IMG/VR virus record: IMGVR_UViG_3300033475_000008
Coordinates: 1 to 64,000 of that record
DNA from: a virus
Reading direction: 5' to 3' (one strand)
DNA length: 64,000 nucleotides
Of this stretch, positions 1-64,000 are shown piece after piece. Made by a program: the position numbers and the translations under genes. The notes under the pieces are model-generated. The model was not told the origin of the DNA. It made no database searches and saw only the letters and a program-made list of their open reading frames with translations. Each line of letters begins with the position of its first letter. Position 1 is the first letter of the stretch.

Positions 1-33
1 TACCACAGCTGTCATGATTGTAAACAGCTACCG

Positions 34-246
34 TCAAGTTCGTCGAGCTGCCTCGACCTCTCGCTTCTTTGCCGGTCGCCACCCTCGGACTCGCCACAAC
101 GTCGTGCCTCGCAGGATCCAGTGCGTGTCACACTCGACGCAACGCACCACCGTGTCAGCGCTCACGTCAAAGATCCCAGGCAACCGGCAGACGTGCTTGC
201 TCGGCAGTGTCCCGATCACCTCATAGGTCTTGTCACTCACTTTCAC
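34..246 (-). CDS. hypothetical protein (CxxC)
   Basis: 70-aa ORF with purine-rich upstream leader; co-oriented with neighbouring small - strand ORFs. Confidence 0.5.
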   Translation of the reverse strand: MKVSDKTYEVIGTLPSKHVCRLPGIFDVSADTVVRCVECDTHWILRGTTLWRVRGWRPAKKREVEAARRT

Positions 247-254
247 TCACTCTC

Positions 255-362
255 TCACTCATCACCGTCAGGGCCGAGTCCAGACGCGTAGCCGATGATC
301 CCGCTCCCGATCACGGTGAGCACACTGGCCAGGATCGACCACCACTGACTATCTGTCAACAC
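255..362 (-). CDS. small membrane peptide
   Basis: Manual translation MLTDSQWWSILASVLTVIGSGIIGYASGLGPDGDE; one hydrophobic helix; GAGGTG upstream. Confidence 0.4.
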   Translation of the reverse strand: MLTDSQWWSILASVLTVIGSGIIGYASGLGPDGDE

Positions 363-371
363 GCGTTCACC

Positions 372-533
372 TCACGTCTCACTCATGGCCACCAGGGCTA
401 AGACGAAGATGAGCCTCATCTTCATGGTGGGCCACGCCACTTGCAGCACCCCGGCTCGAGCCATGATGACCAGGAGTGCCAGCTCCAGGGCCACCAGATC
501 CGACCAGCGAGTCATCTCGATTTCCAGGTCCAT
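372..533 (-). CDS. small hydrophobic protein
   Basis: Manual translation MDLEIEMTRWSDLVALELALLVIMARAG...; 53 aa. Confidence 0.4.
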   Translation of the reverse strand: MDLEIEMTRWSDLVALELALLVIMARAGVLQVAWPTMKMRLIFVLALVAMSET

Positions 534-567
534 CTCTTCACTCTCATCTCATCGATCTCTCACTTAG

Positions 568-930
568 TCACTGTCGAGTGCCTCGGGTCCGTCTCAGGGC
601 CCCGCGTTGCTTGGCCTTATATACCTCTAGCGTGTCTGCCAACGTGGGCAACGCCAGCCAGTCACTCAGGGTCACGTCCAACCAGGCACTCGCCGGGACC
701 TTCAAGCCCTCAAGTTTGAGGTAGACCTGGCACCGGTGGTGCGTGGGCATGAGCCCAGCGCTGGGCCGGGTGTGGTTCACGACCACGGCCTTGAGCACGT
801 GCCGTCCCCCCGGGTCCAAGGCTGCCTGTGCCTCTGTGGAGAGGTAGCGGTCCAGACCGAGTTCCTCGGCGTACTTAGACAGGGCGACCAGTTGTTCCGT
901 GGTCGCGGTCCGGTCTTCCAGGTTGGCCAT
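568..930 (-). CDS. hypothetical protein
   Basis: C-terminal 120 aa of the 568..1941 ORF; ATG at 930 with GGAGG RBS and a GTTTACA promoter directly upstream. Confidence 0.7.
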   Translation of the reverse strand: MANLEDRTATTEQLVALSKYAEELGLDRYLSTEAQAALDPGGRHVLKAVVVNHTRPSAGLMPTHHRCQVYLKLEGLKVPASAWLDVTLSDWLALPTLADTLEVYKAKQRGALRRTRGTRQ

Positions 931-960
931 CTTGCCTCCGTCGTCGCACCTTATACAGAG

Positions 961-990
961 CACCCTACCACACTTCCGTGAGGTGTAAAC
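961..990 (-). promoter_or_regulatory. GTTTACA-type promoter
   Basis: TTTACA-16 nt-TAGGGT on - strand, TGG before the -10 box. Confidence 0.6.
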
Positions 991-1095
991 AAGCAAAAGT
1001 TCGTCTGTATCAACGGTGTCCAACCCACCACTCCTGTGGTAGGTTGTCCACAGCGGCAAGAGGCCGCGCTGAGTGAGTGATAGAGAGGAACCACG

Positions 1096-2574
1096 ATGAT
1101 GGACTTCAACGACCACGCGGTGAGTGACCCGCAGCTGGATAAGCTCCAGCAGGAGCTCCCGTACAACGCCCAGATGGTGTGGGAAGCCGTGCGAGAGCGG
1201 GTCGCCGCTCAACCGCACCCGGACACCCGACGCTACAACGGCTACGACGGGCAGCTCTGGAAGGGCGTGCTCAACGAGGTGGTCACGGAGATGTGGCCGG
1301 CACTGCGAGACGGCACCCTGGACGCGGGAAGCAGCATCACCCTGCGCCGCAAGCTCAACGCCTTCCTGCGCAACAGCAACAACCTCGTCTGCGTCAACCG
1401 GGGTGACCTGAAGAACAGCCACCAGCCCACTTGGTGGGTCAGCGGCGCGTGGAACCCCCTGGTCGTGACCGCGGGGGTCACTCGGGTCCCACCGACTGCG
1501 CTGGGTGACGAGGACCGGGACGTCGAGTCCGTGGTGGAGACCTCGGAGGAGGCACCGGCGGAACTCGCGGAGGTCGAGCAGGCCACTCTGGCCAACGAGA
1601 TCGTCCGAGCCACCGTGACCCCAGACGGGACCACCGGTTACCCGTGTAGCAAGGGCTGCGGCACTCGGATCAGCACCGCGTCCAACCTCCGGAACCACGA
1701 ACGCACCTGCACCGGTGAACCGGCTCAGTTCGAGTGCGACTGGGAGGACTGCGGTCTCAAGTTCACCTCCCCACAGGGACTCGGCTCCCACCGACGCATG
1801 CACACCGGCACCGCCACCAACAAGTACACCGTGATCCCGCCGCCGGAGACCCTGACCCGCGGTGATGACCGCCCCGGTCACTTCTACTGCGACAAGGGTT
1901 GCGGTAGCTGGTTCGGCCAGGCCTACAAGCGGGACCGCCACGAGCTCACCTGTGACGGCAACGAGGCATCCTACGTCTGCCCGCGACGTGGCTGTGACCG
2001 CAAGTACACCAGTGCGCAGGGCCTGTCCTCACACCTTCGGCACCACGACTCGGTGAAGGCGCAGGAAGCCGCGGCTTCGAAGCGAGACATCGTCGCTCTT
2101 GACCGGGTACCTCTCACCCTGACCGAGCTCACCGACGAGCAGGTCCAGGAGAAGGTCCTGGCCGTGGTGCGCACCGCGCAGCAGACCCAGACCCCCGTCA
2201 CCCTGACCATGCTCCGGCTCATCCCCACCGGGGTGAGCCTCGATCAGCGCAAGCGAGTCGTGGCCGACCTGCTGCTCCGGGGACAGCTGCGAGAGGTCGT
2301 GTGCCGGGACCACATGAACCGAGAGCTCAACGTCTACGTGACCGACGAGATCCCGGTCGAGACCCCGGTCGAGACCACCGAGGCCGAGTCGGACCCGGTG
2401 ACGCGGCGCCGGGAGTACGTGACCATGCTCCAGGACCTGCTCCGTGACTACCAGGAGCTGCAGGGCAACACCGTCACTCTGGACCGGGTCCTCGAGGAGA
2501 AGGCTGCACTGACTCGCGAGAACCAGGAACTCCAGGACCGGATCGAGAAGGCCCGCCAGGCGTTCGGCGCTTGA
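1096..2574 (+). CDS. tandem C2HC/C2H2 zinc-finger protein with C-terminal coiled coil
   Basis: Four fingers: CSKGC..HERTC, CDWEDC..F..L..HRRMHTG, CDKGC..HELTC, CPRRGC..Y..L..HLRHH; GAGGA RBS. Confidence 0.8.
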   Translation: MMDFNDHAVSDPQLDKLQQELPYNAQMVWEAVRERVAAQPHPDTRRYNGYDGQLWKGVLNEVVTEMWPALRDGTLDAGSSITLRRKLNAFLRNSNNLVCVNRGDLKNSHQPTWWVSGAWNPLVVTAGVTRVPPTALGDEDRDVESVVETSEEAPAELAEVEQATLANEIVRATVTPDGTTGYPCSKGCGTRISTASNLRNHERTCTGEPAQFECDWEDCGLKFTSPQGLGSHRRMHTGTATNKYTVIPPPETLTRGDDRPGHFYCDKGCGSWFGQAYKRDRHELTCDGNEASYVCPRRGCDRKYTSAQGLSSHLRHHDSVKAQEAAASKRDIVALDRVPLTLTELTDEQVQEKVLAVVRTAQQTQTPVTLTMLRLIPTGVSLDQRKRVVADLLLRGQLREVVCRDHMNRELNVYVTDEIPVETPVETTEAESDPVTRRREYVTMLQDLLRDYQELQGNTVTLDRVLEEKAALTRENQELQDRIEKARQAFGA

Positions 2575-2633
2575 TCCTCTTGGTAGGATAGGTCAGAGAG
2601 GAGAGTGATGACGTGAACGAGGGCGGGGTTGAG

Positions 2634-3197
2634 ATGACTGGCACAGACATCGACGAGAACACGTGGGTGGAACTGCCGGACACGATCGGTACCTCCCGGT
2701 TCCGAGGTGAGCTCCTGGCAGAGGTGAGCACGCAGACTGGTCGCACACTTCGCTGGACGACCATGCAGCTGTTCAAGATCACGGGTGGTGAGCACCAGGG
2801 ACAGTACGTGGTGTCCATCACCGGTCACACGACGGTGTACCACACGGTAGGCAGTTCCTGTAACTCAGGTGTCCCCACCCTGTTGGTGGACCTGCCAGAC
2901 GAGGACCTGGTGCCGTGTCATCTGTGCATGAAGGATGAGAGAGTGATCTACCTGGTGGATCACCCAGATGACTCGGACCCGGACAACTTCATGGAGACGT
3001 GGGCCGTCAACATGGAGAAGAAGTGGTATCACGTGGCTCGATGCACGGATCCACAGCAGGTCGTCGTGGAACTTCGGAAGCGACGTGGCAAGGCACCTAC
3101 CACCGGTGAGATGTCCCGACCCGCGGTGAGACTCCTGCAGCTCGCGGCGCTGAAGGACCAAGCCTTCGACCCGAGGAACATGGTGAACGAGTTGTGA
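2634..3197 (+). CDS. hypothetical protein
   Basis: Long ORF in gene run; start could be 2613. Confidence 0.7.
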   Translation: MTGTDIDENTWVELPDTIGTSRFRGELLAEVSTQTGRTLRWTTMQLFKITGGEHQGQYVVSITGHTTVYHTVGSSCNSGVPTLLVDLPDEDLVPCHLCMKDERVIYLVDHPDDSDPDNFMETWAVNMEKKWYHVARCTDPQQVVVELRKRRGKAPTTGEMSRPAVRLLQLAALKDQAFDPRNMVNEL

Positions 3198-3433
3198 TCG
3201 TAAACCCACTGGTGGCAGCAGCCGCGGGTGACATTTACTTCAAGGGTGCCAACACCCTGGAACAACGTCGCCAGGCTGCTGTCACGGTGGGCCGGGCCAC
3301 GAACCAACACGGCTGCTCGGCTTCGGCTGGGCAGCCGTGTGGTCACCCTGACCACCGACGTGACGTCCACTTCTGCCGCACTCTGCTGGAGATGCTGGAT
3401 CTGCTTGACCTGAGTGACGACGATGAGACATGA
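3194..3433 (+). CDS. hypothetical protein
   Basis: GTGA start/stop overlap with upstream gene. Confidence 0.6.
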   Translation: MIVNPLVAAAAGDIYFKGANTLEQRRQAAVTVGRATNQHGCSASAGQPCGHPDHRRDVHFCRTLLEMLDLLDLSDDDET

Positions 3434-3442
3434 GGAGTTGGG

Positions 3443-4429
3443 ATGCTGATCGTCCTAGAGGGTGTGGACAAGGGTGGTAAGACCTCAGTCGTCCGGGCCC
3501 TCAGTAAGCTCCACCTAAAGACCGGCAGGGGTCAGTTCACCTGCCTCCACCAGGGTCCACCGCCTGAGGGCGTGAATCTGGTGGAGCACTACGAGAGGCC
3601 GCTACTGCAGCCCGAGATGATCACGCGGTGCCTCAGCACTGAGGACCTGGTCGTGTTGGACCGGTGGCACGTCGGTGAGCTCGTGTATGGTCCGCTGCTT
3701 CGTGGTGGGTCCCGGCTCACGGAGGGTGCCGCCCTTCACGTGGAGCTGCTGTTGCAGTCACTGGGCGCGACTCAGGCCCTGGTGCAACCCTACGACGTGC
3801 AAGAGACCCTGAAGAGACACCGCCGGCAACCGGACCTGCTGCTCACGTCTCAGCAAGCCAGTGAGGTCGCGGAGTGGTACCGAGTCTATGCGGTGCACCG
3901 AGACAACTGGTACCAGTATGACAGTGGTGCAGCTTCGGCCACTGAACTCGCTCTCGAGCTACTGCAAGACTCGGCAGACTACACGAGAGAAGTACTCCCC
4001 GTCGCCACCGCTCACCCCTCTTACCTAGGTGACCCACAACCAGACGTGCTCTTGGTAGGTGACACTCGGTCCAACGGTGCTGACGCCTTGACCTGGACCA
4101 CGAAACCGTTCACCCCCGCAGCCACCCTGTCCAGCAGCACCTGGTTGATGGACGCTCTGGCAGCTGCCCCAGTCCCTCCCACTATGTTTGGCCTGGTCAA
4201 TGCCCGGGAGCCAGGGGTACAGTTGAGGAAGTTGTGGTCGGACCTGGGTGAGCCTCGTGTGGTCGCGTTGGGCAACGAGGCGGTCCGAGCCATGAAAGAG
4301 AACAAGCTCGAGTACACGAAGATGTGCCACCCGCAGTGGGCTCGTCGGTTCCGTCATAGTCACCGCGAGGACTACGCGAAGGCACTGAGAAGGGTGGTCG
4401 TCGATGGAGATCCAAACGGAGACTGGTGA
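3443..4429 (+). CDS. thymidylate-kinase-like dNMP kinase fused to a uracil-DNA-glycosylase-like domain
   Basis: N-term IVLEGVDKGGKTS P-loop and LDRW..E.VYG; C-term VLLVGD, PF, PRVVALGNEA and HP motifs of the UDG fold. Confidence 0.75.
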   Translation: MLIVLEGVDKGGKTSVVRALSKLHLKTGRGQFTCLHQGPPPEGVNLVEHYERPLLQPEMITRCLSTEDLVVLDRWHVGELVYGPLLRGGSRLTEGAALHVELLLQSLGATQALVQPYDVQETLKRHRRQPDLLLTSQQASEVAEWYRVYAVHRDNWYQYDSGAASATELALELLQDSADYTREVLPVATAHPSYLGDPQPDVLLVGDTRSNGADALTWTTKPFTPAATLSSSTWLMDALAAAPVPPTMFGLVNAREPGVQLRKLWSDLGEPRVVALGNEAVRAMKENKLEYTKMCHPQWARRFRHSHREDYAKALRRVVVDGDPNGDW

Positions 4430-5363
4430 CCAGGCGTACCGGGACCTGCTGACCAAGGTGCATGACCACGGTGAAGTGGTGTCACCGCGTGGATTCAAGA
4501 CGTGGGAGCTGCGACACGCCACCATCATCATCCGTGACCCGGTTCAGGCCCCACCGGTGAACCTGCGAAGCGGCTACAGTGAATACATCGCAGCCACGGA
4601 GTTGTGTCACCTTCTGGCGGGGGTGAGTCACCTGGGTCAACTGGACGCGGCCAGTCACGGTCGGTTCACCCAGTTTGCTGACGGTGGTCGGTTGCGAGGC
4701 GCGTACGGTCCTCGGCTCTTCAAGCAGCTCCTTCTCATCGAGGACAAGCTTCGGCGTGACCCGGACACCCGGCAAGCCGTGGCCACCATCTGGCGACCAG
4801 ATGAGTTGACCACTCGGGACACCCCGTGTACTCTCACCTTGACCTTCTCAGTGAGACACGGTCTCCTCGAGTTGAAGGTGCACATGCGGTCCAACGACCT
4901 CGTGCTGGGTGTGCCCTACGACTGGTTCATGTTCAGTCGCTTGCAACTGGCCATGGCCCAGGTACTGGGGGTGAGACCCGGGCCATACGTGCATCACGTG
5001 GACAGCCTGCACCTGTATGAGCGAGACGACGAGCGGGCCAGGACGATGGTGCACAACGCGATGCGAGGTGAGAGGGGTCACCGGGTCCTTCCCGCGTTCA
5101 CTCCCCTGAACCTCGCGTCTGGTGGCCTTGACGAAGCCTACACGACGTGGTCTCAGGTGCAGTCCGCGGCCACCGCGGTCTTGTGGCACCGCACCCCGGC
5201 CAACTGGTTCACGGATCGAGTGGAGCGCCTCACTGACGAGGAGGTAATCTGCGTGAGGTGCCAATACGTGGTGCCACGTAACCAGCTTCGTCGTTCCACC
5301 GACGACACCTTGGTAGGCCGGGCACCTGTCTGCTACGAGTGCTGGACCGAGAATGGCGAGTAG
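4404..5363 (+). CDS. thymidylate synthase homologue, probable dCMP hydroxymethylase-type
   Basis: GAYGPR, DPDTRQA, DTPCT (catalytic Cys), MRSND.LGVPYD (Asp at the dUMP/dCMP specificity site), SLHLYE. Confidence 0.8.
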   Translation: MEIQTETGDQAYRDLLTKVHDHGEVVSPRGFKTWELRHATIIIRDPVQAPPVNLRSGYSEYIAATELCHLLAGVSHLGQLDAASHGRFTQFADGGRLRGAYGPRLFKQLLLIEDKLRRDPDTRQAVATIWRPDELTTRDTPCTLTLTFSVRHGLLELKVHMRSNDLVLGVPYDWFMFSRLQLAMAQVLGVRPGPYVHHVDSLHLYERDDERARTMVHNAMRGERGHRVLPAFTPLNLASGGLDEAYTTWSQVQSAATAVLWHRTPANWFTDRVERLTDEEVICVRCQYVVPRNQLRRSTDDTLVGRAPVCYECWTENGE

Positions 5364-5835
5364 ACCCTCGTGGGACGAGGTATGGTTGTCACTGGCTGAC
5401 ACCATGGCCAAGCGGTCCCGGTGTCCCACGGGTGCCGGGGCAGTCATCGTGGACCAGAACCAGCGGGTCGTGTCCACCGGCTACTCAGGTCCACCAGCCG
5501 GGTACCAGTATGAGCGACGTGACCTCTACCCGAGCCACACCTGTGAGGTCTACTGCTTGAGGTCGCGTCGAGCCACGAGTGAGCGCGACTCTGCCTACCT
5601 GGACTGCCCGGCCTCGCACGCTGAGGCTAACGCGGTGGCCACCGGTGACCGGTCACGCATGGAGGGTGGCACTCTCTACGTGTCCTCAGTCCCGTGTTGG
5701 GGGTGTGCCAAGCTGCTGGCCAACTGTGGGGTGAGCCGTGTGGTGTGGCGCCAGGGAGCCGCAGACAGTTACCGGGACCCGCGTCAGGTGACAGAGTTTC
5801 TGAACCGATGTGGGCTGAAGGTGTGGTCGGTGTGA
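5353..5835 (+). CDS. dCMP deaminase
   Basis: RPSWDE, KRSRC, STGY, HAEANA and PCWGC zinc motifs. Confidence 0.9.
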   Translation: MASRPSWDEVWLSLADTMAKRSRCPTGAGAVIVDQNQRVVSTGYSGPPAGYQYERRDLYPSHTCEVYCLRSRRATSERDSAYLDCPASHAEANAVATGDRSRMEGGTLYVSSVPCWGCAKLLANCGVSRVVWRQGAADSYRDPRQVTEFLNRCGLKVWSV

Positions 5836-5907
5836 GTCACAGTTGGTAATGTATACAGTGGTGCTAGAGTGAGTGCCGTGAGGCTGTTGACGAGAGGTGA
5901 GTGAGTC

Positions 5908-6252
5908 ATGAGGCTCTTGAAGGATCACGAGATCTTGTCCCTGGTGAGAAAGCTGGAACCGGGGCTGGAGAAGGACAAGCGGTGGCGAGACGACGCCGCG
6001 TGCCTCACCCAGGACCCGGAACTGTTCTTCCCCATCGGGAACACGGGACCCGCGGTGCAGTGGGCCGAGGACGCGAAGGCGGTGTGCGACCTCTGCCCGG
6101 TGGAGGCCAAGTGCCTGGTGTGGTCCCTGCTGAAGGGGTACAACGACGGCGTGTGGGGCGGCCTGGACGAGAACGAGCGTCGGATCCAGCGTCGTCGGCT
6201 GAAGAGAGCTCAAGACGCCGAGCGAGGAGAAGCGAAGCTACGTGCCAGCTGA
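5908..6252 (+). CDS. whiB: WhiB-family transcription factor
   Basis: AAC..DPELFFP..AKAVC..CPV..C..GVWGGL.E.ER. Confidence 0.95.
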   Translation: MRLLKDHEILSLVRKLEPGLEKDKRWRDDAACLTQDPELFFPIGNTGPAVQWAEDAKAVCDLCPVEAKCLVWSLLKGYNDGVWGGLDENERRIQRRRLKRAQDAERGEAKLRAS

Positions 6253-8059
6253 GAGTCAAGCGATCGAGGTCGCTGGTGCCAGGTCACCGGCGGCCTCACC
6301 GCTGTCTAGCGTGTCACTGCACCTGGTCGAGTCCATGGAGGACCTGTTCGCGTTCAAGCGTTGGCTGGGTGAGCGGCGAGAGACCCCACTGGCAGTAGAC
6401 ACCGAGACAGGTGGCCTGGACCCGTGGAAGACGCGGCTGCGTCTGGTCCAGTTCGGCGACCCGAACACCGGGTGGGCGATCCCGTTTGAGGACTGGCAGG
6501 GAGCAGTGAAGGAGGTCATCCGCACCTACGAGGGCGGGTGGATCTGTCACAACCTTCCCTTCGAGCAGAAGTTCTTCCAGGTCCACGCGGGGGTGACCCT
6601 GCCCTGGGAGAAGTGCGATGACACGATGGTGCAATGCGCGTTGTTGGAGCCGCACAAGCCCAAGGGACTGAAGCCGGCTTCAGAGAGACACGTGGACCGC
6701 GCGGCAGCTCGTGGTCAAGAGGTCTTACACGACGCCATGAGAAAGCAGGGGTGGACCTGGGACACCATCCCTCACACCTTCCCACCCTACTGGATCTATG
6801 GTGCCCTGGACCCAGTGCTCACTGCCAGGTTGTGGCAGTGGGGAAAGCCCCTGGTCACCACGCAGTGCCCTGAGGCCTATGACCTAGAGATGGCAGTTCT
6901 TCGAGTATGCCATCACATGATGTTGAACGGGATGCTGCTGGACGTCCCCTACGTGGAAAGGTCCATCCAGGAACTCCGAGAGTTCAGCTCTCAGGCCAGG
7001 GAGTGGCTGCAACGGGTCCACGGGATCACCAGTCCCATGTCCAGTCTGCAGATCAGTCGAGCCATGACCGCGTTGGGCGTGGACGTGTTGGCCTACACTG
7101 ACGCCGGGTCTCCCAAGATGGACAAGGAGACTCTCACGGTCTACAAGGGGTGGGCCAAGGAGCCTAAGGCGCAGGAGCTAGCCAGCTACGTGTTGTCAGT
7201 GAGACACGCTGACAAGATGCTGGGCAGCTACCTGGAGAACTTCCTGGAGATGCGTGACCGGGATGACCTCATCCACTGCAGCATCAACACTCTGGCAGCC
7301 CGCACGGGTCGGATGTCCGTGACTGAACCAGCACTGCAGACTCTCCCGCGTGACGACAAGATCATCCGTGGGTCCTTCATCCCTCACCCAGACCGGGTCC
7401 TGGTCAGTTGTGACCTCAGCCAAGTTGAAGCCAGGCTCGCGGCACACTTCTCTCAAGACGGTGGCCTCATCGAGGCGTTCCGCCGAGCAGATGAGGACGG
7501 TGAAGACTTCTTCTGCGCCGTGGCTGGGCAGATCTTCAACGAGCCCATCAACAAGGCTGACCTGCGTCGACAGATGACCAAGAACGTCGTGTACTGCTCT
7601 CTGTACGGCGGCGGCGTGACTAAGATGGCACAGACCGCGGGGGTGCCACTGGTTCAGATGCAGCCCGTGAAGTCCGCGTTTGACGCGACCTACCCGGGTC
7701 TGCAGGGACTGATCCAGTCCATCACTGAGGTGGGACGCCGCACTGACCCACCCAGTATCCGCAGTCCACTGGGCCGCATGTTGGTCGCGGACCAGGGCCG
7801 GGAGTACACGCAACTGTGCAACGCCCTGATCCAGGGGCACGCCGCGGAGTACATGAAGCGGTGCGCCGTGGACATGGACGCCTCGGGACTGGGTGACTAC
7901 CTGCGTCTACTGATCCACGATGAGGCTATCTTGGAGGCACCGGTCAAGGAGGCAGAGGAGGTGCTTCACCTGGTGGAGCAGTGCATGACTGACCGGGAAC
8001 GCTACCTGGTCCCCCTGACCGCGGACGGCAAAGTGATGAGTGAGAGGTGGCAGAAGTGA
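6242..8059 (+). CDS. DNA polymerase family A with 3'-5' exonuclease
   Basis: ExoI DTETG, ExoII HN..FE, ExoIII YGALD; TGRMS; motif A DLSQVEAR; motif B R...K...Y...YG; motif C IHDE. Confidence 0.95.
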   Translation: MPAESQAIEVAGARSPAASPLSSVSLHLVESMEDLFAFKRWLGERRETPLAVDTETGGLDPWKTRLRLVQFGDPNTGWAIPFEDWQGAVKEVIRTYEGGWICHNLPFEQKFFQVHAGVTLPWEKCDDTMVQCALLEPHKPKGLKPASERHVDRAAARGQEVLHDAMRKQGWTWDTIPHTFPPYWIYGALDPVLTARLWQWGKPLVTTQCPEAYDLEMAVLRVCHHMMLNGMLLDVPYVERSIQELREFSSQAREWLQRVHGITSPMSSLQISRAMTALGVDVLAYTDAGSPKMDKETLTVYKGWAKEPKAQELASYVLSVRHADKMLGSYLENFLEMRDRDDLIHCSINTLAARTGRMSVTEPALQTLPRDDKIIRGSFIPHPDRVLVSCDLSQVEARLAAHFSQDGGLIEAFRRADEDGEDFFCAVAGQIFNEPINKADLRRQMTKNVVYCSLYGGGVTKMAQTAGVPLVQMQPVKSAFDATYPGLQGLIQSITEVGRRTDPPSIRSPLGRMLVADQGREYTQLCNALIQGHAAEYMKRCAVDMDASGLGDYLRLLIHDEAILEAPVKEAEEVLHLVEQCMTDRERYLVPLTADGKVMSERWQK

Positions 8060-8086
8060 CCACTCTCAAGCGTGAGGAGAAGAGAC

Positions 8087-8290
8087 GTGTCTCAGCAGTG
8101 CGACGTGTGTGACAAGCACCCCGTGTTCGGTAAGACCGTAGCTCGCCTGGGTCGAAACGCCACGCACCGAAAGGTGAAGGGTCGTTCACCTCGACAGTTC
8201 AAGCCCAACTTGCAGACGGTGCGGACCAAGGGCGTGACTCGTCGACGAGTGTGCACCTCGTGTCTCAAGGCCGGAAAGGCCACCCCGTGA
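8087..8290 (+). CDS. rpmB: 50S ribosomal protein bL28 homologue
   Basis: MSQQCDVCDKHPVFG...RQFKPNLQTVR...RRRVCTSCLKAGK; GAGGAG RBS before GTG 8087. Confidence 0.85.
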   Translation: MSQQCDVCDKHPVFGKTVARLGRNATHRKVKGRSPRQFKPNLQTVRTKGVTRRRVCTSCLKAGKATP

Positions 8291-8379
8291 CGTGGCCCGA
8301 CGTGGCAGAGACCCTGGTGGTCGGGACGATCGTCGTGTTTCTGATCGCGATCATCGCTACCAGGAAGGACAAGAAGTGA
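8287..8379 (+). CDS. small membrane peptide
   Basis: MTWPDVAETLVVGTIVVFLIAIIATRKDKK; GTGA overlap with rpmB. Confidence 0.5.
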   Translation: MTWPDVAETLVVGTIVVFLIAIIATRKDKK

Positions 8380-8446
8380 CTGACAGATCTCAAGTGATCA
8401 CCCTCTGCATGTGCGGGCGGCTGGCGGCCGCGCAGGAGAGGACGAT

Positions 8447-8623
8447 GTGGCGAGTCACCACACCAAGAAGCGTTGGAAGGGGCACTGCCCCATGTGCAAC
8501 TGGTACACCATCTATGGGACCGGGTTGTCTCAGCAACGCTCTGGGAGTGAGTTGAAGCGAGCGTTTGAGGGTAAGAAGCGTCGCGTGAAGAGGAATGACG
8601 TACCACGAGAAGAAGAATGGTGA
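8447..8623 (+). CDS. small basic CxxC protein
   Basis: MASHHTKKRWKGHCPMC...; GGAGAGG RBS. Confidence 0.5.
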   Translation: MASHHTKKRWKGHCPMCNWYTIYGTGLSQQRSGSELKRAFEGKKRRVKRNDVPREEEW

Positions 8624-8628
8624 GTGAC

Positions 8629-9651
8629 ATGAGCACGAGCAAGAACGACCAGAACTACATCAACCACGTCGCCGTCGTCATGGACGGCTCCGGTTCCATG
8701 TCGCACCTCCAGGGCAAGGTCGTGGAGGTCGTGGACAAGCTCGTCGCGCACCTCGCGGTCACCTCGAAGGAGATGAACCAGGAGACGCGGATCACGGTCT
8801 ACGTCTTCGACGACTACGCTGAGTGCGTCTACTTCGACGTGGACGCGTTGCGGTTGCCGTCCGTGAAGGACCGCTACTGGGTGCGTGGCATGACCGCCCT
8901 GGTGGACGCGACCATGTTGTCCATCGAGGACCTCGAGCTGACCGCGACCAAGTACGGTGACCACTCGTTCCTGATCTACGTGGTCACTGACGGTCGAGAG
9001 AACAAGAGCCAGCTCGCCAACAAGGCAGCACTGCCGGGTCGGATCAAGGCACTGGCTGACAACTGGACTCTGGGCATCCTCGTCCCAGACGTGACCGGTG
9101 TGCACCTGGCCAAGCAGTACGGCTTCCCGGCCGGCAACATCGCCACCTGGGACACGACCAGTGAGGCCGGCCTTGAGGAGGCGGCTCGCGTGGTCACTGC
9201 CTCAGTCAACCAGTACATGGACAACCGGTCGCAGGGGGTGACCGGTTCCAAATCGCTGTTCTCGACGGACTCCAGCGTCCTCAACGCGCAGACCGTCAAG
9301 GCCGCGAAGCTGACGCCGGTAGACCCCAGTACCTTCGTCCTCGTGCCGGTGTACCACGAGATGGCCATCTCGGAGTTCGTGACCAAGGCCGGTTACCGGT
9401 TCCAAGCCGGCACGTGCTACTACCAGCTCAACAAGAGCGAGGAGATCCACGCTCACAAGGACCTCATGGTCCGGAACAAGCTGACCGGTGAGGTCTTCGG
9501 TGGTGAGCGAGTCCGTGACCTGATCGGGCTGCCTCGGGTGACTCGACGAGTGAGTCCCAAGTTCAACGAGGACTGGGAGGTCTTCCCGCAGTCCTCGTCT
9601 CTGAACCGCAAGCTTGTCCCGGGCACGAACCTTCTCATCAAGACCACGTGA
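8629..9651 (+). CDS. von Willebrand factor A domain protein
   Basis: MIDAS DGSGS, GMTAL.DA and VTDG.EN motifs. Confidence 0.85.
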   Translation: MSTSKNDQNYINHVAVVMDGSGSMSHLQGKVVEVVDKLVAHLAVTSKEMNQETRITVYVFDDYAECVYFDVDALRLPSVKDRYWVRGMTALVDATMLSIEDLELTATKYGDHSFLIYVVTDGRENKSQLANKAALPGRIKALADNWTLGILVPDVTGVHLAKQYGFPAGNIATWDTTSEAGLEEAARVVTASVNQYMDNRSQGVTGSKSLFSTDSSVLNAQTVKAAKLTPVDPSTFVLVPVYHEMAISEFVTKAGYRFQAGTCYYQLNKSEEIHAHKDLMVRNKLTGEVFGGERVRDLIGLPRVTRRVSPKFNEDWEVFPQSSSLNRKLVPGTNLLIKTT

Positions 9652-9698
9652 TCGTCACTGACTCACGGTGAGCCAGGGTCACTGACACGACGAGGAGA

Positions 9699-10082
9699 GT
9701 GAGAGTGATGAGGGCCTTGACCAAGCAGCTAAACCGGGAGCTGGGGATCCGGGTGGGCGTATACCACACGATCCGGTTGGAGTGCAGGCACCTTCCCAAG
9801 GTGGAGGTAGACTTCGAGTCACACGACGTGGGGTTCACTCAGGTGACCACCCTGCGTCAGGACGGGAAGGTCCTGGCACACTACCGACCAGGTACCGGTC
9901 ACTGGGACGTCGCACTTGAAGTCGCGACCAAGGTGTGCGCCAGGGCCTACGCGGCTCACCTGCACCGGGAGGGCCCTCTCACTCACGCGACCTTCTTCGC
10001 CGAGGTGGCCCACCAGGTAGAGAGGTTGAGCGGTGACTACCTGGCTGAGGGTCTCCCTGAGGCAGACCTAGACGAGGCATGA
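9699..10082 (+). CDS. hypothetical protein
   Basis: ORF with GAGGAG RBS. Confidence 0.6.
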   Translation: MRVMRALTKQLNRELGIRVGVYHTIRLECRHLPKVEVDFESHDVGFTQVTTLRQDGKVLAHYRPGTGHWDVALEVATKVCARAYAAHLHREGPLTHATFFAEVAHQVERLSGDYLAEGLPEADLDEA

Positions 10083-10112
10083 GTTTACATCTCACGCGTC
10101 AGTTGGTATGGT
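10083..10112 (+). promoter_or_regulatory. GTTTACA-type promoter
   Basis: TTTACA-17 nt-TATGGT. Confidence 0.65.
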
Positions 10113-10151
10113 CTACTCGTTACACCCAGATTGACTGAACTGAGGAGTGAT

Positions 10152-11078
10152 ATGAGCATCAAGCACCTGCGAGGCGCCGCGATCAGCGCTCTCGCTCTCG
10201 TGATCGCTGGTGGCGTCAGTGCCGCCTACGCGACCACGGGTACCGCCACCGGTAGTGACGGGTACACCCCGATCACGCAGACCCGGATCTACGACAGCAC
10301 GCACCTCACCGGGGATCACCTCCTCGGTGCCTACAAGACCGTGACCCTCACCGTGTCCACCTCGCTGGTCCCCCGTGGAGCCAGCGCGGTCAGCATCCAG
10401 TTGACCGCGGCCAGCGAGACTGCTGTCAACGGCGACCTGGACGTGAACAACCAGGCAGCCACCACGTCCAACCTCAACTTCACTCGTGAGACCAACATCA
10501 CCAGTGAGACCACGGCGAAGTTGAGCGCGACCAACACGTTCACCGTGACCAACCACTCGGCTGGCACGGTGCGACTCGTCGTGGACGTCCTCGGTTACTT
10601 CGCGCCGACCACGCCGTACACCACTCCGACCACGATCACACATGACTTCGGCGGAGTGAGCCAGGCAGCGTTCGGTGGTACCTTCTCCACCAACTCGCTG
10701 CAGGTCGGTGACAAGCTCACCGTTCCGGCGGGTACGTACCTGGTGAACCTGAGCATGAAGGCAGCACCGGACTCCACCTACGCGGCGGCCAACCCATCCG
10801 TAGAGGTCACCCCGGGTGTCTTCCTGTACGTCGGTCACAAGCCTTCCAGTGGCTTCGTTGGGAACGTGCTGAACATCGGCAACAGCTCGCTGGAGACCGG
10901 TGGCAACCACAACATCGACAACTACTGGAGCGGTACCACGACCATCACGGTGCCGACCGGCGGTGAGGACCTGTACGCCTACGAGTTCGGCTACGGGAAC
11001 AACCAGGGCGCGGGCTTCTACGACCTGGAAGACGCGAGCATCATCCTGACCCCCGTCGGGACCGTCACCGGTAGCTGA
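10152..11078 (+). CDS. secreted protein with actinomycete cell-surface beta domain
   Basis: Signal peptide ending AAYA; YTPI..TRIYDS..VP.GASAV...TSNLNF...VVDVLGYF module; Thr-rich. Confidence 0.75.
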   Translation: MSIKHLRGAAISALALVIAGGVSAAYATTGTATGSDGYTPITQTRIYDSTHLTGDHLLGAYKTVTLTVSTSLVPRGASAVSIQLTAASETAVNGDLDVNNQAATTSNLNFTRETNITSETTAKLSATNTFTVTNHSAGTVRLVVDVLGYFAPTTPYTTPTTITHDFGGVSQAAFGGTFSTNSLQVGDKLTVPAGTYLVNLSMKAAPDSTYAAANPSVEVTPGVFLYVGHKPSSGFVGNVLNIGNSSLETGGNHNIDNYWSGTTTITVPTGGEDLYAYEFGYGNNQGAGFYDLEDASIILTPVGTVTGS

Positions 11079-11087
11079 CCTACCAAG

Positions 11088-11119
11088 CAACGGGCAGTGC
11101 CTTCGGGTGCTGCTCGTTG
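11088..11119 (+). terminator. hairpin terminator
   Basis: CAACGGGCAG-TGCCTTCGGGTG-CTGCTCGTTG inverted repeat after the stop codon. Confidence 0.55.
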
Positions 11120-11135
11120 TCTGTATAGTGGTCAC

Positions 11136-11579
11136 ATGGCAGACCCTCAAGCTGTTCTGTTCTTGGACCCGGGCAACACCACTGGTTGGGCGATGATCCA
11201 ACTCGATTGTAACGGTTACCACTTCCAAGCCGGGCAAGCATTGGGACCGATCACCACCGGCGGCGTGGTGCAAAGCCTCGCCAAAACTCATGGGCCAGGG
11301 CTGTACCTTGGGTGGGAGCAGTACGTGGTCACTCAGGGTGGTGGTCGAGGTGGCGACGCGAACCAGGCATTGGAGACCATCGGCATCGCCAGGTGGCTGT
11401 GCGCGGAGTACCACTGCACGCTTTTGAAGCCGATGCCTGCCTCAAGTCGCGTCGTGGCCTCTCTGGACCTCTTGAAGACTCTGGGTTGGTACCTACCTGG
11501 GAAGGTGCACGCCAACGACGCGACTCGACACCTGGTCGCGTGGTTGCTGAGGGAGAAAGCGTCTCAGAAAAAGCGGTGA
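11136..11579 (+). CDS. RuvC-like (RNase H fold) resolvase
   Basis: VLFLDPGNTTGWA, WEQY and HANDA.RH acidic motifs. Confidence 0.7.
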   Translation: MADPQAVLFLDPGNTTGWAMIQLDCNGYHFQAGQALGPITTGGVVQSLAKTHGPGLYLGWEQYVVTQGGGRGGDANQALETIGIARWLCAEYHCTLLKPMPASSRVVASLDLLKTLGWYLPGKVHANDATRHLVAWLLREKASQKKR

Positions 11580-11660
11580 AAGCAGTATACAAGCGGTCAC
11601 ACAGAGGTATGGTATAGGTATAACTGCGTGTCAGTACTGAGTGAGTAGATGGGATGAGAG

Positions 11661-11867
11661 ATGGACAGCAGCGTGATGCTCTATGGCAAGAACACTGATC
11701 GCTTCCGAATGGTCAACGGCTTCCTCGAGATCAGCAGTGCGGACACTCGCCTCTCGATCATGGCTCCAGTGGACACCGAGGAGGCGCGCGCCTACTGGCG
11801 TGAACTGGCAGATACCGCGTACGCGCTGGCTGGTCAACTGGACCGGCAGGTGACTCACGGTGAGTAA
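11661..11867 (+). CDS. hypothetical protein
   Basis: ORF in gene run. Confidence 0.6.
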   Translation: MDSSVMLYGKNTDRFRMVNGFLEISSADTRLSIMAPVDTEEARAYWRELADTAYALAGQLDRQVTHGE

Positions 11868-12072
11868 GTATCGAGAGTTCACTATCGTGAGAGGCGACGT
11901 GGTAGGGTCACTCGTGCGAAGTGTCGACGGTCTCACTCTCACCGGTGAGGTGGGACCGAACCAGTGGGTCTTCCACGGTGCGTTGCTCGAGGACACTCAG
12001 CGTCAGTTGGACCTCTGCGTGACTCGTTACGACAAGAACGGCTGGACCGTGATCGGCCCGGAGGCGAGATGA
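11860..12072 (+). CDS. hypothetical protein
   Basis: Overlapping ORF in gene run. Confidence 0.6.
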   Translation: MSKYREFTIVRGDVVGSLVRSVDGLTLTGEVGPNQWVFHGALLEDTQRQLDLCVTRYDKNGWTVIGPEAR

Positions 12073-12073
12073 G

Positions 12074-12445
12074 ATGCGCGCCTGGGAGCTGTTCGTTGAC
12101 GCGGTAAGCGAGACGACCGCCACGCAGGCCCGACAGTTCACGGATCGGGTCCTCCAGCAAGCGGGGTTGACTCACCTGCTGGAAGACACTCGGTTGATCG
12201 TGAGTGAGTTGGTGGGTAACGTGTTCCGCTACGTGGGTGGACCCATGTGGTTGGACCTGGAACTCTGGGAGCAGACCCTGAGAGTCGTCGTCGTGGACGC
12301 CGGCTACCCGTTTGTACTGCCCCAGGGGGAGGTAGACTGGGAAGCCGTGAGTGGCCGTGGTCTGCTCATCATCCAAGCGCTGGCTACCCTGGACCTGAAG
12401 GTATACGTGGCTGGGAAGGCACTCGTAGCCTCCCTTCACGTCTGA
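12074..12445 (+). CDS. RsbW-like anti-sigma / HATPase_c ATP-binding protein
   Basis: AR.F..., LIVSELVGN, LRVVVVDAG, SGRGL.II.ALA, GK. Confidence 0.85.
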   Translation: MRAWELFVDAVSETTATQARQFTDRVLQQAGLTHLLEDTRLIVSELVGNVFRYVGGPMWLDLELWEQTLRVVVVDAGYPFVLPQGEVDWEAVSGRGLLIIQALATLDLKVYVAGKALVASLHV

Positions 12446-12451
12446 GAAACT

Positions 12452-12481
12452 GTTTACATCTCACTTTCGACGTGGTAGGTT
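12452..12481 (+). promoter_or_regulatory. GTTTACA-type promoter
   Basis: TTTACA-17 nt-TAGGTT. Confidence 0.65.
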
Positions 12482-12514
12482 GGTCCTAACAGCAAGAGGC
12501 TGAGATGAGAGTGA

Positions 12515-12997
12515 GTGATTGAGATGGCCACCGAGAAGCAGCTCGCCTTCGCGGAGAAGCTCGCCAAGGAGAAGGGCACCCAGCTCCCCGCCGGGTACCT
12601 CAACTTCACCACCGCGGCTATGAGCAAGGTGATCAATGAGTTGCTCTCGCTCAAGAACGCCGTGGCAAGCGTCACGACCTCAGTGAAGACCGTGACCAAG
12701 GTCTTCGTCACCGCGGGTTTTTACTGCCTCGACGGTGAGATCGTGAAGGTCCAGCTCAACCAAGCCGGTACCAAGCACTACGCGAAGCGTCTCATCCAGG
12801 AGGGTGAGACCTGGCACTTCTACTACGAGGCCGGCCTCATCAACAAGCTCACCCCGGCGATGAAGCTCGAGGAGGAGCAGGCTGCGGCGTTCGGCAAGAT
12901 CTACGGTTACTGCTGCATCTGCTCAGCCCGACTCACCAACGAAACCAGCATCGAGCGTGGCATCGGCCCGATCTGCGCTGACAACCAGGGCTGGTAG
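12515..12997 (+). CDS. DUF6011-like zinc-binding protein
   Basis: C-terminal CCICSARLT...SIERGIGPICA; N-terminal ATEKQ motif. Confidence 0.7.
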   Translation: MIEMATEKQLAFAEKLAKEKGTQLPAGYLNFTTAAMSKVINELLSLKNAVASVTTSVKTVTKVFVTAGFYCLDGEIVKVQLNQAGTKHYAKRLIQEGETWHFYYEAGLINKLTPAMKLEEEQAAAFGKIYGYCCICSARLTNETSIERGIGPICADNQGW

Positions 12998-13005
12998 ACA
13001 CAGAA

Positions 13006-13023
13006 GGGCGCCGGGAGGCGCCC
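13006..13023 (+). terminator. hairpin terminator
   Basis: GGGCGCC-GGGA-GGCGCCC after the stop codon. Confidence 0.5.
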
Positions 13024-13028
13024 TCATC

Positions 13029-13095
13029 TCCCGGGTAGTTCAATAGGCAAGAACACCTGACGAGGAGGCCGCGGGTTCGAGTCCCGCCCCGGGAG
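13029..13095 (+). ncRNA. tRNA-like RNA with truncated anticodon arm
   Basis: Acceptor TCCCGGG/CCCGGGA, D arm and T arm GCGGG-TTCGAGT-CCCGC intact; anticodon arm only CCT-GACG-AGG. Confidence 0.75.
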
Positions 13096-13134
13096 CCCAC
13101 GTAGAGACGTGACTGATGAGATTGAGGAGATCCG

Positions 13135-13677
13135 ATGTACCCTGAGGTTGAGAACTACCTGAAGACCACGGAAAAGGTCGTCGTCGACTACACCGACGCG
13201 GTTCGAGCAGCACGGTCCGAGTTCGACCGGGACAAGTACCACCCCGGCTACAACAGCTATGACCAGGCGCACACGAGGTACGACGAGGCCGTGAAGAAGG
13301 CCATGGCGACTCGAAACGACGGTCTCAAGGTGATTCAAGCCTCACTCTTGAACCACCACGACGAGGTCGTGCAGTTCATCACTCGCACCTGCCTCCCCGG
13401 CTACCGCGACGAGGCTCACGCGATCCTGCGGGAGCTCCCGGCCACGTTCTCGCAGTTGCAAGCGATCGCGCGGTCACACGACTGGTGTGACGTGTGGGAC
13501 CGGTTCGTGGACCAGGCCATCGAGGAGGGAGTGCACCTGCAGGGTCTCACGCAGACCGACATTCTCACTCGGCAGCTGCTGCGGTGGGTCAAGATCGAGT
13601 TTGACTGGAGCTACGAGGACATCGACGAGTTGCAGAACCGCGTCGAGGCCGTCGTGCGGGCCGAGACCAAGCAATAG
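13135..13677 (+). CDS. hypothetical protein, MYPEVENY paralogue 1
   Basis: Paralogous to 13785..14360 (MYPEVENY, LPAT, DWCD). Confidence 0.85.
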   Translation: MYPEVENYLKTTEKVVVDYTDAVRAARSEFDRDKYHPGYNSYDQAHTRYDEAVKKAMATRNDGLKVIQASLLNHHDEVVQFITRTCLPGYRDEAHAILRELPATFSQLQAIARSHDWCDVWDRFVDQAIEEGVHLQGLTQTDILTRQLLRWVKIEFDWSYEDIDELQNRVEAVVRAETKQ

Positions 13678-13684
13678 AGTGAGT

Positions 13685-13747
13685 GCCCCTGACGCTGGGT
13701 GAGGGTCCAGTAGTGAGACGTGGGTTCGACTCCCACCAGGGGTACCA
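13685..13747 (+). ncRNA. mini tRNA-like RNA (acceptor, T arm, encoded CCA)
   Basis: GCCCCTG/CAGGGGT-A-CCA; GTGGG-TTCGACT-CCCAC; a single CTGG/CCAG hairpin replaces the D and anticodon arms. Confidence 0.65.
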
Positions 13748-13784
13748 GCCGGAAGTACCGGTGAGGTGAGATTGAGGAGATCTG

Positions 13785-14360
13785 ATGTATCCTGAGGTTG
13801 AGAACTACGCGACGGCCACGCAGGAAGCCGAGAGCGTGTACAACCAGATGGTCAACACCGCGCAGACCGAGTACTACGCCAGCACCTTCCGGGACCGTCG
13901 GGAGCTGCACGACGCCCGACTGACCATCGCTCGTCACGAGCGGCGCGTCGCCATCCAGGCGGCGTGGGACGGGCTGAAGATGAGCGAGGACAAGCTCGTC
14001 GTGTGGATCGCCGAGCACTGCCAGAGCCACTTCTCCTACGCCGTCCAGGTGCTGGAGATCCTGCCGGCGACCTCGGCCGAGATCCAGGCCCTGGCGTTGG
14101 AGAAGGACTGGTGTGACACCTTCGACACCCTGCTGGACCAGGCCGTCGAGGCCGGTGTCCTCGAGGACGCGTCGGGATCGGATCGACCCCGGAACGCTCT
14201 GACCCGCTGGTTCCGCAACAACATCAGCAGCAACCGTAACAACGTCGACCAGCTGCTGCAGTTCGTGGACCAGATCGTGGCCGCCGAGAAGGCGGCTCAG
14301 GCCGAGCAGGCCACCGACGAGACCGAGAAGGTCACCTCGGACACGGTCGAGGAGTCCTGA
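13785..14360 (+). CDS. hypothetical protein, MYPEVENY paralogue 2
   Basis: Paralogue of 13135..13677 with a near-identical RBS region. Confidence 0.85.
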   Translation: MYPEVENYATATQEAESVYNQMVNTAQTEYYASTFRDRRELHDARLTIARHERRVAIQAAWDGLKMSEDKLVVWIAEHCQSHFSYAVQVLEILPATSAEIQALALEKDWCDTFDTLLDQAVEAGVLEDASGSDRPRNALTRWFRNNISSNRNNVDQLLQFVDQIVAAEKAAQAEQATDETEKVTSDTVEES

Positions 14361-14369
14361 TAAGATCTA

Positions 14370-14393
14370 GGCAGGTGTCGAGAGACACCTGCC
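14370..14393 (+). terminator. hairpin
   Basis: GGCAGGTGTC-GAGA-GACACCTGCC. Confidence 0.5.
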
Positions 14394-14397
14394 ACAC

Positions 14398-14469
14398 CTC
14401 ACCGTAGCTCAATGGACAGAGCGGTCACCTCCTAAGTGACGAGTGTGGGTTCGACTCCCACCGGTGAGA
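14398..14469 (+). tRNA. tRNA-Arg(CCT)
   Basis: Full cloverleaf; anticodon loop CT-CCT-AA. Confidence 0.9.
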
Positions 14470-14528
14470 CGCTGCCAACTTGTCCACATACGTGGTAGGC
14501 TGGCTTCAGAAGAGAGGAGATTGAGAGC

Positions 14529-16304
14529 GTGCCACACGCAGAGATCATCAGTGACCCCCTGCTCATCCAGGTGGATACTCACTTCAATGACCGACACCTG
14601 ATCAAGCAGGTGCCGGGTGCCGGGTACACGAAAGACACGGGGTGGCGAGTCCCCCTCTCGTGGCCCAGTTGCGTCATGTTGCGCGGCCTGTTCGGTGCCA
14701 ACCTCACCGTCGGGCCGCGTCTCGCGTCTTGGTCGCAGATTCTCATGAGTGACCGACTTCGCCCAGCTCTAGGGATTCGAAGCGCGTTGACTGTGGACGG
14801 CGCAGAGCTCACCGGTGAGATGGTCACGGCGCTGCAGCTCCTCGACGAGATCGAAGAGGACTCAGAGCTCAGACTCTACCCGTACCAGCGAGTAGACCTG
14901 GCTTTCCTGATCGCGAATCAGCGGTCTCTTCTGGTCAACGAGCCGGGTCTGGGCAAGACCGCGGTGGTGATCCGGTACCTGCAGGTGCTGGCTGCTCTGG
15001 GTGCCCCGGCGTTCCCGGCCGTGATCGTGTGCCCCAACAGTCTGAAGCACACGGTGTGGGCGCAGGAACTGGCACAGTGGGCACCCGAGCTGATGGTGTC
15101 CGTGGTGGACGGTGGCATGGCACAGCGTCGCAAGCAGTTGCTGCCCGGCTCTGACGTCTACGTCATCAACTATGACGCGATGCGTCTTCACTCTCGTCTG
15201 GCGTCCTACGGTCAGACGGAACTGAGCGCGGCGGACAAGAAGCTCAAGGAACTCAACGAGCTGGACGTGAAGACGTTCATCGCCGACGAGGTTCACCGTT
15301 GCAAGGACCCTCACGCCAAGCAGACCCTGGCCAGTTGGGCAGTGGCTCAGCAGTCCCAGTTCAGGGTGGGCATGACTGGCACCCCCGTGGCCAATCACCT
15401 GGGTGACCTGTGGTCACTGCTGCGTCTGGTGGAACCTGAGTGGTTCCGGGGCAAGACCAAGTTCGTGGACCGGTACGCGGTGCAGGACTTCAACTTCTAC
15501 GGTGGACAGACCATCCTCGGGATCAAGCCCGAGACACGCACCGAGTTGTTCCAGGTGATCGACCCGCTCATTCGTCGAGTACCCAAGAAGGCGGCTCTGC
15601 CGCAGCTTCCGGAGATGCTCCCGGTGCAGTACCGACACACTCCCATGACTCCCTCTCAAGCCAAGGCCTACCGGGAGATGGAGGCCTCACTGATCGCGGA
15701 CCTGAACCAGTTGCTCATGGCACCGGATCCTCTCAACCAGTTGACCAGGTTGCTGCAGTTCGCGTCCAGCTACGCCGAGGTCGACGACCTCAACCGGGTC
15801 CGACTCACCGCCCCCTCCAACAAGGTCAATGACCTGGTGGATCTGCTGGAGGAGATGGGTGACGCTCCCTTGGTGGTGGCAGCTGTGTCCAGGCAACTCG
15901 TGGAGATCGCCGCCGCGGAACTCATCAAGCGTAAGATCAGCTTGGGACTGGTGACCGGGTCTCAGTCACCGGTGGAGCGGCAGCTCGCGGTGAAGAGGTT
16001 CCAGGACGGCCACGATCGTGTGATCATGATGACCACGGGTGCCGGCGCCGAGGGGCTCACGCTCACTCGAGCTGACACCATGCTGTTCATGCAGTCACCG
16101 TGGTCGCTGATCCAGCGGAAGCAGGCCCAAGACCGGATCTACCGCATCGGTTCCGAGATCCACCAGTCGATCCGGATCATCGAGCAGATCACTCCCGGGA
16201 CCGTGGAGCAGCGCAAGCTGGACGTGTTGGCAGGTAAGGAACACCGACTCGAGGAGATCGTGCGTGACCGAGAGACCCTGGCCGCGTTGCTTGGGGTGAA
16301 GTGA
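14529..16304 (+). CDS. SNF2-family helicase
   Basis: LYPYQ, EPGLGKT, DEVH, TGTP, GAEGLTL, QAQDRIYRIG. Confidence 0.9.
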   Translation: MPHAEIISDPLLIQVDTHFNDRHLIKQVPGAGYTKDTGWRVPLSWPSCVMLRGLFGANLTVGPRLASWSQILMSDRLRPALGIRSALTVDGAELTGEMVTALQLLDEIEEDSELRLYPYQRVDLAFLIANQRSLLVNEPGLGKTAVVIRYLQVLAALGAPAFPAVIVCPNSLKHTVWAQELAQWAPELMVSVVDGGMAQRRKQLLPGSDVYVINYDAMRLHSRLASYGQTELSAADKKLKELNELDVKTFIADEVHRCKDPHAKQTLASWAVAQQSQFRVGMTGTPVANHLGDLWSLLRLVEPEWFRGKTKFVDRYAVQDFNFYGGQTILGIKPETRTELFQVIDPLIRRVPKKAALPQLPEMLPVQYRHTPMTPSQAKAYREMEASLIADLNQLLMAPDPLNQLTRLLQFASSYAEVDDLNRVRLTAPSNKVNDLVDLLEEMGDAPLVVAAVSRQLVEIAAAELIKRKISLGLVTGSQSPVERQLAVKRFQDGHDRVIMMTTGAGAEGLTLTRADTMLFMQSPWSLIQRKQAQDRIYRIGSEIHQSIRIIEQITPGTVEQRKLDVLAGKEHRLEEIVRDRETLAALLGVK

Positions 16305-16576
16305 GTCGGCGGATCGAGCGCTTGCAGTTGGCAGGGGACCTGTCTCGGGTCCCCTGTCCACGGTGTAATAGGTTCACTCTGTGGGTGGTGACTCGAGGCA
16401 CCATGTACTCTCTTCTGTGCTCTGATCGTGGTCACTGCGCCTACGAGCTTCCCATCCAGAACAACAAGTCGAAGGGAACCCAGGGTGCGAGTGTCAAACA
16501 GCGTTCTCCGCACGTTCAAGACGTGTCGGCGCAAGTGGTACCTGGCGACGTACCGGCAGCTGACGCTCCGTTCTGA
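16301..16576 (+). CDS. small zinc-ribbon protein
   Basis: CPRC...CSDRGHC; GTGA overlap with the helicase. Confidence 0.5.
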   Translation: MSRRIERLQLAGDLSRVPCPRCNRFTLWVVTRGTMYSLLCSDRGHCAYELPIQNNKSKGTQGASVKQRSPHVQDVSAQVVPGDVPAADAPF

Positions 16577-17441
16577 GAGCCACCCGGCGACTGCCTCAAA
16601 TCTCCTCGGCACCCGCGTTCATACTGCCCTGGAGGCACATTACGGCTACGGGGTCGACCCTCTCCTGGCACTGAGTGCCTCCTACGAGGCTGCCAGGGAG
16701 AGACACGGCGACGCCTGGCACGAGCTCAACGGTGAGCAGTCCTACGCTGAGGTCATGGTCAAGGGCTTCCTGGAGTACGTGGCCTCGACCGGCTTTGACG
16801 AAGAATACGTGCCAGTCGCGGTGGAGCGGATCCTGTCCTACCCGATGGAGGGTGACTGGGGTGGAGAAGAGATCACTCTCACCGCTAAGCTGGACCAGGT
16901 GCTTCGTCGAGTCAGTGACGGTGCCTTGATGGTTCGGGACTTCAAGACCGTGGGGTCACTGGCTAAGGCTGACAACCTGCGCCTGGATGAGCAGATGAGG
17001 TTCTATGACCTGCTTCTGGCACTCAGTCTCGAGGGCACGAGTGACCGCGCTGGTGGGGCCGTGTACACCATGCTTCTGCGGTCTAAGCGCACCATCAAGG
17101 CCACCCCGCCCTTCTACCAGCAGGTGGTCATCACCTACAGTGACGAGGAACGCGCCAGCATGACTCGCCGCGTCAACGGTGAGATCACGGACCTGCTTCG
17201 AGTCAAGCGTTCACTGGACGAGGGAGCTGACCACCGAGAGGTCGCGTACCCTACTCCTGGTGACTACTGCAACTGGGGTTGCCCGTTCAAGCAGGTGTGC
17301 CCCATGTTTGATGACGGCTCGAGGGTAGAAGCAGCTCTGGAAGACCTCTACGTGCAAGCTGACCCGTGGGCCTACTACGGTGACGGTGGTCTCAACGAAG
17401 TCCTGGACAGGGTACCTCTGACCAGGCAAGACGTGATATAG
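16428..17441 (+). CDS. PD-(D/E)XK RecB/Cas4-like exonuclease
   Basis: SNS...FKTCRRKW, GT.VH.ALE, E, KLD, DFKT, Q...Y, C..CPF...C; start may lie further downstream. Confidence 0.85.
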   Translation: MVTAPTSFPSRTTSRREPRVRVSNSVLRTFKTCRRKWYLATYRQLTLRSESHPATASNLLGTRVHTALEAHYGYGVDPLLALSASYEAARERHGDAWHELNGEQSYAEVMVKGFLEYVASTGFDEEYVPVAVERILSYPMEGDWGGEEITLTAKLDQVLRRVSDGALMVRDFKTVGSLAKADNLRLDEQMRFYDLLLALSLEGTSDRAGGAVYTMLLRSKRTIKATPPFYQQVVITYSDEERASMTRRVNGEITDLLRVKRSLDEGADHREVAYPTPGDYCNWGCPFKQVCPMFDDGSRVEAALEDLYVQADPWAYYGDGGLNEVLDRVPLTRQDVI

Positions 17442-17474
17442 TGGACCAGCTACAGCGAGTGAGGAGAATGACCG

Positions 17475-18203
17475 ATGCCCAAGGGCGTTGATTTTTTGAT
17501 CTTCGGTGAGTACAAGCTTGGCAAGTCCTTCCTGGGAAGCACCGCTCCCAAGCCCATCGTCGTGATCGACGTGGAAGACGGGTCTAGCTTCACCCCGGTT
17601 CGACACGTCGTGTGGGATCCCCGGAACACACCACCCCAGTACGACGGTACCTGGGACGTGGCCATCGTCCACGCCAAGACCTTCAATGACGTGAAGCTGG
17701 TGCAGCAGTGGCTCACCAGTGGGCGTCACCCCTTCCAGTCCGCGGTCCTGGACTCCATCTCTCGGATCCAGCAGCTGGCCATCGAGGAGATCGCGAACGG
17801 TCGCAAGATGGAGCAGCAGGACTGGGGCGAGCTCCTTCGTCAGTTCACCAACATGATCAACGAACTGAAGAACCTCAAGACCCACCCGACCAAGCCGCTG
17901 GACTCGCTGGTCGTGATCGCTATGGCCAAGGAAGGTCACAACGGCAAGTTGCGTCCACTCGTTCAGGGACAGCTCAGTGAGTTCCTGCCTTACATGTTCG
18001 ACGTCGTAGCGTGTCTCGACCTCGCGGTCAACGAGCATGGTGAGGCAGTGCGACGACTCTACGTGGACCCGCACCCCAACTACGTAACAGGACAGCGAGT
18101 CGCTGGAGCTCTTGGTCCGTGGGTAGACAACGCGTCCATCGAGAAGATGGTACAGACGGTCCGAGAGTACCTGGACCGCGTCAACCAGCAGCAGCACTCT
18201 TGA
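17475..18203 (+). CDS. AAA-family ATPase (Sak4-like recombination protein)
   Basis: LIFGEYKLGKS Walker A, D.E.G, VLDSIS; sits between a nuclease and an SSB. Confidence 0.8.
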   Translation: MPKGVDFLIFGEYKLGKSFLGSTAPKPIVVIDVEDGSSFTPVRHVVWDPRNTPPQYDGTWDVAIVHAKTFNDVKLVQQWLTSGRHPFQSAVLDSISRIQQLAIEEIANGRKMEQQDWGELLRQFTNMINELKNLKTHPTKPLDSLVVIAMAKEGHNGKLRPLVQGQLSEFLPYMFDVVACLDLAVNEHGEAVRRLYVDPHPNYVTGQRVAGALGPWVDNASIEKMVQTVREYLDRVNQQQHS

Positions 18204-18237
18204 CATATCTGAACACAAGTAGACACAGAGGCACACC

Positions 18238-18846
18238 GTGGCAGAGTTCAACTGGGCAGACCTGGCGGCAGCGGCAGCAGAGGCAGGGTTCGGTGGTCCC
18301 ATCCCCAACGGTTCCTACCGACTGAGGGTATCGAAGGCCGAGGTCACCAAGACCAAGGACAACAGCAAGCAGAAGATCGCTGTTCAGTTCAAGGTGATGG
18401 AGGGACCCCACGCCGGGACCGTCCTCTTCAACGACTTCGTGATCAGTCCGGAGAACCCGAAGGCCCTGGGCTACTTCTTCCGAGACATGAAGACCCTCGG
18501 TTTCGGTGACGACTACTTCGCCACCAACCCGCCACTGGCTCGCGTGGCCGGTGAGATGGTGGATCGAGAGGTGACCGGCCTCGTCGGTACTCGGGAGTGG
18601 CAGGGTCAGGAGAAGAACGAGATCCAGCGGATCCGCCCCGTGACAGGTGCGGTGACCACTGCTTCTCTGCCTCAATCAGCTCCGATGGCTCCGATGGCTC
18701 CTCCCATGGCTCCGGTAGCGCCTCAGCAGGTTCCCAGCCAGCCTGCCGTCCCGATGACTCAGGTCGCCAGTGAGACACCCACCGTCCCTCAGCCCGCTAC
18801 TCCTCAGCCTACCAACGACGCACCGCCGATCATGCCGTCATTTTGA
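18238..18846 (+). CDS. DUF669-like single-stranded DNA-binding protein
   Basis: PIPNGSY...V.EGPHAG..LF; Pro-rich tail ending in F. Confidence 0.75.
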   Translation: MAEFNWADLAAAAAEAGFGGPIPNGSYRLRVSKAEVTKTKDNSKQKIAVQFKVMEGPHAGTVLFNDFVISPENPKALGYFFRDMKTLGFGDDYFATNPPLARVAGEMVDREVTGLVGTREWQGQEKNEIQRIRPVTGAVTTASLPQSAPMAPMAPPMAPVAPQQVPSQPAVPMTQVASETPTVPQPATPQPTNDAPPIMPSF

Positions 18847-18866
18847 TCAGATGAGAGAAGAGTGAG

Positions 18867-19433
18867 ATGCAGTACGTGAACGAGCACGGCCACACCCGGG
18901 GACTTCCCTGGCTCTACGAGCAGGAGAAGTATCAGCAGGAGACCTACGGGGTGGACTTCACGGAGTTCGACGATGACCCCGACAAGCTCACTGCCTACAC
19001 CACCATGAACCTCAACGCGGCCTTCCTGGAGCTCGCGGAGGCTCAGGCTGAGACTCCGTGGAAGCCGTGGGCCCAGGTGGATAAGGACGAGGTGTGGAAC
19101 CGAAACCGGGACCGCTTCGTCGGCGAGGTCGTAGACGTGCTCTTCTTCCTGGCCAACGCCCTGGTCGCGGTAGGGTGCACGGACCAAGAGCTGGCTGAGC
19201 GTTACGCCGAGAAGATGACCATCAATCGCAACCGGCAAGTTGACGGCTACGACGGGTTCAGCAGTAAGTGCCCGTCATGTCACCGGGCTCTGGATGAGGG
19301 TGACCAAGAGAAGCAGGTGACCTTCGGGGTGACTGTCTACTGCTCTGAGGACTGCTTCACCGGTAGCGTGGAGACCGAGACCGTCGTGGCTCTAGACGAC
19401 GACGGTGGAGACCTGCAGGCGGTGGCAGCGTGA
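18867..19433 (+). CDS. all-alpha NTP pyrophosphatase (dimeric dUTPase/dCTPase-like) with C-terminal Zn motif
   Basis: ELAE...PWKPW...EVVDVLFF...Y.EK..IN..RQ; CPSC...YCSEDC. Confidence 0.8.
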   Translation: MQYVNEHGHTRGLPWLYEQEKYQQETYGVDFTEFDDDPDKLTAYTTMNLNAAFLELAEAQAETPWKPWAQVDKDEVWNRNRDRFVGEVVDVLFFLANALVAVGCTDQELAERYAEKMTINRNRQVDGYDGFSSKCPSCHRALDEGDQEKQVTFGVTVYCSEDCFTGSVETETVVALDDDGGDLQAVAA

Positions 19434-20464
19434 GAATCCTCGTCACAGGTACCACCAAGCAACAGATCGGTGGCGGCACTCAACTGGGTTACGAGCCAGT
19501 CGCTGACCTGTTCGTGAAGGGGCTCAGGTTCAACCCCGAGTGGCAGGTGGAGCACCGGCTCGCGGAGATCGGTGAGGTCATCACTGACTACGACGCGGTC
19601 TTCGTCGGCCTGGTGCCGCCCCTGTCCATCGCGTCGCATTACCTCTACGCGGCGCTGAACACGATCCACCAGTGCGAGACCCAGGGAATCCCACTGATAC
19701 TCTACGTGGATGACTGGGCGTTCCCCAGCATGATCGGGAAGCTCAAGACCGCGGTGAAGAACCCGGAGCACCTGACCAAGCCGTTCTTCGAGCGTCGGTA
19801 CGGTCACGAGTGGGCCGTAGTGCATCGGGACCTGCTGGTCGGTGTCTTGGAGCGTCTGCTGGAGCAGACGTGGCCGCCCACGGTGATCCCTGCCTTCACG
19901 TGGGGTGACCACCAGGTACTGCAGGATCGACTTCCCATGGTCCAGCGGGCGGTGTTCGTGGACCCGAGTCTGTTTGCTCGCGGCTACGCCGTTCACCCGG
20001 TACCACCTGAGGACAAGCAGCGTCAGTGGGTGTTGGGCACGGTGTCAGACCAGCGGACGTGGCTCGGGAAGCAGCAACTGGGTTGGGACGTCCGCTACAT
20101 CGGGTCTCGTTCCAGCAAGGCCACGGAGAAGATGCAGGAACAGGACTTGGTGGCGCTGTACGCGAAGAGTTGGGGGGTGCTCAGTCCACCCTACAAGCAG
20201 ATCCTCGGCACCGGCTGGTGGCGGAACCGCTTCGTGTACACCTCCTGGATGAGGTCCATCCTGTTCTGTGACCCAGGTGAGGCACCGCAGCTCGGTGGGG
20301 CCTTCCAGCTCAACCCACTGGAGGTCAGTGAGATGAGCGTTCGCGACCTGGCCAACGTCGCTGACTGGCAGTGGCGAGAGCAGGCGCAGCGGATGATGTC
20401 ACGTGATCGGGTTCACCAGACTCTCCGCGACGCTATCACGGCCTCGATGGAGCGAGTCGCGTGA
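19430..20464 (+). CDS. GT-B type glycosyltransferase, putative DNA base glycosyltransferase
   Basis: MRILVTG start, YDAVFVG, YVDDW, LY.KSWGVL.PPY, GWWRNRF; translationally coupled between the dNTPase and UGM. Confidence 0.6.
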   Translation: MRILVTGTTKQQIGGGTQLGYEPVADLFVKGLRFNPEWQVEHRLAEIGEVITDYDAVFVGLVPPLSIASHYLYAALNTIHQCETQGIPLILYVDDWAFPSMIGKLKTAVKNPEHLTKPFFERRYGHEWAVVHRDLLVGVLERLLEQTWPPTVIPAFTWGDHQVLQDRLPMVQRAVFVDPSLFARGYAVHPVPPEDKQRQWVLGTVSDQRTWLGKQQLGWDVRYIGSRSSKATEKMQEQDLVALYAKSWGVLSPPYKQILGTGWWRNRFVYTSWMRSILFCDPGEAPQLGGAFQLNPLEVSEMSVRDLANVADWQWREQAQRMMSRDRVHQTLRDAITASMERVA

Positions 20465-21579
20465 CGCAGCAAACGTGCGTGGTCGTAGGCGCCGGGTTGA
20501 CCGGCGCCTGCGCCGCGTGGTGGCTGAACCAACACGGGTGGCACGTCGAGGTTCATGAGGCTACTCACCAGGTGGGTGGCAACTTGCGGGTAGCCTACCT
20601 CAACGGCGTGCCCTATGAGCCACACGGTCCCCACATCTTTCACACCAGTAGCCGCGAGGCTTACACGGTGATGCGTGATCACTCCCACCTGAACAACTAC
20701 AAGCACCACGTACTCACGCAGCTCCCAGACGGTCGTCACCTCACGTGGCCCCTGCAACTTGAGGAGCTTCAAGCTCTCCCTGAGTGGCCCAAGATCGCAG
20801 CTGAGCTGGACGCTCTCTCTGGGAAGCCAGAGGGAAACAACTTTGAGGCCTACGCGGTCAGTCTGATGGGTCGCACCCTCTATGAGTGGTGCTGTGAGGG
20901 ATACACGTGGAAGCAGTGGGGTCAGGACCCGAAGACCCTGGCTGCGTCTTTCGCTCCAAAGCGCCTGGACCTGCGTAGCGACGGTCGACGCGAGATGTTC
21001 CGGAACACGTGGGAAGGCTACAACACGCAGGGATGGCACGTTACCGTGAACCACCTCCTCCGTGGGATCACGGTCTACACAGACTCACCACTCACCTTGA
21101 GCACGTTGCCAGCCGCTGACGCCTACGTGGTCACTGCCCCCCTGGATCAGTTCCTGGAGGTGGACCAAGAACTACCGTGGCGCGGAGTCCGAACCGTGGC
21201 TGAGTACGTCCCCACCAACGGTGGCTTCCACTTGCCGGCACCCGTGGTGAACCGCCCTGACCAGGACGTCCAGTTCACCCGACAGGTGGAGACCAGTCAG
21301 ATGGCGTGGCACGACGCAGATCCACGTGACGTTCGCAGTGTCGGTGGTACGGTGGTGTGCACGGAGTACCCAGGTGAACCCGTGAAGCACTACCCGGTGG
21401 ATGACGTGGACGGGCGCAACCGGCATGATCACCGCACCCTGGTGACCATGTTGAGGATGCTAGAACCGCGAGCCGTGTTGGCTGGCAGGCTCGCGAATTA
21501 TGTATACATTGACATGGACCAAGCGATCATGCAGGGTCTCAACGCGGCCCGGCAGATCCTCCGGGGGACCAGAGAGTAG
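20461..21579 (+). CDS. glf: UDP-galactopyranose mutase
   Basis: VVGAGLTG FAD motif, E....GGN, HGPHIFHT, GYT.KQWG, EYP, YYP-like HYP, GRLA.Y.YIDMDQAI. Confidence 0.9.
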   Translation: MTQQTCVVVGAGLTGACAAWWLNQHGWHVEVHEATHQVGGNLRVAYLNGVPYEPHGPHIFHTSSREAYTVMRDHSHLNNYKHHVLTQLPDGRHLTWPLQLEELQALPEWPKIAAELDALSGKPEGNNFEAYAVSLMGRTLYEWCCEGYTWKQWGQDPKTLAASFAPKRLDLRSDGRREMFRNTWEGYNTQGWHVTVNHLLRGITVYTDSPLTLSTLPAADAYVVTAPLDQFLEVDQELPWRGVRTVAEYVPTNGGFHLPAPVVNRPDQDVQFTRQVETSQMAWHDADPRDVRSVGGTVVCTEYPGEPVKHYPVDDVDGRNRHDHRTLVTMLRMLEPRAVLAGRLANYVYIDMDQAIMQGLNAARQILRGTRE

Positions 21580-23697
21580 GTGCGTATGGGGTGGAACCCG
21601 ATGAAGGTGGACCTGTCAGATCTCACCGGTCTGCAGGCACCACTGCGAGCAGTGGACGTGCACGGTTTCGGTGGTGGCTTCACCGCCGGAGCCGTGCGCG
21701 CTGGCTTTCAGCTGGTGGGAAAGCGGGAAGGACCAGGTGGATTCGGGGTCTCCCTCTTCGAGGCTAACCGGGCCCTACTCGGTGACCAGTGGAAGGCTCA
21801 GGCCTGCGACGCCAAGGAGTGGGAACCGGTCGCCGCTGACGTGGTGATCGGTACCCCGCCTTGCACCGCGTTCAGCAACATGTCAGCCGGGTTCAGTGAT
21901 CGCGGTGCTGACGCGGCCATCAACCACTGCATGTGGGACCTCATCCGCTACGCCGCCAAGGTCAAGCCAGGCGTAGTGGTCATGGAATCTGTGGCTGGTG
22001 CCTACACGAAGGGTCTTCCTCTCATGGAGGCCCTCAGAGTGGAACTATGTGAGCGGTCTGGTCTCATGTACCGAGCCACTCACGTGTTGCAGAACAACCT
22101 CAGTCTGGGTGGCTGCACCAACCGGAAACGCTACTTCTTGGTGCTCAGTCAGGTACCATTCGGGGTAGAGTCCGCGAACCTGCACTGGTTGCCGACTGTG
22201 GGTGACGCGATCAGTGACCTCAGCGACCTGCAACTGGGCTGGGAGAGCCAGCACGTGGACGCGGCACCCACCTGGTGGTCTGCCAGTATGCGCACCGCCG
22301 ATCACACCGTGGACGGTCACCAGACACCTCGATCCAACCACGGTGACCGGCTCACGGACCTGGTGACCCCACCTGACGGGGTGAGCTGGGAACCGGGTGA
22401 CCGGGTGGCTGACGTGTTGCAACGCTACTACGCTCAACACGAGCGCCTCCCAGAGTCCTGGCGCTACCAGTTCAAGGGACGTCGTGACAAGTCACTGCCT
22501 CCGATCACGCGAGAAGAGCAGTTGGTCACACGCGGCATGGACCCAGGTGGGTTTGGACAGACCCGGTACTGGCCGTGGGACCAACCAGGTAGTGTGATCA
22601 ACGGTGCGGGTCCACACATGATCTGGCACCCCAGCAACCGCATCGCGACGCATCGCGAGGTGGCTCGACTCATGGGCTTCCCAGACGAGTGGCGAGTCGG
22701 TTCTGCCGCTGAGGACAAGCAGCTTCACATGTTCTGGGGTAAGGGCACGTCAGTGCACCCAGCGTGGTGGATCATGACCTGGGCGCGAGAGTCACTGCTG
22801 GGTCACCCGGGTGAGAAGGTCGGGGACGAACTTCCTGACGGTAGTCGACTCGTGGACGTGTCAGGAGACTGGCGTCCCGTGGCTCGGAAGCAGTGGGGCC
22901 AGGAAGTGGAGACGGAGGGCGTTACTCGAGAGAAGAAGACACGCGGGATCCGACAGAGTCGCGGTCCTCGAGTTCCACGAGTGCGGCCCGCTGTGCCAGA
23001 GGGCTTCCAGATGCGGGAGAGCGACCACTACTGCGTGGACGAGGTCTTCGTGCGTCGAGTGTACAGGCAGCTCAAGCTCTCGTCTGTGGACATTGTCCTG
23101 GACCTAGGCGCCCACGTTGGCGCGTTCACACGGTGGGCGAGAGACCAGGGAGCAGGTGCCGTGCACGCCGTGGAGATGATGCCAGAGACCCTGGAGTACC
23201 TGGTCAAGAACACCGAGAGTGACGAACGCGTTCACGTGCTCCACGGTGCGGTCAGCGGTCAAGAGTGTGACCAGGACGGTATGGTGCAGGCTGTACTACA
23301 CTCTCGTGGCAACCCGATGGGTGCCTTCGTGAACGGGACCCGGAAGACCCTCGGTGAGGGGATCAAGGCTCAGGCGTACCGCGTGGTAGAGGTACCGGCT
23401 ATCAGCATGTTGGCACTGCTGCACGAGATCCACCCCACGATCATCAAGTTCGACATCGAGACCAGTGAGTACGACGTGATCACACCCTGGGCGAGCACCA
23501 TCCGAGGTTACGGCGTCAAGCAGCTCATCGGCGAGCATCACGTGATGACACCTGAGCTGGTGCAAAAGGCGCAGGAGCTGCACGCGTCACTGGTAGCCCA
23601 GGGCTACGTGGCCAGTCGACCAGCTCCGACGGTCCCCAGCAACTGGGGAACAGTGATCTACTACACGCTCCCCGACGACGAAACGCCTGATCAGTGA
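21580..23697 (+). CDS. divergent DNA cytosine-C5 methyltransferase fused to a FkbM-family methyltransferase
   Basis: N-part DVHGFGGG, GTPPCTAFS, VMESV, RKRYF, REVARLMGFPD; C-part VLDLGAHVGAF, AVE, IIKFDIE.SE. Confidence 0.8.
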   Translation: MRMGWNPMKVDLSDLTGLQAPLRAVDVHGFGGGFTAGAVRAGFQLVGKREGPGGFGVSLFEANRALLGDQWKAQACDAKEWEPVAADVVIGTPPCTAFSNMSAGFSDRGADAAINHCMWDLIRYAAKVKPGVVVMESVAGAYTKGLPLMEALRVELCERSGLMYRATHVLQNNLSLGGCTNRKRYFLVLSQVPFGVESANLHWLPTVGDAISDLSDLQLGWESQHVDAAPTWWSASMRTADHTVDGHQTPRSNHGDRLTDLVTPPDGVSWEPGDRVADVLQRYYAQHERLPESWRYQFKGRRDKSLPPITREEQLVTRGMDPGGFGQTRYWPWDQPGSVINGAGPHMIWHPSNRIATHREVARLMGFPDEWRVGSAAEDKQLHMFWGKGTSVHPAWWIMTWARESLLGHPGEKVGDELPDGSRLVDVSGDWRPVARKQWGQEVETEGVTREKKTRGIRQSRGPRVPRVRPAVPEGFQMRESDHYCVDEVFVRRVYRQLKLSSVDIVLDLGAHVGAFTRWARDQGAGAVHAVEMMPETLEYLVKNTESDERVHVLHGAVSGQECDQDGMVQAVLHSRGNPMGAFVNGTRKTLGEGIKAQAYRVVEVPAISMLALLHEIHPTIIKFDIETSEYDVITPWASTIRGYGVKQLIGEHHVMTPELVQKAQELHASLVAQGYVASRPAPTVPSNWGTVIYYTLPDDETPDQ

Positions 23698-23723
23698 CCT
23701 GTCGAAGATTTTTTACATATGGT

Positions 23724-23754
23724 GTTTACATGCGCTGCTCGGTAGGTATATAGT
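23724..23754 (+). promoter_or_regulatory. promoter of the tRNA array
   Basis: TTTACA-18 nt-TATAGT followed by leader AGCAGGACAGCAGGAA. Confidence 0.7.
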
Positions 23755-23804
23755 AGCTACCAGCAGGACAGCAGGAACCACCGGGGAGACCCGGTGGATC
23801 CGGT

Positions 23805-23875
23805 GCCGAAGTGGTCTAACGGTATGACGCCTGGCTTCCAACCAGACGACGCGGGTTCGACTCCCGTCTTCGGTT
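23805..23875 (+). tRNA. tRNA-Gly(TCC)
   Basis: Cloverleaf; loop CT-TCC-AA. Confidence 0.9.
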
Positions 23876-23885
23876 CGCACAGTAT

Positions 23886-23962
23886 GGCCCAGAGCCTCAC
23901 TTGACGGTCAAGTGCTCGCCTGCAAAGCGAGTGGCTCTCCAGTTCGACTCTGGTCTGGGTCT
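23886..23962 (+). tRNA. tRNA-Cys(GCA), atypical D arm
   Basis: Loop CT-GCA-AA; D region is the long hairpin CACTTGAC/GTCAAGTG. Confidence 0.75.
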
Positions 23963-23963
23963 C

Positions 23964-24035
23964 GGTCCCATCGTCTATCGGTTAGGATGCTGGATTTTCA
24001 CTCCAGCGGACGGAGTTCGACTCTCCGTGGGACTA
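23964..24035 (+). tRNA. tRNA-Glu(TTC)
   Basis: Cloverleaf; loop TT-TTC-AC. Confidence 0.9.
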
Positions 24036-24046
24036 CGCAAGAGCAT

Positions 24047-24119
24047 GGTCGAGTGGAGTAGCGGTTATCTCGTCTCCCTCTCAAGGAGAAGATCGCGGGT
24101 TCAAATCCCGTCTCGACTA
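24047..24119 (+). tRNA. tRNA-Glu(CTC)
   Basis: Cloverleaf; loop CT-CTC-AA. Confidence 0.9.
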
Positions 24120-24169
24120 CGCAAGCTGGAACCTAGGCCGGCGCGCGAAAGGGAACCTGATCAGTTCCT

Positions 24170-24236
24170 GGGACTGAGGTGTAGTGCACAGCCGCCTGAT
24201 GGGTGGCGGGGGTCGGAGCGGAACCGGCCAGTCCAC
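24170..24236 (+). ncRNA. highly divergent tRNA-like RNA (GAT loop, non-canonical T loop)
   Basis: GGACTG/CAGTCC; GCCGC-CTGATGG-GTGGC; GTCGG-AGCGGAA-CCGGC. Confidence 0.5.
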
Positions 24237-24247
24237 GTAGTATCGAT

Positions 24248-24321
24248 GGTGTGTTAGCTCAGTTGGTTAGAGCGCTGCCCTGTCAAGGCAGAGGTCGCGG
24301 GTTCAAGTCCCGTACATACCG
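24248..24321 (+). tRNA. tRNA-Asp(GTC)
   Basis: Cloverleaf; loop CT-GTC-AA. Confidence 0.92.
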
Positions 24322-24405
24322 CGCAGGGGTGGGTCAAGCCGGCTGGCACCGGTGATGACGACTATGCCAGTAGTTCCGGACCACCCGGTCCGGTCACCCC
24401 GTTAA

Positions 24406-24478
24406 CCTCCTGTAGAGCAGCTAGGAGTGCTCGTCACCTCGGCGGTGAAGGTCGTGGGTTCAAGTCCCACCAGGAGTG
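24406..24478 (+). tRNA. atypical tRNA (Pro-CGG-like, anticodon arm 2 nt short)
   Basis: Acceptor, D and T arms intact; anticodon arm TCACC-TCGGC-GGTGA. Confidence 0.55.
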
Positions 24479-24489
24479 CGTAAGATCAT

Positions 24490-24564
24490 GGTACTGTAGC
24501 TCAGATGGTAGAGCGCTCGCCTGAAAAGCGAGAGGATTCGGCGGTTCGAGCCCGTCCGGTACCA
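24490..24564 (+). tRNA. tRNA-Phe(GAA)
   Basis: Cloverleaf; loop CT-GAA-AA. Confidence 0.92.
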
Positions 24565-24615
24565 CGTCGGGGTTGGGAAGCCTCGTGGCGGGTAACCACG
24601 CCCTCCCCGGCTCCA

Positions 24616-24689
24616 GGGGTCGTAGTGTCAAATGGAAGACACACCATGTTCGCAACATGGCAGTCCGAGTTCGAACCTCGGTGACTCCA
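24616..24689 (+). tRNA. tRNA-Ala(CGC)
   Basis: Loop TT-CGC-AA; G3:U70. Confidence 0.9.
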
Positions 24690-24793
24690 CGTTAAGTAGA
24701 TCAATCAATGTCCATGGTAAGTTGATTGAGATCGCTTAGCAGGCGAGTTACGACGCCTAGTGACAAGTGACCACGAGGTCACCGTAACACCAT

Positions 24794-24864
24794 GCGGGTG
24801 TAGTTCAATGGTAGAACAGCCGTCTCCAAAGCGGCCAACGTGGGATCGTTACCTACCGCCCGTG
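24794..24864 (+). tRNA. tRNA-Trp(CCA)
   Basis: Loop CT-CCA-AA; atypical T loop ATCGTTA. Confidence 0.85.
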
Positions 24865-24897
24865 CGCAGTACCACGATTATTGAGAACTGAATCTAT

Positions 24898-24969
24898 GCT
24901 GGAGTAGCACAGTGGTAGCGCACCTTCTTGGTAAGAAGGAGGTCGCGGGTTCGATCCCCGCCTTCAGCT
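24898..24969 (+). tRNA. tRNA-Thr(GGT)
   Basis: Loop TT-GGT-AA. Confidence 0.9.
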
Positions 24970-24974
24970 CGCAA

Positions 24975-25045
24975 GCCCCTATGGCGTAACGGTAGCGTAG
25001 CTGGCTTTTACCCAGCGGGCCCAGGATCAACACCTGGTGGGGGCA
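24975..25045 (+). tRNA. tRNA-Lys(TTT)
   Basis: Loop CT-TTT-AC; atypical T loop ATCAACA. Confidence 0.8.
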
Positions 25046-25168
25046 CGGCGGATGCCTGCGGAAACCCTTACTCCGCTCGGGTGTCGAGAGGCCAACTTGA
25101 GTGATCCGCGTGGCGGCTCTCCTCTTGTAAGATCTTGACACGCTCATAGTAGGTGAGCCCCGCGTTAT

Positions 25169-25244
25169 GGTCCGGTATCCCAACTTGGCAGAGGACTACG
25201 GCTCAGACCCGTAGCATGTGTGGGTTCGAATCCCACTCGGATCA
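25169..25244 (+). tRNA. tRNA-Leu(CAG), short variable loop
   Basis: Loop CT-CAG-AC. Confidence 0.85.
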
Positions 25245-25249
25245 CGTAT

Positions 25250-25323
25250 GGCCTGGTAGCCCAATGGCAGAGGCACGGCACTTAAAACGCCGTCAAGTAG
25301 GGGTTCGACTCCCCTGCAGGTCA
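25250..25323 (+). tRNA. tRNA-Leu(TAA), short variable loop
   Basis: Loop CT-TAA-AA. Confidence 0.85.
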
Positions 25324-25324
25324 C

Positions 25325-25399
25325 GCACTCGTAGCCCAACTGGTAGGAGGCACGACGTTGAGGGCGTCGGTAGTACGGGTTCGAATCCCGTCGGGTGTA
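25325..25399 (+). tRNA. tRNA-Leu(GAG), short variable loop
   Basis: Loop TT-GAG-GG. Confidence 0.85.
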
Positions 25400-25404
25400 C
25401 GCAA

Positions 25405-25477
25405 GCTCCTGTAGCCCAATGGCAGAGGCGACGGTTTCAAAAGCCGTTCAGTGTGGGTTCGAGTCCCACTGGGAGTA
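25405..25477 (+). tRNA. tRNA-Leu(CAA), short variable loop
   Basis: Loop TT-CAA-AA. Confidence 0.85.
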
Positions 25478-25478
25478 C

Positions 25479-25548
25479 GGGTTTGACGCTGAGGTAGCGG
25501 ACTTGCCTTGCAAGCAGGTTGCAGTCGGTTCGATTCCGACCAGATCCA
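25479..25548 (+). tRNA. tRNA-Ala(TGC)
   Basis: Loop CT-TGC-AA; G3:U70; short D arm. Confidence 0.8.
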
Positions 25549-25696
25549 CGCTAGGGCTCCACCAGACGAGATATCCGATGGGCGTGGAAGTGGCTGCATA
25601 TCAGACAACGGGTATGCAGAAACTGAAACCGGATGTGGAGGCAAGCCCAGTGGAACGTGGAATGTCACGGTCCGGGTGTAGAAGAGTCTCGTCGAT

Positions 25697-25769
25697 GGGC
25701 TTGTAGCTCAGCTGGTAGAGCGCCGCCTCGGCAGGGCGGAGGTCCGGGGTTCGAGTCCCCGTTGGTCCA
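25697..25769 (+). tRNA. tRNA-Ala(GGC)
   Basis: Loop TC-GGC-AG (C33); G3:U70; weak acceptor stem. Confidence 0.75.
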
Positions 25770-25782
25770 CGCAGTACAGTAA

Positions 25783-25854
25783 GCCCCTATAACACAGCGG
25801 TCAGTGTAACGGACTCTTAATCCGTGAACCCCGGTTCGAATCCGGGTGGGGGTA
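25783..25854 (+). tRNA. tRNA-Lys(CTT)
   Basis: Loop CT-CTT-AA. Confidence 0.9.
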
Positions 25855-25864
25855 CGCAAGTCAA

Positions 25865-25938
25865 TGGGGTGTAGCTCAGCCGGTTAGAGCACCACGCTGA
25901 TAACGTGGCGGTCGGTGGTTCAAGTCCACTCATCCCAA
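25865..25938 (+). tRNA. tRNA-Ile(GAT)
   Basis: Loop CT-GAT-AA. Confidence 0.92.
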
Positions 25939-25988
25939 CGCAACCTACTGGTAGTGTATACGAGTAGGTGGTATGGTAGGCAAGACGG

Positions 25989-26062
25989 TCCAGGGTAGCC
26001 AAGCTGGTTAAGGCACCTCGCTCATAACGAGGAGATCGCGGGTTCGAGTCCCGTCTCTGGTA
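25989..26062 (+). tRNA. tRNA-Met/Ile2(CAT)
   Basis: Loop CT-CAT-AA. Confidence 0.85.
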
Positions 26063-26075
26063 CGCAGTAACACGG

Positions 26076-26148
26076 TGCGGGGTAGGCTAACGGTTACGCC
26101 GAAGGGCTCATAACCCTTTGCATGCTGGTTCGAATCCAGTCCCCGCCA
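26076..26148 (+). tRNA. tRNA-fMet(CAT)
   Basis: Loop CT-CAT-AA; three G-C pairs in the anticodon stem; 1:72 mismatch. Confidence 0.88.
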
Positions 26149-26161
26149 CGCAAGGTTCCAT

Positions 26162-26240
26162 GGGCGTCATGCTCCAAGGTGGAGCACCCGGCTGTAACCC
26201 GGACGCTAACGCACGGCAGGTTCGATTCCTGCGGCGCCCA
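26162..26240 (+). tRNA. tRNA-Tyr(GTA)
   Basis: Loop CT-GTA-AC; extended variable arm. Confidence 0.85.
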
Positions 26241-26241
26241 C

Positions 26242-26314
26242 TCTCCATTGGTGTAACCGGCAACACGCTTGACTCTGAATCAAGAGAGTCCTGGTTCGAA
26301 CCCAGGGTGGAGAG
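26242..26314 (+). tRNA. tRNA-Gln(CTG)
   Basis: Loop CT-CTG-AA; U1:A72. Confidence 0.9.
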
Positions 26315-26319
26315 CTCGA

Positions 26320-26394
26320 TCCCTGTTGGGCGAATTGGCAGAGCCGCCTGGCTTTGAACCAGGAGTCATCCAGGTTCGAACCCTGGACAGGGAG
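26320..26394 (+). tRNA. tRNA-Gln(TTG)
   Basis: Loop CT-TTG-AA. Confidence 0.9.
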
Positions 26395-26401
26395 CGCTTG
26401 A

Positions 26402-26473
26402 TCTCTCGTAGCTTAACGGCAGAGCGACGCACTGTTAATGCGTTAGGTCCTGGTTCGAATCCAGGTGAGAGAG
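26402..26473 (+). tRNA. tRNA-Asn(GTT)
   Basis: Loop CT-GTT-AA. Confidence 0.92.
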
Positions 26474-26476
26474 CGA

Positions 26477-26551
26477 GGTCGGAGGGATGCGGGTTCGAGT
26501 CCCGTCTAGTGGGTTAATCTCCACTGGTAGCTCAATGGCAGAGCACCGGCC
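26477..26551 (+). ncRNA. circularly permuted tRNA-like RNA (YrlA/Y-RNA-like topology)
   Basis: Order is GGTCGG, T arm, loop-closed acceptor stem CTAGTGG/CCACTGG, D arm, CCGGCC. Confidence 0.75.
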
Positions 26552-26555
26552 GTAA

Positions 26556-26628
26556 CTGGATGTCGCCTAGTGGTATGGCACCTGGTTTGGGACCAGGAAC
26601 AATGGGAGTTCGATTCTCCCCATCCGGA
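26556..26628 (+). tRNA. tRNA-Pro(TGG)
   Basis: Loop TT-TGG-GA. Confidence 0.9.
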
Positions 26629-26638
26629 CGCACCACTT

Positions 26639-26722
26639 GGAAGAGTCGCCTAGTGGCTATGGCGCCTCACTGCTAATGAGGTTGGGGTAACACCCTCGCA
26701 GGTTCGAGTCCTGTCTCTTCCG
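26639..26722 (+). tRNA. tRNA-Ser(GCT)
   Basis: Loop CT-GCT-AA; long variable arm; G73. Confidence 0.9.
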
Positions 26723-26808
26723 CCGTTGCGTTGGACTCAAGGAGCGTGCACCTCCTCCAGTGCGGCGAGCATTACTCCCTGGTCTCCCTCGGGACTGCCA
26801 GGGCTTTT

Positions 26809-26895
26809 GGAAAGGTCCGCCTATCGGTAACGGGCAGCACCTTGGAATGGTGTGAAGGTGTCACAGCCGTCGGGGTTCAACTCCCCGTCTTTCCG
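26809..26895 (+). tRNA. tRNA-Ser(GGA)
   Basis: Loop TT-GGA-AT; long variable arm. Confidence 0.85.
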
Positions 26896-26900
26896 CGCAG

Positions 26901-26972
26901 GTCAGTGTGGCTCAGTGGTAGAGCGCTTGCATGACACGCAAGAGGTCGAAGGTTCGAACCCTTCCATTGACA
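26901..26972 (+). tRNA. tRNA-Val(GAC)
   Basis: Loop AT-GAC-AC. Confidence 0.9.
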
Positions 26973-26973
26973 C

Positions 26974-27045
26974 GTCGTTGTGGTCTAGTGGTATGACGCC
27001 GCCTTGCCAAGGCGGAGACCGCGAGTTCGAATCTCGTCAACGGCA
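26974..27045 (+). tRNA. tRNA-Gly(GCC)
   Basis: Loop TT-GCC-AA. Confidence 0.9.
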
Positions 27046-27135
27046 CAAACGCGACGGCCTCGCGATCTGGTGTGAGTGCCAGAGAAGGTCACCTGAGGGT
27101 GATTCTAGGCGTGCCCTCGGGAGATCAGGCCAGCT

Positions 27136-27219
27136 GGAGAGCTGGACAGGTGGTGCGTCAAGCGGCCTTGAAAGTCGTCACCGTGAAAGCGGCTGGGGGT
27201 TCGATTCCCTCGCTCTCCG
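27136..27219 (+). tRNA. tRNA-Ser(TGA)
   Basis: Loop CT-TGA-AA; long variable arm. Confidence 0.85.
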
Positions 27220-27258
27220 CGGGTGCCAGGTGTTCCCCTAGTGGCCCTGGCACCGCTT

Positions 27259-27343
27259 GGAAGGTTCGACAGGTGGTGCGTCAAGCGTCTTCGAATGGCG
27301 TGGCGGTGTCAAGCCGTTGAGGGTTCGATTCCCTTGCCTTCCG
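27259..27343 (+). tRNA. tRNA-Ser(CGA)
   Basis: Loop TT-CGA-AT; long variable arm. Confidence 0.85.
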
Positions 27344-27344
27344 C

Positions 27345-27417
27345 GCACTTGTAGCTCAGTTGGTAGAGCACTCGCCTCGTAAGTGAGTGGCCGCAGGTTC
27401 GATCCCTGTCAGGTGCT
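27345..27417 (+). tRNA. tRNA-Thr(CGT)
   Basis: Loop CT-CGT-AA. Confidence 0.9.
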
Positions 27418-27428
27418 CTCGTAGTAAC

Positions 27429-27502
27429 GCTGGTATAGCTCAGTTTGGCAGAGCACCCGCCTTGTAAGCGGAAGCGCGTCGGTTCGAAGCCGGCTACCAG
27501 CT
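27429..27502 (+). tRNA. tRNA-Thr(TGT)
   Basis: Loop CT-TGT-AA. Confidence 0.9.
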
Positions 27503-27611
27503 CGGACCACGCCTTCGCGAGAAGACCTAGGCGCGTGGTGACAGGGTTCATGGTGAGAGATCGGTGTCACGGACCATGAAAGCTACCAGGGTGGGCAGGG
27601 TAGTGCAACAC

Positions 27612-27684
27612 CGGGATGTGGCCTAGTTGGTAAGGCACGTGACTGGGGGTCACGAGAGCGCTGGTTCGAGTCCAGTCATCCCGA
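27612..27684 (+). tRNA. tRNA-Pro(GGG)
   Basis: Loop CT-GGG-GG. Confidence 0.9.
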
Positions 27685-27782
27685 CGGAAGTGCCACCCCT
27701 CGAGATTCTGACGCTGGGGGCGCTGAGTTAAGACGCGTCAGGTCTTGGCTGGTTTGCCGGTACCAACCACCACCGGTTCTAG

Positions 27783-27853
27783 GCTCTTGTAGCTCAATGG
27801 GAGAGCGCCTCGTTCACACCGAGGATACGGAGGTTCGATTCCTCTCAAGAGTA
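27783..27853 (+). tRNA. tRNA-Val(CAC)
   Basis: Loop TT-CAC-AC. Confidence 0.9.
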
Positions 27854-27854
27854 C

Positions 27855-27926
27855 GGTGACCGTGGTGTAGCGGTAACACGCTTGACTGTGGCTCAAGCGT
27901 CACGGGTTCGATCCCCGTCGGTCACA
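27855..27926 (+). tRNA. tRNA-His(GTG)
   Basis: Loop CT-GTG-GC; encoded G-1; A73 rather than the usual bacterial C73. Confidence 0.88.
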
Positions 27927-28072
27927 CGCGTAGGGAGTCGCTGGTCCCCATGCACTAGCCGTTCTACTTCGAGTCGCGCACCGGCCAGCTACCGGGAAGA
28001 GTCAAAAGTGATGATCCACCGTCCGCTGGTGGAAGTAGAGCCAAGATAGAAGATCATCACAACCAGCACCAC

Positions 28073-28259
28073 GTGTCTGTAGCTCAGGATAGGACAGAGC
28101 GGCCCGAACAACGGAGGGCGGCAGGCAAGAGGTTTGCGGATGCACCGGGTCCGGGCCTGACGGTCACAAGCCGAAGGGTTGGGGTACCTTATCCCCCGGC
28201 AGGGAAGCGCGTTTGACCAAACTTGCCCATCAGCGTGGGTTCGAATCCCACCAGACACG
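28073..28259 (+). ncRNA. tRNA-like RNA with ~135-nt structured insert
   Basis: Perfect acceptor GTGTCTG/CAGACAC, Arg-like D arm and T arm GTGGG-TTCGAAT-CCCAC flank a long insert. Confidence 0.75.
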
Positions 28260-28269
28260 CGTAGTACGA

Positions 28270-28329
28270 GGGCCTAGTTACCCAAGGTGAGGGTGCGCGC
28301 GCAACCGGGTTCGACTCCCGCTAGGTCCA
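28270..28329 (+). ncRNA. mini tRNA-like RNA with G3:U70
   Basis: GGGCCTAG/CTAGGTCC-A; CGGG-TTCGACT-CCCG; no D or anticodon arm. Confidence 0.6.
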
Positions 28330-28330
28330 C

Positions 28331-28403
28331 GGGTCTGTAGCTCAGAGGACAGAGCCGCCGGCTTCTACCCGGCTGGTCGTGGGTTCGACTCCCACCGGGC
28401 CCA
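28331..28403 (+). tRNA. tRNA-Arg(TCT)
   Basis: Loop CT-TCT-AC; A20. Confidence 0.9.
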
Positions 28404-28419
28404 CTGGTTGAGATTGGTT

Positions 28420-28449
28420 GTTTACATCTAGTCGAGATCGTGGTATAGT
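28420..28449 (+). promoter_or_regulatory. GTTTACA-type promoter
   Basis: TTTACA-17 nt-TATAGT followed by leader AGCAGGACAGCAGGAA. Confidence 0.75.
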
Positions 28450-28499
28450 GGTTCTAGCAGGACAGCAGGAAGCAAAACTGAAGAGTGACGAGTAACGAT

Positions 28500-28575
28500 G
28501 AGTCTGTAGCACAGCGGATAGTGCAGCTGCTTCCGAAGCAGCAGGTCGGAGGTTCGAATCCTCTCAGGCTCACCA
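28500..28575 (+). tRNA. tRNA-Arg(CCG)
   Basis: Loop TT-CCG-AA; encoded CCA. Confidence 0.92.
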
Positions 28576-28578
28576 GCG

Positions 28579-28742
28579 ATGCTGGCACCAGGGCATAAGC
28601 GTGACGGTCAACCACGGCTGAGAGTCGGACTGATGAGCAACGGTCCACCTGGTGGAGGTGCGGGCACTAACGCGTGGTGGCGAGTGTACCAACAGATCCT
28701 CACCCTTCTTGCTCTGAGACTTACCACCTCAGAGCAAGAAGG
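28579..28742 (+). ncRNA. unknown structured ncRNA, copy A
   Basis: Paralogous to 28826..28986 with compensatory stem changes. Confidence 0.75.
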
Positions 28743-28746
28743 TCAA

Positions 28747-28819
28747 GCCTCTGTAGCACAGCGGATAGTGCGCCTGATTACGGATCAGGAGGCCGGGGGT
28801 TCGAATCCCTCCAGGGGTA
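28747..28819 (+). tRNA. tRNA-Arg(ACG)
   Basis: Loop TT-ACG-GA. Confidence 0.92.
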
Positions 28820-28825
28820 CAAGTG

Positions 28826-28986
28826 GTGCCAGTACCGGGGCACAAGCGGAGGGCAGCACTCCGGCTGAGAGTCGACTCGATGAGCAACGAGTCACCGGGT
28901 AGAGGTGAGTGAAGCTAACGGGTGGTGCCGAGTGGAACGACAGATCCTCAACCAGTCAGGCCCAGGGCTCACCACCCTGGGCCTGA
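28826..28986 (+). ncRNA. unknown structured ncRNA, copy B
   Basis: Paralogous to 28579..28742 with compensatory stem changes. Confidence 0.75.
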
Positions 28987-28991
28987 GTGGT

Positions 28992-29020
28992 GTTTACACC
29001 TCATCAAAGTGTGGTAGGAT
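28992..29020 (+). promoter_or_regulatory. GTTTACA-type promoter
   Basis: TTTACA-16 nt-TAGGAT. Confidence 0.6.
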
Positions 29021-29064
29021 AGAACCACCAGGGTGAACCTGGCAGAGTGATTGAGGAGACCACC

Positions 29065-29979
29065 ATGACCACGAGTACCATCGAGAACCGCACACTCCCC
29101 TGGTCCGGCTTGAGCACCGGTATCACCAGCGAGATCGTTGACAGCCAGAACCTGCTCCAGAGCGCTGGCTTGGATTTCGACGTCGCGATCCGACCCATGT
29201 GGCGTCGACTCAGTGACGGCAACTTCGTGCAGGACCTGCGTGACCGTGAGGTCTACCGCACCGACACGGAGCACAAGCTCGGCACCGTGAAGACTCGCTA
29301 CGAGATCTTCCAGAACCGAGACGCGTTCACCTTCGGTGACGAACTCGTCAAGGGCGGTCACGGTCAGTGGGTGGAGGCTGGCTGCCGCAACGACGGGCGC
29401 CACGTCTTCATGACCATGAAACTGGGTGAGGGGTTCACCGTCGCCGGGCAGGACGCCTACGACCTCTACCTCTTCCTCCGCACCAGCCACGACGGCTCCA
29501 CCGGCGTGTCCGCCCACGTGGTCCCGTTCCGGGTGTGGTGCCTCAACCAGACGGGACTGGTGATGAAGGAGCACGTGTCCTCCTGGACCGTGCAGCACAC
29601 GACCAGTCTGGCTCAGAAGCTGACTGAGGCGAAGGCCGCTCTCCAGCTCTCCCAGTCCTACGGGGCCGCCCTGCAGACGCGGCTGGAAGACCTGGTGAAG
29701 AACCCGGTCTCCAAGATGCACGTCAAGTCCCTGCTGGAGAAGATCGTCCCGGAGACTCGTCCCAAGCGGGAAGAAATGATCGACGGGATCATGAACAACC
29801 TGAAGGACTCCCCGAACCTGGAGGGGTACCGAGACACCGCCTACGGGGCCCTGAACGCGGTCACGGAGTGGTACGACCACCTGAAGACGCAGCGCACCCC
29901 GGTGGCCCGCTTCGACTCGATCATGGCGGGTGAGGGCGCGAAGATGCGCAACCAGCTGGCCCTCGCCTTGGCCGCCTGA
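29065..29979 (+). CDS. DUF932 family phage/plasmid protein
   Basis: PW..L, AGLDF.V, LG.V..RY...QN..AF.F, SHDGS, RVWC.N, TAYGA.NAVTEW.DH. Confidence 0.85.
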   Translation: MTTSTIENRTLPWSGLSTGITSEIVDSQNLLQSAGLDFDVAIRPMWRRLSDGNFVQDLRDREVYRTDTEHKLGTVKTRYEIFQNRDAFTFGDELVKGGHGQWVEAGCRNDGRHVFMTMKLGEGFTVAGQDAYDLYLFLRTSHDGSTGVSAHVVPFRVWCLNQTGLVMKEHVSSWTVQHTTSLAQKLTEAKAALQLSQSYGAALQTRLEDLVKNPVSKMHVKSLLEKIVPETRPKREEMIDGIMNNLKDSPNLEGYRDTAYGALNAVTEWYDHLKTQRTPVARFDSIMAGEGAKMRNQLALALAA

Positions 29980-29986
29980 CGACACA

Positions 29987-30016
29987 GACGCCCCGTGCCG
30001 CATGGCACGGGGCGTC
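29987..30016. terminator. hairpin terminator
   Basis: GACGCCCCGTGCC-GCAT-GGCACGGGGCGTC. Confidence 0.7.
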
Positions 30017-30045
30017 GAAGTTAGATTACGACTTAAGGAGTCACC

Positions 30046-30396
30046 GTGGTAAATCGTCGCACGTCTTGGTCCTACAGCTCAACCTCACCACACGGTGTGC
30101 CCGGTTTTGGTGGCTTCAGTAACGTGGCTGAACAGTTGACCAGTCTGAACGCTGATCGTCGAGTCACCAAGCAAGGCGTGTACATGTGGTGGCGTCGACG
30201 CGAGATCACCGGGTTCCCAGAGAAGCACTGCGTGACCATGCCCAACGGGACTCAGCAACAGTTGTTCAAGCTGGAGGAAACCGAGGAGTGGTTCGAGCGT
30301 TACCAGTCACGCAAGTCTGATCGAGCTCGTCGAGTTGACGAGTTCATTCAAAAGACGCGAGATGATGAGATGAGTGAACACGATGATCAGATTTAG
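30046..30396 (+). CDS. putative HTH DNA-binding protein
   Basis: GFSNVAE.L...VTKQGVYMW..R...GFP...LF.LEE..EW pattern (AlpA/excisionase-like). Confidence 0.55.
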   Translation: MVNRRTSWSYSSTSPHGVPGFGGFSNVAEQLTSLNADRRVTKQGVYMWWRRREITGFPEKHCVTMPNGTQQQLFKLEETEEWFERYQSRKSDRARRVDEFIQKTRDDEMSEHDDQI

Positions 30397-30589
30397 CACG
30401 AGAGTCGGTCGGCACTCTTGGGTGTCTATGCCCCTGTGGGTAGTCGTGGTCCTGCTGCCACTCTACTGGGCACTGGTGATCCTGGAGATCGAGGTTCGAG
30501 TCATGTGGTGGCTGCTGGTTGGTCTCGTCACTGGGATCGCAGCCCTCCTGAAGACATACCACCGTCGAACCGCAACGCGAGTGCCGTGA
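30374..30589 (+). CDS. small membrane protein
   Basis: Two hydrophobic segments; start uncertain. Confidence 0.45.
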   Translation: MNTMIRFSTRVGRHSWVSMPLWVVVVLLPLYWALVILEIEVRVMWWLLVGLVTGIAALLKTYHRRTATRVP

Positions 30590-31028
30590 GTTGATCCGTG
30601 AGCGCGTCCAATCGCTGGTCCACGTGGTCATCTTGCGCAGCCAGGTGTTGAGCCAGTTGAGTCAATGAGTCCAAGAGGGCCTCGGTGTCCTTGTAGGTCG
30701 CCTCAGCTCGCTTGTCAGCCGCAGCTGACTGCACGTTCTGTCCTACCATGATGATGGACAACAAGACCAGTTGCAGGAAGAAGCTGGCTAGCCACTGCAC
30801 GATCCCGAACATGCCGCCCTTGATCGCCTGAGGCAACGCCAGGCAGTCCAGGGCGGCAAACGCGTAGGCGCACCACATGGTCCCCACTACTCGAGTGGTC
30901 CACAAGGCGACGGTGGTATTGAACCGCTGTGTCCGGGTCCCTGTGGGGTGCTGGTCCCGCACCGTGACGGGTCCCTGCCTGAGGCGCTCGTCGTGCCAGG
31001 GATGTCTCAGGTGCTCAAAGACACTCAT
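30528..31028 (-). CDS. DUF1003-like membrane protein
   Basis: VGTMWCAY.F, FLQLVLLSIIMVGQN, DKRA..TY.D. Confidence 0.7.
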   Translation of the reverse strand: MSVFEHLRHPWHDERLRQGPVTVRDQHPTGTRTQRFNTTVALWTTRVVGTMWCAYAFAALDCLALPQAIKGGMFGIVQWLASFFLQLVLLSIIMVGQNVQSAAADKRAEATYKDTEALLDSLTQLAQHLAAQDDHVDQRLDALTDQLTALALRFDGGMSSGGLRSQ

Positions 31029-31525
31029 CAGACAGCTCCCAGGTACATGACGAAGAGTTCACGAGGGAAACCGCCAGAGTTTGGTGAGACCGGGGTGAAG
31101 GTGCCTGTCCCTGAAGCGCGTTGAGCGAAGAACGCGAAGGTGTTGAGACCCGTAGTAGGGGCGATGAATGAACCAGCCAGTGGGACAGCGATGCGGCTGG
31201 GACCAGACGAGGTAGTAGAAGTCCACTGCGACTGCGCAACCAGGGTGCTGGCCGACGTGGGAGTGGAAGCCGAGCCACTGTTGCGGATGTTGAGCAGGTA
31301 GATGTCACCTGCCACCGAGGTAAGACCAGTAAGACCGTTCATGGTCGCGAGGTACCGTCGACCCGCGATGAGTTGGCACTGATAGGTTCCCAGGACCGCG
31401 TCTTGAGTCTCCGTGGTACCCGAGGTGATAGTACCGTTCAAGGTGGCGCTGGTCGGGGTCTTATTGACTGGAACCGCAAGCTGCGCCGTGAGAGCCAGCA
31501 GCATGAGTTCGATCGTGGATGCCAC
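31028..31525 (-). CDS. tail-associated protein
   Basis: Thr/Ser-rich beta protein at the end of the tail operon. Confidence 0.55.
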   Translation of the reverse strand: MASTIELMLLALTAQLAVPVNKTPTSATLNGTITSGTTETQDAVLGTYQCQLIAGRRYLATMNGLTGLTSVAGDIYLLNIRNSGSASTPTSASTLVAQSQWTSTTSSGPSRIAVPLAGSFIAPTTGLNTFAFFAQRASGTGTFTPVSPNSGGFPRELFVMYLGAV

Positions 31526-31533
31526 GGGTCCTC

Positions 31534-33849
31534 CTAGGCGAGTTGGATGAAACTACTGGGTGACCCCACTGGGTCTGGCCACGCTCCGCCATAGATGAGT
31601 TGAGTGACTGCGTCGTACGTTTCACCGAGGTTGTCAGTAAGCGCGACGATGAAGGCGTGAAACACTGCCGTGGCCGGTGGGGTACCGAGTTCCTGCACGG
31701 CGACTTGCGCGTAGACTGCGGTGGCGGGGAGTGACCCGGCTGAGGACACGGTGAGCACGGTGGGGGTGTTGGCCGCGATAGAAGTGGTGGAGCCGGCTGT
31801 AGTGCTGAGATAAGCGTGAGTGGCGTCGTACCAGTTGATGTCTACTGAGCACTGCGTGTATCCGACCGGGGTGTAGAACACGGTAGTCGCGGTGTAAACA
31901 TACCCCTGCTGCACGGGAACGAAGTCACCACTGAGTGCGTAGACCTGGCTGGCAGAGCCACTCGGGACCACTCGGGCACTTTGAGTCAGTTGCTCATATG
32001 TATACAAGGAAGACTGACTGAGGGTGCCCCCGGTGGCTGTCCACTGACCGAGGCCCTGCTCAAAGTTCCAGGTCTGGTTGAGTGGAAGACCGGGTTGGAT
32101 CGTGGACTCGCAGAGTCCCATCACGGTGAGGTCCGGGTTGGTACTGCGAACGATGGTAGTGGTCCTGGCTCCACTGTCCTCCCAGGTGTGGAGGATGGGT
32201 CCAATCGCGGTCTGATCAAAGATCTGCAAGGGGAGTGAGAATCCACCAGGCGAGAACGGTGTCCACACGTTGACGCCACGCGGGCTTTGCAACACGGTAG
32301 GGTTACCCGGGAACACGGCAAAGTCGTAGAGAGTGCGTAGATAGTCACTGATGGTACCACCAAGTTGCCGCATGAGCACGTGGTAAGTGGCTCCGTTGGT
32401 GAGTCCCGTGACTGGGAGTGGCACCGAGATCCGCGGTGTGACCGTGACTTGCATGGTGCTGTAAGATTGGCCGGTGATACCGTAGAACTGCCAGTTGCCA
32501 CCACCAGCGTCGTTGAGACCAAGAAGGACACCGAGACCGACGTAACTGGCGGTCTGCCAACTTGTGTCCGGTCCGCTGTCACTGACTCCGAGTGTGAAAA
32601 AGGTGCTGCCCGTGAGTGCCATCAACCCGTAGTCGGTGGCCTGCAGGGCGGGTATGCCGTCAGCGACGTAAGCGCCGGTTGGGAGAGTAGGACCGTTGAG
32701 CCAGGGTCCCAGACTGCCGTTCTCATTGATGACCGCGTAGTAGCACTCGGTCTGGGCGACACCGTTGTAGCCACCGAAAAGGAAGAGGTAGCCGTTGACT
32801 GCGCCGACCCACGTGAACACCGGGACGGTAATCGTGGACGGGATCGGGGTAGTCAAGTTCCACGCGGTGATCTGCCCGTTTTGAACCTGCGCGTAGTGCA
32901 CGGCAGTGGTAGTGGTAGCCCCGGTGCTGGTGTAGCCACCCAACGCGTAGACGTACCCGTTGTACGCTGCCATAGAGTGGTTTTGTATCGCGGTAGGCAG
33001 TGCGGTCTGCAATGACCAAGACGCGATGTTTCCGGTGACCGTGTTAAGTGACGCCGTGTACACCGCACTGATCGGTGACCCTCCCACGGTAGTGGCACCA
33101 CCGGTGAACACGACAGTAGCGTCTCCGCTGCTGGGATCTGTGGACACGGTCATGACCGCGCTACCGTCAGTGGGTGCTGGGAGTGACTGTTGTGGGATGG
33201 CTTGCTCGAGGTTGCCCACTGAGTCATAGGTGATCGTGTAGACTGAGCTGGTCGCGGCTCCACCCGCCGCGCCACCGGCCATGAGAATGTAGGGGTCGTA
33301 GTACGTGGACACGGTGGAGGTGTTGGCACCACCAGTGCCCGTGGTGGGGAAGGGCCACGCGTTGGTACTGACCGCGCCGATGTGGAAGCCGTTGAACTGG
33401 GCCAGAGCCAGAGGGTTGTTGGTATACGTCAACGCCGGGTTGGCCGTGCTACTGGGAGTAGGAAGACACGCCGTCGCTGAGAGTTGGTTGATCCAGCTGG
33501 CAGGGACTCGAGTCTGTTGCAACACGGTACCCGGGACACCGGCGTTGTCCGCACACAGGGACACGAGTAGGTCAGCTCCCTGACCCACTGAGTAGAGTGG
33601 GATCTGCACGCGACCGATGTTGGTGCCTACCATGGTGAACGGTTGATCAAGGTCCAGTGTGCTGAACTGTCGCCTGGCAGCACCACCACCAGTGCCGTTT
33701 GGCGTGAGGATAGAGGCCCCTCGGTAGATCTCTGAACTGCCGTGTGCTCCCAAGAGTTGATTGATCCCCGTGGCATAGAGGGTCGCTCCCGGGTCCTGGC
33801 TGAGACCGTTTCGAACCGAGGACCAAGTGGGAGTGGAAGTGGTAGGCAT
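31534..33849 (-). CDS. minor tail protein with Kelch-like repeats and a carbohydrate-binding-like domain
   Basis: YNGYVYALGG and VNGYLFLFGG repeats; NFEQGLGQW...INWYDA domain. Confidence 0.7.
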   Translation of the reverse strand: MPTTSTPTWSSVRNGLSQDPGATLYATGINQLLGAHGSSEIYRGASILTPNGTGGGAARRQFSTLDLDQPFTMVGTNIGRVQIPLYSVGQGADLLVSLCADNAGVPGTVLQQTRVPASWINQLSATACLPTPSSTANPALTYTNNPLALAQFNGFHIGAVSTNAWPFPTTGTGGANTSTVSTYYDPYILMAGGAAGGAATSSVYTITYDSVGNLEQAIPQQSLPAPTDGSAVMTVSTDPSSGDATVVFTGGATTVGGSPISAVYTASLNTVTGNIASWSLQTALPTAIQNHSMAAYNGYVYALGGYTSTGATTTTAVHYAQVQNGQITAWNLTTPIPSTITVPVFTWVGAVNGYLFLFGGYNGVAQTECYYAVINENGSLGPWLNGPTLPTGAYVADGIPALQATDYGLMALTGSTFFTLGVSDSGPDTSWQTASYVGLGVLLGLNDAGGGNWQFYGITGQSYSTMQVTVTPRISVPLPVTGLTNGATYHVLMRQLGGTISDYLRTLYDFAVFPGNPTVLQSPRGVNVWTPFSPGGFSLPLQIFDQTAIGPILHTWEDSGARTTTIVRSTNPDLTVMGLCESTIQPGLPLNQTWNFEQGLGQWTATGGTLSQSSLYTYEQLTQSARVVPSGSASQVYALSGDFVPVQQGYVYTATTVFYTPVGYTQCSVDINWYDATHAYLSTTAGSTTSIAANTPTVLTVSSAGSLPATAVYAQVAVQELGTPPATAVFHAFIVALTDNLGETYDAVTQLIYGGAWPDPVGSPSSFIQLA

Positions 33850-33856
33850 CAGGTCC

Positions 33857-34597
33857 TCACGTGACAGAGATCAAGTTGAGACCACTGGAGTCATAGGTCA
33901 AGGTACGAGAAGAGTACACGTAGTCGTTGGCGGCTTGCGCAACGGTGTATTCAGTGAGAGCGGTGGGAACGTTAGCCGCGGTACTGACGAGGTCGAGCCA
34001 GCGCGCACCACTGTCCTCCCACGTGTGTGCCAAGCTGCCGCTTCCCAACGTGAGATCGAACACGTTGTAGATGAACCCGTAGGCTTGCGGGGTCCACGTG
34101 ACACCGTCTGGTGAGGTAGAGGCACCACTAACCTGGTTGTTCCGGTTCCACGTGTAGAAGTTTGACGGGTCGCCCACCGCAGGGACGACGAGCCAGTACT
34201 GCGTGGAAGGTGTCAACATGTTGACCGGGACCGGGATGCTGACCGTGGCGCCACCTGCGGTAAGGTAAGACGTGGGCACCGTCGTGCTCACCAGCGCTGA
34301 CCCCGTAGGTGCTGTACCAGTACTCGCGTACACGCTGAGAGTCATCGGAGTGGGAGCACCCGTGTACCCCAGCGTGATCCTGGCCCGTCCCAGTGACGTG
34401 GTGCTGGCAGCGGTGGTGAAAGACTCCGCGAGCCACGTTCCATTGGTGCTCGTGTTACCAGCGCCCGCGGTTCCCTGTGACGCGAAACTAGTCCCACCGT
34501 AGACATAGGTGATCGCGTGACTGCCCAGGAACTGGTTGACTTGCGCGGCTAGAGGTTGTGAGCCCGCGGACGCGCCAACCCAGTTGGGAGTGGTCAC
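33857..34597 (-). CDS. minor tail protein
   Basis: Paralogous N- and C-termini with 37093..37851 and 31534..33849. Confidence 0.7.
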   Translation of the reverse strand: MTTPNWVGASAGSQPLAAQVNQFLGSHAITYVYGGTSFASQGTAGAGNTSTNGTWLAESFTTAASTTSLGRARITLGYTGAPTPMTLSVYASTGTAPTGSALVSTTVPTSYLTAGGATVSIPVPVNMLTPSTQYWLVVPAVGDPSNFYTWNRNNQVSGASTSPDGVTWTPQAYGFIYNVFDLTLGSGSLAHTWEDSGARWLDLVSTAANVPTALTEYTVAQAANDYVYSSRTLTYDSSGLNLISVT

Positions 34598-34615
34598 TTC
34601 ATCACCCGATCATTG

Positions 34616-35023
34616 TCAGGAAGGGTAAATCATCTGATCTGTAGTCGTGCTGCTCAAGACGACAGGTGCGTATGAGCTGCTCAATGTTGCGTCTATTTCG
34701 AAGATCCATTGACGATGAATTTCAATCGCAGCTTGCGCTGCAGTTGTCGTTACTCCTAGGTTAGACACAGCAAGCGTGCACAATGAGTTCAACCATGTAG
34801 TCAGGTTAGCCTCATAGGTGTCTTGATCGAACCACGAGTAGTCGTACGTGATGTTGCCAGACTCATCGATCCCGGTATCGAACCCAACGCTCATGATCTG
34901 AGCATCTGCAAAACCACCGACATTTTGTCGCCCAGCAATATCAGAGACAGGGGTCATTGTCACCGAATAGATGATCGTTGCGACATGCGTGCCATCCGGC
35001 AATGTGGGGAAGTGATTAGCCAT
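34616..35023 (-). CDS. hypothetical protein (lower GC)
   Basis: ORF with AAGGA RBS downstream of the tailspike. Confidence 0.6.
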   Translation of the reverse strand: MANHFPTLPDGTHVATIIYSVTMTPVSDIAGRQNVGGFADAQIMSVGFDTGIDESGNITYDYSWFDQDTYEANLTTWLNSLCTLAVSNLGVTTTAAQAAIEIHRQWIFEIDATLSSSYAPVVLSSTTTDQMIYPS

Positions 35024-35053
35024 GATCGTATCCTTATCTAGATCGATTGCTTG

Positions 35054-37093
35054 TCATGCTGTACGTTCTACCTTGCCACCGACCAACGAGATCGTGTTAC
35101 TAGCTGAACCAGGGTTCCACGTGACAGCCATAGTCAACGCGTTTGCACCGGTAGTCGTTATCGTCGTCACTGTCGCCGGGACGGTGATGTAGGTGGCTGC
35201 CGTGTCCAACGAAGTAGACGTGTCGATGGAAAGGTTCATCGTAGTCCACGCGGTTGTCGTGGATCGGAAGTTCACGATGACCTCGTAGAAGAACGGTGAG
35301 TTTGTCAAGCTGTTAGGCAACGTGATCGCTGTTGGGATCGTCGTCAACACCGTACCAGCGACGCCACCCCACAGCATCGTGAAGTTCAACGTGGGGGTAC
35401 CGTTGTTGGAAAAGATGCCGAATCCGGTCATCTCATAGATGGTTCCAGCTGCCACGTCGTTAGCCGGGACCGTGAAAGACTGCAGTGATGTGAGAACGTT
35501 AGTGGTAGCGTTCGCGACAGTCACCGTAGTGATCTGTGACTGAACCAGGCCACCGATCGTCTGCACGAGACCCTGGGGGTTGCGGGTGTTGACCACACCG
35601 GCACTCGCGTAGGCAAGTGCCCCACCGGTGGGGTTGGTAGTCGGTACCGTGGTCGCGTTGGCGATCTTCAACTCGCCCACACCGTTGTCACCGAGGTCAG
35701 TTCCAGACCCGACCAGTAGTGACTTGGTGAAACCATGTACCCCAGGAGCGGCACGCAGTGACGTGTAGTCAGCGGTGGTGCCACCACTGTAGAGACCGTC
35801 ACCCTTGGCGTTGAGGAGGTACCGGTGAAGAGTGTCACCAGTTACTCGCAGGCCGAGAGCATTGCTTGCCGTCGTGGCTTCTACGAGTACTACGTCAGCG
35901 TTCGTGTTACCGGAGACCGCCGTTGAATTGTTGATCCCGAAGGTACCCGCGGCAGTGCCACTGGTGAGGTTGACCTCGGTGGCGTTTGTCTGTTCACCAC
36001 TGAACTGCGTACCATTGTCTGCTTGGCAGTCCATGACTCGGAACTCACCAGTGGAGGTACCGAAGGCGACGTGTGCCCCAGTAGGTGTGGCACCACCGGT
36101 GTAGGAACCACGGACAGACTCTGCGATCACGTAACTGTTAGCCAGTGGTGCGTTCAAGGTCACGCCGTTGGCGATACATGCCACCGCCGTCGAGTTGAAG
36201 ATCAAAGTGTTCTTGATGGATCCAAACTGTGGACCGAACGTGAACACGTCCTGCGCCGTCGAGTATCCAGAGTAGAAGCCGCCTTGATAGGCGTGGAAGT
36301 TGTCAAAGTGAACATCACGGGCAGTCGTGTCCACGAACACGGCTGAGCCACCGTTAACCAGTGACGTCTCGATCTTACCGGAGACAAAGTACAGTGAGTA
36401 GGGTTGACCGACGTTGCTGCCGAGTCCTCGTTCTACTCGAATCGCGCCTGTCGTGAACTGCTCCCAGCGACAACCAAAGAAGTAGACGTTGTTCACGGTG
36501 CTAGAACTGTAGCCGAACCCACTCGTCGCTGCCGAGTTGCGCAACCAGAGGTTGGGTGCCGTGGTGTTCGCGGTCGTTGAACCAGAGGAATCCCACAGGC
36601 AGTTGTAGTAGCGTGAGTCCCAGAACTCAGCACAGTCTTGACCGACGTCTAGTGAGTTCGTGAAATGGCAGTCGTGGAAGGCGAGGTTGTCCGCGTAGTA
36701 GGTTTGGAACAACGTACCAGTGAGGTTGTTGCCGTGTAACTCGAGGCTCTCGAGGGTGCAGTATCGACAGTGCGTGACACCGGTGGTGTCTGTGGCGGGT
36801 CCGGACATGGAGATGATGGGACCGGCGGCGGTTCGCCTGAGGATGGCCGCGTTCTCTCCCGTGCCCATGAGTCGTACCCCGTAGTAGCCGGTGGAACCGT
36901 TGTTGAGCACAAGTGCCGCGGTCGTGCTACTGGTCGGTGTGACTTGGTAGGTACCCGCTGGAAAGAAAAGGATGCCACCACCGCTCGCGGCCACAGCCTG
37001 GATAGCCAGGTTGATGGCTGCCGTGTCGTCAGTGACCCCGTCACCTTGAGCGCCGTAGTCTTGTGGGGTAACTACACCGGCAAGGAAAGGCAT
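35054..37093 (-). CDS. tailspike/receptor-binding protein with pectate-lyase-like beta-helix
   Basis: DYGAQGDGVTDDTAAI..AI...GGG.LFFPAGTY. Confidence 0.85.
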   Translation of the reverse strand: MPFLAGVVTPQDYGAQGDGVTDDTAAINLAIQAVAASGGGILFFPAGTYQVTPTSSTTAALVLNNGSTGYYGVRLMGTGENAAILRRTAAGPIISMSGPATDTTGVTHCRYCTLESLELHGNNLTGTLFQTYYADNLAFHDCHFTNSLDVGQDCAEFWDSRYYNCLWDSSGSTTANTTAPNLWLRNSAATSGFGYSSSTVNNVYFFGCRWEQFTTGAIRVERGLGSNVGQPYSLYFVSGKIETSLVNGGSAVFVDTTARDVHFDNFHAYQGGFYSGYSTAQDVFTFGPQFGSIKNTLIFNSTAVACIANGVTLNAPLANSYVIAESVRGSYTGGATPTGAHVAFGTSTGEFRVMDCQADNGTQFSGEQTNATEVNLTSGTAAGTFGINNSTAVSGNTNADVVLVEATTASNALGLRVTGDTLHRYLLNAKGDGLYSGGTTADYTSLRAAPGVHGFTKSLLVGSGTDLGDNGVGELKIANATTVPTTNPTGGALAYASAGVVNTRNPQGLVQTIGGLVQSQITTVTVANATTNVLTSLQSFTVPANDVAAGTIYEMTGFGIFSNNGTPTLNFTMLWGGVAGTVLTTIPTAITLPNSLTNSPFFYEVIVNFRSTTTAWTTMNLSIDTSTSLDTAATYITVPATVTTITTTGANALTMAVTWNPGSASNTISLVGGKVERTA

Positions 37094-37851
37094 CAGGCTA
37101 CTCCTGTCAGGTAGTTGTTCGTGTAAGTGAGGTCGCGGGTCGAGACCACGTCATTACCGCTCTGAGCTTGCGTGGTCTCAGTGATCGAGACGAGTTGGCT
37201 TGAGGCGTTGTAGGTGAACTGAGTGATCTTAGCGCCGCCGTCTTCGATGATGAACTGAACGGGAAGGATCGCGGCAGAGAAGTCAAAGACCTGGTACATG
37301 AACCCGTATCCCTGAGGGACCCACGTGGACCCGTCTGTGGAGGTCAACGCTCCTGAAGCCTGGTTAGATTGTTGCCACACGTAGTATGTACTGCTGTCAC
37401 CGGCGGGTTGCACGACGATCCAGTACGTGGTGGAGGGTGTCAACCCGACGAGGATGAGCGGGATCAGGAGGAAGAAGCTACCTGAGTAGACATAGGTCTC
37501 CAGCAGTGAGACTGTGGCCAGTGGGTCACCGACAGGTTGTCCAGCGTTGGACTCGTAGATCGAGACCACCAGGGGAGCGATAGTAGGGGTGAGTGGTGAG
37601 CCGCTCACTACCGACATCTGCAAGGTGATGGTGCCGACCTGGGTCTGTGTGGACGTGGTCACGAGTTGCTGCGCGAGGTAGAGGTTTTCGGTTGACGTGT
37701 AGACGGCACTACCGATGATCTGACCCGATTGAAAGACCGTGTTGTCATAGAGGAAAGTGGCTGAGTGTGCGGCGAGGAACTGGTTGACCGCGCCAGCGTT
37801 GGCAGGTTGTCCAATGGTGGCACCCTGGATCACGGGAACCGTGGTCGCCAC
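37093..37851 (-). CDS. minor tail protein
   Basis: GTG 37851 start; paralogue of 33857..34597. Confidence 0.7.
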   Translation of the reverse strand: MATTVPVIQGATIGQPANAGAVNQFLAAHSATFLYDNTVFQSGQIIGSAVYTSTENLYLAQQLVTTSTQTQVGTITLQMSVVSGSPLTPTIAPLVVSIYESNAGQPVGDPLATVSLLETYVYSGSFFLLIPLILVGLTPSTTYWIVVQPAGDSSTYYVWQQSNQASGALTSTDGSTWVPQGYGFMYQVFDFSAAILPVQFIIEDGGAKITQFTYNASSQLVSITETTQAQSGNDVVSTRDLTYTNNYLTGVA

Positions 37852-37852
37852 G

Positions 37853-38383
37853 TCAGGGTCCAAACGCGAAGTTGACTTGCAGGACCAAGGTGTCTGCCGC
37901 GGGGACTGGGATAGTGGCCGGGAACACCCAGTGGTTGAGCAGGGACCCGGAGTTGGTGGCACTGGTGGCTTGAGCGAAGACCCCGGCTTCGTTCACAGAC
38001 CACATGCTCACCGGGTTAGGGAAGTAGAAGAGCCACGTGGCGAGTGCCGAGACCGTGGGACTAGCCGGAGTGCTGCCGCCGGCACCGACGGTGACTCGAC
38101 CGAGTTCAGCGCCGAGTTGCGTGTCTGCCTTAGTGGCCGGGGTGACACTAGACCCGACGGCCCCGTAGAGAGGAGTGAGGTAGGTGGGTGAGGTGACACC
38201 GAGGTTGGCTGCCTGGTCCTGGATACCTGACCAGACGAGTGACTGAGCGACCTGCGTGAACCCCGTAGTGCAGATCACGTTTTGCCCAGTATGGTGGTCA
38301 TGAACCTCACCATCTGGTCCCAACACCCACAGTTCGAGGAAGCCGCGGAGGAGAACGCTCTCGGTGGTCTCAGCCCCAGACAC
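37853..38383 (-). CDS. tail/baseplate-associated protein
   Basis: N.I.T.G...AVGS...DTQL.AEL.R...EAG.F pattern. Confidence 0.65.
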   Translation of the reverse strand: MSGAETTESVLLRGFLELWVLGPDGEVHDHHTGQNVICTTGFTQVAQSLVWSGIQDQAANLGVTSPTYLTPLYGAVGSSVTPATKADTQLGAELGRVTVGAGGSTPASPTVSALATWLFYFPNPVSMWSVNEAGVFAQATSATNSGSLLNHWVFPATIPVPAADTLVLQVNFAFGP

Positions 38384-38609
38384 TGGACCCCCAGGTACTG
38401 AGACCGTTGGTAGTGGCCCACACTGGTGCCGGGGTGACCGGAACTGCGGTGACCGCGTCTGACGTGGTCATGGATGACTCATCGTCTTCCGCGACCACGC
38501 TGATCCCGGTGACAGAGCCGGTAACAGCTTGCTGGACCTGGTTGACCTGGTCGTTGATGGTCATGAGCACGTCAGTCAACGTGTAAGGACGAACGACACC
38601 AGTTGGCAT
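38370..38609 (-). CDS. hypothetical tail protein
   Basis: Translationally coupled ORF in the tail operon. Confidence 0.6.
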   Translation of the reverse strand: MPTGVVRPYTLTDVLMTINDQVNQVQQAVTGSVTGISVVAEDDESSMTTSDAVTAVPVTPAPVWATTNGLSTWGSSVWG

Positions 38610-39997
38610 CAGGCTCTCACCCCCGTGACACTCATGCTTCGATAGGGACTGTTGCTGGTGCTACCCCAGCTGATGGTGTTGCCAGTGCAGAGGAACGTGT
38701 CTGTGAGACCCCAACTGTAGCTGCTCTCACTGTCAGGGACGAACTGGTTGTGATACGTAAAAGTGTACCCGGCTCGGACCCAACCGAGGAACTCTTCGGT
38801 GACCGTGAAGGTGGTGCGTTCTACGGCGTAGGCATACTCGGTGCGTTCTCGGAGAGCTCGGGCCAAAGCCATCTGCACGGTGATGAGAGAGGAGTCGTTG
38901 ATGTATTCACTGTAGACTCCACGGTTAGGTCCCGTATAGGTGGCTTGGGAGTTGAGGTCTTGAGCCGTAGCGATGACCGGGACCTGGTAGTCATACCACA
39001 ACTTGAGAGTAGTGCCGAGGTTGGGTGGGGTGAGCGCGACCAGGAACCACTGACCAAACGCGTTTTGTTGGATGGCCCAGGGATCAGTGCTGGCTACACC
39101 GGTAGAGTTGAACGTGACCGCGGTGTTGCGTCCGTTCAATGTGAGCGTGCAGTCACCCGTGGCGGTGTATCGAAGTGGCCACGCGGTCTGCGTGCCATCT
39201 GCTCGCCACACGTCAGTGGGGTTACCCGTGATAGGTTGGTAGATGGTCTGATTAGCACCCTGAATGATGATCTTATTGTGGATGGTGGTGCCGTCCCACT
39301 CGTACTGGAAGTTACTGTCCAGCGCGATGTGACCCTGCGTAGTGGAACCGGCGACGGTGGGTGTAGTGGTGAAAGTTACGTTGGAGTTGATAGCCGTGGA
39401 CGCGTCGTAGAAATGCAACTCCAAGTTCTCATCCACGTACCACCCGTATGGGGTACTGCTGCCTGAGAGCTGAGCCAGTGATCGCCAGGCACTGGACAGG
39501 GTGCCCCAACTGAACTGTGCCTGAGTGAGGCGTGGAGCAGAGGCGACGAACCCACCGTTGATGATCTGCTTGGCGGTGATACCGCAGTTGGCTTGCTCAG
39601 TGAGGAGGACGACCATCTCGTCAGCACCGAGGTCGTTGAAGAGTCCCTGCACGTCAGCGTTGTCCGCGTAGAACGTGTAGTCAGTGCAGTTGAGAGTCCA
39701 CTCGTTGCGGTTGGGTCCCGTGGGGAGGAGGATGGGGTCGTTGACGACTCCCGCGAAGAGCGTGGTGCTGATGCTGTTGTCGATGAGAGCGATCTGCGAG
39801 AGCACCGGGATGTAGAAATGTGGACTAGTACTGTACTCGTCGACCAGTGAGAACGTGGCCGTGTCACCCTGGCGGCCAAAGTTCTGCGTGATGGTGATGT
39901 TTTGGTTGTTGCCGTACCAGGCGAGGTAGTGCGCGTAGTTCGTGGTGGATCCACCGGGTGGGGTGATGTTGAGAGTAAGGTTGGGGGTGGCGACCAC
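38609..39997 (-). CDS. minor tail (hub-like) protein
   Basis: Immediately after the tape measure; LFAGVV, C.DYT, WYVDE..ELHF. Confidence 0.7.
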   Translation of the reverse strand: MVATPNLTLNITPPGGSTTNYAHYLAWYGNNQNITITQNFGRQGDTATFSLVDEYSTSPHFYIPVLSQIALIDNSISTTLFAGVVNDPILLPTGPNRNEWTLNCTDYTFYADNADVQGLFNDLGADEMVVLLTEQANCGITAKQIINGGFVASAPRLTQAQFSWGTLSSAWRSLAQLSGSSTPYGWYVDENLELHFYDASTAINSNVTFTTTPTVAGSTTQGHIALDSNFQYEWDGTTIHNKIIIQGANQTIYQPITGNPTDVWRADGTQTAWPLRYTATGDCTLTLNGRNTAVTFNSTGVASTDPWAIQQNAFGQWFLVALTPPNLGTTLKLWYDYQVPVIATAQDLNSQATYTGPNRGVYSEYINDSSLITVQMALARALRERTEYAYAVERTTFTVTEEFLGWVRAGYTFTYHNQFVPDSESSYSWGLTDTFLCTGNTISWGSTSNSPYRSMSVTGVRA

Positions 39998-42456
39998 TAC
40001 ATCTTCACCCGCAACCCACCAGAGGGGAATGTGACCGTGGCGGTGCGCTTGCCGATCTTCTGTACCAACATGTCGATGTCCTTGTCGGACATGTAGGTGC
40101 CGCCGCGGAAGTCGAAGATGGTGTCTCCACCAGCTGCTGAGCCAGCGCTGGCGGCACCGACCGCGAGTGAGGACCCGACACCCTGGAGACCGACGAGACT
40201 GGAGGTGACGGTGTGTCGACCTAGTACGTTGGCAGCGGCTTGGATGGCTCCGACGTTGTCGAGCATGCCCTTGGCGATACCGGCTGGGATGAACTTACCG
40301 ACCTCGTCTGCCATGACCTGGGAGGGAGAGAAGATGGAGAGTACGTCCTTGAACGCGCCGACGATGGTGTTGCCAAGGCCACCGATGTTGCTGAGCAGGC
40401 CACCGACCGCGTCCTGGATGCCCTTCCAGAGGCCGTTGATGATGTCCTTGCCGATGTTGAGCAACCAGGTGTTGGCCTTGATGAAGATGTTGAGGATCTT
40501 TCCCGGGACGCCCTTGATCCAGTTGATGGCGTCGTCCCAGGCCTCTGACACGTAGTGAGTGATCTGTGACCAGTACTTGTAGACCAACGCCGGGATGAGA
40601 AGGATGCCGCCCGAGAGGATGCCCAGGATGAGAGGGTACCACCCTCGGATGATGTTCTCGACGTCCTTGACGGCGTCATCAAAGATCTTCGTGATGTCGT
40701 TCCAGAGACCCTTGAAGAACTTCTCAATGTCACCCCACACGTCACGAGCCGTGTTGTTGATCCAGTGCCACGCGTCGAAGAAGTACTGCTTGATCTGGTC
40801 CCAGTGTGTGTAGATCAAGATGGCCAGGGCGACGATGGCGATGGCGATGGCGATGAACGGGTTGGTGGCCATGATCAGGGTGAGGACCCTGAAGGCGGTG
40901 CCGATACCTTGGATGATGGTGATGACCTGCTTGACTGCCATGAACGCGAGGATGGCACCGAGGATGTAGGGCAGAATCGGCTTGAGCTTGTCCAGGGGGC
41001 CGATGATCCAGTCCACGATGGCCGTGAAGATCTTGGCCGCGATCACGACGATCGGGGTGAGGGCTCTCACGATGGCTGTGAGAGGGCCGATCAGCGCGAC
41101 CACACCTGGCAACAACCCGATAAACGCTTGGACCAAGGTAGGCAGGATCGGCAGCAGCGCGTTGAAGACTTGCACGAGAGCGCCGAGGATGGTGCTGGCG
41201 AGCAGCCCCAATGGCGGGATAAGCGGGATCAACGCGGTGGCCAACTCAGCGAACGCCGTGTTGAGAGAGTTGGCGACCACGTTGGCCACCTGAGCCACGA
41301 GCTTGAGGATGGGACCCAGTGCCGTCGCGATGGCAGAGAAGAGCGGTGAGAGCGCCTCAAGTGTCGTGTCAAAGTTGCTGAACGCGAGGACGATGCTCAA
41401 CAGGGGGGTGATGAGCGGTGCCGCGGCCGTGAGGACCTTTCCGAAGGTCTCTGCCAGGGTGACGATGGTGCCAGCCAGGGGGCCGATGATGGGGGTGATG
41501 GCCTGCAGTACCGGCATGAGAGCGTTCCCGAAGGTCACGATCATCTTGCCGACCGCGGGGACCAGGGTCCCGAGGATCACGTTGCTCAACGGTGCCAGGG
41601 CTGAGAGTAGCTTGCCGATGACCGGTAGGATCATGCCTACCGTGTTGAACAAGGCGTTGAGTCCCTGGGCTGCCTGAGCGATGTTGAGGTTGGTGAAGAG
41701 ACCAGCGAGTCCCTTGGCCAGGGTGACCAACCCGTTGCCCAGTGCGATGACCACGGGTAGCAAGCTCGGCATCATCTGAGACAGTGGTCTCACGAGTTGG
41801 TCTACGACGCCACCCAACGCGCCACCCAGGATGCCGACCATGGGTGCCATGGCTTGACCGACGAGCGTGAGCTCAGGTGCCAGACTCTTGACGACGTTGA
41901 GGATCTCCGTAAACGCGCCCTTGGCTGCCTGGTCCACGGGGGCGAAGGCAGCGTTGAGTTCTTTCATCACCGGAAGGAGCTGCTTTTGCGTCGCGGTCAG
42001 TTGCTGCCCGCTGGCCTGGGCCTCCTTCAGTGACTTACTGAGAGCGGCGGCACCGATGGCCATGCCACCGAAGATGGCGAGTGGTCCCAGCGCGAGGAGA
42101 CCAGCGAGAGGGCCAGAGAGGGCACCGGCAGCCAAGGCGATGAGTCGGATCTTACCCGCGAGTTCACTGGCCTTCTCGCCAGTGCTGCTCATGGACTTGC
42201 CGTTGCTCTCGAGGTGCTTGCTGTTGTCGTCGAGGTTCCGACCAAGAGTCTTGGTGGCCTCTGAGAGAGCCTCTGACTCAGCCGCGGTCTTCGCGAAGGA
42301 CTCGTCGATCTTGTCACTGGCTGCGCTGATCTGAACCGAGGCCTTCTCCATCTCGGCCGACAGTTCTCTGATCTTTGACTCAAAGAGATCCAGAGACGCA
42401 CTGGCGTTGTCTCTGGCTTCCATGACGATGAGAAGGGTGCTCTGCTCAGCAGACAT
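39997..42456 (-). CDS. tape measure protein
   Basis: 819 aa helical; ANPF.AI, W-periodic repeats, GKDII.GL..GI, I.SPS.VM..EVG. Confidence 0.9.
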   Translation of the reverse strand: MSAEQSTLLIVMEARDNASASLDLFESKIRELSAEMEKASVQISAASDKIDESFAKTAAESEALSEATKTLGRNLDDNSKHLESNGKSMSSTGEKASELAGKIRLIALAAGALSGPLAGLLALGPLAIFGGMAIGAAALSKSLKEAQASGQQLTATQKQLLPVMKELNAAFAPVDQAAKGAFTEILNVVKSLAPELTLVGQAMAPMVGILGGALGGVVDQLVRPLSQMMPSLLPVVIALGNGLVTLAKGLAGLFTNLNIAQAAQGLNALFNTVGMILPVIGKLLSALAPLSNVILGTLVPAVGKMIVTFGNALMPVLQAITPIIGPLAGTIVTLAETFGKVLTAAAPLITPLLSIVLAFSNFDTTLEALSPLFSAIATALGPILKLVAQVANVVANSLNTAFAELATALIPLIPPLGLLASTILGALVQVFNALLPILPTLVQAFIGLLPGVVALIGPLTAIVRALTPIVVIAAKIFTAIVDWIIGPLDKLKPILPYILGAILAFMAVKQVITIIQGIGTAFRVLTLIMATNPFIAIAIAIVALAILIYTHWDQIKQYFFDAWHWINNTARDVWGDIEKFFKGLWNDITKIFDDAVKDVENIIRGWYPLILGILSGGILLIPALVYKYWSQITHYVSEAWDDAINWIKGVPGKILNIFIKANTWLLNIGKDIINGLWKGIQDAVGGLLSNIGGLGNTIVGAFKDVLSIFSPSQVMADEVGKFIPAGIAKGMLDNVGAIQAAANVLGRHTVTSSLVGLQGVGSSLAVGAASAGSAAGGDTIFDFRGGTYMSDKDIDMLVQKIGKRTATVTFPSGGLRVKM

Positions 42457-42467
42457 GGCTCACCTCC

Positions 42468-42690
42468 TCAAGACTGTGACTTCTTGCGATCCAGTTCTTC
42501 CTTGCGCAGAAGCAACTCGATGTAAGTCGCGTACTCCTGAACCTGCTTCCACGGCATCTCGTCCAGATCGCGAGCGCGCAGTCCGAGTCGCTCCCAGAAC
42601 TGCATCTCCATGGCCATCTGACCCAGGCTGGGTGGGCCCTCACCCTTGAAGAAGATGGCTCCGTTAGCCTTGGTCAGTAGAGCTTTTCTG
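42468..42690 (-). CDS. tail assembly chaperone, frameshift extension (gpT-like)
   Basis: ORF between the chaperone and tape measure, in the +1 frame relative to the chaperone. Confidence 0.55.
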
Positions 42691-43056
42691 GGCGGCTGCC
42701 GTAGGTGGAGAGTTGAGAGCGTCCACTCGCTCGTAGATGAGCTTGAAGTCCGCGCCTGAGAGCAGTCCCACGTTGTCCAAGGTGACGGGGATGACCTGGC
42801 CACGTTCGTCGTCCAGGTTCCATGACGAGATGGAACCGAGGACCATGAGGTCCCGATACCCGGCCACGTCAGGGGCCATGGACACGTTCATGCCGTCACT
42901 GGCTGCCTGGTCCTGCTGGACCACGGCCTGGGAGAGAGCCGCCTCAGCCTTCTTGAGAGCCTTGCGTGGGAGACAGGTGAGGATCTCCACCCAGTAGTCT
43001 GAGTTGGTGAGAACGATCTTCTCGGTCTCGGCGTAGCTGTTAGCGTAACCCGGCAT
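42664..43056 (-). CDS. tail assembly chaperone
   Basis: I.SWNL.DE.G..IPVT..N motif; between tail tube and tape measure. Confidence 0.8.
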   Translation of the reverse strand: MPGYANSYAETEKIVLTNSDYWVEILTCLPRKALKKAEAALSQAVVQQDQAASDGMNVSMAPDVAGYRDLMVLGSISSWNLDDERGQVIPVTLDNVGLLSGADFKLIYERVDALNSPPTAAAQKSSTDQG

Positions 43057-43077
43057 CAGCGGCTCCTCAGTAGTGGA

Positions 43078-44049
43078 TCAGTAGGCGGTGGAGATGGCGT
43101 TGAGCAGCACGGCTTGCACGGTGTAGCCACTGCTCAGGGACTTGGTAGCCTCAAAGGTGAGGTTGGACATGATGACGTCAGTCATCTTCACGTCCTCGGT
43201 CATCTTGGAGAGAACGACCTGGGGACACGTGATGGTGAGACTGGCACCAGTGGCGCCCGGGTGAGTGAGTGAGATAGACAAGGCACCCAGGGTCCCGTTG
43301 ACCAGGTTCGTGAAGTCACCATAGGTAGAGTCGTTCAAGCTGGACCAGGTGAGGGTGATACTGCCGGACACGTGCAGGGTGACCGGGGTGATGAAGGAGG
43401 GCCCGTGGTTGCCACTGAACGTGTAGGTGGACTTGAGACCGTTGTCGATGGTGATCGACGCAGACGTGACCTCTGCTCGAGCGTGCGTGAAGAGCGTGAG
43501 GCTTCCCTCTGCGAACACGAACGGTGACTCGTTGACAACGGTGACCGCGGTAGGCGAGGTGAGGATGGCCGCGGACTGGCCGGTGGCGTCATACGAGACG
43601 TTGGCTGCCTCGTTGGTAGCCGGCACGTTGAGGGTCATCTTGCCGACGCGACACCCGGCAAACTGGATGGACTGGTAGTTGCCGAGGTTCTTCTCGATGG
43701 TGAAGCTGGGAAGCGTGTTTGCCTGACTGATGGTGTGCGTCCAGGGGTTGGCAGACCCCGTGACCACGTCAGTGCCGATGGAGCCGGCCAGGAGAGTGGC
43801 CGCGTTGCTGGGGAAGAACGGTCCAGCGACGGCACCGGTGTAGACGGCCTGACCGTAGAGGTTGAACACGTGAAGGTCACGCGTGGCCATCATGAGCTCA
43901 GGTGAGAACCAACCCGGGTCCACCTCCATGGTGTTGCTGAGCATGGGGAGGAACGTGGTGGCCGTGACGGGTGTGCCAAAGGTGACTTCCTTGGCGATGC
44001 CGGTGGCGCTGAGGGAGCCGTCACGCTCCGTGATCGTGGGGTATGCCAT
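43078..44049 (-). CDS. major tail tube protein
   Basis: GIAKE.TFGT, HT...NTLPSFTIEK, F.GC.V, ITIDNGL. Confidence 0.85.
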   Translation of the reverse strand: MAYPTITERDGSLSATGIAKEVTFGTPVTATTFLPMLSNTMEVDPGWFSPELMMATRDLHVFNLYGQAVYTGAVAGPFFPSNAATLLAGSIGTDVVTGSANPWTHTISQANTLPSFTIEKNLGNYQSIQFAGCRVGKMTLNVPATNEAANVSYDATGQSAAILTSPTAVTVVNESPFVFAEGSLTLFTHARAEVTSASITIDNGLKSTYTFSGNHGPSFITPVTLHVSGSITLTWSSLNDSTYGDFTNLVNGTLGALSISLTHPGATGASLTITCPQVVLSKMTEDVKMTDVIMSNLTFEATKSLSSGYTVQAVLLNAISTAY

Positions 44050-44073
44050 ATGCTCCTGTCAAGCGTCGACGGC

Positions 44074-44358
44074 TCAGGCCGTGACCGGTGGCTCAGGGTC
44101 AGCAGCGGGTACGTCAGCGTCAGCTGGTGTCGGGTCTTGTGAGACCGAGTCTGTCAGTGCCTCATCCGTTGACTCGGGTGTCTCGTCTTTTGACTCTGGT
44201 GCCGGGTCTACCTGCTCGATGTCACTTCGACGAGTGTAGCGTTCTGCCTCACTCGCTGGAACTTGGAACGTGCCTTGCGGTTCCACGGTCTGGGAGATCT
44301 CTTGGAAGGTAGTCTCGATCTCACCCAGGTAACGCAGAGTGTACATCGCCTGTGTCAT
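44074..44358 (-). CDS. hypothetical protein
   Basis: ORF in the head-tail region. Confidence 0.6.
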   Translation of the reverse strand: MTQAMYTLRYLGEIETTFQEISQTVEPQGTFQVPASEAERYTRRSDIEQVDPAPESKDETPESTDEALTDSVSQDPTPADADVPAADPEPPVTA

Positions 44359-44807
44359 GCGTGGTCCTCACCGTTCAGTGCCGCTTGGATCTTGTTGGCG
44401 AGGTTGGTGATGACCTCGTCCTTGACCTCGTCGAGCACGCGACGAGGGAAGTCATTGGCCTTGGTACCCGGGTGGTGCACGACCTTCGCGAAGTGAACCC
44501 CGCCGGCTCCCACCCACCGCAGTGATCGAGCCGCGACTGGCCTGATCTCGTGTGGCTTGGTCCCCTTGATAACGAAGGGAGCGTAGAGACGATGCGCGCT
44601 CCACTCCAGTCGGGTGGTGAGTCCCGCGGAGGTACGGCTGTATCGCTCTGAGGCTTGCAGAGCACCGGTTCTGACGGGAGTGGCTTCCTTAAGCTCATCT
44701 CGTACCGTATGACCGGTCTCGTCACCCCACTCAGTCACGACTTTCTTCAACTTGAAGGCTAGTTCCTCAGGGCGGCCCTGCCAGCTGGAGTGAATGTGAA
44801 CGCTCAT
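44355..44807 (-). CDS. HK97 gp10-like head-tail protein
   Basis: TPVRTGAL..S, YAPFV..GT.PH.I, V.HPGTK.N. Confidence 0.8.
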   Translation of the reverse strand: MSVHIHSSWQGRPEELAFKLKKVVTEWGDETGHTVRDELKEATPVRTGALQASERYSRTSAGLTTRLEWSAHRLYAPFVIKGTKPHEIRPVAARSLRWVGAGGVHFAKVVHHPGTKANDFPRRVLDEVKDEVITNLANKIQAALNGEDHA

Positions 44808-45319
44808 CCCTGCACCACTTCCAAGACCTCGACGCTGATGGACGCGCTGTACCAGTACATGCGCATCGTGGCCGGGGTGCGCTCCGGTGGATAGTCCAGG
44901 GTCCAACGTTCACCGACTCGTTGGATCTGAGTGAGTCCCTGTCGACTGGTGACTGGGGCTGACACGTCCTGTGGGATCCCATCGTTGTCGATGAACACCG
45001 GCATGGTGGTAGTGCGCAGAACCCGCATGATCGTGTCGAGGATGTCTGGGAACTCGTCGTCGATGGTCGGGTTCTCGTTCTCGTTGGTGAGATACACGAC
45101 CCAGATGTCGATCATCCACGGCCAGTTCTGGAAGCCAGCACCACGCGGCATGGTCTGCCGGGTAACGTTGAGGTGGCTGCCCCAGACGTAGGCGATGGGA
45201 CCGTCTACGCTTTCCAGAGCCGGTGGGGTGATGTGCACTTCCAGGGGCAGAAGCTGCCCCGGGACAGCGATCCCATCGAGAAGGTTTTTCACGTACTTCT
45301 GTACGCTCTTGAGCGGCAT
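44804..45319 (-). CDS. putative tail terminator
   Basis: Position and size in the head-tail module. Confidence 0.55.
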   Translation of the reverse strand: MPLKSVQKYVKNLLDGIAVPGQLLPLEVHITPPALESVDGPIAYVWGSHLNVTRQTMPRGAGFQNWPWMIDIWVVYLTNENENPTIDDEFPDILDTIMRVLRTTTMPVFIDNDGIPQDVSAPVTSRQGLTQIQRVGERWTLDYPPERTPATMRMYWYSASISVEVLEVVQG

Positions 45320-46248
45320 CAGATGACCCGCCGGTAGGGACCGAGGATCTGCTGGTATTCCTTCTGCAGAGAGAGGATACCCATGCCACCCGTGGTCTGA
45401 CTACCTGGGAGGTTTTGCACCGTGACAGCAGTGATACCGGCTTCCAGGGCTTGCACCGTCGTGGCCAGGATGGTGGCCCACATGATGTCACCTGGAAGAG
45501 AGGAGAGGACGACCCCGCTGGCGTGGTCATACTGCAGTGGCTCAGTCAAGGTGAGAGTACCCGGGCCGGCAGGGGTGGTGCCACCGAAGGGAAGCGGAAA
45601 CGGTGTGTTCGCTGACACGCTCTGCACGGTCACGGTCTCAGTCTGAGAGCCGTCGTAGATGAAGGCCATGGCACCGGTGAACGCGGTCACGTCATCTACG
45701 GTGACCGTGGTCGCCAGTGCCTCAGCGGGCGTCGTGAGTGACGTGTGGGGCCACCCGTTGTTGTAGGTGGTGGAAGTGGTGTACCCTTGCCGACCCAGCC
45801 AACGGGTGACGTAGCCAGCACCGAGGAGGACCGGCTGACCACCGTCTGCCGCTGAGGACGGAGTGGTGGTACCGTAGATCCCGATGGGTGGGCGTTCCAC
45901 CTCATACATGTCACTGGGAACGACCTGCCACTGCCGAGGGAACGTGTTCCCGGCTACGGCCAGTTGAAGGACCTCAGTGACGGGCCAACGGCTGAGCAGC
46001 AACCTGGCGTTGCCGGTGCTGTTCTGGATGGTGAGCCGGTAGTCAGGCCCGTTGAGGACCTCGGTGTCGACCGTGGCCTGGAGGATCTGGTTGCAGTAGG
46101 AGTCCACGATCCCGGTGGCTCGGACGCACATGTTCATCTGTTCCGCGACCTGCTGCGAGGACGTGGCCTTGGGGAACGGGATGATGTTCCAGCTGATGCC
46201 AGTGGGAGCGTTGACGATCATGTCAGGAGTCACGTAAGGCGTAGCCAC
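45319..46248 (-). CDS. head-to-tail adaptor
   Basis: PYVT...AT..VD.YCNQ.L, WPV, Y..GW, LP.DI..A.I, L.PYRR. Confidence 0.75.
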   Translation of the reverse strand: MATPYVTPDMIVNAPTGISWNIIPFPKATSSQQVAEQMNMCVRATGIVDSYCNQILQATVDTEVLNGPDYRLTIQNSTGNARLLLSRWPVTEVLQLAVAGNTFPRQWQVVPSDMYEVERPPIGIYGTTTPSSAADGGQPVLLGAGYVTRWLGRQGYTTSTTYNNGWPHTSLTTPAEALATTVTVDDVTAFTGAMAFIYDGSQTETVTVQSVSANTPFPLPFGGTTPAGPGTLTLTEPLQYDHASGVVLSSLPGDIMWATILATTVQALEAGITAVTVQNLPGSQTTGGMGILSLQKEYQQILGPYRRVI

Positions 46249-46254
46249 GTCGTC

Positions 46255-46413
46255 TCACCTCTCCCGCTCACGTTGACGATGACACTTGCTGCACACCATC
46301 TTCTCGCCGTCCCAGGCTGCGTGCTTGTGGCAGTACGGCTTGTGGCACACCGGGCAGTCACCGACGGGTGGTTGGCCACGGCGAGCGCACAAGCCGCACG
46401 TGCCTCGTCTCAT
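46255..46413 (-). CDS. small Cys-rich zinc-finger protein
   Basis: Manual translation MRRGTCGLC...CPVCHKPYCHKH...CSKC (52 aa). Confidence 0.6.
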   Translation of the reverse strand: MRRGTCGLCARRGQPPVGDCPVCHKPYCHKHAAWDGEKMVCSKCHRQRERER

Positions 46414-46415
46414 GC

Positions 46416-47099
46416 CTAGTCGGCGTCCCGGAGTACTTGGATCTGCTCTGCCTTGGATCGGGTGGTGCGGAGTCCGCGGCTGCGCGCGACTTCACGGAGC
46501 TCTGGGAGGCTGAGGGCGTCGTAGTCAGGGGTGTCAGTCACCTCTGTGGACACCTCGTCTCTCGGTGGCTCGGGTGCCTCCAACCAGGCGTCTGGGATCT
46601 GCAGGTCCCTGGCTGCGACGAGGTCGTTGAGGGTGATGGTCGATGCCATGTTACCAACCATGGGACTACCACACTCACCGCAGAACTTGGCGTTGAGTAG
46701 CATCTCGTGCCCGTTGGGGCAGACGCTGGTCTCCAGTTGAGGGGGCTGGGTCTGTCCTTGACCGGTGAGGAGCTGAGCGAGTTGCGCGAGCACTGCTGGG
46801 AGGTCACCCAGTCCAGAGAGCTTCTCCAGGGCTTGAGCGGTGCCAGTGGCAGCGTCACGCTGGCCACGCTTCTCCTGGTCCTCTCGAGTGATCTTCTCGT
46901 CGTGAGTCTCAGGGATCTCTGAGATGGTAGCTGACCAAAGAGGGTGGTCTCGAAGGTCGACTTCGCAGCTCGGGCAGTCCAGTGCCCAGAGCTTGACAGG
47001 TGCGCCGTTCTCAACGGGTCGGGTGTGGGCCTGGCCACAGCCTCCGTGAGAGACGGGAACGGCCGTACCAGCGAGGTCCGACCGAGCGTAAAGAGTCAC
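46416..47099 (-). CDS. zinc-ribbon protein with C-terminal HeH/Rho-N-like domain
   Basis: GTG 47099 with GGAGG RBS; CPSC, CPNGH..KFCGECG; LSLPELREVARSRGL....SKAE.I. Confidence 0.7.
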   Translation of the reverse strand: MTLYARSDLAGTAVPVSHGGCGQAHTRPVENGAPVKLWALDCPSCEVDLRDHPLWSATISEIPETHDEKITREDQEKRGQRDAATGTAQALEKLSGLGDLPAVLAQLAQLLTGQGQTQPPQLETSVCPNGHEMLLNAKFCGECGSPMVGNMASTITLNDLVAARDLQIPDAWLEAPEPPRDEVSTEVTDTPDYDALSLPELREVARSRGLRTTRSKAEQIQVLRDAD

Positions 47100-47464
47100 A
47101 TGTCCTCCAATTGAGGGGTGTCGACCGACACCGTCTCCGGCGTCGGAGCTTGAGACGCGTGGTGCTGTACTCGACTCAGAGTCATCAATCGCCACAACGT
47201 GGTAGCTGCGACGAGAAACAGTGAGACGATGGTGAACCACGCGTAGAAGAAGACGTGGTTGTTCACGTGGAACACGAGACGAAGAAACGTGGGAAGCAAC
47301 GTGGCAAAGAGAGCACCATCCAGAGAGACGATGGCTCGACCCACTGAGTAGCGCCACCAGGGTGCCAAGACGGTGTAACCGGTGATGAAGACGATAGTAC
47401 TGAAGAAAGCCGTGAGCGCTGCAGTGTCGGCTACGTCTGCGATAACCCGCAAATTGGTGATCAT
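47096..47464 (-). CDS. putative holin
   Basis: Three TM segments; Y..LAPWWR..VGR motif of actinophage holins. Confidence 0.65.
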   Translation of the reverse strand: MITNLRVIADVADTAALTAFFSTIVFITGYTVLAPWWRYSVGRAIVSLDGALFATLLPTFLRLVFHVNNHVFFYAWFTIVSLFLVAATTLWRLMTLSRVQHHASQAPTPETVSVDTPQLEDM

Positions 47465-47712
47465 GACCGATATCCGTCATGCAACATCTGAGCCACTCCC
47501 TCACTGAAGTGGTTTCGACGGTGCTTGTCACCGAGTCGTTCTGCGTTCAATGCTACTTGGTCTCCCAACCGACTCACCTCCGCTTGCTTGCGCTTTCCCT
47601 CCCTCAGTGCCGTCTTAGCTTCTTCTACCTTCTCGTCGTGCGACAGATCATCTTCATCGACGGGCAGCTCTGGAAAGAAGCGGAACCATACTCTACGCCA
47701 CGTGGGTGGCAT
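47461..47712 (-). CDS. lysis-cassette-associated small protein
   Basis: Coiled coil ending RRNHFSE; coupled to the holin. Confidence 0.55.
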   Translation of the reverse strand: MPPTWRRVWFRFFPELPVDEDDLSHDEKVEEAKTALREGKRKQAEVSRLGDQVALNAERLGDKHRRNHFSEGVAQMLHDGYRS

Positions 47713-48046
47713 CGGGACCACCTCCGGCACCGGAAGGTGCACTGGAGCTGCTAGAAGAGGGAGTAGGGAGTGCCTGGAGAACACTGTTGGTGGTTCGGCC
47801 GATCTCCAGTGACTGGTAGAGCTGCGTGATAAGAGCATCATTTGACTTCTTGACCACGTCATGCGCTTCACGCCAGGTGCGAGCCTGCTCATCCTTCTCC
47901 TCGAGTCTCTGCTCATACATCTTGATGAGCCGGTCCACGAGGGCCTTGGTGAGGAGCTTGCCCGTGAAGACAAGGTAGCCACCCGCGACGACGACTCCAC
48001 CAGCAGTGGTGTTGGCAGCTAGTGTGAACGTGATCGGCACGCTCAT
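47693..48046 (-). CDS. membrane protein (lysis cassette)
   Basis: N-terminal TM, G.L, ..WR.A coiled coil. Confidence 0.6.
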   Translation of the reverse strand: MSVPITFTLAANTTAGGVVVAGGYLVFTGKLLTKALVDRLIKMYEQRLEEKDEQARTWREAHDVVKKSNDALITQLYQSLEIGRTTNSVLQALPTPSSSSSSAPSGAGGGPDATHVA

Positions 48047-48054
48047 GTCGCTGC

Positions 48055-48333
48055 TTACTCCTCCACGGTGGCTTCACCGCAGCGAGGGCACGTGTCGTTC
48101 CAGGCGTTCCAGAGACGTCGGCACTTCTGACAGTACCGGCCTACCTTAGTGCCGAAGGATTGGAGTGACTGAGCGCTGATGAAGTCTTGTTCCTTAAACT
48201 GAGACTTGTTCACCGCGTCTGCGTGCCGATCACTGATCACGACTGAGCCACCCGGCTTGTCGGCCTTGTACTTGGTGCCGTCCTTGCAGTCAAAGCCTGA
48301 GCAGCCGGGTGGAAGGTTGACGCGTTGACTCAT
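48055..48333 (-). CDS. small zinc-binding protein
   Basis: V.LPPGC.G..DGT.Y; CQKC..CPRCG. Confidence 0.65.
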   Translation of the reverse strand: MSQRVNLPPGCSGFDCKDGTKYKADKPGGSVVISDRHADAVNKSQFKEQDFISAQSLQSFGTKVGRYCQKCRRLWNAWNDTCPRCGEATVEE

Positions 48334-48342
48334 CAGCAGCTC

Positions 48343-48624
48343 CTAACCACCGGTGGAGATGAATACGCCGACAGGAGTGGGACCAGCCACGGAACCGATG
48401 GCCCACAGTTGAGTGCCCTTAGAACCGGGGTACGTGGGAATCGTGACACTGGATCCACCAACGATCGCGGCACCGTTGGTACTAGTGACAGTGTTGGTAG
48501 TACCCACGTAGACAAACGTGGTGTTGGCTGCAGCCACGCTGATAGTGACTGAGCCGACACCCGGTGGCACGGTGCACAGCAACACGGCAGTGTTAGGCAC
48601 GCTACCGGGGATCGGATCGATCAT
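48343..48624 (-). CDS. capsid-associated beta protein (paralogue 3)
   Basis: VYVG...VT.TNG motif shared with the upstream two ORFs. Confidence 0.6.
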   Translation of the reverse strand: MIDPIPGSVPNTAVLLCTVPPGVGSVTISVAAANTTFVYVGTTNTVTSTNGAAIVGGSSVTIPTYPGSKGTQLWAIGSVAGPTPVGVFISTGG

Positions 48625-49103
48625 CAGGTAGTTCCAGCCACCACGTTGATCTGACCGCCGACTGAAGTGACGACCGTGACGGCCTCACCAGACACGTGAT
48701 CGTAGAGTGGTGCCGAGGTGGTCAACGTGGTGGTGGTACCACCAGAGATGACCGTGAGGACTTCCTGGCCGCCACCGCTACCGATGAGGATCAACGCACC
48801 GTTAGCGATGCCGGTACCAGAGGTCACGGCCACCGTACCAGTGCCTGCGGTCACGTCTGCCGTGGTCGTGGTCGCTGTCGCGGTCTTGGTGTAGCCACTG
48901 GCCGCGTAGAGGTTGACCGGCATGGTGGAGAGGTCGAGGTTCTGGTTGGGGTAGACCGGGAGACCGTTGGCCGCGGTCACGCCTGCCTGCCCGACGTACA
49001 CCGGGAACCGACCCAGGTTGCTGAGGAAGAGGTGAGAGGTACCTGCCGGCGAGGGGCTGTAGACCAGAGAAGCTGTCGCTGTGATGTTCTGGTTGCCTGG
49101 CAT
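48624..49103 (-). CDS. capsid-associated beta protein (paralogue 2)
   Basis: N.G..PVYVGQAGVTAANGL. Confidence 0.65.
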   Translation of the reverse strand: MPGNQNITATASLVYSPSPAGTSHLFLSNLGRFPVYVGQAGVTAANGLPVYPNQNLDLSTMPVNLYAASGYTKTATATTTTADVTAGTGTVAVTSGTGIANGALILIGSGGGQEVLTVISGGTTTTLTTSAPLYDHVSGEAVTVVTSVGGQINVVAGTT

Positions 49104-49175
49104 GTGGTCTCCTGTAAGAGTACGGGTGGTGACACCCGCACCCGGCCAGCGTGAACTGGCCGGGTGCGGAGAGTG

Positions 49176-49517
49176 TCAGACCACCGAGGCGACGGTGGCC
49201 AACGAACCGATGACCCGCGCCGTACCGGACGACGTGATCGCCCAGATGTCGTTGGTCGTGGTGCCGGTGGTGGCGGTCCAGCCCTGGATGGTCACCTGCT
49301 GACCGGCCTTGAGAGCGAGGCCGGTGCTAGCAGTGACACTGGAGGATCCCAAGAACACGGTAGCCGGACCGATGTTGATGATGGTCACGTCGTGCAACGT
49401 AGTCGCCGGATTCAGCGCGGCAAACGCGGTCACGTTCGCACTGAAGACATCCACCGTGGGAGTCGTAGTGACCGAACTGACCTGCTGTGCTGGGAGAGAG
49501 CCGTCAAAAGTAGCCAT
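49176..49517 (-). CDS. capsid decoration-like protein (paralogue 1)
   Basis: N.GPATVFLGSSSVTASTGL; directly after the major capsid. Confidence 0.65.
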   Translation of the reverse strand: MATFDGSLPAQQVSSVTTTPTVDVFSANVTAFAALNPATTLHDVTIINIGPATVFLGSSSVTASTGLALKAGQQVTIQGWTATTGTTTNDIWAITSSGTARVIGSLATVASVV

Positions 49518-49532
49518 GTCGTCGTCCTCCTA

Positions 49533-51410
49533 TCAGCTGAACGGCGTGGTGTCGGAGACCTGAAGGCCCTGGAGGATGCCCGAGTATTGTGGGGCGTGAG
49601 CGCACAGAGCGCCGTACAGGAAGATCGAGTAGCGGAAGGTCGCGTCGATGACCGGCCACGCGATGGACACGTAGTCCTGCACGCAGGTCATCTCCCAGGC
49701 GTTGGCCACGTTGGACCAAGTCTGTGGGAGCTGGTAGGTCATCGCCATGGCGGTGCCCTGGGTGAGCCAGGGGTGGACCGTCAGGTTCAGGATCGACTTG
49801 GTGATCGGGTTCTGGAACTGGGAGACCGCGGCACCGACCCGGACACCGGCCACGTCGGGCTGGTCCAGGAAGAGTCGGTAGTTGGTCGCCGAGCCCTGAG
49901 AGATCACGTCGTTGCTGAGCCGCATGATGTCGCCACCGTTGCCGATGAGCTCAGCGGGGTCAGCCTTGAACGCGCCGGTGTTGGTACCGTTGGTCTCCCA
50001 CAGGCCATCCAGCATCTGGTACACGGCGTTGTAGGAGAGGTGGGTACCGACGGACTGGTTGACGTAGCCGCCCTGCCAGCCGCTCGGGTAGACACCAGCG
50101 CTGGCGGAGGCACCGGTGAGTGTCGGGATGACACCCTCCATGCGAGTGCCCTTGCCGGTTCCCGTGTCAGTGGTCGGCGGGTGAGCACCGGCACCGGCTG
50201 CGGGTCCCTGGATGGTGATGTACTTGCCACCAACCGGGGTGCTGGACTGGGTGCCCACGGAGGTGACACCGGCCTGAGTGGTGGCGCCAACCTGCAACCA
50301 GAGCTGCGAGTTGGTCGGGGTGGCAGAAGCCGTGGCCACGTAGATGTTGTAGGTCTGAGCACCGGCGACCGGGGCGATGGCCACGTCGACGACGTTGGTG
50401 GTACCCACCGTGGTGATGTCCGTGGACACCGCGCTGGCGACAGTCTCACCGTAGTAGTTGACGGCCGTGACCGCGACCACGAAGTGAGCGGGGGAGCCAC
50501 CGATCGGGGTCTCGTTGCTACCCGCGGTACGCAGGGTGGTGGTGACCGCACCTGGCGTGGCCAGGGGAGCGCTGGTGCCAGCGAGCATCATGTACTCCTC
50601 GCCCAGCATCATCTCCTGGAGGAGGATGAGGTTGGCGAGGGAGCTGATGTCCTCGAAGCCCTGACCCGCGAACTGAGCGAGGAAGGACAACTGCTCAGTG
50701 AGGCCGAAGAACCGGTATGGCACGTTGAGTGCCTGCTCGGTCTGGTTGCCAGACTGTGGCAGGTTGAGTGGCCAGCTGCTGAAGCTGGTGGAACCGGTGA
50801 GCTCCGCGGTGGAGATGTCCAGGACACCCTGGCCACCGGTACCGGAGCCGCTGATGCCGGTGAGCACCTTCTCCTGCATCGAGGTACCCTGGCCGGCTGG
50901 GCGAGGGAGCTTGTTGCGGAGGACAGTGTAGACCGGGTAGATCAGACGAGACGGGGCCCGGAGGTCAAAGGGGACCAGGCCGTAGATGCTGCCGATACCG
51001 AGGTTGCCCGCGGTGAAGGACTTCTGAACCGCCTCGGGACCACCGGGGAGGCTGCTCATCATCTCGGCCATCTGCTCCGCGATGGAGGGAGCGGTGAAAG
51101 CCGACTTCATGAGACCGAAGTTGTCCATGAAGCCCTTGTTGAGGCCGGCGACGACCTTGGACTTGTGGAACACGCTTCGACTGGTGGCCACGCGCAGGTC
51201 CATGGTGGCCTGGTGCGACCGGAGAGCGATCTCACCCTCGTCTTGGAGGGGCTGGTTACCGGTGACGAAACCGGCTCCCTTGACGAGTTCACCCATGCGC
51301 TTCTGGATCATCTCGCCAGTGTGGCTGTACTTGGGTGCCTCCTCGGTGGCTCCGGCGATCACCGAACCCTGAGAGGTAGGCATCTCCATGGTGGACAGGA
51401 TGTCTGCCAC
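49533..51410 (-). CDS. major capsid protein with an inserted FN3/Ig-like domain
   Basis: Follows the protease; PFDL..P...YP, LRN.LPR..G.G, EE.M.L.G; insert VTAVN.YGET...AQTYNIYV. Confidence 0.8.
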   Translation of the reverse strand: MADILSTMEMPTSQGSVIAGATEEAPKYSHTGEMIQKRMGELVKGAGFVTGNQPLQDEGEIALRSHQATMDLRVATSRSVFHKSKVVAGLNKGFMDNFGLMKSAFTAPSIAEQMAEMMSSLPGGPEAVQKSFTAGNLGIGSIYGLVPFDLRAPSRLIYPVYTVLRNKLPRPAGQGTSMQEKVLTGISGSGTGGQGVLDISTAELTGSTSFSSWPLNLPQSGNQTEQALNVPYRFFGLTEQLSFLAQFAGQGFEDISSLANLILLQEMMLGEEYMMLAGTSAPLATPGAVTTTLRTAGSNETPIGGSPAHFVVAVTAVNYYGETVASAVSTDITTVGTTNVVDVAIAPVAGAQTYNIYVATASATPTNSQLWLQVGATTQAGVTSVGTQSSTPVGGKYITIQGPAAGAGAHPPTTDTGTGKGTRMEGVIPTLTGASASAGVYPSGWQGGYVNQSVGTHLSYNAVYQMLDGLWETNGTNTGAFKADPAELIGNGGDIMRLSNDVISQGSATNYRLFLDQPDVAGVRVGAAVSQFQNPITKSILNLTVHPWLTQGTAMAMTYQLPQTWSNVANAWEMTCVQDYVSIAWPVIDATFRYSIFLYGALCAHAPQYSGILQGLQVSDTTPFS

Positions 51411-51471
51411 GGTGTGTCCTTTCAACGGGAAGCTAGTTGCCCTGTCGCCGGGCCGGCGGTCGAAGTGGTGA

Positions 51472-54393
51472 TTAGTCGATACCGCGCATCTGCAAGATGC
51501 CCTTCAAGGCTGCTTCCCGCTGCCGTGGGTCGTCCGAGTTGAGGTACCGCTCCTGCAGCACCTGCAACTTCCCCAGCTGTGACCGGTCTTGGACCGTGGC
51601 CAGGGTAGTCGGGGACGTCTCGTCCCCGAGGCTCTTGGTGGAACGTGGCTGAGCGAGGCCCCGCCACGGAGCGACGCGAGGGTCGGGCTCGTCAGCGAGC
51701 TGCTCGATCTCCTTACGCGCCTTCTTGAGCAACTTCCGCTGCTCTGCCAGGTCATCCTGGGCCCTGGTCAACTCAGCGACCAGGGGTGCCGTAGCCTCAG
51801 CCACCGCGCTCTTGACCAGGTCGGGGACCAGTGACTTGAGAAGGACCTGCATGTCAGGTGAGGCACCCGCGGCCTTCTGCACGTTCCCAGACTCACCGTC
51901 CACGGTGAGTTGCCGGGGAGTGTCGTGACTGGTGGCCTCCACCTGCTCAGTGGGAACGTGTTCCATGGCTTCCTCTGAGGTGAGGCTCATGGGGCAGAGT
52001 CCACTGTGTGACTTGGCCAGGTGATCGTGAAGGAGAAGCATCGCGGACCGGGTGGTCTCTCGGTGTTGCGTGACTCGCATGGTCCGAGTCTCGGCGTCAG
52101 CGCCCTTGTTGGCTGGGCTGTCTGCTGCCGCACCACCGTGGAGGAACCCACGCTGGAACTGGCTCGCCGTGATCTGCCCACCGATGACGGGTGCCGTGTT
52201 GGGTCCCGCGTACTGGAAGGAGGGACGAGCGTTGCCGGACACGATGAGGGGGCGCCGGAACTGCTGTGCCGTCACGTGACCAGGGGTGAGAGCGGTTCCC
52301 GGTCCCGGGTTGGCGTCTGTGAAGGACTTGTGCAGCTCCTGGTGAAGCTCCAACAGGACGTCTGGGTCTGCGTTCTTGACCACGGTGGCCGCGTACCAGC
52401 GGTCCTGGGCTGCCAGGGCCTCTTCCATGGGAGCGCCGGCAGCAGTCTTCATGGCCTCACGCTGCCACAGGGTGGTGTCCAACCCGGTGAGGTCCCGGTA
52501 AGGGTGTGCCAGGGTCAGGGACTTGTGACTGTAGGCGGGGCAGAGAAGGTCATGAAGCGCGCCCAGTTCACCGCCGACACCCAGGGTCTCGTGCTTCATG
52601 GCAGTCTTCATGGCCACCTGGTCATCTGGCACGGTGTCCAGGTGAGCGTCTGCCTCAAAGGACTCGATGGCAGTACCGTCTGGCTCGCGGTGAGGGGCGA
52701 CGGGCTGCGCGGACATGCCGGTGACCCCGTCAGCGGGGGTGGGCTCACTGCGGTGAATGCTCTTGGTGACCTCAGCCTTGGCACCGCAGTTGGGGCAAAA
52801 CTTGGCCTTCTTGCCCATGCTGGCACTGCACTTGCTGCAGCTGGACTTGCCCTTCTTCACCTTGGGTGTCTCAACGGCCTTGTCTGCCTCGTCAGAGTCA
52901 TCACCGTCGTCATCAGCCTCGTCTGGACCACCGTCACTGCGGTTGTCCATCTCGTCTTCACCGTCATCGCCCTCGTCGTCAGGGGCCGGCTTCTTGGACT
53001 TGTCGACCGCGTCCTCGTCGTCGCCACCGAGCTTCTCACCGCACTTGCAGGTGTCAGCGTCGGCCTTGTTGAAGTGCTTACAGCTGGGGCACTGCTTGCC
53101 CCCTGCCTTCTCGACGGTCTCATCCTCAGTCACGGCATCTCCCTTGTCGATACCCAGCTCCTTCTTCCAGGCGTCCGGGAGCTGTGCCACGAACGCTGAG
53201 CCCTTGCGGCGGGCGATGCTGATGATGCGGTTCTTGACCGAGCCAGGGTTGTCAGCCTTGCCGACGAGTGACGCGGCGTCTTGCACGTCACCAGGGGTGA
53301 CGATGGGATAGGTGCGATTGGGTCCCGCGAAGTCCTCAGCAGGGAGCTTGTCCCGGTCCACGCCGCCACCGACGTTGGGATCAATCTTCTTCTCAAGGTC
53401 AATCGTGCCGGCCTTGTGCTTGTCATCCTGCAGTGCTTGAAGTGCTTGCAGGATCTCAAGGTTCTGGGGTGAAGCCGGCTTGGTCTTCATGTCTTCAAGG
53501 ATGGAGCTGATTGACTCACTGGTTGTCGGCTTCACACCAGGTGCCGCGGTGTGCGTCGCGTTATGGTGATTAGCCAGGGTGGCGAGAGCTGCCGCTGGCT
53601 TAGCCTTGAACCCGAGGTCAGTGCCGTCCTCATGGGTGATCTTACGACCCGCGTACTTGCCGGTACCGTTGGGTGCCGCGATGTGCCCGATCTTCTCACC
53701 GGTGGGCTTGTGGACTACGTCACCGTTGGGCTTGCGCTGCAGATCACCTACGTTGACGGGTCCAACCTTGATCCAACCATGAGAGTAGCCGTGTGGGCCG
53801 ACTTTCTCTACCACGTCTTCAGTCTGGTGCTTGTTGAGCACCCGCGCTAGATCAGTTGGGCTGGGGGCTGGCCGGCCGAAGAGCTTGCCCACCCATTCCG
53901 CGTCACCGGTCTTGGCAGCCTTGACGAGCTCGAATCGGCAGTTCTTGTTGGCCGGGCGGTCTACCAGGGAGATCTCACCCAGTTCACCACCGATGATGCG
54001 ACCGTTGACCGCGTGCTTGTCAGCGACGATGACCGGGTGCATGATCCCCACGGAGTAGGACCGAAGCACGCCCTTCTTCACGAGGTCCTTCGCGACGGGT
54101 TCCACAACCAGGGACTTGACCCACTGACCACCGTTGCCGTCGCTGTCGACCTCGATACCACGCCCCACGGGACGGTACTGGTCGTGCTGGACTCGAACGT
54201 TGCCCCCGGTGTCCAGCCAGTCCTTCACGGCCTTGGCGGCCCACTCAGGGTCTACGATCTGTCGGTCACTGTCAACGATCCCGTCGGTGGCCTTACCGTA
54301 GACGATGACGTCACCGTCTGCCGTGGTTTCCATCTTGGCGATGGGGAAGGAGACGTAGGTCACCTCACCGTCGGGGGTCAGCGTGGCTGCCAT
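51472..54393 (-). CDS. prohead protease/scaffold multidomain protein
   Basis: HK97-type protease (VYG.A, D.D.QIVD, QH...VG, G.L..YSVG, EISLVDRPAN), then KVGPHGYSHG repeat, DFAGPNRTYPI domain, zinc ribbons and coiled coil. Confidence 0.85.
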   Translation of the reverse strand: MAATLTPDGEVTYVSFPIAKMETTADGDVIVYGKATDGIVDSDRQIVDPEWAAKAVKDWLDTGGNVRVQHDQYRPVGRGIEVDSDGNGGQWVKSLVVEPVAKDLVKKGVLRSYSVGIMHPVIVADKHAVNGRIIGGELGEISLVDRPANKNCRFELVKAAKTGDAEWVGKLFGRPAPSPTDLARVLNKHQTEDVVEKVGPHGYSHGWIKVGPVNVGDLQRKPNGDVVHKPTGEKIGHIAAPNGTGKYAGRKITHEDGTDLGFKAKPAAALATLANHHNATHTAAPGVKPTTSESISSILEDMKTKPASPQNLEILQALQALQDDKHKAGTIDLEKKIDPNVGGGVDRDKLPAEDFAGPNRTYPIVTPGDVQDAASLVGKADNPGSVKNRIISIARRKGSAFVAQLPDAWKKELGIDKGDAVTEDETVEKAGGKQCPSCKHFNKADADTCKCGEKLGGDDEDAVDKSKKPAPDDEGDDGEDEMDNRSDGGPDEADDDGDDSDEADKAVETPKVKKGKSSCSKCSASMGKKAKFCPNCGAKAEVTKSIHRSEPTPADGVTGMSAQPVAPHREPDGTAIESFEADAHLDTVPDDQVAMKTAMKHETLGVGGELGALHDLLCPAYSHKSLTLAHPYRDLTGLDTTLWQREAMKTAAGAPMEEALAAQDRWYAATVVKNADPDVLLELHQELHKSFTDANPGPGTALTPGHVTAQQFRRPLIVSGNARPSFQYAGPNTAPVIGGQITASQFQRGFLHGGAAADSPANKGADAETRTMRVTQHRETTRSAMLLLHDHLAKSHSGLCPMSLTSEEAMEHVPTEQVEATSHDTPRQLTVDGESGNVQKAAGASPDMQVLLKSLVPDLVKSAVAEATAPLVAELTRAQDDLAEQRKLLKKARKEIEQLADEPDPRVAPWRGLAQPRSTKSLGDETSPTTLATVQDRSQLGKLQVLQERYLNSDDPRQREAALKGILQMRGID

Positions 54394-54417
54394 GCTCCTC
54401 CTTTGGCATATGAAAAG

Positions 54418-54446
54418 ACGAGCCGTGCCTCAGGCACGACTCGTCT
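54418..54446. terminator. hairpin upstream of the protease
   Basis: GACGAGCCGTGCC-TCA-GGCACGACTCGTC. Confidence 0.45.
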
Positions 54447-54461
54447 AGTGACCATAGTATA

Positions 54462-54665
54462 TCACGCAGTGTCACTGGAGCCACTGCCGGTTTGAGCATT
54501 GTAGCGACGCATGAAGTCATCGGCCTCGTCAGCAGGAAGAGTAGTGTGGTCACCCTCGTAGACCGCGCTGAGTCGGTCCTTGAAGGCACCCTCAGCTTCC
54601 TCTTGCTTGACGTCCTCGTCTGGCTCAAGGTCGTCGTGCTCGTCTGGGGCCTGCTCGTCGCTCAT
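54462..54665 (-). CDS. small acidic protein
   Basis: ATGA overlap with the ART gene. Confidence 0.55.
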   Translation of the reverse strand: MSDEQAPDEHDDLEPDEDVKQEEAEGAFKDRLSAVYEGDHTTLPADEADDFMRRYNAQTGSGSSDTA

Positions 54666-57600
54666 GCCTGTCCGATCTTGTTGTACATGGTGTGGTTGCC
54701 ATCAGACTTGCTGATACCGACGATGGTGATGTCAGCGCGGCGACGGCCATCTGACCCGACGACGTCACTGTTCACGTGGTACATGGTGCCTCGTTGCAAG
54801 AGGATCTCTGCCTCACTGCTGTAGTAGGAGACACCCTTCACGTCCATGCCCTTGGCACCCTTTGGAGCGTGGATGGTGAGGAGGAGTCCCTTGCTGCCCC
54901 AGCCACCGAAGTTCTGTCCCACGTGTTCCTTGGTACTGGTGGACATGAAGGAGTGTTGCACGCCGACCTTGCCGACCTGACTACCGACGGGACCGAGCAT
55001 GCCCTCACCGTCATTGATGCCACGGTGCAGGGTCATATCCTGAGTGAGCTCACTCTTGTCCAGGGCTGAGGTGAGGTTGTTGCCAGCCGTGTCACCGGTC
55101 TTCTGGTCGTGGTGAAGCTTGGCGAGCGCGACCTTCTTGTTGATGGTGCCGTACCAGCTACCGGTGTACTTCTTGACCGCGGCGAGTTCACCGGCACTCA
55201 GTGTCTCGTTGCCCAAGGTGGTGTGAACTGACTTGGGAACGTGAACCGCCGCCGGTGCCACCGGAGTGAGGTTGACTTGTTGAGCGAGTGACGGCTTGGG
55301 CTTAGGTGCGCTCTCATCCTTGGCCAACTTGACGGCTTGCTGGTGAGCGTAGGCCAGTGAACCCTTGGCCTCCCACGAGTTGCTAACAGTCCAGGTGGCA
55401 CCACTGTGAGCGTGTGTGACCGTGGCTGTGCCATCTGGGTTGGTCTTGATCGTGCCCAGGTGAGTGACCTGATCGGCTTGAGTGTCCCAGGGGTTGCTGT
55501 GATAGTCGACGTTGGCCACACCGGTAGTCGAGTCGACGGGACCCACCATGGTCTTGTAGTTGTAACCAGGAGTGCCTGGGTCCAACTTGGCCAGTGCGCT
55601 GTCTGGGTCCTTCTTCACCACCTGGTGGATAGCCGTGGTCTGGTTGTGATAGTTGGCCAACTTGGCGACGGCTTCCTTCTTGGTGCTGGAGTTGGGAAGC
55701 TTGGTGCCGTCTTCGTGTTGAACCACCCAGGCGTTGTGCCAGTTCTTGCTGACCGTGCCGATCTGCTGCTTGCTGACCTTGTCGATGGCGGCGTGGGTGC
55801 CGTCTTGCTTGACTGAGACGTCGGTGGGCTTGACCGCGGTGCCGGCCTTGAGCCAGGCAGGCGGCGGTTCTGGAGCCGGTGCTGAGGGTACCGTTGCCGC
55901 GGGTGACGTTGACGGTGGAAGCTTGTCGATCTCATCGTTGTGATAGTTGATGAGAGCCTTCTTAGCGTGATAGACGTCACTGTAGGCCGGCAACGTCTTG
56001 CCACTGGCGTGTGTCGGTACCGCGCCACCGCTCACCGGGAGGTTGATTTCTCCGATGACGACGTTGTTGTGCGTGACCTTGTCTGACACGGTATTGTAGT
56101 GCGCGTCATCGCTGTAACTGATGTGACCGGCGGCGGCCCACTCTGGTACTGGACTGACTGGTGTCTCAGCCGGTGCCGTCATTTCGGTGATGCCGGCGTA
56201 CTTCTTGTTGTGGTACGCGGCCACGGCTTGTGAGGGTGAGTTGCCTACGCCTACCGGGACAGCAGTACTATCAGCGTGAGTAGCCGTATAGCCACCAGAA
56301 TCGGGCTTGTAGTGACCCACCACGGTGCCTGTCGGCTTGTGGACAAGGTCACCGGCACCATCAGGGAAGACGTCCTTGGCGTTGATCGCGCCGAGCTTCT
56401 CGTAGTCCTTCTTCTCAGGTGTCGACGGTGGTGTCGGTGATGAGGAACTCCCACTCAGTGAGTTGTGATACTCCGAGAGAGTGAGCTTGGCGTGTTGCGC
56501 TGCGCCGCCAGGGAGCACGGCACCGCTCGACGTGAAGTGCTTCACGTCAAGAACAGTCCCGTCCACGTGCTTGACTTGCTTGAAACTCGGCTTACCAGAT
56601 GTGGGGATGGTCTCACCGATCTTCTTGCCGGTGGCGTCATCCACGAAGTCCATGCTACCGGGCTCGTTACCTGGTACCAGTGTCATGCCAGCCGGTGTGA
56701 CCTTAGCCGGGAGATCCAACTTGGGCTTCGGCTTGGGGAGTTCCACTGAGACTGCCGGTGCCTCTGGCTGAGCGACGTGTCCCTCCCCACCCTTCATCTT
56801 GGAGTTGTGGTGAAGAGCGATGCTGGCCAGGGCGTTGCCCTTGTAGACACCGGTGTGAGTGTGAGTGCCGTCAGCGTGGGTGGCCGTAAAGGTGCTGGTG
56901 CCCTTCTTCGGTGTGTCTGCTTGCTTGGCCAGGTGGCCGACCACGGTTCCCGTGGGCTTGTGGACCACGTCGCCGTTCTTCTTGACACTGAGGTCCTGCG
57001 TGTTGATCTCACCACCGGCCTTGGCCCAGGGTGCAGTGGGGTGAGTGGCCGGGGTGGGAGCAGCGACCGTGGCACTCTGAGCGGGAGTGATCGGCTTGGC
57101 CATCTCGCCGGGTGCGGTCTTCTTAGCCGGGACCTTGACCGGTGTTGACGAGTCATGCGTGGTACCACCCACGGGGCTCTGCATGCCGTGAAGCTGCTCG
57201 TGGGCCTTGAGTTGTTCGTGGATGCTGTCGTAACCTTGACCAGGGGTGGCGAAGTTCCGGGCCTGAGTGAGCTCGGTGTGAGCCTTCATCGCGTCACCAC
57301 TTGCCAGGGCGTTGGCCGCGGCATGGAGGTGGTTGGCGGCACTCGTGTCGCCCTGCTTGGTAGCGTGTTGAGCCAGGAGATGCAGGTTGTGATACTCGGC
57401 TACCGAGTCCACGGCCTCTTGGTGGGTCTGGTGCTTGGTCATGAGCTTCATCTTGCCAGAGCCGATGACCGCGCCGTTGTGTTGTCCACTGAACGTGCCG
57501 TCCGCGTTCTTGCGGATACCACCGATCTGCTGACCACCGACGTAGGTCTTGCCCTCCAGGTGCCCACCGTGGTAGATCTTGCCGTTCTTGGGGTCCCGCC

Positions 57601-58570
57601 AGGCCTTGGTGGTGCCGTGGCCACAGGGTGGCCGGACGCAGATGAACCCGTGGATGTATCCCTCTGGCCCGACCTTGAGGATCTGGACCGCGGGGACCTT
57701 CATCTTGCCAGTGTTGGTGGGCTTGCCCAGGGGGACGGTGGAGACGACCTCACCACCGACGTGGATGTTGAGGTGTGTGACCGGCACGTCCACCCAGGGC
57801 TGGGGCTCTGGTGCCTCACCACCGTACTTGAGAGTGACGTGTGGGGTGAAGTCCTGGTGCTCTGAGGCGTGGTACCTCTGCAGCTTCTGGCGCAGCACGT
57901 CCAGTGGCTCACCCTGGGTGAGCTCGTCAGTGGTGACGTGAGCGTAGTGGACGTCATCACCGCCACTGCTGGCTGAGGCCGGGAACCTGCCGAGGCCGCC
58001 GACCTGCATGGTGAAGGGCACAGTACCACGGGCTGCCTGCTGCACCGCCTGCTTGACCTCCTCGAGGAGGTCATCCGTGACGTTCTTACCGAGGTAGACT
58101 AGGGTGACATGGTGGTCGTCGACCCCGCCGTCCACGTCTTGGAGGGTGCCAGGTGTGAGGTCGATGCTGACCATGCCACTGCGCTTGGTGAGGCCAGGAA
58201 CGGCGGCCTTGCCTCGAAGCTCCTTGGCGTGAGTGACTGGCCAGATACCCAGGGCATCGTGGTGTCGCTCTGCGCAGTAGCCCTTCGGGTCCTCCATGAA
58301 CTTGCCGACGTGGCGGACGCAGCGGTCAAAGTCACCGGGCTCACCCCAGCGGACTTTCAGAGTGCCGCCCTTGCCGTGGGTCCAGTATCGGCGCAGGGTC
58401 TCCGCGTCACCGCCGTGCCCCTTGGCCTTGGTCACGTCCCCCTCTGGTGCCTGAGGGAGGCGTGACTTGCCCATGCCAGGCGACCAGGTGGCGCCGCGAG
58501 CCACGTCATAGAGGTCGTGGAGCCAGTCCCGGTTGACTGGGGACTCGTCCAGGTTGCCGAGGTCGATCAT
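54662..58570 (-). CDS. multidomain head-associated protein: 2H phosphoesterase, repeats and VIP2-like ADP-ribosyltransferase
   Basis: HHVTL and PHVTL (2H); about 7 repeats ending (Y/H)HN; YTG..Y..IN, LHRG, FMSTS, EAEILL. Confidence 0.85.
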   Translation of the reverse strand: MIDLGNLDESPVNRDWLHDLYDVARGATWSPGMGKSRLPQAPEGDVTKAKGHGGDAETLRRYWTHGKGGTLKVRWGEPGDFDRCVRHVGKFMEDPKGYCAERHHDALGIWPVTHAKELRGKAAVPGLTKRSGMVSIDLTPGTLQDVDGGVDDHHVTLVYLGKNVTDDLLEEVKQAVQQAARGTVPFTMQVGGLGRFPASASSGGDDVHYAHVTTDELTQGEPLDVLRQKLQRYHASEHQDFTPHVTLKYGGEAPEPQPWVDVPVTHLNIHVGGEVVSTVPLGKPTNTGKMKVPAVQILKVGPEGYIHGFICVRPPCGHGTTKAWRDPKNGKIYHGGHLEGKTYVGGQQIGGIRKNADGTFSGQHNGAVIGSGKMKLMTKHQTHQEAVDSVAEYHNLHLLAQHATKQGDTSAANHLHAAANALASGDAMKAHTELTQARNFATPGQGYDSIHEQLKAHEQLHGMQSPVGGTTHDSSTPVKVPAKKTAPGEMAKPITPAQSATVAAPTPATHPTAPWAKAGGEINTQDLSVKKNGDVVHKPTGTVVGHLAKQADTPKKGTSTFTATHADGTHTHTGVYKGNALASIALHHNSKMKGGEGHVAQPEAPAVSVELPKPKPKLDLPAKVTPAGMTLVPGNEPGSMDFVDDATGKKIGETIPTSGKPSFKQVKHVDGTVLDVKHFTSSGAVLPGGAAQHAKLTLSEYHNSLSGSSSSPTPPSTPEKKDYEKLGAINAKDVFPDGAGDLVHKPTGTVVGHYKPDSGGYTATHADSTAVPVGVGNSPSQAVAAYHNKKYAGITEMTAPAETPVSPVPEWAAAGHISYSDDAHYNTVSDKVTHNNVVIGEINLPVSGGAVPTHASGKTLPAYSDVYHAKKALINYHNDEIDKLPPSTSPAATVPSAPAPEPPPAWLKAGTAVKPTDVSVKQDGTHAAIDKVSKQQIGTVSKNWHNAWVVQHEDGTKLPNSSTKKEAVAKLANYHNQTTAIHQVVKKDPDSALAKLDPGTPGYNYKTMVGPVDSTTGVANVDYHSNPWDTQADQVTHLGTIKTNPDGTATVTHAHSGATWTVSNSWEAKGSLAYAHQQAVKLAKDESAPKPKPSLAQQVNLTPVAPAAVHVPKSVHTTLGNETLSAGELAAVKKYTGSWYGTINKKVALAKLHHDQKTGDTAGNNLTSALDKSELTQDMTLHRGINDGEGMLGPVGSQVGKVGVQHSFMSTSTKEHVGQNFGGWGSKGLLLTIHAPKGAKGMDVKGVSYYSSEAEILLQRGTMYHVNSDVVGSDGRRRADITIVGISKSDGNHTMYNKIGQA

Positions 58571-60798
58571 GCCTTCAGTCCAAACTGGATCGTCGTATTG
58601 TCACTGCTGGGTTGTGCCTTGATGGCGACGACCTCTCCTAGGGCGACGACGCTGTTTCGAAGCTCACCCTCACCTCGCCAGTGCATGAACACCTGGTCTG
58701 AGGGGTGGGTGGTATTCATCCACGCGACTGGCACGTCGTTCTTCGTGTACTTGACGCCGTAAGGAGCCCCTATGTTCATGTTGTCGACCTCATGCCCGAC
58801 TGACTTGTTCATGAGACTGCGGATCGACGCCTTGCCCCTGGGCTCTGACCAGGAGGAGATGGAATTGGTGGTGGCGGTCCATGGTTCCTTCTCCGCGCCA
58901 AACTTGAGAGGGTGCTCAGCGAGTTGAAGCTGCTTGGCCTGCTTGCCATACACGGCTCGGATCACCGGGAGATCACCAGAGATCTTGGCTTCCTTGAGGA
59001 CCTGCTGTGTGTAGTGTTGCTGTGCCTTCACGGTCCAGTAATCATGGAAGTCTTCTCGACGTTGTCGTGCCTCTGGTGACATGTCGTTGAACCGGAACCC
59101 AAGCAGGCCCATGGGACCGCTGAAGGACTGGAAGTCAGACTTCGCGTACTTGAACTCACTGATCTCAGTGAGCTTCGCACCGTCAAAGTCACCGGGTTGG
59201 ATCTTCGGTGGTTCCTTCATGTCGTGGACCTTGTTGAAGATCGGCACGATGTCGTCGTTGCCACTGGCACCCCAGACACTGACCAACCGGTCCACGCCAG
59301 CCCAGTCCTTGGCCTTCCAGTTGCCCTCGTTCTGCAGGTCCGTGTCACTGCTGATGAGGCCAGCCGCTGGCTCAGGCACACCGGCCTTGGTGAGCACTGA
59401 GTGCAGGTACCGGCTCTTGAGAGTGTCCAGTTCGCCAGCTTGCTTGTCATCAGCAAACTTGAGCTTCTTGTCACCGATGAGGGCCTTGATCCTGGCGTGG
59501 TCCTCTGGTGAGAGGTGATCCTCGAACCCGCCACTGAGTTCCGCGGTCTCACCGGAGACGACAGCGTGGGTGCGCTCCAGTGGGGCTGGCTCAGTGAGAG
59601 TACCGGTCTCTCGCTCTGGTCGCTTGAGCTCCTCTACCTTGGGAGTCTCTGGCTCGTGAGTCGCCTCAACTGGCTTCTCGACCTCAGCGGGCTTGACCTC
59701 TGGTTCTACCGACTTGATCTCACCGTGGGCCTTCACCGACATGTTGTGATGCGTGGCCAGGGTGCCCAGGGCCTCACGCTTGTAGACACCGTGGTAGGTC
59801 TGGGTGCCGTCGGCGTGGTGGACCAGGAACGTGGTAGTACCCGGCTTGGGACTGTCTGGGGTCCGCTGGATGTGCCCGACGACGGTGCCAGACTCCTTGT
59901 GGACGACTGAGCCGTCCTTCTTCAAGCTGAGGTGCGAGGCGTCGACCTCTGCCCCTACCTTGATCCAGCCGTGGATGTAGCCCTTGGGACCGACCTTGCC
60001 GAGGAACTTGTTCTGCGACGAGGCACCCTGGTGCTGTTGGTAGACGTGTGTCTCGTCCCAGGGGCCACCGTCGTTGTCTACGAACCCGATGTAGGCTCGG
60101 ACTGGCTTACCCAGGGTGTGGTAGGCCAGGGTACGGTGGTGCCCGTCGATGACCTTGACCTTGTTCTCACCGGGCTCCTGCACCGCGACCACGGGGTGGG
60201 TGTGGCCCTTACCCTTCTTGATCTGCTTGGCGAAGTGCTTGACCCGGTCTGGCTCGTGACTGGCAGCCCAGGAGCCCACGTCGTCGTAGTCTACCCGGTC
60301 CTGGGGTACCTCTACTGGCCCGATCCACCGAGCCTTCTTCATCCAGCCCAGGGCTTTCTCTGGGTAGTTCTGCCGCATCTGGTTCATGACGTGCTCAGCC
60401 TCAACCGGGTTGGCGTCATGAGGGTCGGCGGCGGCCTTAGCCAGGGGACGAGAACGAGGAGCGCTGAAGTCACCGGGGTCGTGTTGGATGTCGTTCTCGT
60501 CATGTGGCAACAGCACTGGTCCACCCAGACCAGAGGGGTCACCGGGAAGGAACGCTGAGTCTGGTCCCGTGGGTGGCTCAAAGACCTGCCCGCTGTTGTC
60601 GACGTGTCGACGTCGAGCTCGGACGGCTTCCCGAACCGTGTCTGCCCGGGACATGCCGGCCTTGAGACAGTCCACCACGGTGCCGACATCGCGGTGAGTG
60701 ATGTGTCGGGGCTGCCAAGTACCCGGTGACACGCCCTTGAGGATGACTCGAGTGAGAGCGTCCAACTCTGACTGAACCTGTTGCTCCGTGATGGTCAC
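58567..60798 (-). CDS. multidomain head-associated protein: ParB/Srx-like domain, repeat and divergent ART-like C-terminus
   Basis: HPVVAV...VIDGHHRT.A; KVGPKGYIHG; VIRAV, ISSWS, GEVVA. Confidence 0.7.
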   Translation of the reverse strand: MTITEQQVQSELDALTRVILKGVSPGTWQPRHITHRDVGTVVDCLKAGMSRADTVREAVRARRRHVDNSGQVFEPPTGPDSAFLPGDPSGLGGPVLLPHDENDIQHDPGDFSAPRSRPLAKAAADPHDANPVEAEHVMNQMRQNYPEKALGWMKKARWIGPVEVPQDRVDYDDVGSWAASHEPDRVKHFAKQIKKGKGHTHPVVAVQEPGENKVKVIDGHHRTLAYHTLGKPVRAYIGFVDNDGGPWDETHVYQQHQGASSQNKFLGKVGPKGYIHGWIKVGAEVDASHLSLKKDGSVVHKESGTVVGHIQRTPDSPKPGTTTFLVHHADGTQTYHGVYKREALGTLATHHNMSVKAHGEIKSVEPEVKPAEVEKPVEATHEPETPKVEELKRPERETGTLTEPAPLERTHAVVSGETAELSGGFEDHLSPEDHARIKALIGDKKLKFADDKQAGELDTLKSRYLHSVLTKAGVPEPAAGLISSDTDLQNEGNWKAKDWAGVDRLVSVWGASGNDDIVPIFNKVHDMKEPPKIQPGDFDGAKLTEISEFKYAKSDFQSFSGPMGLLGFRFNDMSPEARQRREDFHDYWTVKAQQHYTQQVLKEAKISGDLPVIRAVYGKQAKQLQLAEHPLKFGAEKEPWTATTNSISSWSEPRGKASIRSLMNKSVGHEVDNMNIGAPYGVKYTKNDVPVAWMNTTHPSDQVFMHWRGEGELRNSVVALGEVVAIKAQPSSDNTTIQFGLKA

Positions 60799-63785
60799 CG
60801 GGCCACCTCCATGACCGCGTCCAGGACCAACATGGTGAACCCACGTTTGGTGAGATCCGTGTGAGTGAACTTGCCGGTGAACATGGACTCTACCGCGTTC
60901 ACCATGGCCTGTAGCGGGAGGTCCGCGACGTTGGGTTGTGGTCCATACTGGGGCAGCAATGACGCGATAAGGCTGGCTGGGATGTCTTGGGGTTCCACCG
61001 AGACACCACCGTAGCCACCCGTGGACTGGATGCGCTGGTTGGCCAGAGACGCGAGCCGTCGGCGAAGCTCCTCGCGGGCTGCGGCTCGGGACTGCACGCT
61101 GGTCCCGTCGCTGCCTGTCTGGTTGGGAAGTGACGCGATAAACTGGTCCTTCTCATCTGCCATCTGTTGACGACGAGCGGTGATGTCTTGCCGCTGCTGA
61201 GCGTAGTAGCCAGGGGCCTCAGGACGCTGCGTGTTGCCCAAGCTGTCCAAAACCTGGTCACCCTTCACCAGGTCCACATGACACCCACAGTTGGGTCCAC
61301 CGAGGCACACGGGACCGCCGAACCCGCCGTCACCTGGCCAACCAGGGATGGACTTGAACGTGAACTCTTGGCCGTCCCGAGCCAAGCACAGGGGGCAGTG
61401 CTCAGTCTCACCAAGGCGCCACACGAGCTTGAGACCCGGGTCACTGGACTTGCCGGTGTTGCCATACCCGTCGTGCCAGGCACCGTTGAGACCCTCACCG
61501 TAGAGCTTGGTCCGAGGTGGCAGCCAGGTGTGAGGGTCAGTACCATCTTGGTCCGCGTCCTTCACCGCCGTGGCTAGACCCGTGAGGTAGGGTCGCTGGG
61601 TCTCAGCCCGCTGAGCCGCGAGTCCCTGCAGGACCTCTTCACCCAGGGGTGGGAGGTGCAGTTGGTGAGCCGCGGTCTGCGCCCCGTGGTGCAGGGCCTT
61701 GTAGTAGGCACTCTCCATGGCAGCCACACCTTGCGTGACTGCCTCAAGGAAGTTGATGCCACCACCGTAGTAGCTGAGCATCGTGCTGGTGAGTTGCTTG
61801 GCGACCAGGGCCGCGGTGCTGGCCAAGAGCACGTCCTGGGCCACGTTCGGTGGTGACGTGGTCTGCTGGGGCGGTGGCGTGGTCGCGGTGGGGGTGGCGG
61901 CCTTTTGACTGCTGGCCGTGGTGTCGTGGCCACCCTTGCTGTCCGCGTCTCGCTCTGCGGCGTCGTGAGTGGCCTCTGCCGCGGTGTGTCCCGGGGACTC
62001 CTTCTCGTCGCTTGGCTTCGCGGCCGGCTTGGAAGTGGGCTTGGAAACTGGTGTCTTGGCCTCTGTGCCAGCGTCCGGGTCCTGGCCATCTTGGTCGTCT
62101 TGGCCGGTGTCTGGGCCGTTCTGCTGTTGAGCGTTGGCAGCTGCCTGTTGCTGAGCGAGTTGAGCGCCCTGGGTGAGGGTCATGAACCCGGTGGGAGTGA
62201 ACACGCCAGGGTCACTGGTCTCTGGGAGGCCGAAGGGCTGCAGGCCGAGCTTGTCACGTCCCTCGTCGATGGTGCGCAGGGAGTGACCGACCTGGTTGAC
62301 CAGGAGGTTGGTGAGGGTCTCCTCGTCCTCCTCTTCCTGCATGCCCTCGAAGATGAAGCGCATGTCAGGTTGACCACACACCACGTGGAGGATGTGTTCC
62401 GCGATGCTGGTCAGGAAGAGCAAGGTGGGAAGCAAGGTGGACTGGTCCTGCTGCTGTCCAGACATCTTGGCCATCTGGTTGGCCGCACCGGGTGACTGCG
62501 TGGTGCTGACCTTGGGACTGATGCCGATCTGCATGGGTTGTACCCCGAAGGCCATGCAGGTCTGGGCCATGATGATCTCGTCGAACTGATCAGCGAGCTC
62601 AGTAGGCCGCTGAGGGTCGACCTTGCTGCCAGACGGCAGAACAATGATCTTGTGGTGGTAGGCAGGGTCACCAGCGATGGCGTTGAGAGCGTCCTGCAGT
62701 TCCCGGATCTGGTTCGGGGAGAGGTCGTTGCCCGGGGAGATGTAGACCGCGGGAACCGTGCCCTCTTGGAAGTAGTCTCGCTGGTAGCCCTGCTTGGCCA
62801 GACCCGTGGTGATGGGGATGAGACCGCGCTCGATGGGTGGGAACCCGTAGGGTGTCCACCGTCGTGGCACCATCCGCAGGTACATGAGCTGACTGCCCGT
62901 GAACTGCTGGACCTGTGAGCCCTTGAGGTCGTTGTCCTCGAGGTCCCAGTCCATGATCGTGGACATGAGATCGACTCGTGGGACCCCGTAGAGATACTGC
63001 TGGTAGCCTACGGCTGGTGGTCGAGGAGTGCCACCACGGAGGTCGTAGAGTGGTCGGATGGTGGGACCGTTGACCAGAGCCAGGGAGTCCAGGTTGGAGC
63101 CGAGAAGTCCCTTCTTGCCGCCTCGTCCTCGCTTGGGCCGCATGACGATGGACAGGGCGTCGTAGACCAGGATCTCTTCCATCACGTTGGAGATCCAGGA
63201 CTGCCAACTGAAGTAGTCGTGGTCTGGGTGCTTGAAGAACTTGATGGCCTCAGCGCGTCGCTCACCGAAGTCCTTCATGGCAGCTTGGTCGTTGCGCATG
63301 GCCTTGGCGGCGTCTCGAGTGGGAGTGATGTCCCACTCGAGTGACACGATCTGGGACTTGATGAACTCGATGCAGGCCCGGGCCACCGAGTAGAGGTCTG
63401 CCAGGGTCTGGAGCTGCTGGAAACTGGCGAGCTTGAGACCCTCGTCACCGGGGGTGCCAGTGGGGAGGTTCCAACCAACGCGGTACTGCTCGAGGCGGGC
63501 CTCGACTTGTCCGTACTCGTTGGACTCGTCAACGGGGATGGAGAGGATGGGACTGAAGGGTCCAAACGCACCTTCGGTGAAGTCCTGAGGTGGTCGTGGG
63601 AGACCCAGGGTGCCGTATGTGCTGCCCCAGCCGCCACTGGGGTTGACCAGCCGCCCGCTGTGTTCAGCAGTCCCGGCCAACCCGGCACCGAAGAGACCAC
63701 TGGGAGTGGCTGGTGGCAGGGTCTGTCGGTTGACGCCACTCTGGATGGCACTGTTGGCCGCGATGACTGAGCCACGTCGTGCCAC
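60795..63785 (-). CDS. portal protein fused to a MuF-like domain
   Basis: FF..PD, YG.PP.E, YF.EG.VP, AFGV.P..IG, TIDE.R..LGL.P; C-term W.L...HCPLC...CLGGPNCGC. Confidence 0.85.
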   Translation of the reverse strand: MARRGSVIAANSAIQSGVNRQTLPPATPSGLFGAGLAGTAEHSGRLVNPSGGWGSTYGTLGLPRPPQDFTEGAFGPFSPILSIPVDESNEYGQVEARLEQYRVGWNLPTGTPGDEGLKLASFQQLQTLADLYSVARACIEFIKSQIVSLEWDITPTRDAAKAMRNDQAAMKDFGERRAEAIKFFKHPDHDYFSWQSWISNVMEEILVYDALSIVMRPKRGRGGKKGLLGSNLDSLALVNGPTIRPLYDLRGGTPRPPAVGYQQYLYGVPRVDLMSTIMDWDLEDNDLKGSQVQQFTGSQLMYLRMVPRRWTPYGFPPIERGLIPITTGLAKQGYQRDYFQEGTVPAVYISPGNDLSPNQIRELQDALNAIAGDPAYHHKIIVLPSGSKVDPQRPTELADQFDEIIMAQTCMAFGVQPMQIGISPKVSTTQSPGAANQMAKMSGQQQDQSTLLPTLLFLTSIAEHILHVVCGQPDMRFIFEGMQEEEDEETLTNLLVNQVGHSLRTIDEGRDKLGLQPFGLPETSDPGVFTPTGFMTLTQGAQLAQQQAAANAQQQNGPDTGQDDQDGQDPDAGTEAKTPVSKPTSKPAAKPSDEKESPGHTAAEATHDAAERDADSKGGHDTTASSQKAATPTATTPPPQQTTSPPNVAQDVLLASTAALVAKQLTSTMLSYYGGGINFLEAVTQGVAAMESAYYKALHHGAQTAAHQLHLPPLGEEVLQGLAAQRAETQRPYLTGLATAVKDADQDGTDPHTWLPPRTKLYGEGLNGAWHDGYGNTGKSSDPGLKLVWRLGETEHCPLCLARDGQEFTFKSIPGWPGDGGFGGPVCLGGPNCGCHVDLVKGDQVLDSLGNTQRPEAPGYYAQQRQDITARRQQMADEKDQFIASLPNQTGSDGTSVQSRAAAREELRRRLASLANQRIQSTGGYGGVSVEPQDIPASLIASLLPQYGPQPNVADLPLQAMVNAVESMFTGKFTHTDLTKRGFTMLVLDAVMEVAR

Positions 63786-63802
63786 GTCAGGTCCCTCTCA
63801 GG

Positions 63803-63988
63803 TCACTCGTTGTCATGGTCCTCGTCTGCTACTTCGATGTCGATCACGTCGGCAGGGTAGATGACGTCTCGGTCGTTCCACTCACCTTCAGGCCAGTACT
63901 CCACCTCGAGAAGGGTACCGTCAGCGTGCCACACGGCTCGCTTGACTCGGGGACACGGCTGCCGATCCCGGCCGAGGCCGTAGACCAC
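63803..63988 (-). CDS. hypothetical protein (may begin beyond the window)
   Basis: CPRVK...W..DGTL..VEY. Confidence 0.5.
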   Translation of the reverse strand: MVYGLGRDRQPCPRVKRAVWHADGTLLEVEYWPEGEWNDRDVIYPADVIDIEVADEDHDNE

Positions 63989-64000
63989 GTCATGAAGGCC

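Follow-up and report, generated by a model that had tools for sequence, protein, structure and literature searches.

The window analysed here is a 64,000-nt stretch of viral DNA (positions 1 to 64,000 of IMG/VR record IMGVR_UViG_3300033475_000008) from the 91,440-bp genome of an uncultured actinobacterial phage. It carries a head module in which two genes for large multidomain proteins, referred to below as the cargo proteins, sit between the portal gene and the protease and capsid genes. The genes of this module are as follows.

49533..51425, minus strand: 630-aa major capsid protein (phrog_13692 at 1.6e-58 over aa 120-620)
51472..54393, minus strand: 973-aa prohead protease-scaffold fusion (Pfam Peptidase_S78, phrog_21715)
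54462..54665, minus strand: 67-aa acidic protein between the cargo and protease genes (pI 4.05; homologue in the closest relative, L006)
54662..58570, minus strand: 1302-aa polyvalent protein (Pfam, PHROGs)
58567..60798, minus strand: 743-aa protein (phrog_1033, ParB-like, at 4.8e-6)
60795..63785, minus strand: 996-aa portal protein with a C-terminal extension (Pfam Phage_portal at 1.2e-15; phrog_2662 at 9e-47)

The 743-aa protein consists of an N-terminal region, a ParB/Srx-like domain (about aa 119-260), a short peptide tag, one copy of a ~60-aa module called the HN module, and a C-terminal domain (aa 370-743) that has no Pfam match. Its ParB region is homologous to copies that are fused to the portal or embedded in polyproteins in relatives, and a search of IMG/VR loci with the whole protein gave no match. 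The 1302-aa protein is laid out as a phrog_6439 domain (aa 48-117), a 2H phosphoesterase (aa 153-253), a tag, seven HN modules, and an ADP-ribosyltransferase (ART; aa 1121-1278). Its Pfam matches are ADPrib_exo_Tox (4.9e-19), 2_5_RNA_ligase2 (5.6e-11), and LigT_PEase (4.6e-10). None of the Pfam LPD and PolyVal families covers the tag or the HN module. The protease fusion begins with an assemblin-like domain (about aa 20-158) that is followed by a tag, one HN module, an RxYPI-like segment, two zinc ribbons in an acidic linker, and a scaffold-like C-terminal part. The capsid protein starts with a propeptide-like region of about 135 aa.

A preliminary description of this DNA had placed a common tag in the protease fusion and both cargo proteins. 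Six-frame translation of the window located the pattern GPxGYxHG exactly three times, once in each of these proteins: at 53776-53799 in the protease fusion (V198), at 57647-57670 in the 1302-aa protein (V300), and at 59968-59991 in the 743-aa protein (V269). The slash in the lines below marks the predicted cut.

53752..53820, minus strand: tag 1, K-type, protease fusion; DVVEK/VGPHGYSHGWIKVGP, K197/V198
57620..57691, minus strand: tag 2, C-type, 1302-aa protein; VQILK/VGPEGYIHGFICVRPPCG, K299/V300
59953..60012, minus strand: tag 3, K-type, 743-aa protein; NKFLGK/VGPKGYIHGWIKVG, K268/V269

The downstream half of the tag reads VGPxGYxHGW[IV]xV, optionally followed by RPPCG, and one His and two Cys are invariant in C-type tags. 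A full 15-residue tag PSSM run against the whole genome scored at these three tags only, and tag 2 has almost the same sequence in L006. Between the three tags, 11-13 residues are identical but only 4-6 of their codons (the same codon at about half of the identical residues), and 33-40 of 66 nucleotides match, indicating that the tags are conserved as protein and are not a DNA repeat. In the AF2 model of the 743-aa protein, tag 3 is disordered (pLDDT <50) and without secondary structure while the adjacent module folds, suggesting that the tag is a linear motif.

Is the tag mainly a conserved junction for swapping cassettes between genes and phages, with little biochemical role? Such a recombination handle would account for the comparison with L006, in which cassettes were gained, lost, and re-ordered at tags, the L006 polyprotein showed a 155-aa insertion, and two window genes corresponded to a single L006 open reading frame. 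However, the window tags differ at about half of synonymous positions, so no DNA-level handle is present in the window, and selection on 17 residues across 188 protein clusters acts on the peptide. We therefore consider a recombination handle very improbable.

The HN module was searched for with jackhmmer, using the copy of the 743-aa protein as the seed (domain E 6e-8 to 1e-38).

53530..53748, minus strand: HN module of the protease fusion (aa 216-288; jackhmmer domain E 5e-27)
55322..57541, minus strand: array of seven HN modules in the 1302-aa protein (aa 344-1083; E 6e-8 to 1e-28)
59704..59943, minus strand: HN module of the 743-aa protein (aa 286-365; AF2 pLDDT 83-93)

The search returned seven copies in the 1302-aa protein and one in each of the other two, in agreement with the preliminary description, and none anywhere else in the genome. 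The copy in the protease fusion sits within a 147-aa insertion relative to the L006 protease. Likewise, the L006 array has one module fewer, and the window has a 94-aa insertion at that place. The module of the 743-aa protein is modelled as five strands plus a C-terminal helix. Foldseek gave no match to it at E<=1e-3, and the best VIA score was Z 5.2. The matches were of a generic sheet-plus-helix kind (dsRBD or AP2 type) and are not taken as a fold assignment, and a profile of tag plus module found only chance titin matches (E about 0.5) among PDB sequences. The modules are only mildly basic (pI 6.3-9.8), and thus DNA binding is not indicated. Overall, only 98 of 269 tags are followed by a module and 77 of 175 modules lack a tag. 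In other words, tag and module are separable in sequence, and the earlier statement that a module follows each tag does not extend beyond the window. The HN module would be a separate small alpha/beta domain serving as a repeatable spacer or handle outside the tag.

The tag is absent from Pfam and PHROGs. Tag plus module had no match in 50,697 INPHARED phages by near-identity DNA search or tblastn, searching the literature for the motif strings gave only chance matches, and a scan of GTDB genomes yielded 13 pattern matches of which none was confirmed, leaving no cellular carrier. In metagenomes, the tag occurs in 188 protein clusters. A survey of attached domains with a tag profile, as had been suggested, found ART (40), MuF (18), NUDIX (15), and portal (9) domains among 150 scanned carrier representatives, and further carriers have Arr, kinase-like, hydrolase, Zeta, RMF-like, CarD-RID-like, and ParB-like domains. 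There are up to 21 matches of the tag/module profile per phage, and a single NCBI record (104,150 bp) holds five tag carriers. In relatives, homologous cassettes form fusions with portal, MuF, and protease domains; for example, the portal C-terminus there bears tags together with cargo domains. The majority of tags are encoded shortly after the portal gene, on a single strand, and tag-bearing genes cover 30-55 kb in some genomes. Homologues of the capsid protein are present in every tag-bearing contig long enough to reach the gene. Within proteins, tags occupy interdomain positions with a preference for N-termini, the first tag falling within 45 aa in 48 of 173 carriers. The leader of independent tagged proteins is short (7-10 aa) and reads M-x-V-L-A-P-E-L-V-K/VG.

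The residues that precede the tag are also conserved. Among 132 tags, the consensus is [AP][DE][LIV][VTE] followed by Lys, with Lys at P1 in 118 and Val at P1' in 125. The window tags fit this consensus poorly except for the Lys (VQILK, KFLGK, DVVEK), which counts against reading it as a cut site. Similar sites occur without a tag in the head proteins of the window.

51015..51035, minus strand: EAVQK135/SFTAGNLG in the capsid protein, a candidate maturation cut immediately ahead of the conserved shell domain
51267..51296, minus strand: MGELVK49/GAGF near the capsid N-terminus, resembling the tag start PELVK/VGPxGY
51808..51825, minus strand: PDLVK861/S in the scaffold tail, the best match to the upstream consensus outside tags
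53911..53931, minus strand: ELVK158/AAK at the end of the protease domain, a candidate release site
61260-61274: VDLVK841/GDQ in the portal

The protease that might act on these sites has a borderline match to Peptidase_S78 (PF04586; E 6e-4, 20.4 bits against a cut-off of 21), and its aa 20-155 are modelled by AF2 at pLDDT 85-96. Foldseek matched the model to the proteases of KSHV, HCMV, and HSV and to T4 gp21 (probability 1.00, E 2e-4 to 7e-4), and comparison with gp21 (5jbl) gave a TM score of 0.61 on the target and an rmsd of 3.6 over 150 columns. As modelled, the fold is of the assemblin/T4 gp21 type. Across 15 homologues, S114 does not vary and H70 is retained in at least 90%, making them a candidate catalytic pair. 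K158 is invariant in 15 of 15 protease homologues, its site aligns in all relatives and in a tagless prophage (L036), and pLDDT falls at this point of the model. In an AF2 model of aa 1-300 the tag was not placed in the active site, but with a shallow alignment and low confidence past aa 156 the model carries no information on docking.

The scaffold tail site PDLVK861/S scored 13.7 with the upstream PSSM, compared to 10.4 for the next match among 40,242 positions of the genome, and is kept in relatives as P[DE]L[VIT]K[ASG]. Overall, the protease-scaffold fusion has 4 upstream-PSSM matches against 0.49 expected, and 0 of 500 shuffles reached 4. The preliminary description had reported that domain boundaries fall at hydrophobic-x-K-[ASGV] in the cargo proteins as well as in the protease and capsid N-terminus. 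Shuffle counts bear this out for the protease-scaffold fusion (20 against 8.0±2.6; 0 of 1000 shuffles reached 20) and the capsid protein (7 against 2.0±1.3, five of the seven within the first 136 aa), and not for the 1302-aa protein (12 against 11.1) or the 743-aa protein (9 against 5.6). The upstream PSSM likewise showed no enrichment in the two cargo proteins, a point against the cut-site reading, and the portal had no excess of the simple pattern (3 against 3.5). Enrichment in the scaffold fusion and the capsid propeptide is what would be expected of parts being degraded. However, amphipathic scaffold helices alone could raise the h-x-K-A counts.

In the capsid protein, the N-terminal site is kept as [MLT]PxLVKG[AxY]G[FY] in 8 relatives and also occurs in L036 (MPNAVKGFGF) and in L037 and L042, while EAVQK135/SFTAGNLG is kept only in the closest relatives, L006 and L034. 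L036 is a prophage of Actinoallomurus vinaceus JCM 17939 and the only relative found in a strain. Because it is tagless yet has the sites at the end of the protease domain, in the scaffold tail, and at the capsid N-terminus, these sites predate the tag. Taken together, the Lys before the tags and the [DE]-L-V-K at conserved tagless sites make cutting at K/VGP by the HK97/assemblin-type protease a reasonable reading of the sequences. The 17 strongly conserved residues of the tag lie downstream of the conserved Lys and far exceed the needs of a cleavage site, which counts against a pure cut-site role.

A second phage lineage separates the two halves of the tag. Its GC content is 0.69, and IMGVR_UViG_3300036800_000175 is one example. 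Its head module is unrelated, its portal belongs to a different family, and its tags have an unchanged VGP half preceded by another upstream motif, I-[DE]-L. Within a genome, all tags show this motif as [AV]I[DE]L, and it also occurs without a tag (ALEL/S, ALEL/A). Searches of this lineage for a capsid protein and a protease with PF04586, PF00574, PF05065, and PHROGs, among other profiles, did not find either; only terminase and portal were found, and the lack of a protease match counts against the cut-site reading. It was also considered whether tags lacking the Lys occur only at N-termini, where no cut would be needed; this was rejected (Fisher p = 0.25), and these tags mark a separate lineage instead. 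Since the same VGP half stands behind different upstream motifs, the upstream half varies with the head lineage, whereas the tag half is independent of it.

This independence from the head lineage bears on a model in which the tag is purely a loading address. In that model, VGPxGYxHGW, with or without the HN module, docks cargo on the capsid interior, the scaffold, or the tagged protease, and cleavage is secondary or absent. Every carrier is encoded in a head module, stand-alone carriers (with the tag after 7-40 aa and no portal, MuF, or protease domain) would need an address, the capsid N-terminus has a related PELVKGxG[FY] stretch, and the capsid-targeting sequence (CTS) of T4 provides a precedent (PMC9026906). 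The likeness of the capsid PELVKGAGF to the tag covers only the upstream half plus G-x-G-aromatic. However, the same tag half in a lineage without a detectable capsid or protease homologue and with a different portal family is unexpected if the peptide has this capsid or protease as its docking partner, and weakens the capsid-binding reading. Many tags are internal to portal- or MuF-fused proteins that are anchored already, and the tagless prophage relative builds the same head. In addition, the preliminary description had taken the presence of tag and module on the protease as a sign of a loading system, yet the L006 protease lacks both while its cargo is tagged. A pure loading tag thus appears rather unlikely.

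What else could conserve the VGP half? One possibility is a function after ejection, in which the exposed VGPxGYxHGW N-terminus binds a conserved actinobacterial host component or a metal and thereby co-locates or protects effectors. This would fit with a tag half that is conserved across unrelated head lineages sharing only a high-GC, Actinomycetota-like host range, with the disorder of the tag in AF2, with the invariant His, Cys, and Cys of C-type tags, and with the many host-directed enzymes that carry the tag (ART, Arr, NUDIX, kinase-like, RMF-like, CarD-RID-like). It fits less well with the tags of the protease-scaffold fusion and of small proteins encoded between protease and capsid genes, which are not obvious effectors, or with a tag position locked to the upstream site. 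Furthermore, the GTDB genome scan found no cellular protein with the tag, and the searches made here point to no host partner. A post-ejection role of this kind is, in our estimate, quite improbable. A broader idea, which we regard as doubtful, is that VGPxGYxHGW is a portable signal, independent of head lineage, that acts after the cut and, as a new N-terminus common to dozens of different effector domains, sends them to a common step. That step may be passage through the tail together with the DNA, or binding to a single conserved target in the actinobacterial host, and the lineage-specific upstream residues may only adapt the tag to the protease of each phage.

The reading that we prefer, and to which we give an even chance, is that the tag is a junction signal made of two parts, placed in polyvalent proteins packaged in the head, and that its upstream half is a head-protease cut site. 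The upstream half ([AP]-[DE]-[LIV]-[VT]-K) would be recognized and cut by the assemblin/HK97-type prohead protease of the phage itself, and the same kind of site would be used to trim the N-terminal propeptide of the capsid protein, release the protease domain, and break down the scaffold tail. As an unstructured linear motif, the downstream half (VGPxGYxHGW[IV]xV) would remain on every released piece as its new N-terminus. Both cargo proteins would be built into the procapsid alongside the portal and the protease-scaffold core, and be cut after Lys at K/VGP and also at a small number of x-x-K/[ASG] sites that lack a tag. The resulting pieces, namely the ParB-like domain, the 2H phosphoesterase, and the module array plus ADP-ribosyltransferase, would then exit with the DNA. 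We infer cleavage, packaging, and ejection from the place of the genes in the head module, the Lys before the tag, and the conserved tagless sites. The earlier proposal is partly supported: its reading of packaged and cut polyproteins is retained, and its loading system is not supported in the form given.

To our knowledge, T4 and a small number of giant phages are the only ones for which the choice, loading, and release of injected proteins have been described in detail. The tag provides a concrete, very recognizable marker of head cargo in a large uncultured group of actinobacterial phages, with dozens of enzymes attached, and its two halves offer a testable model in which one protease processes cargo without a fixed limit to its variety. 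A transplantable tag could serve to bring selected proteins into phage heads; if the tag is indeed a portable signal, it would be a general, transplantable cargo-delivery tag for such heads.

Several known systems resemble parts of this one. In polymorphic toxins, VENN or pre-toxin motifs serve as junctions for cassette exchange. The tag also marks the border of exchangeable cassettes, as seen between the window and L006. However, the nucleotide identity able to drive recombination is missing between the window tags. Encapsulin cargo-loading peptides, which are usually C-terminal, bind the shell directly, and are uncut, are likewise short disordered peptides common to the cargo of an HK97-fold shell. 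In contrast, lineages whose capsid proteins are unrelated use the same tag, and direct binding to the shell is therefore less probable.

Herpesvirus proteases cut at R and M sites, and UL26 is a protease fused to a scaffold. The protease-scaffold fusion of the window has the same arrangement, with a conserved site right after the protease domain (ELVK158/AAK, which resembles the R-site) and another in the C-terminal tail. The HK97 capsid protein is cut at K103/S104 (PMC10275583), and the protease of the window is predicted to share the fold of HK97 gp4 and assemblin, with Lys at the predicted P1 as in HK97. Unlike in HK97 and herpesviruses, the predicted substrates would extend to large effector polyproteins. 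In the giant phages SPN3US and phiKZ, one prohead protease processes many internal head proteins at A-x-E, and long N-terminal propeptides are present (PMC10052503). The tag phage would similarly use a simple motif and propeptides cut at several sites, but it has a shared downstream tag that the giant phages lack, and phage family and capsid size differ.

The CTS of T4 IPI-III and Alt is ~10 aa long and is removed by the prohead protease gp21 (PMC9026906). Like the CTS, the tag is common to otherwise unrelated head proteins, including an ADP-ribosyltransferase, and adjoins a predicted prohead-protease site, and the leader before the predicted cut is 7-10 aa in relatives. However, the two have no sequence similarity. 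The CTS lies upstream of the cut and is discarded, whereas the strongly conserved part of the tag follows the predicted cut and would be retained by the product. The T4 protease cleaves after Glu (L/I-x-E), and the tag is predicted to be cut after Lys, or after Leu in the second lineage. The CTS is found at the extreme N-terminus, whereas the window tags begin at aa 198, 269, and 300, and tags are often internal and multiple per protein.

In overall design, the system resembles phage polyvalent proteins (PMC5512222) and MuF-linked polymorphic toxins (PMC5576092), for which processing mostly by embedded zincin peptidases was proposed and no shared junction peptide was described. As in polyvalent proteins, unrelated enzymatic domains (ART, 2H, ParB-like, NUDIX, kinase-like) occur in one polypeptide, the carriers are encoded among late virion genes and form MuF and portal fusions in relatives, and packaging, processing, and injection are predicted. 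The difference is that the junctions share one conserved, disordered ~25-aa motif whose upstream half matches head-protease sites. The tag is thus a new junction motif inside the known theme of packaged polyvalent proteins.

The virus record (IMGVR_UViG_3300033475_000008) is 91,440 bp long and ~89% complete, with the window as its first 64 kb, and its genome has a GC content of ~0.61. The head module lies on the minus strand and contains the following genes.

60795-63785, minus: portal, 996 aa, PF04860
58567-60798, minus: 743-aa protein with a ParB-like domain
54662-58570, minus: 1302-aa protein with a 2H phosphoesterase and an ADP-ribosyltransferase (ART) domain
54462-54665, minus: 67 aa, strongly acidic (pI 4.05), encoded between the genes of the ART polyprotein and the protease; kept in the closest relative (L006)
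51472-54393, minus: protease-scaffold fusion, 973 aa
49533-51425, minus: capsid protein, 630 aa

The acidic protein may conceivably act in immunity, as a chaperone, or as a scaffold accessory. At its C-terminus the portal extends by ~370 aa (aa ~630-996, window 60795-61900); this extension is a separate ORF in a related contig, L024, and ends in a Cys-rich MuF-like motif followed by a tagless candidate site, VDLVK/GDQ (slashes denote putative cuts). The C-terminal domain of the 743-aa protein (aa 370-743, window 58567-59688) is homologous to an ORF of another related locus (L007, 1494-3815, E 2.4e-30) and had no Pfam match even at E<=1. The host is probably an actinomycete, because relatives of the capsid protein occur in an Actinoallomurus vinaceus prophage and in MAGs of Streptosporangiaceae and other Actinomycetes. 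The window also carries 40 tRNA genes (14398-28820, plus strand), 39 of them in one block (23805-28820). Almost every amino acid is represented, and the set is large for a phage of 91 kb.

Six-frame translation returned three matches to the tag core GPxGYxHG, at the places given in the preliminary description, and the HN module, a repeat of ~60 aa, was present in 7+1+1 copies and nowhere else in the genome. The three tags differ at synonymous sites, indicating conservation of the peptide rather than a recent DNA repeat. The tag on the protease had been proposed as part of a candidate capsid-loading system. However, the L006 protease lacks the 147-aa tag-plus-module insertion of the window protease. 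By sequence comparison, the protease thus gained its tag recently, as a cassette, and the tag is no permanent component of a machine for loading. Furthermore, a single 1635-aa ORF of L006 joins homologues of the 743-aa N-terminus, the ParB domain, the 2H domain, the module array (six modules versus seven in the window), and the ART, and it contains a 155-aa tag-plus-module insertion at a location unlike that of the window. That the tag is a handle for recombination is nevertheless improbable in our judgment.

The extended consensus of the tag is [AP]-[DE]-[LIV]-[VTE]-K-V-G-[PAK]-[EKH]-G-Y-[IV]-H-G-[WYF]-[IV]-[KCY]-V-[GR]-P-P-C-G, with 17 conserved residues in the downstream half, which starts at VGP. 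There are three main subtypes. A module comes next in 82 of 112 C-type tags (…ICVRPPCG), in 12 of 73 K-type tags (…IKVG), and in none of the 46 F-type tags (…IFVG), and 77 of 175 modules stand without a tag. Hence a module does not follow every tag, and tag and module are independent units. The F-type tag is followed instead by a segment V-x-H-P-x-H-G-x-G-T-V…V-x-F-D-x-G that weakly resembles CarD/TRCF-RID (E 0.058; 2e-6 in one carrier); carriers include L008:9436-10380, L017:8397-10613, and L024:11097-13592. An RMF-like domain precedes the F-type tag in L017 and L024 (PF04957, 27.7 bits; cut-off 27.9). In an AF2 model from a 23-sequence alignment, the module folds into five strands and a C-terminal helix (pLDDT 83-93), and the tag has pLDDT <50 and no secondary structure. 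A fold search found no convincing relative of the module. C-type tags (e.g., window 57620-57670) read GY-x-H-G-x-x-C-V-R-P-P-C-G, with one His and two Cys invariant in >100 copies. These residues may form a zinc knuckle joining the tag to the next module; the Cys are absent from K-type and F-type tags. Carriers tend to have their tags in the N-terminal fifth, and several independent proteins have a leader of just 7-10 residues of the form M-x-V-L-A-P-E-L-V-K/VG….

How widespread is the tag? It had no match in INPHARED phages or GTDB genomes, no Pfam or PHROGs family covers it, and the literature searched held nothing on it. A tag-plus-module profile recovered 188 representative proteins among 1.84 billion, and 30 IMG/VR loci, in which gene starts are approximate. 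Two IMG/VR records stand out, each with all matches on one strand: IMGVR_UViG_3300027795_000039 (G001; L012-L016, L019) has 21 tag/module matches over 55 kb of 132 kb, including two tag-bearing genes past the capsid gene, and IMGVR_UViG_3300047576_000046 (G002; L009, L010) has 20 over 32 kb of 95.7 kb. In both, tag-bearing polyprotein genes extend across ~1/3 or more of the record. Pfam domains in 150 carrier representatives were ADP-ribosyltransferase (40), MuF (18), NUDIX (15), portal (9), Arr (6), and PI3/4-kinase-like (6), along with alpha/beta hydrolases, Zeta toxin, 2H, GNAT, and Hint.

All contigs with K-, C-, or F-type tags that reach far enough have portal, protease-scaffold fusion, and capsid families of the window's kind. 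The protease domain gave a high-confidence AF2 model whose structural matches are T4 gp21 and the assemblins of herpesviruses; among the homologues compared, S114 never varies and H70 almost never. The residues upstream of the tag recur without it at three conserved places.

ELVK158/AAK, end of the protease: the folded domain ends exactly there; K158 invariant in 15/15
PDLVK861/S, scaffold tail: highest-scoring site of the genome outside the tags under the matrix of residues preceding the tag (13.7; next 10.4); conserved in the form P[DE]L[VIT]K[ASG]
MGELVK49/GAGF, capsid N-terminus: all relatives have the conserved form PxLVKGxG[FY]

Matches to this matrix are enriched solely in the protease-scaffold fusion (4 observed, 0.49 expected, 0/500 shuffles). 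The looser pattern hydrophobic-x-K-[ASGV], proposed earlier for domain boundaries, is enriched in the fusion and in the propeptide of the capsid protein; the portal and the two cargo proteins (743 and 1302 aa) show no enrichment. Tagless relatives have all three sites. One of them, the Actinoallomurus vinaceus JCM 17939 prophage (L036, NZ_BAABHK010000004.1:591097-612863), reads IELVKAAKD and MPNAVKGFGF; it shares the portal-ParB and protease-scaffold fusions and the capsid protein (54% identity) yet carries neither tag nor HN module. Residing in a cultured strain, it is a natural control for absence of the tag. In the herpesvirus protease-scaffold polyprotein, one site follows the protease domain and another lies in the tail, and the pair of candidate sites in the window fusion is similar. 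The HK97 capsid protein is cut at K103/S104 (PMC10275583).

In about 8% of tags the Lys is missing and the sequence is [AV]-I-[DE]-L/VGP…, consistently within each protein. Seven IMG/VR contigs carry this form and represent a second lineage (GC 0.57-0.70, six at 0.68-0.70). In them the tags come after the portal gene, as in the window, although the portal family differs (phrog_113). Terminase, portal, and tag-bearing genes follow in that order in L052 (G007, IMGVR_UViG_3300036800_000175:1-20000), L045, and L050 (GC 0.68-0.70). No homologue of the window capsid protein or protease was found in these contigs, and no S78, ClpP-type, or PF05065 protein, even in a complete-rated record of 109,876 bp. 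Their polyproteins also have tagless ALEL/S and ALEL/A sites. One protein begins directly with MIDLVGPKGY. An ORF (L052:9350-10159) holds GGSFPIPDVAYLKKAI, similar to a segment of the window protease fusion (aa 349-392, window 53218-53349), FAGPNRTYPIVTPGDV…ARRKG, which weakly matches crAss001 'cargo protein 1 gp45' (7qog_M, E 0.005).

The upstream half varies with the head lineage and the VGP half is constant, as would be expected if a cut site for the protease of each lineage were joined to an element that does not depend on lineage. A tag that loads proteins by docking on the capsid protein or protease is rather unlikely, because a lineage in which no homologue of either was found shares the VGP half. 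The most likely reading, to which we give about an even chance, is a junction signal: the upstream half would be a prohead-protease site, and polyproteins would be packaged into the head, cut into pieces that each start VGP…, and ejected. A motif that binds the host or a metal after ejection is a somewhat fainter prospect than loading. These four roles are not mutually exclusive.

In the resources searched, the peptide and its placement downstream of a putative cut, the number of copies in a genome, its link to candidate sites of the protease itself, and its sharing by unrelated head modules were not described. The concept of multi-enzyme proteins that are packaged and processed is already established (PMC5512222, PMC5576092), and so are the T4 CTS (PMC9026906) and head proteolysis in giant phages (PMC10052503). 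Tag carriers show the same domain repertoire as phage polyvalent proteins (PMC5512222).
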